Part shown: positions 1-32,000 of the stretch, in pieces
Layout of the letters: the number at the start of each line of letters is the position of its first letter
Numbering within the stretch: the first letter of the stretch is position 1
NCBI RefSeq assembly: GCF_000146505.1
Contig: NC_017448.1
Coordinates: forward strand, 390,001-422,000
DNA: 32,000 nucleotides
Origin: Fibrobacter succinogenes subsp. succinogenes S85
Lineage (GTDB): Bacteria > Fibrobacterota > Fibrobacteria > Fibrobacterales > Fibrobacteraceae
Reading direction: 5' to 3'
Position numbers and translations under genes: made by a program
The notes under the pieces: generated by a model
What the model was told of the DNA's origin: nothing
The model's database searches: none
The model's input: the letters and a program-made list of their open reading frames with translations, nothing else

Positions 1-537
1 CCGCCACGTTCCTCGACAGGAATAACGATATGCAGGCACTCGTGATAAACCACGCCTGCAATTGCATATAAAGGACAATTAGCAGCATCGTAGCCACGGC
101 TAATGCTAATCAAATGGAAGCTCTCGCCCGTCACCGGATCCTTGCGCACCGAATGGAAACTCAAGCCGCCCACGCGGTTACTCCAGGTGATTCGGCAAGT
201 GAGCGTTCCGTCAAAATACGTGTCGTTTATCGCGGCAAGCACGTCCGTCAAGTTGTGATGAACACCCTGCGGGCGGATCGGCGGCAAACGCCCCTTGCTC
301 GCCAGCGGAGTTTCACCTTTATCTGTAAAAATCTGGTCTACAGTCTGCCAAAAGCGATTCACCAAGTCCTTGACAATAGCCTTGTTCTTTTGCGTCTTAC
401 GGCGTACTGCATGTTCAGCCCATTCCGCAGCAAGTTCACGCGCTGCGGCAAATTCCGGCCCCTTCATGTACGCAGGCAGCAACACCTCCGGATGCCCAAA
501 CAAGAATCCCCCCTTACAGCGGATGCTCTTTTTCATA
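1..537 (-). CDS. SprT-like / HExxH zinc-metalloprotease domain protein. The N-terminal 179 codons are present and the gene runs off the left window edge.
   Basis: Absent from the ORF track because it has no stop in the window. Hand translation of the minus strand from the ATG (complement of 535-537) gives MKKSIRCKGGFLFGHPEVLLPAYMKGPEFAAARELAAEWAEHAVRRKTQKNKAIVKDLVNRFWQ...CRITWSNRVGGLSFHSVRKDPVTGESFHLISISRGYDAANCPLYAIAGVVYHECLHIVIPVEERGG. The frame is open to position 1. HECLH is an HExxH motif, and ITWSNR..G upstream of it matches the SprT-like layout. The listed + strand ORFs 114-614 and 295-645 look like antisense artefacts. Confidence 0.55.
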
Positions 538-652
538 AGCGGATTGTACTTGAAGTGTACAAGGCCATTGGCCGAGCAATCCGGCGAAGGAACCTTGACT
601 TCGGGTTCCGTTAGGGGCGCTACAAAGCCGAACAAGTCTAACTGACCGTCGT

Positions 653-1408
653 TCACTCGCCCAGCACTCCTTCATAGCCATTCAGCGCCAAGAGACCGCC
701 AAAAAAGCTTTCCGGCAACTCAAGCGCCGCATAATGTTCCGAGATTCCGTACACGGCATCTTCGACAACATCTGGCATATAAACTATATAACTATCGTTC
801 TGTTCGGTCTGGAGCATATCAGGCGTGCAATACTTTGGATCCGTTTCGCTAAAGTACATACGGCAAGAAACTGTACGCAACGGATAGACGGTGCAATCCC
901 CCACCTCGTTTGAAAACGGGCAAGAACGCCACCAGGCAAAGTAATCGTGCAAAGCCCTATCTTCGGCATCGTCTTCGGAAAGCCCCTCTTCCTTGCGAGA
1001 CTCGAACAGCGAATCAAACTTGTCCGAACGCATCTGGCAGGCCTCCATCAACGAGAGGAGGTCGTCCCTCTTGCGAAGTTCACTGTACATGAAAATCAGC
1101 TCGAATGGTTCCACCGACATCGGGTAGTGGTGGCAGCAGTTTCCGCAGGCAGGCCTGCACTGGATGGGCCTCGGCTGTTGTACAAGGACCGCCTTCAGAT
1201 ACTGGTCATAGGCGGCGTGATACGCTTGCGTGAACTTGAGTATCTCCGGCAACTGTTCCCGCAGATTGTCGGGACCAATGGCACATTCCCGCCCCAAGCT
1301 TTCGGCAATGGAGTCTAGGCGATCCCTTTCGACCCTGAGCAGGGAGGAAAGCCGCATTTCAGCAATACGGTAGGCCTTCGTCGGAAAATACTCTTTATAA
1401 GCATTCAT
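653..1408 (-). CDS. YkgJ-family cysteine-cluster (CxxCxxCC) putative Fe/Zn-binding protein
   Basis: ORF 653-1417. The listed start at 1417 is TTG, and the first ATG (MNAYKEY) is at 1408. The motif CRPACGNCC matches the CxxCGxCC signature of the YkgJ/UPF0153 family. Further Cys residues lie downstream (SCPF, DCTVY, SCRMY, YCTP). Confidence 0.6.
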   Translation of the reverse strand: MNAYKEYFPTKAYRIAEMRLSSLLRVERDRLDSIAESLGRECAIGPDNLREQLPEILKFTQAYHAAYDQYLKAVLVQQPRPIQCRPACGNCCHHYPMSVEPFELIFMYSELRKRDDLLSLMEACQMRSDKFDSLFESRKEEGLSEDDAEDRALHDYFAWWRSCPFSNEVGDCTVYPLRTVSCRMYFSETDPKYCTPDMLQTEQNDSYIVYMPDVVEDAVYGISEHYAALELPESFFGGLLALNGYEGVLGE

Positions 1409-1540
1409 TGAGCGCAAATATATTTTTTTACGGGATTACCGAAAAAACTGGCAATAAAAAAAAGCGGATTATTCATTTTTGTAAGAATGAAGTTATTTTA
1501 TTGTACGGAGTAATGAAATAATTTTTTCAGGACCGGCAAT

Positions 1541-2962
1541 ATGAGAAAAATTTCGCAAGGCAATTGGATGTGGCCTATCACAATCGCATTGTCACTCGGC
1601 ATAGCAGGTTGCAACCTGTTCCACCCGACTGGCAGCCGCGACGCCGACAGCAGCGATGCTGCAGCACTGACTCACGACGGATACCTTGAGTATCAAAAGT
1701 CAAACTACGATGTCGCCCGCAATTTTTTCAGCAAGGCCCTGCGTGCGGACTCCGGATATTCTGAAGCATGGGTTGGCCTTTGCAAGACGGTCCTAAAAGC
1801 GCAAGAAGGAATCGACGCCTTTGAGCTTGCCTCCTACGCACAAAATCAGCAAGACGAAAACGGCAAGGTGACCAACGGGTTCCTCGTCATGAGCGACGAA
1901 AAAGCGGACTCCATCTCGCGTGGTATTGATTCAGTCATGTTCTATCTGAACCAGTTTGTCGCCCGCGACACAACCGACAGGACCGACAAGAAAGTTCGAT
2001 TCAGCAACATCGCCGATAGCTACACCATACTCCAACTCACCAAGGCGGCTCTCCGCGTCAGGGCCGTAAACACGCAGCTTTCAAGCGTTGTCTCAGCCAA
2101 CAGCTCCGGCATGATGATGGACCTCAACGCACTGAACGACCTCGGCGATAGTCTCAAGCCGTTTCTCAATGACATGGCCGCAGCAGCCGAAGCCATCAAG
2201 GTTGCACCAGAAGCCGCGGCCGAAATCATCAAGGCCTACCTGCCCGACTCCACCCGCCAGGATTTTGAAGATGACGATTACGCCGAAATCTCGGTCGGAC
2301 TTGCCAATACAGTCATCCAAATGAACGACAGAGCGCAAACAGTTCCCGAAGACCGTGAAAGCGTATTCTTCAACTTCGGAAACGGCCGCGACGATGACGG
2401 CGACGGATGCGTCGACGAAGAAGCGCTTGACAATTACGACAACGACGGAGACGGCGAAATCGATGAAGATGTCCGCGACAGCCGCTCGATTGTCCTCGTA
2501 AAGAAGAGACCGACAAACTACGAAGAGCTCAAGGCTCTCGGCTATGATCCGACGACTTACGACCTGACAAAAGCCCAGCTTGACTCCCTCAGTGTCCTTG
2601 AAAAGTACAACATCATTGATATCGACATGGACGGGAAGACGACTCAGGATGACCTGGATGAATGGGAATTCATTTACCGCGACCCCAACGAGCGCGATGA
2701 AAAGAAGAACCACAGGCTCAAGTTCACAACAACCATCAATTTCATGTACGCTGAAGGCGGCATGTTCCCGGAAAATCAAGACGAAAAGACTGTTGAAAAA
2801 ATTAATTCTCTCATTGAAAAGAAAGAACTTATCCGTAAGGACAACGACATCAACAACATCAAGTACGACTGGAGAAAGCGTGCAGAGATGGTTGGTGGAT
2901 GCTGGACAAATTACGATGACGAAAAGTTCCTCAAGTGGTTTGAAGGGAGAATCGTAAAATGA
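1541..2962 (+). CDS. Lipoprotein with a TPR-like N-terminal region and acidic Ca-binding-like loops (thrombospondin-type-3 / EF-hand-like)
   Basis: The signal peptide ends in the lipobox LSLGIAGC. The segment YDVARNFFSKALRADSGYSEAWVGL is TPR-like. Acidic loops are DDDGDGCVDEE, DNDGDGEIDED and DIDMDGKTTQDDLDE (DxDxDG pattern). The stop overlaps the next start (ATGA at 2959-2962). Confidence 0.6.
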   Translation: MRKISQGNWMWPITIALSLGIAGCNLFHPTGSRDADSSDAAALTHDGYLEYQKSNYDVARNFFSKALRADSGYSEAWVGLCKTVLKAQEGIDAFELASYAQNQQDENGKVTNGFLVMSDEKADSISRGIDSVMFYLNQFVARDTTDRTDKKVRFSNIADSYTILQLTKAALRVRAVNTQLSSVVSANSSGMMMDLNALNDLGDSLKPFLNDMAAAAEAIKVAPEAAAEIIKAYLPDSTRQDFEDDDYAEISVGLANTVIQMNDRAQTVPEDRESVFFNFGNGRDDDGDGCVDEEALDNYDNDGDGEIDEDVRDSRSIVLVKKRPTNYEELKALGYDPTTYDLTKAQLDSLSVLEKYNIIDIDMDGKTTQDDLDEWEFIYRDPNERDEKKNHRLKFTTTINFMYAEGGMFPENQDEKTVEKINSLIEKKELIRKDNDINNIKYDWRKRAEMVGGCWTNYDDEKFLKWFEGRIVK

Positions 2963-4230
2963 ATAAACTAACAATACTTGCCATTCTCGCCTGCGCTTTT
3001 GGAATTGTCTCTGCTAAGTCACCAATGCATTTTTCGCTCCGTGCAGAATCCATGGGTGGCGCCCACGTCGCCGTCGTTGACGACAAGGAAGCAATCCATT
3101 ACAACTATGCAGGTTTGAGCCAAATTAACAGACTCGGCAACTTTGAAAAACGCCCTGAACAAGGTTACTACCCACGTAACTGGATTGGCGACATGCGACT
3201 CACCTTCGGCGGTGCAGGCGACATTTTCAAGTTCCTCACGACTTACAGCGATGTGAAGGACGTTCAGGATTTGTTCCGTGCGGCACAGAACGATGCCGAC
3301 CGCATAACCGCAGATCATCCGATGCCTTCCAGCAGAACCGGCGCCATTCTTGATTCACTCATCGCAAACCCCAAATACGTCAAGACCATCAACTCTTACG
3401 ACCACAAGACCATGGAAGCAAGAGTCAAGTTCGATGCGGAATTGGCGTTCCACAACTTCGGTGCAGCATTCTGGATGAACGGAAGCGTCGCCCCTTACGT
3501 TGATGCAGGAATCATCCTCCCCTACGTCGTTGTAGATACATTCATCATCGATGCTGTCGCGCAGATGGGTGGCGCCTACGAAATCATCCCGAATCAACTT
3601 TCTGTCGGTTTGGGCGGTAAAATCGTCAAGCGCCACAAGACCAACATGGTGACCGTTGGTCTTGCCAATTACAGTTCAATTGTAGACACCCTTAAAGATC
3701 AAGCGGGCGATGCGACCGACAACTTCTTTGATTCCAAGACATTCTCGTTTGGCCTTGACTTGGGCGTACTTTACCAGTTCAACCGCGAAATTCGCTTTGG
3801 CGCATCGCTCAGAGACATTTACTTCAAGCAGCTCGCTGGCGAAACGCTGATTCCGAATTTTACCATCGGTGCAAACTACAGCCCGAAATTCATGAACAGC
3901 AATACAGGCTTTGGACGCAAATTTAACGTGGCCGTAGACTTTGCCGACATGTTTAACGCCGATAGGAATTACAAGTTCTTTACGCACTTGAACTTCGGTT
4001 TTGAACTGGAGCAGACGCTCGCCGCAATTCCGGGACTTAACAACGAAATTCGCTTTATCACCCTCAGGCTTGCAGGCGGTTTCAGAGGCGGTTACCCCTC
4101 TGCAGGTGTCGGGCTTGAGATATTGCGTTTCTTCTCGGTTGAAGCGGCCACCTGGGGCGAAGAACGCGGCTACTACACCGGTCAGGACGAGAACCGAATT
4201 TACATGGTTCAAGCAAGCATCGGCTTTTAG
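2959..4230 (+). CDS. Outer-membrane beta-barrel protein; family uncertain, possibly FadL/PorV-like
   Basis: Signal peptide MNKLTILAILACAFGIVSA. Alternating hydrophobic beta-strand patterns run throughout. An aromatic C-terminal residue (...VQASIGF) is typical of OMPs. The N-terminal SMGGAHVAV..NYAGLS motif resembles OM channel families. The gene is translationally coupled to the upstream lipoprotein. Confidence 0.6.
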   Translation: MNKLTILAILACAFGIVSAKSPMHFSLRAESMGGAHVAVVDDKEAIHYNYAGLSQINRLGNFEKRPEQGYYPRNWIGDMRLTFGGAGDIFKFLTTYSDVKDVQDLFRAAQNDADRITADHPMPSSRTGAILDSLIANPKYVKTINSYDHKTMEARVKFDAELAFHNFGAAFWMNGSVAPYVDAGIILPYVVVDTFIIDAVAQMGGAYEIIPNQLSVGLGGKIVKRHKTNMVTVGLANYSSIVDTLKDQAGDATDNFFDSKTFSFGLDLGVLYQFNREIRFGASLRDIYFKQLAGETLIPNFTIGANYSPKFMNSNTGFGRKFNVAVDFADMFNADRNYKFFTHLNFGFELEQTLAAIPGLNNEIRFITLRLAGGFRGGYPSAGVGLEILRFFSVEAATWGEERGYYTGQDENRIYMVQASIGF

Positions 4231-4250
4231 TTTAGACGATTATGACGAGA

Positions 4251-4275
4251 AAAGGCGGAGTTCAGCTCCGCCTTT
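4251..4275. terminator. Bidirectional intrinsic terminator hairpin between convergent genes
   Basis: AAAGGCGGAG (4251-4260), loop TTCAG, CTCCGCCTTT (4266-4275): a perfect 10-bp stem. It is flanked by an A-run on the left and a T-run on the right, so either strand gets a stem followed by Us. It sits between the OMP stop (4230) and the GH5 stop (4298). Confidence 0.6.
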
Positions 4276-4297
4276 GATGTATGAGGTTAGGGATGAC

Positions 4298-5725
4298 TTA
4301 TTTCTTAACTTTCACGACTCTCGCTTGCGGGTTCTGCTTGCCAAGCAAGTCATAAGTGCGGGAGGTGCGCAAGCTGCGGGACTGCACCGGGCGATTGCGC
4401 TTGAAAATGGAAATCGTACCATCGTCGGTCTTAAAGTTTTCAATGTGCGTAATGCCGTTATTCACGTAATCGTCAAGGCCGTACGCATGACGCATGATGT
4501 TCAAAACGTCCTTGTCAAACACGGAACCGTCCGGTTCTGTCTGGCGACGGATAATAGTCATGTTGTTTTCGCCTTCGTGGCCCGTATCCCAGGCGATAGG
4601 CACCACTTTGTTTTCCTTCGCGAGTTTCATCACGGCATCGTAATAAGCGAGGCGGCCCTTGCGGTGTTTCGCATAATTGTCGCCGGTCAACACCCCCACG
4701 CGGTCATTCGCACCGAACTCGCCGATAATCACAGGCACGCCCTTATTGACAAAATTCTTTTTCATCTTGCCGAACTGGTCCTGAATTTGTGCGCTGGTGC
4801 ACTTGTCGCCCATAGCTCCCGCCCAGGCGTTGTAGCCGCAGTTATGCACAATATCCGCACCAGTCGCGAGGTCGTCGCCCCAGTAGTACTGCGGATAGAC
4901 CTGAGCGCCCCAATCAACAACGTCATTCAACAGCGTGTAGGTATAAGGGTCATAGAAATGCACTTCGACCATCAGGCGGTCCGCAATCACGTCTTTCGGG
5001 AGCTTGCTCACAGGCATCACTTCGCAACTGCGGTCCACACTTGTCGATGGCCCCTGAATCACGAGCGTACGGCTGGCGTTGTTGCCACCCGTTGCACGCA
5101 CGGCGTCCACAAACGACTGGTGGTACGTCATCAGGATTTCGGTTTCGTGCTTGTAATTATCGTCCGTTGTCGCGGGTTCGTTAGCGCTTGCAAAAAGCAA
5201 ATTTTCGTTATAGTTCTTGAAGCGGTTTGCAATCTGCGTCCAGAAATCCTTCTGGCGGGCGTTCACCTTGTCTTTTTCCTTGTCGTTTAGGTTGCCTTCG
5301 AGCCAGCCATTATCCCAATGGATGTTCAAAATCGTCACAAGGCCAGCGCGCATGCAGTAATCCACGACCGTCTGCACGGAATCCATCCAGCTAGAAGCAA
5401 TTTCGTTCGGGCCACCGCCCGGAACAATGTCTGCCCTGCTAGAATCGCGCGACAAAGCATTCGAATGGCTGTACCACGCGCACGGAATACGAATCGTGCT
5501 GAAGCCCGCCGCCTTGACCGAATCAATGTACGCCTCAGTCGGGAACTTGTTGCCCCACCACGTCGGATTCTGAGGAACTTCCATCGTGTTCCCGATATTT
5601 ATGCCAAAGCCCATCTTGGCAAACATTTCGTTTGCCGTCGGCAAATCTGCCGCGAAGGAATTTGACGCCAATGCAAAAGAGAACGCGCTGCAAAGAGCAG
5701 CAACGCGAATGTGCTGTTTCAACAT
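4298..5725 (-). CDS. Secreted glycoside hydrolase family 5 (endoglucanase/cellulase-type) with a short basic C-terminal tail
   Basis: GH5 hallmarks are present: FSTIRIPCAW, FASANEP (NEP acid/base) and VIIGEFG (GEF nucleophile). The likely true start is MLKQHIRVAALCSAFSFALASNSFA (signal peptide) at 5725 rather than the ORF-track start at 5818. The tail RSLRTSRTYDLLGKQNPQARVVKVKK is strongly basic. Confidence 0.85.
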   Translation of the reverse strand: MLKQHIRVAALCSAFSFALASNSFAADLPTANEMFAKMGFGINIGNTMEVPQNPTWWGNKFPTEAYIDSVKAAGFSTIRIPCAWYSHSNALSRDSSRADIVPGGGPNEIASSWMDSVQTVVDYCMRAGLVTILNIHWDNGWLEGNLNDKEKDKVNARQKDFWTQIANRFKNYNENLLFASANEPATTDDNYKHETEILMTYHQSFVDAVRATGGNNASRTLVIQGPSTSVDRSCEVMPVSKLPKDVIADRLMVEVHFYDPYTYTLLNDVVDWGAQVYPQYYWGDDLATGADIVHNCGYNAWAGAMGDKCTSAQIQDQFGKMKKNFVNKGVPVIIGEFGANDRVGVLTGDNYAKHRKGRLAYYDAVMKLAKENKVVPIAWDTGHEGENNMTIIRRQTEPDGSVFDKDVLNIMRHAYGLDDYVNNGITHIENFKTDDGTISIFKRNRPVQSRSLRTSRTYDLLGKQNPQARVVKVKK

Positions 5726-5844
5726 AGTTAATCCTTTGGTTCTATGCCATTCGCGTTTTATCCCCAAACAACGAAAGACCATAACACCGAATTTAAATAT
5801 ACGCTCAAAGCACGGCAAAAGCCCAAGTTCAGCCGTTAAAAGTG

Positions 5845-5859
5845 TTGACGATTTGTCAA
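5845..5859. promoter_or_regulatory. Palindrome TTGAC-N5-GTCAA upstream of the GH5 gene. Candidate operator; read on the minus strand it also contains a TTGACA -35-like hexamer.
   Basis: TTGAC (5845-5849), gattt, GTCAA (5855-5859). It lies about 120 nt upstream of the GH5 start at 5725. No functional evidence. Confidence 0.2.
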
Positions 5860-5943
5860 ACAGGTATGGGCTATGGGGTCGCTACGCTCTGAGCTATGGG
5901 CAACACCTGCTTAAGTGGGAATTTCCATCCCGTTTTAAGAAAA

Positions 5944-7161
5944 TTATTCTTTCACATCGTTTTCGAAAAGAGCATAGCCTCGGGCAGCTTTCAACATATT
6001 CGTGGTAGTATCAACTTGAATACCAATAAAACCGGTATAAAGCCTCAAAGGAATCTTTTCACCTGAATAATTCCATTCAATCCGTATCGAGGTCACTCCT
6101 CTAGGAACATTATTAACATCCAGTTGTTCATTCCAATCTGGAGAATGCCTTTTATAAGCATCAATACGTTCGTTTAAATAATTACTCTCGTTTATATCTA
6201 ATCCAGTGTACGGGAAAAATCTAGAAATCCAACCATTAAAGGTCACATTGCCACAAAATTCTGGAATGTAACGCTTGTATATTCCTCTCCAATGATCCAT
6301 ATTTATTTTGCCTTCAAAGACATTGATAAATTCATCAAGAATAGGATTAAGCCCAACAGCCCACCAATCCATATCCAGACGCGATGCAAGTCTGTTAAAA
6401 GAATCCTTGAGCAAAATCCAGTCTTCTTTTTTACCATTTATCTTGATTTTGGGGATTCCGCAAAGCGAAGAAACCACATACTCGTAATATTCAGCAGCCA
6501 CAGCCATGACCATCGCACTAGAAATGTTGTAATCCACCGGGCTTGTCGTCGAGAACTTTGTTTTAAGCGGCAACCCAGTCTCTTCGGGCAACTTGGACTG
6601 CAAGACTTCAAATAAATTCGCAAGCGTCCAGAACCATTCATGATGCGTTGATTCGGTGGTCAGCGAATTATCCTCAAAAGTAACTACAGTATCCGTTCCC
6701 GGAGTAACAAACTTATCTTTCAAAGCTTCGCGATTGCTTTTGACATGGTAGCGGAAACCATCCAAAATCATAAGCCAAATATCATCTGGGTTTATTTCCA
6801 GAGAATAATGATTGGCAAACGCAAGTTCAACGACATCAAAGAATGATGATATATCAGACGTTCCACTGATAAAAGGGCTTATCGAATCAGAATACGCATA
6901 AAAAATCTTGCGTCCTCTTTCTTGTTTATTTATAGAAAAATGTTCTGCAAAACCACCCTTTTCAACAGGAACAAGTTTCTCTTTAAAAGGTTTGCTTTGA
7001 ACGCTAGAATCAACGATCATGACATACGCACACGTATCGCGGACAAAGCCTTCGAAACTTTGCTTCGCGTTCGAAGACAATTTGATGACTTTTTCGTCTC
7101 CACAAGAAGAAAGTACGTATGCGGCTAGGATAAAGAAAAAGAATTTGTAAAGGATATGCAT
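5944..7161 (-). CDS. Lipoprotein, DUF4419-like module only (P3 of the paralog array)
   Basis: Lipobox ...AAYVLSSC. The segments HYSLEINPDDIWLMILDGFRYHVKSNREALKDKFV and CGIPKIKINGKKEDWILLKDSFNRL match my recollection of the DUF4419 family signatures (..RPDDVWLAIL.QF.FY....AE.LR..FV, GIP.vtL.G...DW..il.rl). It is clearly paralogous to 9587-10897 and to the N-half of 10904-13321. It ends right after the P module (KAARGYALFENDVKE). Confidence 0.75.
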   Translation of the reverse strand: MHILYKFFFFILAAYVLSSCGDEKVIKLSSNAKQSFEGFVRDTCAYVMIVDSSVQSKPFKEKLVPVEKGGFAEHFSINKQERGRKIFYAYSDSISPFISGTSDISSFFDVVELAFANHYSLEINPDDIWLMILDGFRYHVKSNREALKDKFVTPGTDTVVTFEDNSLTTESTHHEWFWTLANLFEVLQSKLPEETGLPLKTKFSTTSPVDYNISSAMVMAVAAEYYEYVVSSLCGIPKIKINGKKEDWILLKDSFNRLASRLDMDWWAVGLNPILDEFINVFEGKINMDHWRGIYKRYIPEFCGNVTFNGWISRFFPYTGLDINESNYLNERIDAYKRHSPDWNEQLDVNNVPRGVTSIRIEWNYSGEKIPLRLYTGFIGIQVDTTTNMLKAARGYALFENDVKE

Positions 7162-7179
7162 ACTAACAATATAAAAAAT

Positions 7180-8457
7180 TTATTCTTCCACAAAGCAGGC
7201 CGGGATTTTGAGCTGGACGACTTGATTTAAAGAAAGGTCTTCTTTGACGTACATAGCATGGTATCGATCAAACAACGTGTATATTGTCGGAAATTTAATC
7301 GGCTTTTTAGTGAATAGCGGCTCTATTTTTATACATTCCAAATAATTAATTCCGCTCGTAGCAAAGTCCTTCGTAAATCGGATTTCATCACAATGTTCTT
7401 TGATAATGCCAGAATAACCGGCAATCTCAACAGAATCTTTTTCACTTCCCTCTCCCTTACATTCCAATCGGAAATATTCTCTAGAAAACGAAAGATGGAC
7501 CTTTTCTGACTTGACAATTTCTTGTGCAGCGACATAACTCCAAATATTCCGTGATTGTAATTCCGGAGGCAAATTATCAGAGAAATACATACAAGGAAGC
7601 GGATCCATAAGACGAGTTTGCACCGTTGGCGGCATCCAGGCATAATATAAAATGGACTTGACTTCTTCCAAAAAATCCTTATACTCGGGATGTTCCGTAT
7701 CCATCGAAACATTCGTAACGCGACCACTATCCCCAAACGTAATCGTAGCATCAACAGAAAGATTAAAGCCCTCTTTATAATATCGTTTGAGCGCTCGTTC
7801 AAGCCGCCAACCACAAGGTTTCTTTACACTTTGAATAAGGCCCGTTTCAAATTCCCTTGGCGGCATCGTATCACCAAGATTTTTCCCTTCTTTAAGTTCA
7901 AAAGCGTCAATGTATATATCCACTTTCAACGCTGGTAGATTCGGACGTGTTTTGAATTCCGCAGTTTTACCCTCTGTAGAAATTTTCCGTTCCTTGAAAA
8001 ACGCATAAATAGGATCCAGTTTTTTTATTCTGCCACAACCTTGCAACGAATATACAACGCCATCAAACACCGTATCCCCAGAATAAGGATTTTCAAAGTA
8101 GAATAAATAATCAATCAGTTTCCCTTTTTGAAATAAGCTAACAGACAAATTCGCTTCATCTTCAGAAACATATCTGAGGCTTCTATCATATTCAACATAT
8201 TCTTCATCAAGTACCGAAGCCTTGGCAAATTTTTTGATTTCCTTCAAGCTATTCGTTGTGTAGGCCAAGCCCTGCGCGTTATAAACAACCATAGAATCTG
8301 CAAGCGCTAAAGATTCTTGCATAGGTCGCGGTTTTCCAGGAATAAAATCTACAGAAACATTATCACGTTCCTGTTCGCAAGAGAGCAGAACGCATGCGGC
8401 AAGGATGAGGAAAAGAAATTTAGAAACGGAAATCTTCATTGTATTTTTCATCTTCAT
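7180..8457 (-). CDS. Lipoprotein, Q module only (Q3): a P-type signal peptide joined directly to the linker and Q domain
   Basis: Lipobox LILAACVLLSC followed by EQERD, as in P2. The next segment, NVSVDFIPGKPRPMQESLALADSMVVYN, aligns to the P-Q linker of the fused paralog (NVADTMTYIPGKPHRMLEMLAISDSMNIYD). The C-terminus is ...VVQLKIPACFVEE. Start is ambiguous: 8457, 8451 or 8439 (MKISVSKF...). Confidence 0.7.
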   Translation of the reverse strand: MKMKNTMKISVSKFLFLILAACVLLSCEQERDNVSVDFIPGKPRPMQESLALADSMVVYNAQGLAYTTNSLKEIKKFAKASVLDEEYVEYDRSLRYVSEDEANLSVSLFQKGKLIDYLFYFENPYSGDTVFDGVVYSLQGCGRIKKLDPIYAFFKERKISTEGKTAEFKTRPNLPALKVDIYIDAFELKEGKNLGDTMPPREFETGLIQSVKKPCGWRLERALKRYYKEGFNLSVDATITFGDSGRVTNVSMDTEHPEYKDFLEEVKSILYYAWMPPTVQTRLMDPLPCMYFSDNLPPELQSRNIWSYVAAQEIVKSEKVHLSFSREYFRLECKGEGSEKDSVEIAGYSGIIKEHCDEIRFTKDFATSGINYLECIKIEPLFTKKPIKFPTIYTLFDRYHAMYVKEDLSLNQVVQLKIPACFVEE

Positions 8458-9583
8458 TGATTTTTTCTTCTACAAAGCACGGTGGGATTTTGAGTTTTAC
8501 GACTTGCGAAATCGGGAGGCCGCCATCATACACTGCGTCATGTTTGTCAAAACGAACGTTCGTATGCCTTGGCTCGATTTCTTCAGGATGATCCCCGTAC
8601 TTCACTTTTTTATTGTATTCTATACATTCATAACGGACAACGCCGCCTGTTGCAAGGTCTTTCGAGAACGTAATCTCGTTACAAAGATCTTTCTTTGCAT
8701 CCGACGCTCCGACAATATCGACAGAATCTTTAGCATTTCGCCCATTCTCCTTACAGACCATGCGGTAATCCCTTGTAAAAGTAAGATGAATCCAGACATA
8801 GTCGATAATATCTTGAGCGGTTTCTTCATTGCCGACATCCGTACGAACTTTCGGCGGCATCCATCCGTAATACAAAATGTCACGAAGCTCTTTATCAAAA
8901 GCCTTATTTTTCCATCCGTAATACAAAATATCACGAAGTTCTTTATCAAAAGCCTTATTTTTACTCTTACGAGACGCAGTACTCGCGGACGGTAAAAATA
9001 CAGAACCATCATCCTTATACGACAATGAGGCAAGACCAGATAAATTAAAAGTTTCCTTATAATAGCGATACAACAACCTTTTGAGTCGCCAACCCATAGA
9101 ATTATTCATTGCTCGGACAATTCCTGTTTTAAAAGCACGCATTTCTAGACCATCTCTAAGAGATTTTCCACTCTTAAGGAAAACCGAATCCACAAAAATT
9201 TTGACATTCAATTTCGGGAGAGATTTTTCATTTTCAAATTCATGGACAGTTCCACTTATAGGAATATCGCGTTCCTTAAAAAAATTCTTGATTGCAGCAG
9301 GCTTTTTCCATCGCCCAACGCCCTGCAACGAAAGCATAGCGCCATCATAATCCGAAGTTAAAAAATCGAGTACGCGCTCCTTGAATGTTTCCTTTCGAGG
9401 TTTCGCATAATAAAGCAAATGATCCACTAGCTTGCCATCTCGGTACAAATTGATAGATAGATTGGGTTCACCAACCCCGACCATTTCCCTACGCCACGAT
9501 TCGGCTTCAGGATATTCTTCATCAAAGGAAGAAAATTCAGCAAATTCCTCTATTTCGTCAGCGTTATTAGTTGCATAAACCAA
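8420..9583 (-). pseudogene. Q2 module without its own ATG or signal peptide. It is separated from P2 by a single in-frame TAA, so it is a disrupted fusion, or a fusion that needs readthrough.
   Basis: Same reading frame as 9587-10897. The minus strand reads ...TCC ATG AAT ATT TAT GGG GAA TAA GGC TTG GTT TAT GCA..., which aligns codon-for-codon with the intact fusion (SMNIYDKNGLSFAT). The listed start is TTG, and the first ATG is 34 codons in. It also carries a 51-bp in-frame tandem duplication and a 14-codon C-terminal extension past the family terminus CFVEE. Confidence 0.6.
8861..8962. repeat. 51-bp perfect-phase tandem duplication (2 copies) inside Q2
   Basis: Copy A is 8861-8911, ccatccgtaatacaaaatgtcacgaagctctttatcaaaagccttattttt. 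Copy B is 8912-8962 and is identical except g>a and c>t (49/51). It encodes KNKAFDKELRDILYYGW twice, and both differences are synonymous (GAC/GAT, GAG/GAA). Confidence 0.95.
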
Positions 9584-9586
9584 GCC

Positions 9587-10897
9587 TTATTCCCCATAAA
9601 TATTCATGGAATCCGAAAATGCCAAAGATTCCACCAAGCGATATGCTTTTCCAGGAATATACTTTGTATTCCGAGCAACATTTTTTAACTTTTGCATTCC
9701 ATAAGAGACAAGAGCGTAACCTCTAGAAGCCTTCAACATATTATTTGTGGTATCCACCTGCATACCGATAAAACCGGTATAAAGTTTCAATGGAATTATC
9801 TCCTGAAAGAATTCCCATCGGATATCTATAAAAGTAATCCCCCTAGGAACTTGTTTAAAATCTAATTTTTTATTCCAATCATTGCGTTTGATATATTTTT
9901 CCGTATCAGAATACAAATCTTTTGTATAAGGAAAGAATCTTGAAATCCAGCCACTAAAATCAGGAGTACCACAACCTTCGGGTTCGTAATACTTATAAAT
10001 ATTTTTCCAATGTTTTAGATTTATTTTGCCATCATAAATATTGATAAACTCATCTAAAATAGGATTAAGTCCATCCGCCCACCATTTCATATCCAACTGT
10101 GAAGCTAGTCTGTTAAAGGAATCCTTGAGTAAAGTCCAGTCCTCTTTTGTACCATTCACTTTTATTTTCGGAATTCCACAAAGCGTTGTAACCCTATACG
10201 AATAATATTCCGATGCCACAGCCATCGTCATCGTACGAGAAATATTTGCATCCACAGGGCTTGTCGTCGAAAATTTCGTTCGCAACGGAGCGCCCGTTTC
10301 TAGAGGCAACTTAGCCTGCAATGAATCAAACAGTTCCGAGAGCGTATAGAACCATTCCTTGTGCGTAGATTCTAGAGTCAACGAATTATCCATAACCGAG
10401 ACCACAGTATCAGTACCCGGAGCTACAAAGCGGTCCTTGAGGGCTTTGCGATTGTTCTTGACATGAAGACGAAAGCCGTCCAAAATCATAAGCCAGATAT
10501 CATCTGGATTTATTTCCATAGCATAATGCTTGGCGTATGCAAGGGCGACAAGATTAATGAAAGAAGGTTCTTCAGAAGAACCTTTAACAAACGGATTCAC
10601 AGAATCGGAATACGCATAAAAAATTTTTTGCCCGTTCGTCCCCTTTTTCTCCGCTTCGTTTGCAAAATACTCTACGAAGCCGCCTCTTTTTACATGGATG
10701 ATTTTTTCATTGAATACGCTATCGCGAACAGTCGTATCAATAACCAGCGCATAAGCACTTGTATCGCGAGCAAAGCCTTCAAAACTCTCGGTCGGTTTCG
10801 AAGAAATCTCAATCACCGGCTCATCACGTTTCTGTTCGCAAGAGAGCAGAGCGTATGCGGCAAGGAAGAGGAAAAGGAATTTGTAAAGGCTATGCAT
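9587..10897 (-). CDS. Lipoprotein, DUF4419-like module plus linker (P2), ending at a premature TAA relative to the fused paralog
   Basis: Lipobox AAYALLSC. The P module is highly similar to P1 and P3 (AMEINPDDIWLMILDGFRLHVKNNRKALKDRFV, CGIPKIKVNGTKEDWTLLKDSFNRL). It continues into the linker (KYIPGKAYRLVESLAFSDSMNIYGE) before the stop. Only 6 nt separate it from the stop of the upstream gene. Confidence 0.75.
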   Translation of the reverse strand: MHSLYKFLFLFLAAYALLSCEQKRDEPVIEISSKPTESFEGFARDTSAYALVIDTTVRDSVFNEKIIHVKRGGFVEYFANEAEKKGTNGQKIFYAYSDSVNPFVKGSSEEPSFINLVALAYAKHYAMEINPDDIWLMILDGFRLHVKNNRKALKDRFVAPGTDTVVSVMDNSLTLESTHKEWFYTLSELFDSLQAKLPLETGAPLRTKFSTTSPVDANISRTMTMAVASEYYSYRVTTLCGIPKIKVNGTKEDWTLLKDSFNRLASQLDMKWWADGLNPILDEFINIYDGKINLKHWKNIYKYYEPEGCGTPDFSGWISRFFPYTKDLYSDTEKYIKRNDWNKKLDFKQVPRGITFIDIRWEFFQEIIPLKLYTGFIGMQVDTTNNMLKASRGYALVSYGMQKLKNVARNTKYIPGKAYRLVESLAFSDSMNIYGE

Positions 10898-10903
10898 AAT
10901 CTA

Positions 10904-13321
10904 TCATTCTTCCACGAAACAAGCTGGAATTTTAAGCTTTACGACTTGCGATATCGGGAGGTTATAACGAGTATCATATACGTCGTTACGCTTGTTAAAA
11001 TACGCATTTGTATAAGTGGAACGAATTCTTTCACGAGGTTCCCCATACAAAGCGTTGAACCTAGCCATAAGAGAGTCTGCAAGTGTAGAATCTTTAGAGT
11101 TCAACATTTTTTCTCGTTTCTTAGGCACTATTATTTTATTGTATTCTAAACATTCATAGCGGACAACACCGCCTGTTGCAAGGTCTTTAGAGAACTTAAT
11201 TTCACTGCAAAGGCTCTTTTTTGCAGACGGAGCTCCAATGATATCGACTGAATCTTTGGCATCTTGCCCATTCTGCTTGCAAACCATGCGGTATTCCCTT
11301 GTAAACGCAAGATGGATTTTAACGAAATCAACAATTTCTTGTGCGATTTCATCATTGCCGATATCCGTATGAACTTCTGGAGGCATATAACCGTAATGTA
11401 ACACATCCCTCAATTCCTCTTTGAATTCTTTATTGGAATCAGGCTCCAAGGATAAGGATACATGCTCATCTACACGGCCTTTTTCTTTATAGCCCATCGC
11501 TGCTACTGCGGATAAATCAAAATTATCATTATAATAGCGATACAACAATCTCTTGAGGCGCCAGCCCATTGAGTTTTTAAAGGCTTGGATTATCCCTGTT
11601 TTAAATTCACCCATTTCAAGATCTTCTCTAAGAGATTTTCCCTCTTTTAAGACAACCGTATCCACAAGAATATCGATATTCAATTTCGGGAGGGATTGTT
11701 CATTTTCAAATTCCTTAACCACGCCATCAATAGCGACATTTCGTTCCTTAAAGAAGGATTCAATACGTTCCTTGTCATTTATTGCAACCACGCCCTGGAG
11801 GGTAAGAATCCCGCCAGCATTCTCTTCAGGCACAACGAAATATTGCAAGTGATCTAAGAGTTTTCCATCTTTGAACAGGTTGACCGACAAAATCGATTTA
11901 TACTTTTTTTCTATTCTGGACCGTATAGATGGTTCCATATATTCGTCTTTGTAGTTCGAAGCCTTTATAAAATTCTCAATTTCATTGCGGTCATGCGTCG
12001 CAAAAGAGAGGCCGTTTTTGTCATAGATATTCATTGAATCCGAGATGGCCAACATCTCTAGCATACGATGCGGTTTCCCAGGAATATAAGTCATTGTATC
12101 CGCAACATTCTTTATATCGCACCAGCCACATTGCGAACGCAAAGCGTACCCTCTAGCAGCCTTCAGCATTTTCGAAGTCGTATCCACCTGGATTCCGACA
12201 AATCCTGTATAAAGTTTCAAAGGAATTTCTTGACCCAAATAGTTCCATTTAACATCAACAGACGTAAGAGCATTCGGCAGGGTTTCGAAATCGACATCAT
12301 GTTCCCAATCTGTACGTTTTACAAACTCCATTTTATCAGAATATCCCATCAAGTACGGATAGAACTTGGAGAACCAGCCATTGAATTTAGGATTTCCACA
12401 TCCTTTGGGTTCGTATAGCTTATATATATTTTTCCAAAAAGCGATAGAACTATTTCCATCGAAAGCTTTAACAAATTCATCAAGAATCGGATTTAACTGT
12501 TGTAACCACCATTCCATATCAAGGCGAGTTGCAAGCTTATTAAAAGAATCCTTCAACAAGCTCCAATCCTCTTTTGTGCCATTAATCCTTATTTGGGGAA
12601 TACCGCAGAAAGTATAGGCAAAAAATGTATAATATTCAGACGCTATGGCCATGACCATAGAACGGGAAATATTGTAATCGACCGGGCTTGTGGTCGAAAA
12701 TTTCGTCCGCAACGGAGCACCCGTTTCTGGCGGCAACTTTTCTTGAAGATTATCGAAAAAATCTGCAATGACGCCAAACCATTCTTCGTGCGTAGATTCC
12801 ATAGTCAGGTGATTCGCAAAGACCTTAATGTCCGTATCGACATCAGGGCCAACAAAACGGTCTTTCAAAGAATCACTATTGCTCTTTACATGCAAGCGGA
12901 AACCATCTAAAATCAACAGCCAGATATCGTCTGGACTTATTTCCATGGCATAGTGTCTAGCATAGGCCAAAGCGACCAAATCTATAAAAGCCGATTTTTG
13001 GGAACGTCCCTTTACAAATGGACTTATAGAATCCGAATAGGCATAGAAGATTTTAGTTTCAGGGGAACCCTTTTGGTGAAAACTTGAAAAATACTCCGCA
13101 AAGCCCCCTTTCTCTACAGGGACAGTTTCTTCGCGGAAAGCGCTATCGTGAACGGACGTATCGACGACCATCGCGTAAGCACTCGTATCACGGACAAAGC
13201 CGTAAATCTTGTGTGAAGAATCCGGCGAAACGTCAATAGGCTTATTCACTTGCTTGCGTTCGCAAGAGAGCAGAACGCTTGTAGCAAGGAGGAGGTAAAA
13301 GAATTTGTAAAAGCTATGCAT
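10904..13321 (-). CDS. Fused two-module lipoprotein (P1-Q1): DUF4419-like N-half plus Q C-half, 805 aa
   Basis: Lipobox TSVLLSC. The N-half is paralogous to P2 and P3. The linker is NVADTMTYIPGKPHRMLEMLAISDSMNIYDKNGLSF. The C-half is paralogous to Q2 and Q3 and ends KIPACFVEE. It is a single uninterrupted ORF. Confidence 0.8.
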   Translation of the reverse strand: MHSFYKFFYLLLATSVLLSCERKQVNKPIDVSPDSSHKIYGFVRDTSAYAMVVDTSVHDSAFREETVPVEKGGFAEYFSSFHQKGSPETKIFYAYSDSISPFVKGRSQKSAFIDLVALAYARHYAMEISPDDIWLLILDGFRLHVKSNSDSLKDRFVGPDVDTDIKVFANHLTMESTHEEWFGVIADFFDNLQEKLPPETGAPLRTKFSTTSPVDYNISRSMVMAIASEYYTFFAYTFCGIPQIRINGTKEDWSLLKDSFNKLATRLDMEWWLQQLNPILDEFVKAFDGNSSIAFWKNIYKLYEPKGCGNPKFNGWFSKFYPYLMGYSDKMEFVKRTDWEHDVDFETLPNALTSVDVKWNYLGQEIPLKLYTGFVGIQVDTTSKMLKAARGYALRSQCGWCDIKNVADTMTYIPGKPHRMLEMLAISDSMNIYDKNGLSFATHDRNEIENFIKASNYKDEYMEPSIRSRIEKKYKSILSVNLFKDGKLLDHLQYFVVPEENAGGILTLQGVVAINDKERIESFFKERNVAIDGVVKEFENEQSLPKLNIDILVDTVVLKEGKSLREDLEMGEFKTGIIQAFKNSMGWRLKRLLYRYYNDNFDLSAVAAMGYKEKGRVDEHVSLSLEPDSNKEFKEELRDVLHYGYMPPEVHTDIGNDEIAQEIVDFVKIHLAFTREYRMVCKQNGQDAKDSVDIIGAPSAKKSLCSEIKFSKDLATGGVVRYECLEYNKIIVPKKREKMLNSKDSTLADSLMARFNALYGEPRERIRSTYTNAYFNKRNDVYDTRYNLPISQVVKLKIPACFVEE

Positions 13322-13436
13322 ACTAACAATATAAAAACATAGCTTTGCAGAGATTTTATAATAAAAAGTAAAATAATGTATATACGAGAAATTATGGATC
13401 CTTCGCGTTGCTCAGGATGACGGGACTGCAACGGGA

Positions 13437-13928
13437 TTACTTACCGCTCATAATGGCGGCGAGGTCGGCACCACTCAAATTCGTTTTTTCGCTTAAGGCG
13501 GCGACGATTGCGGTGAGCGACTTTTGGCAAGCCATCATGAGATTGTAAACTTGTTCGACAACGTTTGTTTCGGCAAGCTGGTAGTAATAGCAAGCAGCCT
13601 GGAAACTCTGGTAATCAGGGTCACTCCTGTAAAGCTCCATCGGGAGTTCTTTCATAACAGTGTCGAGATCGCAAGCGAAATTTTTACGGATCAAAAAGTC
13701 CGACATGTGGCCCGCAATAGCGATGTGAGCGGCACCATCGAGCGAGCTCCCGGGCATACGCGTGGCGCTCGGTTTTTCCTTGGAATTGTTGATTCTGACG
13801 TAATCAATCTGGCGCTTGAACAGGAATGCGATTAAAGCGTGGCCCGCCTCGTGGCGGCAGAGTTTTTCATATTCTTGTTCACCGAAAAATTCAATTAAGT
13901 TTTCGCGAGTTAATGTTTGTTCTGACAT
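13437..13928 (-). CDS. Stand-alone FtsH-type (peptidase M41-like) HEAGH metalloprotease domain protein, 163 aa, with no AAA+ or transmembrane part
   Basis: LCRHEAGHALIAFLF matches the FtsH zinc site (..YHEAGHA(L/I)..). The downstream IAIAGHMSDFLI and the C-terminal helical tail (...LTAIVAALSEKTNLSGADLAAIM) parallel the layout of the FtsH protease domain. Its start overlaps the upstream hydrolase gene by 19 nt. Confidence 0.65.
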   Translation of the reverse strand: MSEQTLTRENLIEFFGEQEYEKLCRHEAGHALIAFLFKRQIDYVRINNSKEKPSATRMPGSSLDGAAHIAIAGHMSDFLIRKNFACDLDTVMKELPMELYRSDPDYQSFQAACYYYQLAETNVVEQVYNLMMACQKSLTAIVAALSEKTNLSGADLAAIMSGK

Positions 13929-14518
13929 TTTTCAATCCACCTATCTAAAAAATCCATCCGTTCGTCGGTATGGAACCAATGTTCGCCGCCTTGCATAATC
14001 GTGAGCGATGCGCCCACTTTTTGTGCAAATTCGCGCATCGTTTCAAGGTCGGTCAAATTGTCATTGGAGCCGTACAAAATATGCGTCGGGATATTCCATT
14101 TGATGGGATTTTCTCGCACGTAGCAAAGGTATTTCCAAGAAAGCGTCTTGCCAAAGTTCGTCGCAATTTCACCTTTTTCGCGGAGTTCATCTTCGGAGAC
14201 ATTCGCCCAAAGCATCATATTGCAAATGAGCTTTTCCAAGTTCACCATCGGCGAAATGAAGAGCGCCTGCTTGATGCGTTTTTCGCCCAAAGCGTTCATC
14301 GAGAAGAACGCGCCAATGCTATTTGCAATAAGCATGACTTCATCGTAATTTGCGGCAACCGCGTCAAAGTAAGCCGAAAATTCCTGCTTGGCATCCCACG
14401 GGGTTTCAGCCTTGTAATCAAAACCGATGACATCAAAATCCGGGAAAAGGGTCTCGTAATGATTGGCCTCGTCGGCATAGCCGCCTTTCCCATGAATGTA
14501 AATAACAAGCTTTTTCAT
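13910..14518 (-). CDS. Small alpha/beta-fold hydrolase (about 200 aa)
   Basis: VIYIHGKGG (oxyanion region), nucleophile elbow IANSIGA (GxSxG-type variant), acid candidate in YGSNDNL, and His in GGEHWFH. The likely start is MKKLVIY at 14518; the ORF track begins at 14551. Confidence 0.7.
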   Translation of the reverse strand: MKKLVIYIHGKGGYADEANHYETLFPDFDVIGFDYKAETPWDAKQEFSAYFDAVAANYDEVMLIANSIGAFFSMNALGEKRIKQALFISPMVNLEKLICNMMLWANVSEDELREKGEIATNFGKTLSWKYLCYVRENPIKWNIPTHILYGSNDNLTDLETMREFAQKVGASLTIMQGGEHWFHTDERMDFLDRWIEKCQNKH

Positions 14519-14582
14519 TTCTTTTTCGCTTTTTCCGCCTAGAAAATACAAAAATCTACACCAATTGACTAGAGATTGGGAT

Positions 14583-15491
14583 TCACTTTACCAAAGCAAG
14601 CAACTGTTCCTTGGTCACAAGGTTCAGTACCGAAAACGCAGTCATTTTATAGCCTAAATCCATAATTGAAGCCCCAACATGATATACAGTTTCGTCAACG
14701 ATGATAAATCTGTCGTGAACTTCACGCATTGTCCGCAATTCAACAGTTGGAAACTGGCGATTTATACGATTAACTTCATCCTTCATCGCATGCGTAATTC
14801 GAGCAGAGTAAATGACGGCATTAACACCAGCAACACGTTTTGCAACAAGCGAAAGCGATGTATCATTAGCAAACGGATCTATGATTATGATTTCTTTTTT
14901 CGCGGAGCGAACTAATTGCACAGCAAATTCATAACCGCTCCAACGAGCATTAGCTGGTATAACGCCTTCACTAGGAGGAATATTTGCTTTGACAAAGAAG
15001 TCTACCTGCTTTTCAAGGTTAACGACACGAGAATCTAGATTCTCAATTTTATTTTCTTGAGAAATCAATCGTTGATTAACACTATATCCCTTAAGCAAAT
15101 GCTCCTTAAGAACTAGGTTCGCCCATCGACGGAATTCAATTCCTTTTTGAGTGTTTACACGAAATCCAACAGATATAATGAGATCCAAATTATAAAGCGC
15201 TACGGAACGTTTTACAACTCTATTTCCTTCCTTTTGAACTAGTTCCAAAATGGAACTAGTTGACATTTCATCCAATTCAAGAGATTCATAGATATTTTTC
15301 ACATGTTTGGTGATTGCTTGGCGATGAACATCAAACAACTCCGCCATCTGCGCTTGTGTCAACCATACGGTTTCGTTTTCTACGCGAAATTCAATGTGAA
15401 ATTCACCGCCCTCCGGCTGATAAACAATAATTTCGTCTTTCTCACCGTTATTATTTTTCTTGTCAATTAACGAAAAATTGTTCTTATTCAT
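14583..15491 (-). CDS. RhuM-like DNA-binding N-terminal domain fused through a coiled coil to a degenerate HKD/PLD-like C-terminal domain
   Basis: The N-half, IIVYQPEGGEFHIEFRVENETVWLTQAQMAELF...YNLDLIISVGFRVNTQKGIEFRRWANLVLKEHLLKGY, is the RhuM family pattern as I recall it. The C-half has IIIIDPF... and HDRFIIVDETVYHVGAS, which is H-x-R-x4-D-x6-G-A-S against the canonical PLD motif HxKx4Dx6GSxN. Confidence 0.75.
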   Translation of the reverse strand: MNKNNFSLIDKKNNNGEKDEIIVYQPEGGEFHIEFRVENETVWLTQAQMAELFDVHRQAITKHVKNIYESLELDEMSTSSILELVQKEGNRVVKRSVALYNLDLIISVGFRVNTQKGIEFRRWANLVLKEHLLKGYSVNQRLISQENKIENLDSRVVNLEKQVDFFVKANIPPSEGVIPANARWSGYEFAVQLVRSAKKEIIIIDPFANDTSLSLVAKRVAGVNAVIYSARITHAMKDEVNRINRQFPTVELRTMREVHDRFIIVDETVYHVGASIMDLGYKMTAFSVLNLVTKEQLLALVK

Positions 15492-15561
15492 AAAACCTCC
15501 AATCGCCTACAAGCTAAAAAGGCAACATAAAATTGTTCATGAATTAATATAGTCTTTTACG

Positions 15562-15578
15562 ATGTCATATTGTGACAT
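15562..15578. promoter_or_regulatory. Inverted repeat ATGTCA-N5-TGACAT upstream of the RhuM-like gene (candidate operator)
   Basis: ATGTCA (15562-15567), tattg, TGACAT (15573-15578). It lies 71-87 nt upstream of the start at 15491, in an AT-rich spacer. No functional evidence. Confidence 0.25.
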
Positions 15579-15591
15579 TATAGATTTTCAC

Positions 15592-15634
15592 AAAAAAAAA
15601 TCCGCCCCTGCGGTAAAGCAAGAAGCGGATTTTT
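15592..15634 (-). terminator. Intrinsic terminator of purL
   Basis: The minus strand after the purL stop reads AAAAATCCGC-(19 nt)-GCGGATTTTTTTTT. An inner alternative, CCGC-AGGG-GCGG, lies directly before the U-run. The arms are at 15596-15605 and 15625-15634, and the A9 run on the + strand is 15592-15600. Confidence 0.6.
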
Positions 15635-15655
15635 CAAGCGTGTAAGGCGCGGTTA

Positions 15656-18600
15656 TTACCCTACGAAGATACGGCCGTTGCGGAACAGCTGCATCCACGG
15701 GCCATCTTCACCCCATTCTGCTGGGTGCCAAGAGTATTGGCAGGTGCGGAATACGCGTTCCGGGTGCGGCATCATCACGAGAGCGCGGCCGTCTTCAGAG
15801 CAGAGGCCGTTGATGCCAAACGGAGAACCGTTCGGGTTGAGCGGATAGCGTTCGGTGTATTCGTGCTTGCCGTCGACATAGCGGAGAGCCACGAGACCCG
15901 TCTTGAGACATGCTTCAGCGGCTTCGCGACTTGCGAATTCGGCACGACCTTCACCGTGAGCAACAGCGATCGGGAGGACTGAACCAGCCATACCCTTGAG
16001 GAGCACAGCCGGCGTATCTTCGACCTTCAAAGAGCAGTAACGAGCTTCGAAGCGTTCGGAGATGTTCTGCACAAAGCGCGGCCAGTGCTTAGCGCCCGGA
16101 ATCAAATCCTTGAGGTTCGAGACCATCTGGCAGCCGTTGCAAACGCCCAGCGTGAAGGTGTCCTTGCGGTTGAAGTAAGCTTCGAATTCAGCGCGAGCCT
16201 TCGGGTTGAACAAGATGCTCTTGGCCCAGCCTTCGCCTGCACCGAGAACGTCACCGTAGCTAAAGCCACCGCAAGCGACGAGACCGTTGAAGTCCTTGAG
16301 GCTTACGCGACCAGAGAGGATGTCCGTCATGTGAACGTCGATAGATTCGAAGCCAGCCTTTGCAAATGCAGCAGCCATTTCGAGTTCGCCGTTGACGCCC
16401 TGTTCACGGAGAATAGCCATCTTCGGGCGGCTTGCGTAATCCTTGATGATTTTGGCGCTTGCAGCGAGATCGAACGTGACCTTCGGCGTGATACCCGGAT
16501 CGTCCTGTTCGAGCTTGAGCTTGTATTCGCTTTCGGCACATTCCGGATTGTCACGGAGAGCGGCAATGCGGCGAGTCGTATCACTCCAGATGGCGCGGAG
16601 GTCAGAGAGGCCTTCGGCGTAGTCGCCAATCACAATGTTGTACGTATCGTTGAGCTTACCGATTTCAGAAACGGTATCGCCGAGACCGACAGCTTCAAAT
16701 GCAGCCTTAACAGCTGCGAGGTCTGCGTTTGCGACCTGGAGAACGGCACCGAGTTCTTCGTTGAACAAAGCGTCAATCACATTGCCCTTGAGAGCTGTAG
16801 CATCGAGCGTCACACCCACGTGACCGGCAAATGCCATTTCGACCACCGTCGTGAAGAGGCCGCCATCGCTCTTGTCGTGGTAAGCCATAATCTTGCCATC
16901 GGCATTGAGCTTCTGGATCGTTTCGAAGAAGGCGCGGAGTTCCTTAGCGGAATCGACATCCGGAGCCTTATCGCCGAGGAGGTTGTAAACCTGAGCGGCA
17001 ATGGATGCACCCATGCGGTTCTTGCCACGAGCGAGGTCCACGAGCACAAGCGTCGTGTCCTTCTTCTGCAAGAGCTGCGGCGTGAGCGTCTTGCGAACGT
17101 CAGCGCAAGGAGCAAACGCACTGATAACGAGCGAAATCGGAGCGGTCACGCGGTGGCTACCCTTTTCGTCCTGCCACACGGTGCTCATGCTCATGGAGTC
17201 CTTACCGACCGGAATCGTAATGCCAAGTTCCGGGCAGAGTTCCATACCGATGGACTTCACAGCTTCGTAAAGGTCAGCGCCATCGCCTTCGTAGTTCGGC
17301 GTAGCCATCCAGTTTGCGGACAAGTTTACGCGGCCCATATCCGGGACACAAGCGGCAGCCATGTTCGTGAGGGATTCAGCAACCGTCATGCGTGCTGCAG
17401 CAGCCGGAGAAATGAGAGCGATCGGAGCGCGTTCGCCCATACTCATGACTTCACCTTCGTACGTGTCGAGCGTTGCACTCGTCACGGCGCAGTCAGCAAC
17501 CGGCACCTGCCACGGACCAACCATCTGGTCACGGCAAATCATACCCGTCACAGAACGGTCACCAATGGAAATCAAGAACGTCTTATCTGCAACGGTCGGG
17601 TTAGCAAGCACGCGATGTGCAAGGTCCTTCACCGTCACACCAGCCGGCACCACCTGAGAAGAGAGCGGGCGCTTCTGGGACTTTTCATTGCGGATCATGC
17701 GAGGCGGTTTACCGAGGAGCACGCCGAGCGGCATGTCAATCGGAGTCGTGCCAAAGTGCTTGTCCGTAAGGGTCAAGTGCTTTTCAGGGATAGCCTCGCC
17801 CACTACAGCGTACGGGCAGCGTTCACGCTTACAGATAGCGTCGAACACATCGAGCTTGTCACCAGCAATAGCGATAACATAACGTTCCTGGGATTCGTTA
17901 CTCCAAATTTCGAACGGGCTCATGCCCGGTTCGTCGTTCGGCACGTTGCGGAGTTCAAACTTACCGCCGAGGCCGCCATCATTCACGAGTTCCGGGAAGG
18001 CGTTAGAAAGTCCACCTGCACCCACGTCATGAATAAACGTAATCGGGTTTTCTTCGTTCATCGCCCAGCAGCGGTCGATGACTTCCTGGCAGCGGCGTTC
18101 CATTTCCGGGTTTTCACGCTGCACAGAAGCAAAGTCGAGAGATTCGTTACCGGCACCGTTAGCAACAGAGCTTGCTGCACCGCCACCAAGACCGATCAAC
18201 ATGGCCGGACCGCCGAGAACGATCAAGTGGTCACCCGGGTCGATGTGGCCCTTCTCGATATGCTGGTGTTTGATGTTGCCCAAGCCCCCAGCCAACATAA
18301 TCGGCTTGTGGTAACCGCGGACTTCCTTGCCGTTCTGGGCATTGACTTCCTGTTCGAACGTACGGAAGTAACCGAGGATGTTCGGACGACCGTATTCGTT
18401 GTTGAATGCGGCACCACCGAGCGGGCCGTCAATCATAATGTCGAGAGCGGATGCAATGCGGGACGGACTACCAAAGTCCTTTTCCCACGGCTGAACTGCA
18501 CCCGGAAGCTTGAGGTTCGAAACGCTGAAGCCCGTAAGGCCAGCCTTCGGCTTGGAACCCTTACCCGTTGCACCTTCGTCGCGGATTTCACCACCACTAC

Positions 18601-19531
18601 CCGTAGCGGCACCCGGGAACGGAGAAATAGCCGTCGGATGGTTGTGGGTTTCGACCTTCATGAGGATGTCGACTTCTTCGTTGTGGAAGTCGTACTTGTT
18701 GTTGCGCGGGTCAGCGTAGAAGCGGCCAGCCGTTGCACCCTTCATCACAGCAGCGTTATCCTTGTAAGCGCTGAAGATGTTGGAATTGTGGAGCTGGTAA
18801 GTGTTCTTGATCATCTGGAACAAGGACTTGTCCTGCTTCACACCATCGATAGTCCATTCGGCACCGAACACCTTGTGGCGGCAGTGTTCCGAGTTGGCCT
18901 GAGCGAACATGTAAAGTTCAACGTCGGTCGGGTTGCGCTTGAGTTCGGTAAAGTTCTTGACGAGATAATCGATTTCGTCGGCGGAGAGGGCAAGGCCCAT
19001 TTCCTTGTCGGCCTTCACGAGAGCGTTGCGACCTTCGGTAAGGACCGGAATCACATTGAGCGGACGCGGTTCTTCCTTGCTGAAGAGAACTTCGAGAGCG
19101 GCAGTATCAGCAAACACAGCCTGCGTCATGCGGTCGTGAATCTTGGCAGAAATCTTTTCACGTGCGCCAGCAGGAGCTGCACCTTCAAACTTCACGTAGT
19201 AAGCAATGGCGCGTTCGATGCGCTTGATTGCCGGGAGGCCGCAAATGTGAGCGATATCGGTAGCCTTCGAGCTCCACGGGCTGATCGTACCCGGACGCGG
19301 GCAGACCACAAAGAGTTCACCTTCGAGCGCCTTGACTTCGCGCATCGGGCCGTAATGAAGGACCTTTTCGAGCGTTTCCTTTTCGGAAGCGGTCAGGTCG
19401 GCGGACAGATCCACCACATGGAGGAATTCGGCATACACAGATGCAACCGGAATCCCAGCGGCCTTAAAATCAGATGAAAGCTTTTGCAGACGGAAATCCG
19501 ACAGAGCCGGAGTACCACGAAGAATGAGCAT
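15656..19531 (-). CDS. purL: Phosphoribosylformylglycinamidine (FGAM) synthase, single-chain large form
   Basis: 1291-aa ORF with the classic N-terminus [21 protein letters not shown]-synthase-like repeats ([25 protein letters not shown]) and a C-terminal glutaminase domain (LGVCNGCQM ... MMPHPER). Confidence 0.97.
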
Positions 19532-19677
19532 TTTGACCTCTTTTAGCCTAAATATTTACCGCCCCAAATATAGCAATTTTCCCCCATCATCCCACCCCCA
19601 TTGTGAAATCGTCCAAAGAAGTTACGAAAGCACCGGCAAGCCATCTGATTTTGAGATGTTTTTGTTATATTAACGGC

Positions 19678-20106
19678 ATGGAATGGAACGAAGAACAGCT
19701 TAAAGAACCACGTTTAATTGATATTCCCATCGCTCACGACCAGCGTGGCAACTTGAGCGTTGTTGAAGGCGGAGAACTCATCCCGTTTGATATCAAGCGC
19801 TTGTACTACCTGTACGACGTTCCAGGCGGAACAACCCGCGGGGGCCATGCCCATCGCAAGCTACGTCAGCTGATTATCGCTGCAAGCGGTAGTTTTGACG
19901 TGATTCTGGACGACGGCAAAAAGCGTTCCAAATATTCGCTGAACCGTTCCTATCACGGGCTTTACATCCCGACAATGCATTGGCGCGAAATTGAGAACTT
20001 CTCTTCGGGCGCAGTTTGCATGGTACTCGCTTCCGAGCACTACGACAAATCCGATTACATCTATGAATATGAGGATTTTGTGAAAGAAGCTACTTCTCGT
20101 ATCTAG
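19678..20106 (+). CDS. FdtA/WxcM-like cupin sugar 3,4-ketoisomerase (TDP-4-oxo-6-deoxyhexose isomerase family)
   Basis: AHDQRGNLSVVEGGELIPFDIKRLYYLYDVPGGTTRGGHAHRKLRQLIIAASGSFDVILDDG is the FdtA/QdtA pattern. The likely start is MEWNEEQ at 19678; the track's 19603 is GTG. Confidence 0.8.
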   Translation: MEWNEEQLKEPRLIDIPIAHDQRGNLSVVEGGELIPFDIKRLYYLYDVPGGTTRGGHAHRKLRQLIIAASGSFDVILDDGKKRSKYSLNRSYHGLYIPTMHWREIENFSSGAVCMVLASEHYDKSDYIYEYEDFVKEATSRI

Positions 20107-21073
20107 CGTTCACGCAGGCGGTGGCGCCGAACGATTCCTTGTAATGGAGCAAATCTTCGTTCAAGAAGTTTCCGCCATTTTCGGTAGAAATACCCCATGA
20201 AAAATGCAGAAAGCCTTCTTCAGCCGCTTCACGCAAGGCAAAGAGGTTCATGGGAGTTGTATGATGGAACTCGCTGAAACTTTCATCCGGTGAAATATAC
20301 TGGTCGTGCAGAATACGTTTTTTTTCGAAAATAAACTGCATCATGCCGCAAACATAACGGCCCTTGAAGAACAAGCCTCTAAAACGCAAATTTTGCGGAA
20401 TTCGCTTTTTAAGGTCAATGAGTTCTTCGGCGGAATGCACCGGCTTGGTGTTATGCTTTTCTTTGGAGATTACAAGGAACCTGTGGAAAGTCCTGATATC
20501 TTCGTCACTTTCAATAGCACGATATTCCCACTTTTCAGATTCCGGGAGCGCATCAATAAACTTTTGCGCGTAATTCCAAAGACGTCTCTGGTTGCGATTG
20601 CAATTTTCAAACGGATCGACACCTTTTGAAAGTGTCGTCTGGCTACTGAGCTCTGTATGACGCGTGTAGCCTAAATGTTCCAAAACGTATTCAAGCAAGT
20701 CCGGGCTTTCTTCAGCAAAAAGCGGAGGCGTTATTTTAAGAATAGAATGCTTAAAATTCGTCGTTAAATACTGATCCGCTTCTTGAAGAATTTCAAAAAG
20801 CCTTGCACCCATGTAATACGATTTTGAAATGATGGGGCCGCCAAACGTGGAACCTGCATGCGACACGAACGTACCATCCTTGAGAACGCCCGGGAAATAC
20901 GCAACTATAGTTCCACTTTTTTGGAGGGCAAAACTCGCATCGTTAAAGCGGCCTGCGGGATGATAGTTCAAAAAACGCCTAGTCTGCAAAAAAGTGCCAT
21001 TCACCGATTCCGATTCCACGAAATGGTCAAATCGCTGGTCTAGTTCAGGGCTATAAGGCAAAATTTCGTACAT
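20090..21073 (-). CDS. FemAB-like / GNAT-fold acyl(aminoacyl)transferase family protein
   Basis: 327 aa. The N-half FLQTRRFLNYHP...SHAGSTFGGPI and the C-terminal ...FSWGISTENGGNFLNEDLLHYKESFGA resemble FemAB/BioF2-like GNAT-fold proteins. The 3' end overlaps the convergent FdtA-like gene by 17 nt. Confidence 0.55.
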   Translation of the reverse strand: MYEILPYSPELDQRFDHFVESESVNGTFLQTRRFLNYHPAGRFNDASFALQKSGTIVAYFPGVLKDGTFVSHAGSTFGGPIISKSYYMGARLFEILQEADQYLTTNFKHSILKITPPLFAEESPDLLEYVLEHLGYTRHTELSSQTTLSKGVDPFENCNRNQRRLWNYAQKFIDALPESEKWEYRAIESDEDIRTFHRFLVISKEKHNTKPVHSAEELIDLKKRIPQNLRFRGLFFKGRYVCGMMQFIFEKKRILHDQYISPDESFSEFHHTTPMNLFALREAAEEGFLHFSWGISTENGGNFLNEDLLHYKESFGATACVNARYEK

Positions 21074-21091
21074 ATCATCTCCGGCGTAGTA

Positions 21092-21901
21092 CTACTTGGA
21101 CTTCTGCGATTTTTCAGCTTTCGGCGCTTCATCCTGTTCAGCATTCTGCGCGGCCTGCTTTGCAGCCTTCTCAGCGGCATGTTCCAAACGAGCGGGCTTG
21201 CCTGCCAAATTGCGGAGCAAACCGAACAATGCCGAGAGTTCGTTACGCGTCGGGTGCAAACGCTGCAAGAGCGTGTTGAGGAAGCTATCGCGCCATGCCT
21301 GATCGTGATACTGACCCGTGAGATAGCGATCAAGGAACTTTTTGAAGCCATCAATCTGCTGAATAGTTGCAGGACCCGTTTCGGCAACGCCTCGCGTTGT
21401 GCGCTTCGCGCGGCCCTCGCCGTTCGCGAGAGCCCCGGAACGGCAAAGTTCGTACAAGCTAATCGAGACCGCTTGTCCAAGATTCAAACTCATGAGTCCC
21501 GGCACCGGAATTTCGCACTGGTACGTGCAAGCGTTCACTTCTTCAAGTGCAAGCCCGCAAGATTCACGACCGAACACAAGTGCAATCGTTCCATCTTCCG
21601 GGAGCATATCAGACAAATTCTGCACCATCGTATGCTTAATGGAACTTGCAAAAATGCGACGGCTGTATGCGACAGCGCAAGAGCAATCGCCAATGGCATC
21701 TTCAAACTTGTGGACGACCTTTGCGTTATCCAGAATGTCATGGCTATTGGCGGCCGTATGGTAAGATTTGTCCAAGACTTTGTCGCGCTTCGGATAGACA
21801 ATATAAAGTTCCGGCAATGCATAGCAATGCATGGCACGTGCGACAAAACCCACATTGTGCGGGTGTTCCGGTTCAACTAAAACAACTCTAAATTTACGCA
21901 T
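21092..21901 (-). CDS. trmJ: SpoU/TrmH-class RNA 2'-O-methyltransferase, TrmJ-like, with a Lys/Ala/Gln-rich C-terminal tail
   Basis: VVLVEPEHPHNVGFVARAMHCYALPELYIV, ALVFGRESCGL and IPVPGLMSLNLGQAVSISLYEL are SPOUT motifs arranged as in TrmJ. The tail is EKAAKQAAQNAEQDEAPKAEKSQKSK. Confidence 0.7.
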   Translation of the reverse strand: MRKFRVVLVEPEHPHNVGFVARAMHCYALPELYIVYPKRDKVLDKSYHTAANSHDILDNAKVVHKFEDAIGDCSCAVAYSRRIFASSIKHTMVQNLSDMLPEDGTIALVFGRESCGLALEEVNACTYQCEIPVPGLMSLNLGQAVSISLYELCRSGALANGEGRAKRTTRGVAETGPATIQQIDGFKKFLDRYLTGQYHDQAWRDSFLNTLLQRLHPTRNELSALFGLLRNLAGKPARLEHAAEKAAKQAAQNAEQDEAPKAEKSQKSK

Positions 21902-21905
21902 AGGA

Positions 21906-21948
21906 TAGTAGGAAGTTAGAAGTAGGAAGTAGACAGTGGTTAGTGGTT
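21906..21948. repeat. Short-period word repeats filling the nucleotidyltransferase-trmJ spacer
   Basis: AGTAGGAAGT occurs at 21907-21916 and 21921-21930 (period 14). AGTGGTT occurs twice in tandem at 21935-21941 and 21942-21948, spanning the TAA of the upstream gene. The 38-nt spacer 21902-21939 has a single C on the + strand, so the mRNA-sense strand is nearly G-free. Confidence 0.85.
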
Positions 21949-22812
21949 AGGCGGGATCTGCCAAGAGAAACCTTTTCCGCGGATTTCGTTTTCGATGGTC
22001 TCGCCAGGTTGAATTTCGGCACCTTTAAAAATCACGGAATGCGCAATTTTCACACCGTCAGGAATGACAACGCCGGGTTCCACAACCGCTTCATTCTTGT
22101 CGCGACCACATTCCGCCAAACGCGCTTCCACAGCAGCCATGAGGCCTTCAGGCGATCCCATATCAATCCACGTGGCATGCAACTGCGACATATCGACAAA
22201 CGGCGCACGGCCAGCCGCAATTTCCTGTTTCCAGAATTCACGGATATCGAACTCACCGTCGCGGATTCTCGCAAGCGCTTCATCGCTGTACCACGAAATT
22301 CCAGAGAACGTCGCAGCCGTTCCCGTATCGGCACCGAAACGTCCAGCAACACCCGCAAGGCAACCATCAGCCCCTACGCGGAACGTGTTCACCTTCGGGA
22401 AATCAACCGCCAGGAGAGCAACTTCACTGCGATTTCGTGCATTCCGCACAAACGCACCCAAGTCAAAATTGCAGTACGCGTCGCCATTCATAATCAAGAG
22501 GCCACCGCGATACCCGGCCGCATAAATCCGGCGCAAGGGGCCTGCAGTCCCGAGGATTTCCGGCGTTTCGACCCAGACCTTTTCAAAGCCAAGGCGTTCA
22601 CCCTCGCTTACAATTTGGTCGGCCAAATAATGCGCATTCGCGTGCAAGCGGACATCGCCAAGCGACTTCGCCCGCTCCATCTGGATTTCGAGAATGCTTT
22701 TGTCATAAACGCGAACCAACGGCTTCGGGATTTCCGACGTCAAAGGTCTCAGCCTTGTGCCAAGCCCAGCCGCTAGAATCAACACGTTCAATTTATCGTC
22801 AGTTCGCGTCAT
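21940..22812 (-). CDS. Sugar-phosphate nucleotidyltransferase (NTP_transferase fold with a short C-terminal left-handed beta-helix region)
   Basis: LILAAGLGTRLRPLTSEIPKPLV is the canonical G-x-G-T-R...K pyrophosphorylase motif. MNGDAYC lies mid-protein. Specificity cannot be read from the sequence. Confidence 0.75.
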   Translation of the reverse strand: MTRTDDKLNVLILAAGLGTRLRPLTSEIPKPLVRVYDKSILEIQMERAKSLGDVRLHANAHYLADQIVSEGERLGFEKVWVETPEILGTAGPLRRIYAAGYRGGLLIMNGDAYCNFDLGAFVRNARNRSEVALLAVDFPKVNTFRVGADGCLAGVAGRFGADTGTAATFSGISWYSDEALARIRDGEFDIREFWKQEIAAGRAPFVDMSQLHATWIDMGSPEGLMAAVEARLAECGRDKNEAVVEPGVVIPDGVKIAHSVIFKGAEIQPGETIENEIRGKGFSWQIPPNH

Positions 22813-22825
22813 AACTCAGCCTTAA

Positions 22826-23263
22826 TTAGACCATTGCAGCGCTAAAGGAGGCGTTGCAGATAAGCGTTTCGCCCTGCCAGATTTCGCCAGTGTACTTGTA
22901 AATGCCATGGCGAGCCATCACGAGCGTAGCCTTGAGCGTCAAGTCCTGCGGCGGAATCACCGGAGCGCGGAAACGGCAGTTTTCGACACCCATGAATGCC
23001 GGGCGCTTGCCTTCGACATCAGCCTTCTTCGCGATCATCGTCAAGAGCGTTGCGGCCTGAGCCATGGATTCGATCTGAATCACGCCCGGGAGCACCGGAT
23101 TGTTCGGGAAATGACCGTCAAAGAACTTTTCCTTGCCCGTCACGTGCCAAACAGCAACGATAGACGGCTGGTCACCTTCGGTGATTTCCTGAATTTCGTC
23201 CACGAAAGCAAACGGAGCCTTCTGAGGGAGGAGGGCATGTACTTGTTCTTCATTGTAAAGCAT
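22826..23263 (-). CDS. fabZ: 3-hydroxyacyl-ACP dehydratase
   Basis: LLPQKAPFAFVDEI..., FFDGHFPNNPVLPGVIQIESMAQAA and GEIWQGETLICNASF: canonical FabZ hotdog motifs, 145 aa. Confidence 0.93.
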   Translation of the reverse strand: MLYNEEQVHALLPQKAPFAFVDEIQEITEGDQPSIVAVWHVTGKEKFFDGHFPNNPVLPGVIQIESMAQAATLLTMIAKKADVEGKRPAFMGVENCRFRAPVIPPQDLTLKATLVMARHGIYKYTGEIWQGETLICNASFSAAMV

Positions 23264-24143
23264 AGGGCAACACCTTTTCTAAGATTGTTCTGTGGCTCAA
23301 GTGACCACCGTTGATGATTTCCAGACGAACTTTCGGGAGTGCGGGCTTTGCAAAGCAAAGGTCTCCCAACAGGTCGAGGATTTTATGACGAGCGGGTTCA
23401 TCGGCAACTCTAAACACGGGGGCTACAGCCTCCGGAGAATTGTCAAGCAAGAGCCCACAGGATTCATCCACCCCGCCAAGCAAACCTGCCTTGCGGGCTT
23501 CGTCAAATTCGTTTTTTAAAATGAAAGTTCTCGCCGCAAAGACATTGTACAAGTCTTCTGCGGAGTAAATAGAAACATTCGCCGCCGACTTAAAGACGCG
23601 ACCGTTTTCGTTTCGTTCCAGGATGTATTCCACTTCGAACGCTTCGCTCGGCGTGATTTTCACGGAACCGTAAGGCAAGTCCCACAAAGCATGCACCGGA
23701 GCATCGTAAAAAGCGAGTTCTTCAGGCGCACCCACATTTCTGCGAAATTCGCTAAAGAACGGAAGCGCACTACCGTCCATCAACGGGAGTTCAGCAACAC
23801 ACCCCTTGTCACTTTCTTCGTTGCAGGTGACATCGACCACAAAGCGGCGAGAAGGCCACATCAAGAATACTGGTGCAAGGTGTTCCGGGGACGCAAGCGT
23901 CAAAGCATGAACGCCTTCGCCCGATTCGTAAATTGCGGTACGGGCCACGCTGAACTTCAAATCCGTGAAGCACTTTGCGCAATCGGTACTGTAAAAAGAA
24001 CGACCGCCCACGCGCCATTCAACACGAGGCTCCAGTTGCGGATTATACTCCTGGACTTCAATTTTTACGTTTGCCTTGCCATAAGACAAAGACGCAGAAC
24101 TAAATTCCCACTCACGCGGGCTTTTACGAGAATCTTTTTTCAT
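23250..24143 (-). CDS. lpxC: UDP-3-O-acyl-N-acetylglucosamine deacetylase, with a divergent N-terminus
   Basis: SPEHL (E78/H79 equivalents), ELPLMDGSALPF, AARTF and RHKILDLLGDL (H238, K239, D242 and D246 equivalents), and NGGHLSH (H265 equivalent). It overlaps fabZ by 14 nt. The N-terminal GxGLHTG motif is replaced by SLSYGK. Confidence 0.85.
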   Translation of the reverse strand: MKKDSRKSPREWEFSSASLSYGKANVKIEVQEYNPQLEPRVEWRVGGRSFYSTDCAKCFTDLKFSVARTAIYESGEGVHALTLASPEHLAPVFLMWPSRRFVVDVTCNEESDKGCVAELPLMDGSALPFFSEFRRNVGAPEELAFYDAPVHALWDLPYGSVKITPSEAFEVEYILERNENGRVFKSAANVSIYSAEDLYNVFAARTFILKNEFDEARKAGLLGGVDESCGLLLDNSPEAVAPVFRVADEPARHKILDLLGDLCFAKPALPKVRLEIINGGHLSHRTILEKVLPYALQ

Positions 24144-24189
24144 TTAGATAACGGGAATTTATAAAAAAAATGCACACTTGAAAGTTAAG

Positions 24190-24266
24190 AACTTAGAACT
24201 TAGAGCTTAGAACTTAGATTTTAAAATGGAAGCCTAAGTTCTAAGAGCGGAGCGGGCTAAGTTCTA
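24190..24266. repeat. Heptamer tandem repeat (AACTTAG x4) with inverted copies, forming a nested extragenic palindrome in the lpxD-lpxC spacer
   Basis: AACTTAG is at 24190-96, 24197-203 and 24211-17, and the variant AGCTTAG is at 24204-10. The inverted unit CTAAGTT is at 24234-40 and 24257-63, and CTAAGAG is at 24241-47. CTTAGAACTTAG (24206-17) pairs perfectly with CTAAGTTCTAAG (24234-45), giving a 12-bp stem with a 16-nt loop. An outer 10-bp pairing is possible between 24194-203 and 24257-66. Confidence 0.9.
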
Positions 24267-24274
24267 CCAACTGT

Positions 24275-24289
24275 GGCGGCACAGCCGCC
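24275..24289. other. GC hairpin abutting the lpxD stop codon
   Basis: GGCGGC (24275-80), ACA, GCCGCC (24284-89). The lpxD TAG is the complement of 24289-24291. On the minus strand no U-run follows, so it is not a canonical terminator. Confidence 0.5.
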
Positions 24290-25308
24290 TATTTCTTTCC
24301 CATCATTCGGAGTTTCACGACGGAGCGGCGCCAGACGTCAATTTCTTCGGCCGGGTAGCCCGCGTAAACCTTGCCCGCCTTGAGGCTCTTGGTAACACCC
24401 GCTTTCGCGGCAACCTTCACGCCCTTACCAATCGTCAAATGCCCCGCCGACTGCACACCACCAGCAAATTCCACGTCATCTTCCATAATCACGGAACCCG
24501 CCACGCCAGACTGCGATGCCATCATGATGTTGTTTCCAAGGCGGCAGTTATGCGCCACTTGCACGAACGTATCGAAATGACAATCATCGCCAATCACCGT
24601 CGGAGAGACAAAGCCCGCCGCGACCACGTCATTAGCGCTAAAGCTACAGCGGTTCCCGATGCGGACTCCCGCCAAATGCGGGACCATACATCGCTTGCCT
24701 TCGTACTCGTAAAATCCAAAACCACGAGGTCCCACGACAACACCCGCCTGGAACACGCAATCTTCGCCAATCGTCACACGCGGATAAACAGTCACATTCG
24801 CTTCAAGAATCGTACCTGCGCCAATCGTAGCACCCTTCATCACCACGCAATTCGGGCCGATGATAGCGTTCTCGCCTACCACACCCTCGACAACTGCCGA
24901 AGCATGAACTTGTGCAGAAGCAGCAATTTTCGCTTCTTCAAAAACTTCACGACGTTCCACAAATTCCTTCATGAACGTCACCATCGCATGGTACGGACTT
25001 TCAACCGGGCATACAAAATGCACATTCGGCAAGAGTTCCGAACGACCATCTACGCAATACTTTTCATACAAACTCGGCACAAAGAGGAGCCCTGCCGTAA
25101 CGCCCGCAAAAGCACTTGCGCTCACGCCACCGGCATTTCCTGCAAGCCCCGTTTCTGTCTTGGCGTCGCCCGTCCAGAACGAGACATCGTGCATTCCCGC
25201 CTGATCGAGCGAAGAAAATCCAGTCAGTTCAAAATTTAAAACGCCCTCGTTTGAAGGCATTTTAAGATTCATCGTTTCAAGAATTTCAGATAAAGAAACT
25301 GAAAACAT
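24289..25308 (-). CDS. lpxD: UDP-3-O-(3-hydroxyacyl)glucosamine N-acyltransferase
   Basis: The N-terminal uridine-binding-like domain is followed by long hexapeptide (LbH) repeats: IGENAIIGPNCVVMKGATIGAGTILEANVTVYPRVTIGEDCVFQAGVVVG ... AHNCRLGNNIMMASQSGVAGS. The likely start is MFSVSLSEIL at 25308, giving a TAATG overlap with the upstream gene. Confidence 0.88.
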   Translation of the reverse strand: MFSVSLSEILETMNLKMPSNEGVLNFELTGFSSLDQAGMHDVSFWTGDAKTETGLAGNAGGVSASAFAGVTAGLLFVPSLYEKYCVDGRSELLPNVHFVCPVESPYHAMVTFMKEFVERREVFEEAKIAASAQVHASAVVEGVVGENAIIGPNCVVMKGATIGAGTILEANVTVYPRVTIGEDCVFQAGVVVGPRGFGFYEYEGKRCMVPHLAGVRIGNRCSFSANDVVAAGFVSPTVIGDDCHFDTFVQVAHNCRLGNNIMMASQSGVAGSVIMEDDVEFAGGVQSAGHLTIGKGVKVAAKAGVTKSLKAGKVYAGYPAEEIDVWRRSVVKLRMMGKK

Positions 25309-26273
25309 TATTCCTCTAGCGTGAGCATGTGGACTTGACATGCAAACTGAATGGTAACGCGGTTGCCCACCTTGCCGCTTAAATCTTCGCCATCAAGCTG
25401 GATGTATTCATCATCTGCAAGTTCAAGCGTCAGCGAGCGCACCTTACGCGACTTGAGCAAGTTCTTCTTCAAGAAGTAACCGATGACCGGAATGTTCCCA
25501 ACCGCAATCGCAAGCAAGAAATTCAGCATGTTCGGCACGCAGACAACTTCCAAATAGCCATCCGCCATGTCTGACTGGAAGAACGGATTGGCGCCACTGG
25601 CAAAACTAGGGATATTCCCGACAATGACCGTCGTATGCCCCGTCAAATCTACGGTTTCCTTGAGTTCCGGCGTATTCTCAACCATCGAAAGTTTACCACT
25701 TTTCAAATGGTATGCTCGGTCTGCAAAGAAGCGCTTGACGTAATGCAGCTTGTTTGCAATCACAGAATTTGAAGAAATGACACCGGTTGCACGGTCATGG
25801 TTAAAATCATGCGCAATACGGGCATCAATGCCTGCAGAGAAATAATTGGCAAGCGCAAACTTATCATTCACCGTCCAAATATCAAACGGTCTAGACTTCG
25901 CCATCAAGAGCCTGCGCACCAAGTACAAAAGTCCCTTATCCGCAAACGGTTTGTAAAGCCCGAGCACGCGAGCCAGGTCATTGCCTGTACCAAGCGGGAT
26001 AAGCCCAATCTGAACTTTATCAGCATACTCCGACATGAGCATCATCGATAGTACAGACGAAACCGTACCGTCGCCACCCACCGCAACAAGTTTTTCCGTC
26101 GAAGAAAGAGCCGTCAAAATTTGCTCTTCCATTCCTTCCTTGCGCGTGAATTCAGCCTTCCATTCGTCGGCCTTAAAATCCATAGACTCCATAATTTCAG
26201 GAAGAAATTTATGGATAACCTTTCCTTGTCCACCTCCACTCACCGGATTTATTAGGAAAAAGAACTTATACAT
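25308..26273 (-). CDS. Diacylglycerol-kinase-family lipid kinase (YegS/BmrU-like)
   Basis: FFFLINPVSGGGQG, LVAVGGDGTVSSV and IGLIPLGTGNDLARVLG are the DAGK catalytic-domain motifs. Confidence 0.85.
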   Translation of the reverse strand: MYKFFFLINPVSGGGQGKVIHKFLPEIMESMDFKADEWKAEFTRKEGMEEQILTALSSTEKLVAVGGDGTVSSVLSMMLMSEYADKVQIGLIPLGTGNDLARVLGLYKPFADKGLLYLVRRLLMAKSRPFDIWTVNDKFALANYFSAGIDARIAHDFNHDRATGVISSNSVIANKLHYVKRFFADRAYHLKSGKLSMVENTPELKETVDLTGHTTVIVGNIPSFASGANPFFQSDMADGYLEVVCVPNMLNFLLAIAVGNIPVIGYFLKKNLLKSRKVRSLTLELADDEYIQLDGEDLSGKVGNRVTIQFACQVHMLTLEE

Positions 26274-26781
26274 CTTTTAGAAGTTCATCCTTTGCGTCCA
26301 AGTAGTGTTCTACGCCAATCTTTACGTTTTTAATTTCATCTGCAGTCAGAGTTCTAGCGATGTGCGCTGGAGATCCCACAATCAAAGAATTCTCGGGGAA
26401 ATTTTTTCCAGCCGTCACAAGCGCGCCCGCACCGACGATGCAATTTTTCATGATAAGGGCTCCGTCCATGATAATTGCACCCATGCCTACGAGAACGTTA
26501 TCTTCGATTGTGCAGCCGTGAAGCACCGCACCATGACCAACAGTCACCTCGTCGCCAATGTTCACACCGACACCTGTCGAAACATGGACACTCACATTAT
26601 CCTGGATATTTGTACGCTTGCCAATTTTGATTTCTGCCAAATCGGCACGCAACACCGCATTGTAAAACACAGACGAATCATCGCCAATGCTCACATCGCC
26701 CACGAGGCATGCGCCTTCAGCGATAAACACGCGCTTTCCCACCTGTGGGACTTTGCCTTTATACTTAATTATGGAACCCAT
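26266..26781 (-). CDS. Gamma-carbonic-anhydrase-family LbH protein (YrdA/PaaY-like)
   Basis: 171 aa: VFIAEGACLVGDVSIGDDSSVFYNAVLRAD...IKIGKRTNIQDNVSVH...VTVGHGAVLHGCTIEDNVLVGMGAIIMDGA. His residues sit in gamma-CA ligand positions. It overlaps the lipid kinase start by 8 nt. Confidence 0.85.
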   Translation of the reverse strand: MGSIIKYKGKVPQVGKRVFIAEGACLVGDVSIGDDSSVFYNAVLRADLAEIKIGKRTNIQDNVSVHVSTGVGVNIGDEVTVGHGAVLHGCTIEDNVLVGMGAIIMDGALIMKNCIVGAGALVTAGKNFPENSLIVGSPAHIARTLTADEIKNVKIGVEHYLDAKDELLKDV

Positions 26782-26894
26782 AGTTTCAATTTACAAAAAT
26801 ACATGAATAGATGAAACAGAAAAATTTTTAAAAAAGCTTTGTTTTTCGCCACCTAAAACGCCTTTTTTGCCCAATATGTTCTATCTTATTGAGT

Positions 26895-28346
26895 ATGAAC
26901 GAAATACATGGGATAGATATCAAAAAGATTTTTGATGCTCAAGGGGAAAATCGCTGGAAAATAGCCCAGACGAGTGCCAAAGAGCGTATTCAAAAACTGA
27001 AAAAGCTTCGCGAAGCCGTCGTGAAGCATCAGGAAGAGTTTTACGAAGCAGTTTGGCAGGACTTCCACAAGCCGCGTTTTGAAGCTTGGCTCAGTGAAAT
27101 TTTTCCGACGATTGAAGAAATCGACCACACAATTAGCCATCTGAAAAAATGGATGAAGGACAAAAGCGCTAGTCGAGTTTTCTTTTTGCCCACGTCCAAA
27201 AGCCGCCTCCACTACGAGCCCAAAGGCCGCGTACTGATTTTTGCGCCGTGGAACTATCCGTTCTTGTTGCTCGTGAACCCGATTATTTCGGCAATTGCGG
27301 CTGGCAACGTGATTATGGCAAAGCCATCGCACAAGACGCCGCACGTGAGCGCTGTTCTCGTGAAGATGTTTAAGGAAAACTTCCCGGAAAATGAAATCGC
27401 ACTCATCGAAGGTGAAGGGGCTGAAATTGGAGACAAGCTATTAGAGCTTCCGTTTGACCATGTATTTTTTACGGGGAGTCCGAAGGTCGGCGCGCACATT
27501 GCAGAAATGGCAGCCAAGCACCATGCCAGCATCACGCTTGAACTTGGCGGAAAGTCCCCCACGATTCTGCTCCCCGGCATAAACATCAAGAAGCATATCA
27601 AACAGATTGCTTGGGGAAAAACGCTAAACGGCGGGCAAACCTGCATCGCGCCGGATTACGCCCTTTGCCCAGAAGATAAAGTTCAAGAATTTGCAGAAGC
27701 TTTTGCCGAAGATATCAAACGCAGATTCGGCGATACCGAAGCCAAGCGTCACGAAAGCAAAGACCTTGTACACATCGTTGACAAGCGCGCCACAGAGCGC
27801 CATGCTGCACTCATCAAGGATGCAATTGCCAAAGGCGCTAAACAAGTCATCGGCGGAGTGAGCGATATCGAAAATTGCTACACGCCAGTCACCGTGCTTA
27901 CAAATGTCACGCCCGACATGGAAATTATGAAGTCCGAAATTTTCGGACCGATTATGCCGATTATCGCCTACAAGAATCTTGACGAAGCGATTGCATTTGT
28001 ACAAAGCCGCCCAAAACCACTAGCGCTGTACATCTTTGGTACAAACAAACGCGATATCAATTACGTTTTGAGCCATACCACATCCGGTTCCACTTGCGTG
28101 AACAACACCATTATCCAAATCGAAAATTTGGAGGTTCCCTTTGGCGGTGTGGGCATGAGCGGTACAGGCAATTACCACGGATTTTTCGGATTCAAGACAT
28201 TTAGCCATGAACGCAATATCATGGAGCAGAAAGGGTTCGATGCGGTGACATTTTTCCACCCGCCCTATGGAATTATTCCGGGCAGTTTGCGTTCTAAAAT
28301 TCAAAACTTTGCAGAAAAAGCGTTACGCTTTTTAAAGTCGATGTAG
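26895..28346 (+). CDS. NAD(P)-dependent aldehyde dehydrogenase (ALDH3-like class)
   Basis: FAPWNYPF, ITLELGGKSP (catalytic Glu) and GGQTCIAPDY (catalytic Cys), and EIFGPIMPI. The track start at 26889 is TTG; the ATG (MNEIHG) is at 26895. Confidence 0.9.
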   Translation: MNEIHGIDIKKIFDAQGENRWKIAQTSAKERIQKLKKLREAVVKHQEEFYEAVWQDFHKPRFEAWLSEIFPTIEEIDHTISHLKKWMKDKSASRVFFLPTSKSRLHYEPKGRVLIFAPWNYPFLLLVNPIISAIAAGNVIMAKPSHKTPHVSAVLVKMFKENFPENEIALIEGEGAEIGDKLLELPFDHVFFTGSPKVGAHIAEMAAKHHASITLELGGKSPTILLPGINIKKHIKQIAWGKTLNGGQTCIAPDYALCPEDKVQEFAEAFAEDIKRRFGDTEAKRHESKDLVHIVDKRATERHAALIKDAIAKGAKQVIGGVSDIENCYTPVTVLTNVTPDMEIMKSEIFGPIMPIIAYKNLDEAIAFVQSRPKPLALYIFGTNKRDINYVLSHTTSGSTCVNNTIIQIENLEVPFGGVGMSGTGNYHGFFGFKTFSHERNIMEQKGFDAVTFFHPPYGIIPGSLRSKIQNFAEKALRFLKSM

Positions 28347-28356
28347 GAGGTCACTT

Positions 28357-29577
28357 ATGGCATCTTTCCTTTACAGATTCGCCTGCCGAGCATTCCAAAA
28401 AGCGTTCTTTGTTGGCGTACACTTTATGCCATGGCGCGAGCCGCAACTTATTCACGGAGCAGGGACTTTAAGCGAACTCCCCAAGCACCTCAAGGCAAAT
28501 GACATAGAGAACGTTCTGCTCGTTACCGATGAGTTCTTGGTCAAGAGCGAACACTTCCTAAACATCAAGAAATACTTGGAAGAAGCGGGAATCAAGTATG
28601 CCATTTACGACAAGACTATTCCGAACCCGACCATAGACAATATCAACGATGCAGCACGCATTTACCGCAAGAACAAATGCAAAGGGCTCGTCGCATTTGG
28701 TGGCGGTTCTGCCATTGACTGCGCAAAGGGCGTGGGCATCCGCATTGTTAGACGTTGGACACCGATTTCGTTTATGCGAGGGACGCTACGCGTTCTTCGC
28801 AAGATTCCGTATCTCGTAGCCATCCCGACGACGGCGGGGACAGGGAGCGAAGCGACTGTGGCCGCCGTGATTTCCAATCCGCAGACGCATGAGAAGTACC
28901 CGATTAACGACTTCGTCTTGATTCCGCGTCTCGCGATTCTCGATGCCAATATTACGCTCAACTTGCCCGCCAATCTTACGGCAACTACCGGTATGGATGC
29001 GCTCACGCACGCCATTGAAGCCTACATTGGCAACAGCAATTTCGACGGAAGTGCCGAAGCCGCCATCTTGGCTGGTCGCCTGATTCTTGAGAACATCCAG
29101 AACGCCTATCGCGACGGTCACAACATCAAGGCCCGTGAAAACTTGCAGAAAGCGGCATACCTCGCTGGGTATGCATTCACTCGCGCTTACGTCGGCTACG
29201 TTCACGCCATTGCACATAGCCTTGGCGGTATGTACCACACGCCTCACGGGCTTGCAAACTCAGTTATTCTTCCGCACGTTCTGGAATTCTACGGCGAAAC
29301 TTGCGAAACGCGCCTCGGATTCTTTGCAAAAGCCATTGGAGCAGTCCCAGCAGAGCTTGACAACCATGAAGCCTCCAAAGTCTTCATTATGCAAATTCGC
29401 GAGTTGAACCGCTCTATGGATATTCCGGAACACTTGGAATTTATCCAAACCGAAGACATTCCAAGACTCGCGAAGTCGGCAAGCAAGGAAGCAAACCCGC
29501 TTTACCCTGTGCCGAAAATATTAAATGCGAAAGAGCTCGAAACGCTCTATCGCATTGTGAAAGGGACAAAAATGTAA
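28357..29577 (+). CDS. Iron-containing (group III) alcohol dehydrogenase
   Basis: AFGGGSAIDCAKG, TTAGTGSE, MDALTHAIEAY and HAIAHSLGGMYHTPHG are the Fe-ADH metal and NAD motifs. The start is 10 nt after the ALDH stop, so the two are probably an operon. Confidence 0.9.
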   Translation: MASFLYRFACRAFQKAFFVGVHFMPWREPQLIHGAGTLSELPKHLKANDIENVLLVTDEFLVKSEHFLNIKKYLEEAGIKYAIYDKTIPNPTIDNINDAARIYRKNKCKGLVAFGGGSAIDCAKGVGIRIVRRWTPISFMRGTLRVLRKIPYLVAIPTTAGTGSEATVAAVISNPQTHEKYPINDFVLIPRLAILDANITLNLPANLTATTGMDALTHAIEAYIGNSNFDGSAEAAILAGRLILENIQNAYRDGHNIKARENLQKAAYLAGYAFTRAYVGYVHAIAHSLGGMYHTPHGLANSVILPHVLEFYGETCETRLGFFAKAIGAVPAELDNHEASKVFIMQIRELNRSMDIPEHLEFIQTEDIPRLAKSASKEANPLYPVPKILNAKELETLYRIVKGTKM

Positions 29578-29582
29578 AACGA

Positions 29583-30014
29583 CTACTTCACTTGAAAGCG
29601 GTCTTTAATTTCTTGAGGGATGGCAAACGGCCTTCCCTTTTTCATATCCATGAGAACCCACTGCGTCTCGGATTCAAACACGACCTTGCCATCAGAAACG
29701 CGTTCAAAGCGGCACTTGCGTACGCTCGCGACCTTGCTGTAGCCAGCGACCCAAGTCGTACCACGGATTTCATCGCCCAAGAACGCCTGATTCTTGTATT
29801 CCACAAACTGCGTATGAATCATCCAACCGCAACCGAACTGGTACATCACATCCGTTGCTCCAACGGAATCCGAATGAGCAATCGAGATATCCTGAACCCA
29901 CTGCACCGCCCACACATTATTCATGTGCTTGTTTTCATCAATCATCTCGGGCGTCACCTTAAAAAGCTTTTCAAACTTCATCGGATTTGCATTTTCTTCC
30001 ATCACTACAGCCAT
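29583..30014 (-). CDS. Hotdog-fold acyl-CoA thioesterase (4HBT/YbgC-like)
   Basis: About 143 aa starting from MAVVMEEN at 30014, with GGAGG 5-10 nt upstream. The NKHMNNVWAVQWVQDISIAHS ... GDEIRGTTWVAGY ... ETQWVLMD pattern is typical of 4HBT thioesterases. The ORF-track start at 30074 is probably too long. Confidence 0.7.
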   Translation of the reverse strand: MAVVMEENANPMKFEKLFKVTPEMIDENKHMNNVWAVQWVQDISIAHSDSVGATDVMYQFGCGWMIHTQFVEYKNQAFLGDEIRGTTWVAGYSKVASVRKCRFERVSDGKVVFESETQWVLMDMKKGRPFAIPQEIKDRFQVK

Positions 30015-30054
30015 TGTAAGCCTCCATTGTAAATAAATGTAACAAAATAATTCA

Positions 30055-30173
30055 AGACGAAAGAACGCTTGCAAAGCAAGCTACAGACGAGAGACGAAAG
30101 TTATAGTTTGGCAGCGAAGCTGCGATTTTTTCTACTCTCGTCACTCGTCTACCAGCGAAGCGGTCTCTCGTCT
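30055..30173. other. Structured repeat block in the thioesterase-glgB divergent spacer: repeated purine words, three small hairpins and mutually exclusive long pairings
   Basis: AGACGAAAG occurs at 30055-63 and 30092-100. The hairpin GCTTGC-AAA-GCAAGC is at 30067-81. The hairpin GCAGC-GAA-GCTGC is at 30111-23, followed by GA+T6 (30126-31). AGACGAGAGAC (30085-95) pairs perfectly with GTCTCTCGTCT (30163-73), or 30085-101 pairs 15/17 with 30134-150. CAGCGAAGC is repeated at 30112-20 and 30153-61. Confidence 0.8.
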
Positions 30174-30275
30174 AATTAATTATCAAAATATTACGGTTTT
30201 TATCGCAATTATTCGCATAACATTCCCATTTTATGTTATTTTTCTTTGCGTTAAAAACATTAAGTGAGAAAATCT

Positions 30276-32000
30276 ATGGAATGGAACGATTTCACGAGCC
30301 TGACCGCAGAAAACATGCAGGCAATTTGGGACTTCAAGACTAAAGACCCGTTTTCAATTTTAGGTATCCACCCGCTCGAAACCGATCGCGGGATCAAGAC
30401 CGTCATCCGCACCTACCAGCCGCAGGCCAGCTTTGTCCGCGGTGAATCGTGCGACGGCACTGAAGAATTTGATTTTGTGAAGCTTGGCGACACAGGATTT
30501 TTCGAAGCCATCCTCGACTTGGAATACAAGCCGTTCTTTTACAAGCTCATCATCAAGCAGGGCGACGGCATCGAATACACGCTCGTCGATCCGTATGCAT
30601 TCTTGCCGGTCCTCAGCGACTTTGACCGCCACCTGATTGCAACAGGCACGCACTACGAACTTTACCGCAAGCTCGGCGCCAACATCATCGAACACCAGGG
30701 ATTCAAGGGCGTTCACTTCGCCGTCTGGGCTCCGAACGCTCGTGCCGTTTCTGTGGTCGGCAACTTCAACAGCTGGGACGGCCGCCGTCACCAGATGCGC
30801 ATGCTCGGTGCCTCGGGCATTTGGGAAATCTTCATTCCGAATCTTGGTGAAAACGAACTCTACCGCTTTGAAATTCACGGCGCCGACGGGAACCTCCATG
30901 TGAAGGTGGACCCGCTTGCAAAGCTCGCCGAAGTCCGCCCGGCAACAGCCTCCATCACAACACACCTCGACGGTTACGAATGGGGCGATGATCTTTACAT
31001 GAAGACGCACTGGGCCACAAAGGTCTTTGGCGCTCCGATGAACATTTACGAAGTCCACGCCGGTTCCTGGCGTCGCGACCCGGCTAATCCGGACCGTTTC
31101 CTCAACTGGGACGAGCTCTCCGAACGCCTCATCCCGTACCTCAAGGAAATGGGATACACGCACGTGGAATTCTTGCCGCTCGCCGAACACCCGCTCGACG
31201 AATCTTGGGGCTACCAGGTTACCGGTTACTACTCCCCCACGAGCCGCTACGGCACACCGGACCAATTCCGCCACTTTGTGGACCTTTGCCACCAGAACGA
31301 AATCGGCGTGATTTTGGACTGGGTTCCGGCCCACTTCCCGAAGGATGCACACGCTCTCGGACGTTTCGACGGCACTGCCTGCTACGAGCATGCCGACCCG
31401 CGTCAGGGCGAACACCCGCACTGGGGCACATACATCTTTAACCTCGGCCGTAACGAAGTCAAGAACTTCCTCATTGCAAACGCGATGTACTGGCTCAAGG
31501 AATTCCACTGCGACGGTCTCCGCGTCGATGCTGTAGCCTCCATGCTTTACCTCGACTACGGTAAGGGTCCGGGCGAATGGGTGCCAAACAAGGACGGCGG
31601 CAACATCAACTACGATACGCTCGAATTCCTGAAGCACTTGAACAGCATCATGGGTCGCCTGACCCCGCATGCCATCCTCATCGCCGAAGAATCAACAAGC
31701 TTCCCGAGCATCACTCGCCCGCCAGAGCAGGGCGGTCTCGGCTTCCACTACAAGTGGAACATGGGCTGGATGAACGACTTCTTGAGCTACATCCAGCACG
31801 AACCGATCCACCGCAAGTACCACCATAACCAGCTTACGTTCAGCATGGTCTACGCTTATTCTGAAAACTTCATACAAGTTTTCAGCCATGACGAAGTGGT
31901 ACACGGCAAGGGTTCCATGCTCGGCAAGATGCCTGGCGACAACTGGCAGAAGTTTGCAAACCTCCGCCTCACCTACGCTTTCCAGTACGCACACCCGGGC
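30276..32000 (+). CDS. glgB: 1,4-alpha-glucan branching enzyme. The N-terminal 575 codons are present and the gene runs off the right window edge.
   Basis: Absent from the ORF track because it has no stop in the window. Hand translation from ATG 30276 gives MEWNDFTSLTAENMQAIWDFKTKDPFSILGIHP...GVHFAVWAPNARAVSVVGNFNSWDGRRHQM...IYEVHAGSW...GYTHVEFLPLAEHPLDESWGYQVTGYYSPTSRYGTPDQFRHFVD...ILDWVPAHFPKD...FHCDGLRVDAVASMLYLDY...LIAEEST. These are GH13 branching-enzyme regions I-III. The frame is open to 32000. Confidence 0.93.
   Translation, partial: MEWNDFTSLTAENMQAIWDFKTKDPFSILGIHPLETDRGIKTVIRTYQPQASFVRGESCDGTEEFDFVKLGDTGFFEAILDLEYKPFFYKLIIKQGDGIEYTLVDPYAFLPVLSDFDRHLIATGTHYELYRKLGANIIEHQGFKGVHFAVWAPNARAVSVVGNFNSWDGRRHQMRMLGASGIWEIFIPNLGENELYRFEIHGADGNLHVKVDPLAKLAEVRPATASITTHLDGYEWGDDLYMKTHWATKVFGAPMNIYEVHAGSWRRDPANPDRFLNWDELSERLIPYLKEMGYTHVEFLPLAEHPLDESWGYQVTGYYSPTSRYGTPDQFRHFVDLCHQNEIGVILDWVPAHFPKDAHALGRFDGTACYEHADPRQGEHPHWGTYIFNLGRNEVKNFLIANAMYWLKEFHCDGLRVDAVASMLYLDYGKGPGEWVPNKDGGNINYDTLEFLKHLNSIMGRLTPHAILIAEESTSFPSITRPPEQGGLGFHYKWNMGWMNDFLSYIQHEPIHRKYHHNQLTFSMVYAYSENFIQVFSHDEVVHGKGSMLGKMPGDNWQKFANLRLTYAFQYAHPG

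Follow-up and report, generated by a model that had tools for sequence, protein, structure and literature searches.

The P–Q array of Fibrobacter succinogenes S85

Five consecutive ORFs on the minus strand of the F. succinogenes S85 chromosome (FSU_0348–0352 / Fisuc_3082–3086) are assembled from two modules, P and Q. They lie within the 32,000-nucleotide stretch of DNA that was analysed (the window), to which all coordinates refer. In transcription order, the first is P1Q1 (FSU_0352 / Fisuc_3086; 10904–13321), an intact fusion of 805 aa. It is followed by P2 (FSU_0351 / Fisuc_3085; 9587–10897; 436 aa), which comprises a signal peptide, a DUF4419 domain and ~25 aa from the start of Q, and by Q2 (FSU_0350 / Fisuc_3084; 8420–9583; 387 aa), which is the rest of a disrupted P2Q2 fusion. 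SP+Q3 (FSU_0349 / Fisuc_3083; 7180–8457; 425 aa) carries a lipoprotein signal peptide directly on Q, and P3 (FSU_0348 / Fisuc_3082; 5944–7161; 405 aa) consists of a signal peptide and DUF4419. All five ORFs had been placed at these positions by the first-pass annotation; its inter-unit gaps of 6, 3, −38 and 18 nt agree with the ORF coordinates, and the four architectures that it distinguished (fused, nonsense-split, P-deleted and Q-less) are all genuine.

The intergenic stretch 5′ of the array (13322–13436, minus strand) contains a promoter-like site at 13382–13353. A 16-nt leader, TTTTTATATTGTTAGT, immediately precedes the ATG of P1Q1 and is also found 5′ of P3; the leader region constitutes repeat family D8 (13248–13337 versus 7088–7177, 74%). 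With a GC content of 0.39–0.41, compared with 0.52–0.56 in the flanks, the array forms a low-GC block in S85.

The array lies at a fixed chromosomal site, the order running from purL to a hydrolase, a HEAGH protein, the array and a GH5 gene. When all ORFs of 28 Fibrobacter loci were clustered, the recurrent neighbours were the hydrolase, the HEAGH protein, GH5, a FadL-like outer-membrane protein, a lipoprotein and purL, together with flanking metabolic and lipid A (Lpx) biosynthesis genes. No TonB-dependent receptor is encoded in the window, where purL is the sole ORF above 510 aa beyond the array. The window likewise holds no SusC/SusD-type transporter pair, having no ORF of TonB-dependent-receptor size, and ExbB/ExbD genes are absent near the arrays both in the window and in the 28 Fibrobacter loci.

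Signal peptides and the P and Q modules

Lipoproteins were assigned by pattern only, the criterion being a basic and hydrophobic N-terminus with a lipobox of the form [LVI][ASTVIL][GAS]C. The unit-starting products carry lipoprotein-type signal peptides by this pattern, in keeping with their initial description as a lipoprotein family. In the four unit-starting ORFs, the lipobox LLSC follows a hydrophobic stretch, whereas Q2 itself lacks a signal peptide. The signal peptide of P1Q1, with lipobox LLSC, maps to 13262–13321 (minus strand). In the array products the lipobox, LLSC or VLSSC, is found at residues 17–20, or at residues 24–27 in Q3. A lipobox-like motif is present in 167 of the first 192 homologs retrieved, and a few relatives (P0178, P0188) have a plain signal peptide instead. 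Acidic residues directly follow the lipid-modified Cys, the acidic +2 residue being ambiguous between the inner membrane, the periplasmic face of the outer membrane and the cell surface. In Bacteroidota, acidic residues after the lipidated Cys mark surface-exported lipoproteins.

The suggestion that P is DUF4419-like was borne out, as all three P modules match Pfam DUF4419 (PF14388) across model positions 2–302 of 303. The scores for P1, P2 and P3 are 199.4, 194.9 and 189.6 bits (E-values 1.2e-58, 2.8e-57 and 1.2e-55), against a gathering score of 25 bits. In P1Q1, the domain spans about 12089–13261 (minus strand). DUF4419 is distributed over many bacterial phyla, eukaryotes (fungi and amoebae), giant viruses, insect viruses and jumbo phages, and the fold model of P agrees with DUF4419 models from giant and insect viruses (BFVD matches up to E 5e-18). 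Outside Fibrobacter, DUF4419 proteins are stand-alone (365–555 aa) and either cytosolic (Armatimonas) or equipped with a plain signal peptide (Bacteroidota), whereas a DUF4419 lipoprotein fused to Q occurs only in Fibrobacter.

The invariant polar and aromatic residues of P, in the motifs PDDIW, H..V..N, FSTT, CGIP, DW, LDEF and IYK, are common to Armatimonas and Bacteroidota homologs. These residues suggest a catalytic or ligand-binding site, and the fact that P is kept alike in cytosolic and viral homologs points to a conserved activity. The proposal that P is an enzyme or a ligand binder is made from conservation only, since P has no significant fold or sequence match in the PDB and no function has been described for any DUF4419 member.

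Q was initially reported to belong to no recognised family and, correspondingly, neither a Pfam, NCBIfam or PADLOC match nor a significant PDB fold match was obtained for it. It begins at the motif [YF]IPGK, occupies 10907–12088 of P1Q1 (minus strand) and is divided into three subdomains: an N-terminal α/β subdomain, a TonB-C-terminal-like subdomain and a four-cysteine C-terminal subdomain (Qb). The AF2 model of P1Q1 has a mean pLDDT of 76.8, with 85–95 in the Q part. In Q1, Qb spans 10907–11290 (minus strand) and its four conserved cysteines lie in the series RMVCK ... C.EI ... YEC ... P.CFVEE; Qb is absent from the ‘short’ fusions of 646–710 aa (Pmod-Qa architectures) of other genomes. The CFVEE ending ascribed to Q is found in Q1 and Q3 but not in Q2, which has lost its stop and is 18 aa longer.

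A Q profile searched against 1.84 billion representative proteins yielded 19 matches. Apart from one weakly matching lipoprotein of 279 aa and two probably spurious repeat proteins, these belong to the family itself, as three full-length representatives or as fragments; Q is essentially confined to Fibrobacter. The full unit was shown to comprise a lipoprotein-type signal peptide, a predicted exported DUF4419 module and this genus-restricted tail with its three subdomains.

The middle part of Q bears a weak resemblance to the TonB/TolA C-terminal domain in predicted fold and in sequence, short of family membership. The segment lies at 11342–11683 in Q1, at about 8870–9220 in Q2 and at about 7590–7938 in Q3 (all minus strand), and follows the strand-helix-strand-strand-helix-strand order of the TonB domain, with the signature ...dGrV..v.v......F..ev...l..w...P in register. 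Foldseek searches with Q repeatedly gave weak matches to TonB/TolA C-terminal domains (TM(target) 0.44–0.50, E > 0.1), and alignment of the segment with the Escherichia coli TonB C-terminal domain in hhalign was in register (P = 0.005). Among 177,635 distinct PDB sequences, the segment profile matched four, with the E. coli TonB C-terminal domain at ranks 2–4; the i-E of 0.87 corresponds to a per-sequence P of about 5e-6, the database-wide E-values all being near 1. When the TonB sequence was shuffled, none of 20000 shuffles attained the real score of 12.3 bits. The Q segments did not match Pfam TonB_C (PF03544), even at E up to 10. Furthermore, the TonB domain ends a proline-rich, inner-membrane-anchored energy transducer, whereas the Q segment is embedded in a lipoprotein.

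Fusion, breakage and duplication across Fibrobacter

The P–Q fusion is the commonest form of the family in Fibrobacter, with 88 protein clusters of 646–824 aa and 42–98% identity, all from Fibrobacter wherever named, and it is present in at least 16 syntenic loci. The expected linkage of P and Q beyond this locus therefore holds within the genus but not outside it: since Q is found only in Fibrobacter and many phyla, as well as viruses and eukaryotes, have P on its own, the partnership is a genus-specific fusion rather than a general co-occurrence.

Array copy number ranges from 1 to 5 among Fibrobacter loci, with mosaic paralog content and a GC content of 36–41% throughout. Copy number and paralog content differ even among close genomes, in which PurL is 95–99% identical. 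Some loci (L007 and L010) keep only a Q-less P, indicating that at least one paralog can do without Q. Within S85, amino-acid identity between paralogs is 58–64% for P and 44–59% for Q, with saturation at synonymous sites and a dN/dS of about 0.15–0.25, which denotes purifying selection. The paralogs are thus old, and the array is no recent or chance repeat.

P2 and Q2 were correctly described as lying in the same frame with one TAA between them. This codon (9587–9589) is AAA (Lys) in intact orthologs, and Lys occupies its place in P0127, an intact relative of 824 aa and 96.6% identity. The TAA was confirmed in both S85 assemblies and in 35–42 contigs. As Q begins at [YF]IPGK, the stop falls ~25 residues inside Q, so that the P2 ORF holds the first piece of it. 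P2|Q2 is a fusion broken by one AAA-to-TAA change that is S85-specific among array forms. Q2 also contains a 51-bp tandem duplication (8860–8961; repeat family D10), and its 18-aa tail overlaps the start of Q3.

The signal-peptide DNA of Q3 is 89% identical to its P2 counterpart (repeat family D7), and SP+Q3 belongs to an ortholog group found in Fibrobacter (64–94% identity, about 420 aa). By sequence comparison, SP+Q3 is an old, conserved P-deletion derivative that retained a P-type signal peptide. P3 ends just beyond the P/Q boundary (RGYAL-FENDVKE) and has orthologs of 87–95% identity in loci L006–L011. Other genomes contain orthologs of Q3, of P3 and of every PQ lineage, with identities of 73–97%. 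Judged from these orthologs, the ‘P-deleted’ and ‘Q-less’ forms are stable, conserved groups rather than recent accidents. Evolution of the family at one fixed site, by duplication, module deletion and decay, was shown by these comparisons.

Possible roles of the P–Q lipoproteins

The first-pass annotation singled out the array as a candidate undescribed system. DUF4419 was found, P and Q are linked at other loci and copies are expressed, but what emerges is one paralogous gene family, with nothing showing a multi-component system. The array products may well be lipid-anchored envelope proteins, of a family specific to Fibrobacter and variable in copy number, in which Q is a docking tail that positions DUF4419, although this reading is tentative. 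Once lipidated, the protein would be periplasmic or surface-exposed. Q could dock through its TonB-like domain to another envelope protein by β-strand pairing, by analogy with TonB and TolA C-terminal domains, and the putatively disulfide-stabilised Qb might contribute stability or specificity. Docking would place P, presumed to be the working part, and separate paralogs may serve separate partners or ligands.

It is improbable that P–Q proteins are lipid-anchored adaptors whose TonB-C-like domain enters the TonB boxes, or similar strands, of outer-membrane proteins to deliver DUF4419 activity, with the paralog repertoire of each strain tuning the partners; if true, this would represent the first DUF4419 function and would mean that the TonB-box interface is also used without TonB. 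The TonB/TolA-like docking resemblance offers a concrete, testable handle on envelope localisation and partners. Fibrobacter is the only setting encountered in this analysis in which the widespread DUF4419 forms part of an exported lipoprotein, with a second, conserved tail fused to it. The locus does not open a long-standing question; it is a clean natural experiment in domain architecture, since fused and split forms, as well as forms lacking P, Q or Qb, are found at one site across strains of an important rumen fibre degrader.

Variable lipoprotein arrays occur in spirochaetes and mycoplasmas, and SusE/F-like lipoproteins in Bacteroides. The Fibrobacter array shares with tandem paralogous lipoprotein families of Gram-negative bacteria a common leader and signal peptide, low GC content and a strain-variable number of copies. 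It is conceivable, though unlikely, that the P–Q lipoproteins form a variable surface coat, in which shifts of the exposed repertoire let cells escape phages, protozoan grazers or host antibodies, or present decoys to them, and any activity of P is secondary. The 1–5 copies and mosaic paralogs among closely related genomes, the low GC content and expression, the conserved signal peptide and leader (D7/D8) and the acidic residues after the lipid-modified Cys would all fit such a coat. However, the paralogs are old and, with their low dN/dS, not hypervariable, and P shows strong conservation with its cytosolic and viral counterparts. In contrast with variable arrays, the Fibrobacter modules are long, conserved and globular rather than repeats; inspection of repeats and promoters revealed no variation mechanism, whether switching machinery, an invertible promoter or a slippery repeat. 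The TonB-like domain also suggests a periplasmic partner. A further difference from such families is the lack of a partner transporter gene in the locus. The P–Q proteins recall neisserial TbpB in being large, lipid-anchored, β-rich and multi-lobed, but no TonB-dependent receptor adjoins the array, and the TbpB chains among the weak Foldseek matches were not significant (probability 0.01–0.02, TM below 0.1).

It is doubtful that the array is a defence island, built up at a hot spot beside a defence gene, whose lipoproteins give periplasmic immunity to competitors' envelope-acting toxins or belong to another conflict system. The tandem paralogs have a strain-specific repertoire, the scattered occurrence of DUF4419 in bacteria, eukaryotes, giant viruses and jumbo phages is typical of conflict genes, and in S85 the variable low-GC site also houses a 302-aa gene matching the PADLOC candidate defence model PDC-S05 (RhuM-type; E 3e-117). 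That gene, however, is found in just four loci, independently of array content, and P1Q1, Q3 and P3 match no PADLOC model. Among the genes that recur near the arrays in the 28 Fibrobacter loci, none is of toxin, secretion-system or Rhs/CDI type, solo DUF4419 genes elsewhere adjoin housekeeping genes, and P–Q proteins of ~800 aa are much bigger than usual immunity proteins.

There is similarly little likelihood that the array is a decaying, horizontally acquired island kept by drift, whose genes now do little or nothing in S85. Its low GC content and expression, the nonsense codon that has already disrupted one unit and the strain-variable loss, down to one P, are set against long intact ORFs across many species, dN/dS well under 1 and the orthologs of the Q3, P3 and PQ lineages in other genomes. 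With the family confined to one genus, nothing points to recent acquisition from an outside donor either.

The initial observation that the array lies directly upstream of GH5 on the same strand reflects conserved synteny (14 loci) but not co-regulation. GH5 RNA is 8-fold higher on cellulose than on glucose (113 versus 14 RPKM), whereas RNA for Q3 (14 versus 22 RPKM) and P2 (24 versus 21 RPKM) is low and flat. The array is separate from the GH5 cellulase unit, as the RNA responses differ and so does GC content (0.39–0.41 versus 0.52); the locus does not qualify as a cellulase operon or polysaccharide utilisation locus, lacking both GH5 co-regulation and a SusC/SusD-type pair. Even though the Trp/Tyr/acid-rich invariant motifs of P could suit carbohydrate recognition, it is most improbable that the P–Q proteins are fibre-degradation accessories working with the secreted cellulase, for example in substrate binding or enzyme organisation at the envelope, since the link is one of synteny only, P–Q genes are distant from any GH5 in other Fibrobacter lineages (L002, L019, L021 and L023), locus L001 has an array without GH5, and DUF4419 also occurs in non-cellulolytic organisms and viruses. 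The array is not silent in pure culture, as the low RNA levels of Q3 and P2 (14–24 RPKM) indicate, and P2 was detected in the envelope proteome with two peptides.

A genus-specific array of lipoprotein-type DUF4419 proteins

The minus-strand array belongs to a protein family specific to the genus, in which exported, lipoprotein-type members join a DUF4419 domain to a tail of three parts. Selection maintains this family, whose copy number and architecture differ between genomes at a single locus. By exact sequence match, all five products were assigned to F. succinogenes S85 and found in both of its public assemblies. Five open reading frames (ORFs) were recovered from the ORF list of the window: P1Q1 (10904–13321), P2 (9587–10897), Q2 (8420–9583), Q3 (7180–8457) and P3 (5944–7161). 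Successive units are spaced by 6, 3, −38 and 18 nt, as read from the sequence. Alignment of the five products resolves two modules, of which P extends from the signal peptide (SP) to approximately '...RGYAL' and Q from a conserved [YF]IPGK motif to P(A/P)CFVEE. The first-pass annotation had described this layout accurately, and its assignment of P was correct: the P modules are members of the DUF4419 family (Pfam, E 1e-55 to 1e-58).

Paralogs share 58–64% amino-acid identity in P and 44–59% in Q, synonymous sites are saturated and dN/dS is ~0.15–0.25. These values mark the units as old, selected duplicates rather than a chance or recent repeat. GC content is 0.39–0.41 across the array block, compared with 0.52–0.56 in purL and the downstream cellulase gene GH5. 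Locus tags, confirmed in the tables of two papers, are FSU_0347/Fisuc_3081 (GH5), FSU_0348/Fisuc_3082 (P3), FSU_0349/Fisuc_3083 (Q3), FSU_0350/Fisuc_3084 (Q2), FSU_0351/Fisuc_3085 (P2), FSU_0352/Fisuc_3086 (P1Q1) and FSU_0356/Fisuc_3090 (purL); no mention of the array tags was found in the text of the searchable literature. Existing annotations already name the array genes 'DUF4419 domain-containing protein' or 'putative lipoprotein', so what is new is the Q module together with its recurrent fusion, its TonB-like domain and the way the array varies; no new kind of system is claimed.

Anatomy and distribution of the Q module

Some fusions of 646–710 aa stop right after '...ISFSKK' and lack the last ~100 residues, which hold four conserved cysteines in full-length fusions; Q is therefore divided into Qa and a C-terminal four-cysteine subdomain, Qb. 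The full-length AF2 model (81 aligned sequences) has a mean pLDDT of 76.8, with values of 85–95 in Q and 60–85 in P. In this model, Q comprises an α/β subdomain, a strand–helix–strand–strand–helix–strand unit and a β-rich C-terminal part. Consistent with the earlier statement that Q has no recognised family, no consistent match was obtained in Pfam, NCBIfam or PADLOC with Q searched whole, in three segments, or member by member of two alignments.

The structural comparison proposed in the first-pass annotation was performed with Foldseek against the PDB. Neither the Q-only nor the full-length model gave a match with E below 0.01, for P or Q, but TonB/TolA C-terminal domains recurred among the weak matches of the Q-only model (TM to target 0.44–0.50). 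Aligned by hhalign, the corresponding Q segment (11342–11683 in Q1) and the E. coli TonB C-terminal domain have their β-hairpin, helix and 'W..P' in register (P = 0.005). A profile of the segment returned four matches from 177,635 distinct PDB sequences, three of them the E. coli TonB C-terminal domain; these three are weak (i-E ~0.9; per-sequence P ~5e-6), and the real score was not reached by any of 20,000 shuffled versions of the TonB sequence. The same PDB search with the P profile gave no match. A TonB-C/TolA-III-like domain in the middle of Q is reasonably supported, as a resemblance, by these sequence and model comparisons. It is not filed as a TonB_C family member because Q segments do not match the Pfam TonB_C model; Q is thus an undescribed module whose middle domain is likened to TonB/TolA C-terminal domains.

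On the likeliest reading, held at slightly below even odds, the Q tail would be a docking module that positions DUF4419 at the envelope. Docking would occur through TonB-like β-strand pairing, together with a disulfide-stabilised subdomain. DUF4419 has many invariant residues, both polar and aromatic, which suggest that it may hold a catalytic or ligand-binding site.

Searching with Q3 retrieved 105 clusters, nearly all stand-alone SP+Q proteins of ~420 aa (64–94% identity), and searching with P1Q1 retrieved 88 clusters of 646–824 aa (42–98% identity), all containing DUF4419; the named members of both sets are all Fibrobacter. A Q-module profile matched only 19 of 1.84 billion representative proteins (HMMER): three full-length Fibrobacter-type representatives, with the rest mostly fragments, plus one weak 279-aa lipoprotein and two long repeat proteins. 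The repeat proteins, in which one short profile stretch matched 6–12 times, were judged repeat-inflated artefacts. By these searches, Q is a genus-restricted module and the P–Q fusion the prevalent form within Fibrobacter. The proposed linkage of P and Q thus holds in the fusions of the 88 clusters and ends at the genus boundary. The interpretation of joint action was partly right, in that the two modules are genuinely coupled at the envelope within Fibrobacter, whereas the word 'system' was too strong.

P itself lacks a signal peptide in Armatimonas, whereas in Bacteroidales, Flavobacteriales and Anaerolineae it mostly carries an ordinary one and in some cases is paired in tandem. It is found further in jumbo phages, giant viruses, insect viruses and on a Rhizobium megaplasmid; Q was never found alongside P in any of these groups. 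Fold or sequence matches to DUF4419 include an entomopoxvirus, LbFV, several giant viruses and jumbo phages (BFVD; phage records KX853510.1 and LR756501.1), some under clearly unreliable names such as 'inhibitor of apoptosis' and 'eEF-3 like'. This spread is unusually broad and patchy for a domain to which the literature searched assigns no function. Solo DUF4419 genes in Armatimonas, a metagenome contig and another Fibrobacter have no conserved neighbours.

Tandem DUF4419 pairs occur at loci L034 and L041. Secreted Flavobacteriales-type DUF4419 proteins of 500–555 aa (L030, L032, L034, L037 and L038) carry a conserved C-terminal extension of ~130 aa that matches no family. Had the extension of the Bacteroidota proteins also been TonB-like, the pairing of DUF4419 with such a domain would be a general architecture. 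This idea was not supported: the PDB profile search with the extension returned no TonB, and when its profile was compared with that of the Q segment, P was 0.1.

Variation among loci and architectures

To survey loci, the P alignment was run against a single genome of each species, and the loci obtained were annotated with custom HMMs for P, Qa, Qb and neighbours. The array site is constant throughout the F. succinogenes clade, in the order purL, a variable stretch (a RhuM-type gene, a further PQ or other genes), an α/β hydrolase, a 163-aa HEAGH protein, zero to three PQ units, SP+Q or a Q-less P, GH5 and a FadL-like outer-membrane protein. Units per locus range from one (P3 alone; L007 and L010) to five, and paralog lineages are mosaic among genomes whose PurL proteins are 95–99% identical. 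SP+Q3 and P3 are mutually exclusive in other genomes, whereas S85 has both. A variable surface coat, which this mosaicism would suit, is an unlikely reading but the foremost of the rivals. The SP+Q form is conserved across the genus, and P3 orthologs retain 87–95% identity. P–Q genes of other Fibrobacter lineages lie in unrelated contexts (L002, L019, L021 and L023).

When all ORFs of 28 loci were clustered, no additional neighbour of the array proved to recur. The RhuM-type gene (14583–15491, minus strand; GC 0.38) encodes 302 aa with a RhuM N-terminal and a VPA1262-like C-terminal region. Its product matches the PADLOC candidate defence family PDC-S05 (E 3e-117), and only 4 of the syntenic Fibrobacter loci have the gene. 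That the array is an immunity or defence collection is improbable. In another genome, the purL flank holds a radical-SAM/SPASM gene and a 632-aa gene. On this gene content, the flank appears to be an accessory-gene hot spot.

The hydrolase (213 aa) and HEAGH genes (13437–14551, minus strand) overlap by 19 nt. The HEAGH protein has an FtsH-like HEAGH motif with no Pfam match above threshold, and neither protein matched a PDB sequence. The pair lies directly upstream of the array in 11–15 loci, six of which have a P–Q gene on both sides. Despite always preceding the array and sometimes being embedded in it, these genes were rejected as partners because they lack signal peptides, have near-normal GC (0.43–0.51, compared with 0.36–0.41 for P/Q genes everywhere), differ in RNA and are absent near P–Q genes elsewhere.

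Within S85, P1Q1 is an uninterrupted 805-aa fusion, whereas P2 and Q2 form a single reading frame divided by one TAA. This stop lies ~25 residues within Q, so the 436-aa 'P2' product includes the first piece of Q. The split is S85-specific: in P0127, the closest relative at 96.6% identity, the fusion is unbroken at 824 aa and has Lys at the position of the stop, making the change AAA to TAA, and other orthologs of 807–820 aa are likewise unbroken. The stop recurs in dozens of contigs from resequencing as well as in both S85 assemblies, which excludes a sequencing error. A tandem duplication of 51 bp in Q2, perfectly in frame (8860–8961, minus strand; copies 96% identical), doubles KNKAFDKELRDILYYGW within the TonB-like domain; it is shared with intact 820–824-aa orthologs from other strains and is therefore tolerated. 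Q2 has also lost the stop after CFVEE, and the resulting 18-aa extension (8420–8479, minus strand; KINEDEKYNEDFRF...) overlaps the Q3 start by 38 nt. As this tail is kept in P2Q2 orthologs, the overlap, a possible case of translational coupling, seems to be maintained. Neither feature is a sign of decay, since both occur in intact relatives. A decaying island, for which the nonsense split might speak, is improbable.

Q3 is a signal peptide fused straight onto Q. Over the signal peptide its DNA matches P2 at 89% identity, a higher value than over the rest of the gene, which fits an ancient loss of P from a fusion. P3 ends just beyond the P/Q boundary and shares a 16-nt leader with P1Q1. A fifth form, P–Qa without Qb, was found in other genomes.

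In S85 the DAGK/LpxD/LpxC cluster (23250–26273) is found upstream of purL, whereas two other Fibrobacter genomes have it downstream of the array (L001, 19371–22290; L004, 20831–22421). On gene order, this difference indicates a chromosomal rearrangement with its breakpoint at the array edge.

Expression and the adjacent cellulase

Copies of the array are expressed. RNA-seq on cellulose versus glucose gave 14 versus 22 RPKM for Q3 and 24 versus 21 RPKM for P2 (Burnet et al. 2015, PMC4668043), and Raut et al. (2019, PMC6851124) list two P2 peptides in the available part of their envelope proteome. In the same RNA-seq data, GH5 rose 8-fold (113 versus 14 RPKM), and the hydrolase and HEAGH genes gave 60–68 versus 105–142 RPKM. 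Transcription of the array is thus low and tracks neither the adjacent cellulase nor the upstream pair. The link to GH5 made in the first-pass annotation was overstated, and a role as cellulase accessory, adjacency notwithstanding, is the least probable reading of all. The tiny gaps between units suggest one transcript, probably from a promoter-like region upstream of P1Q1.

The GH5 protein was 1.55-fold lower on cellulose, opposite to its RNA, in the available part of the envelope proteome (Raut et al. 2019, PMC6851124). Its ORF (4298–5818, minus strand) has a mechanical TTG start at 5818, and the true start is probably near 5725, because the signal peptide begins at Met32 (MLKQHIRVAALCSAF...). 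Beyond GH5, two plus-strand genes (1541–4230) that overlap by 4 nt encode a TPR lipoprotein of 473 aa and a FadL/TraF-like outer-membrane protein of 423 aa, the latter with every Pfam match below threshold; this pair forms a conserved flank in 10–12 loci.

Follow-up and report, generated by a model that had tools for sequence, protein, structure and literature searches.

Two adjacent open reading frames on the minus strand of the window, by which we mean the whole 32,000-nucleotide stretch of the Fibrobacter succinogenes subsp. succinogenes S85 genome analysed here, are divided by a single TAA codon, and the locus raises the question of whether this stop is real and, if it is, what has become of the gene that it interrupts. 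The minus strand reads AAT ATT TAT GGG GAA TAA GGC TTG GTT TAT from 9611 to 9582, with the TAA at 9589-9587, and the list of open reading frames gives a 436-aa frame (9587-10897; P2) and then a 387-aa frame in the same phase (8420-9583; Q2). Because P2 and Q2, with the stop read as sense, form 825 codons that align with the 805-aa paralog P1Q1 without a change of frame (59% identity, 776 columns), their continuity across the TAA reflects homology and not chance. In the alignment, the residue opposite the stop is Asn for P1Q1 and Gln for Q3. The first-pass annotation had described exactly this, an in-frame TAA that divides P2 from Q2 at an Asn/Gln position that is sense in both paralogs, and both the minus-strand letters and the alignment bear it out; the paralog codons that it quoted (TAT GAC AAA AAC GGC CTC TCT TTT in P1Q1 and AAC GCG CAG GGC TTG GCC TAC in Q3) are exact. 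Its account of Q2 also holds, in that the frame is open for 387 codons from the TTG at 9583 (388 when counted directly from the stop), the first ATG is codon 35, leaving 34 codons without one, and the translation begins with no signal peptide.

The two frames belong to a tandem array (Table 1) with the minus-strand order purL, RhuM-family gene, hydrolase, 163-aa ORF, P1Q1, P2, Q2, Q3, P3 and GH5 cellulase. Full-length DUF4419 (PF14388) is found in P1Q1, P2 and P3 with E values of ~1e-56 to 1e-59; in P2 the match covers residues 112-395 and positions 2-302 of the 303 in the model (E=2.8e-57; 194.9 bits against a gathering cut-off of 25). To our knowledge the DUF4419 family has no known function, and a literature search for it returned only unrelated work. 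The attached Q module, like Q2 itself, has no match in Pfam or NCBIfam, a PDB sequence search with Q3 gave no meaningful match, and the named matches to Q in these searches were all from Fibrobacter. Variable tandem arrays of such genes are present in 24 loci of species-representative Fibrobacter genomes and in several metagenome loci, and their members are fused P-Q proteins (~760-820 aa), Q-only proteins (~415-440 aa, with a lipoprotein signal of their own) and P-only proteins (~400 aa). Two loci (L042 and L043) provide the direct orthologous context, in which hydrolase, 163-aa ORF, an intact 807-aa P-Q gene, Q-only, P-only and GH5 cellulase follow one another.

Table 1. Features of the P-Q array discussed in the text, in window positions.
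Feature	Position	Strand	Remarks
Premature in-frame TAA (Lys437-to-stop change; ancestral codon AAA)	9587..9589	-	changed plus-strand base is 9589; corresponds to CP001792 3795672-3795674
P2, 436-aa truncated ORF (FSU_0351 / C9RQB8 by gene order)	9587..10897	-	lipoprotein-type signal peptide, DUF4419, 36-residue Q stub
P2 signal peptide with lipobox (MHSLYKFLFLFLAAYALLS, then C)	10838..10897	-	from the translation; by-eye fit to a PROSITE PS51257-type pattern
Q2, 388 open codons after the stop, Q module remnant (FSU_0350 / C9RQB7 by gene order)	8420..9586	-	no signal peptide
51-nt tandem duplication in Q2 (KNKAFDKELRDILYYGW twice)	8860..8962	-	in P0001, P0094 and P0096; absent in P0002-P0006
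P1Q1, intact fused paralog, 805 aa	10904..13321	-	comparator for the unbroken P-Q architecture
Q3, natural Q-only paralog, 425 aa, own lipoprotein signal	7180..8457	-	start overlaps the 3' end of Q2 by 38 nt
P3, natural P-only paralog, 405 aa, DUF4419, own lipoprotein signal	5944..7161	-	C-terminus ~30 residues short of the P2 stop site

The TAA is genuine in S85. In the assembly collection, 44 blocks contain exactly the 436-aa P2 product, among them the two finished S85 genomes (3,842,635 and 3,843,004 bp), and the protein has an exact match in CP001792.1, the genome of F. succinogenes subsp. succinogenes S85. The window and CP001792 both carry the TAA and differ by one base, at 13959, which identifies them as separate assemblies. 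The exact 61-nt junction with the TAA is also present in all ten of the S85 loci that were fetched (L001-L010), which come from Logan assemblies of different SRA runs. Wu et al. resequenced wild-type S85 at 398x against CP001792 and reported eight differences in all, none of them near 3,795,672-3,795,674 (PMC5442110); the case for a real stop is built from these assemblies and this published variant table, with the stop coordinate in CP001792 derived by conversion. The first-pass annotation had listed a sequencing or assembly error among its options, in which case the true S85 gene would be intact. An isolated in-frame stop in a single genome is often an error, although this is a general prior only, and 454-era assemblies (L002 and L005) do carry a homopolymer error elsewhere in the locus, A6 versus A7 in P1Q1. 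However, the change in P2 is a substitution within GAAAAAG and not an error of homopolymer length. Two independently finished genomes, which are not identical over the rest of the window, carry it, as do ten read-set assemblies, and the 398x Illumina resequencing lists no variant at the TAA (PMC5442110); together these refute the option, to which we give a negligible probability. The same annotation took a sense codon in relatives as a sign of error. Such a codon is indeed observed, but the test does not discriminate, as the stop in S85 is real regardless.

Comparison with relatives indicates that the stop is specific to S85 and that the ancestral codon was AAA. The closest allele, on a metagenome scaffold (L011; 97.2% nucleotide identity over the gene), reads GAA AAA GGC where S85 reads GAA TAA GGC; the flanking codons are identical, and AAA versus TAA is the sole local difference. 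Other orthologs have AAA (L015 and L018), AAG (L014, L017, L042, L043 and L012, the last being Fibrobacter sp. UWB12) or AAC (L016). Since the closest allele carries AAA and the remaining orthologs AAA or AAG, with one AAC, the mutation is a change of Lys437 to a stop by an A-to-T transversion. The CAA-to-TAA transition suggested by the first-pass annotation is, on the evidence of L011 and the other orthologs, wrong. At the protein level the aligned position is K, Q, N or E in 154/154 junction-spanning homologs among 254 proteins fetched, and it is a Lys, read through, in P0001-P0010, P0091, P0092, P0094, P0096 and P0164. The close relatives are all single ORFs through the junction (NIYGEKGLVYATN), the complete ones being ~790-824 aa long, and the intact forms include those of a cultured F. 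succinogenes isolate (P0091) and of Fibrobacter sp. UWB2 (P0096). An in-frame stop is accordingly found where orthologs have a sense codon, with same-frame homology continuing 3' of it, as in a nonsense allele. No second ~436-aa protein terminating at this point was found among the homologs searched, and when JGI metagenome contigs were scanned for natural TAA alleles with a degenerate 38-nt pattern for the junction, the single contig that matched has AAG. One 370-aa protein that starts MVYATNN (P0169) was suspected of marking a second stop at the same codon; it is identical to the last 370 residues of P0212, an intact 807-aa protein, and is an annotation artefact.

To place the stop within the fold, the intact ortholog P0001 was modelled with AlphaFold2 on an alignment of 49 sequences; the mean pLDDT is 72.6. 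In this model DUF4419 ends near residue 398 and is followed by two short helices at 404-410 and 421-427 and by hairpin strands at 430-435 and 438-443; the blocks spanning residues 431-450 have a pLDDT of ~90, and residue 437 is in the hairpin turn. In the fused numbering, alignment puts the end of P3 at about residue 400 and the start of the mature Q3 chain at about residue 408. The stop is predicted to fall within the first β-hairpin of Q, ~30-37 residues inside the module and not at a domain boundary, so that P2 carries a Q stub and the Q2 ORF is without the first helix and strand of the fold. Thus, the first-pass annotation was right that the TAA interrupts a fused frame, but the start of Q3 and the structure model do not place the interruption at the P/Q boundary. 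A Foldseek search of the PDB with the full-length model of the intact ortholog gave no match (best E=0.68).

In all of the relatives examined the same gene is one ORF of ~805-825 aa that comprises a signal peptide, the DUF4419 P domain and the uncharacterised Q module. We propose that a single-nucleotide change from AAA (Lys) to TAA became fixed in S85 in this second gene of a tandem set of surface-lipoprotein paralogs, and that translation would now end at codon 437, in the first Q hairpin, giving a 436-aa lipoprotein and leaving 388 Q codons behind. The N-terminal segment MHSLYKFLFLFLAAYALLSC, with its lipobox-like LLSC, fits the PROSITE-type lipobox by eye; relatives are labelled 'Lipoprotein' in UniRef. 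Raut et al., in their study of the S85 envelope proteome, list FSU_0351 (C9RQB8) as a 'putative lipoprotein' detected with 2 peptides and 6% coverage (PMC6851124). Their table identifies the GH5 cellulase as FSU_0347 (C9RQB4) and purL as FSU_0356 (C9RQC3) (PMC6851124). Because exactly eight genes of the window lie between the GH5 cellulase and purL, bracketed by these two tags, P2 corresponds to FSU_0351, an assignment made by gene order; the two peptides could be common to paralogs. The accession-sorted proteome table does not contain C9RQB5, C9RQB6, C9RQB7 or C9RQB9 (PMC6851124). These data support the view that S85 makes the truncated product. As for transcripts, none of the FSU tags is found in the supplements of PMC4668043, nor are the genes named in the main text of PMC4619616. 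Many stand-alone DUF4419 lipoproteins of 397-413 aa occur in Fibrobacter, and the 90% cluster of P3 has 232 members of ~400-413 aa. Since natural P-only homologs, of 397-408 aa, are so common, the P-only architecture is viable, and the P2 product is in effect P-only, like its natural paralog P3.

Gene callers start Q2 either at the TTG at 9583 (387 aa; P0090) or at the ATG at 9484 (354 aa; P0093). After the TAA there is no further stop or frameshift. The tandem duplication of 51 nt within Q2 is not a lesion, since it is common to the intact alleles P0001, P0094 and P0096, and the C-terminal extension beyond CFVEE is kept in all orthologs of P2Q2 and is not decay. Q2 (C9RQB7/FSU_0350) is missing from the S85 envelope-fraction proteome, in which many cytoplasmic proteins were seen (PMC6851124), a weak sign that it is not made. 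Most likely, we infer, Q2 is an untranslated or non-functional remnant. The loss may also reach the next gene. Where the allele is intact, as in L011, the P2Q2 frame runs 38 nt into Q3, an arrangement typical of translational coupling; with ribosomes stopping 1.16 kb earlier in S85, Q3 may lose such coupling. Promoter and terminator scans over the array found promoter-like sites no more often than in shuffled sequence and no match bearing on the TAA site.

The very recent pseudogenisation that the first-pass annotation had named as one option is supported by the S85-specific stop, the sense codon in relatives and the freedom from lesions after the stop. That no second lesion has accumulated argues for a recent mutation. 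At ~3% divergence, the computed chance that an ORF the size of Q2 stays open is more than half, and the open frame is for this reason uninformative, being consistent with a recent event; an open frame of 388 codons is also compatible with some use of Q2. Measured against L011, the differences specific to S85 amount in P to 7 replacement and 9 silent changes and in Q to 12 and 18, respectively, without an obvious excess of replacements in Q; for dN and dS on the S85 branch, a single outgroup does not suffice to polarise them. These differences appear to reflect recombination and not point decay, as they are clustered in blocks that match other alleles. S85 has been in culture for ~70 years. Taken as a whole, a genuine, S85-specific AAA-to-TAA nonsense mutation that yields a P-only-like product and a probably silent Q remnant is, in our judgment, highly probable.

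Two other explanations would give the Q2 codons continued use. The first-pass annotation had considered stop-codon readthrough, programmed or leaky, by which S85 would make some full-length P2-Q2 lipoprotein, and it is true that the frame after the TAA is intact and in phase and that, in a different clade of the family, several genomes retain an in-frame TAA with an open frame beyond it. In E. coli, termination at a TAA with a G after it is efficient, and the same may apply in Fibrobacter. The known cases of programmed readthrough (e.g. the UGA of the phage Q-beta coat/A1 protein) share with P2 an in-frame stop and a long in-phase extension, but their stops are conserved in relatives and are mostly leaky UGA or UAG, whereas that of P2 is UAA, is absent from every relative and lies in the context of the sense allele. 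No ortholog has a stop at the P2 site, and the uniformly K, Q, N or E column of the homologs counts against readthrough in the same way. The 61-nt context is that of the sense allele except for one base, implying that no stimulatory signal has evolved; 14 of the 27 ORFs in the window end in TAA, which makes it the most frequent stop there; no tRNA gene lies within the window; and the downstream product was undetected in the envelope proteome (PMC6851124). Recoding by selenocysteine or pyrrolysine calls for UGA or UAG, and the codon is UAA. The readthrough fusion finds no support here, and we regard it as extremely unlikely. Alternatively, the gene may have undergone fission, with translation of Q2 restarting at the TTG that lies 4 nt past the stop, or at the codon-35 ATG, to give a separate working protein. 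TAA GGC TTG does offer a possible start just past the stop, with a weak Shine-Dalgarno-like GGGGAA/AAGG upstream, gene callers annotate Q2, and natural Q-only paralogs exist. All of the natural Q-only proteins, however, have their own lipoprotein signal and begin ~30 residues further upstream, so that Q2 has neither the start nor the targeting signal of its stand-alone homologs, and by the model it would be without the first helix and strand of the Q fold. Q has conserved cysteines and is normally exported, which makes a cytoplasmic fragment unlikely to fold, and Q2 went undetected in a proteome that contains many cytoplasmic proteins (PMC6851124). A working Q2 protein seems very unlikely to us.

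Strain-level on/off variation, another option of the first-pass annotation, is correct only trivially, S85 having a null or truncation allele, and not in the sense of a reversible repeat-length switch. Phase-variable contingency genes, the slipped-strand surface proteins, share with P2 the setting of tandem surface lipoproteins and an on/off-like strain difference; in P2, by contrast, the change from GAAAAAG to GAATAAG is a base substitution in the middle of an A5 run, with no change of length, no tandem repeat at the site, no mechanism of frequent reversal and no variant at 398x (PMC5442110). It is also conceivable that the truncation was adaptive, the loss of Q having been selected (e.g. by laboratory culture, or as escape from phage or antibody) as a step in recurrent domain shedding. 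P-only, Q-only and C-terminally truncated forms arise repeatedly in the family in other genomes, a different member on a metagenome scaffold (L039 568-570) has a TAA 13 codons further on, and the truncated product resembles conserved P-only paralogs and has been detected as protein (PMC6851124). Against this, the S85 change is one event in one strain, the dN and dS counts are few and similar in P2 and Q2, and L039 is a single metagenome scaffold that could contain an assembly error. We consider selection for the loss of Q unlikely and favor the nonsense mutation with a probably silent Q remnant.

Read as a nonsense mutation, the S85 TAA is an ordinary event, a new instance of a well-known kind. 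It resembles the strain-specific nonsense pseudogenes and split genes of other long-cultured reference strains in its single-substitution stop, its intact orthologs, its open downstream frame and the two adjacent ORFs that are called. It differs from them in that the upstream fragment probably works: P2 keeps the whole of DUF4419 and the lipoprotein signal, has the architecture of a natural paralog and is seen by proteomics, and 'truncation allele' fits it better than 'dead gene'. Rearrangement of domains is evident elsewhere in the family, in which chimeric genes occur (P0006, for example, joins a P2Q2 body to a P3-type N-terminus) and several clades terminate just before the C-terminal β-domain. 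Domain loss is common in this family, and the S85 allele looks like a first step.

In-frame TAAs also occur at other positions in the family. In one clade a TAA occupies the Tyr of the conserved FSRDYRMVCK (...ISFSKK TAA RIVCKQNG...), before the C-terminal β-domain, in at least five loci, two of which are species-level MAGs, and the local sequence is identical among them. From this stop, 98-114 open codons lead to the canonical CFVEE terminus. Upstream of the Tyr-position TAA, dN/dS is ~0.3 with dS of 0.05-0.23; downstream of it, dS is 0.12-1.3 and dN/dS 0.23-0.66. The clade has in-frame indels only, and the tail at one locus is of P2Q2 type. The neutral chance of such a frame staying open is ~0.03-0.04 at 24% divergence and ~0.01 at 35%. 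Repeated recombination with intact paralogs is the simplest reading of the open segment, and its translation is conceivable. On the L039 scaffold, the TAA at 568-570 stands in place of a Glu codon and lies 13 codons beyond the S85 position. Taken together, the TAAs at the S85 Lys437, the L039 Glu and the Tyr position could be seen as a habit of the family, in which interrupted copies are expressed in truncated form and kept as silent recombining cassettes (cf. antigenic-variation loci), or are partly read through. This reading takes the downstream frames to be open beyond what neutral decay would leave, and we think it very improbable; the Tyr-position and L039 TAAs leave the verdict of an S85-specific nonsense mutation unchanged.

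The S85 allele illustrates, cleanly and on a small scale, how point mutation can reduce a multi-domain surface protein to a single domain, in a family that shows all later stages. Fibrobacter genetics, proteomics and annotation all use S85 as their reference strain, in which FSU_0351 and FSU_0350 are the halves of a gene found whole elsewhere. Measurements of expression or of the proteome for these two tags should be interpreted as those of a split gene, and the S85 split should not be carried into the annotation of other genomes. In one GenBank MAG the TTG called as the Q2 start has already been annotated as the beginning of a 370-aa 'protein', within an 807-aa ORF that is intact.

A separate clade of the P-Q family, whose genes fuse a DUF4419 lipoprotein domain (P) to an uncharacterised C-terminal module (Q), shares an in-frame TAA of its own. 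It lies at the tyrosine of the conserved FSRDYRMVCK motif, in the context ISFSKK*RIVCKQNG, and was found at five loci. Past this codon the frame remains open for 98-114 codons and reaches the canonical CFVEE end at all five; for a frame under neutral decay to stay open in this way would be rare (p ~0.01-0.04). Synonymous divergence within the clade rises to a dS of up to 1.3 downstream of the TAA, compared with <=0.2 upstream, and the downstream segment is a mosaic that is far more diverged than the upstream one.

In-frame TAA codons at the tyrosine of FSRDYRMVCK
Locus	Position	Remark
L023	11178-11180	
L024	7515-7517	
L039, L040, L041	~5002-5007	stop codon of the gene starting at 3001

Apparent interruptions occur in other family members too. 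On a single metagenome scaffold (L039, 568-570), a TAA replaces Glu in the context GAA TAA ATT, 13 codons downstream of the position at which the S85 stop separates P2 from Q2, and the called ORFs are 446 and 325 aa long. The assembly may be in error at this codon, or the scaffold may carry a genuine second nonsense allele. In one MAG (L025, 1-2459), a P-Q gene is frameshifted within the DUF4419 domain, leaving ORFs at 1-555 and 540-2459 in different frames, which reflects either a genuine lesion or a MAG assembly error. Within S85 itself, the fused paralog P1Q1 (window 10904-13321) has A6 in place of A7, at position ~4994 of the S85 locus L001, in two 454-era read-set assemblies, L002 (SRR018590) and L005 (SRR018586). 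The shorter run splits P1Q1 into 488 and 309 aa; miscalling of the homopolymer by 454 sequencing is its most likely cause. The window also differs from CP001792 by one base at 13959 (G versus A, minus strand), inside the hydrolase gene at 13910-14551, and is therefore distinct from that assembly; it presumably represents the second of the two finished S85 genomes.

An apparent split can also arise in annotation. The 370-aa MAG protein P0169 (MBQ7080703.1, GenBank annotation) begins MVYATNN at the same TTG as S85 Q2 and is exactly the C-terminal 370 residues of P0212 (WP_290925661.1), an intact 807-aa ORF; each comes from a 51,437-bp contig. Homology-guided annotation may have propagated the S85 split gene model to P0169.

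The P-Q, Q-only and P-only genes form an array whose count and order vary by genome (L012, L016, L018 and L042 versus window 5944-13321), flanked by a conserved hydrolase/163-aa pair and a GH5 cellulase. Because the signal peptide of the Q-only gene Q3 is similar to those of the fused genes, we suggest that Q3 arose by internal deletion of P. The homolog P0006 is a chimera of P3, the P-only gene, and P2Q2.

Q2 contains a 51-nt tandem duplication (window 8860-8962; 2.0 copies, 96% match) repeating KNKAFDKELRDILYYGW, which is polymorphic among intact alleles, being present in P0001, P0094 and P0096 (UWB2) and absent from P0002-P0006. In the P2Q2 ortholog group the protein runs on past CFVEE into a C-terminal extension, EKINED/EKYNED, which is encoded by an 18-nt tandem repeat (window 8432-8471) overlapping the Q3 start. 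This extension is conserved in orthologs, and a lost stop codon is therefore ruled out as its source.

Directly 5' of the ATG, P3 and P1Q1 carry the identical sequence TTTTTATATTGTTAGT (window 7162-7180 and 13322-13340). It contains no Shine-Dalgarno motif, is lacking upstream of P2 and Q3, and may be a common leader or promoter element that was copied along with the gene.
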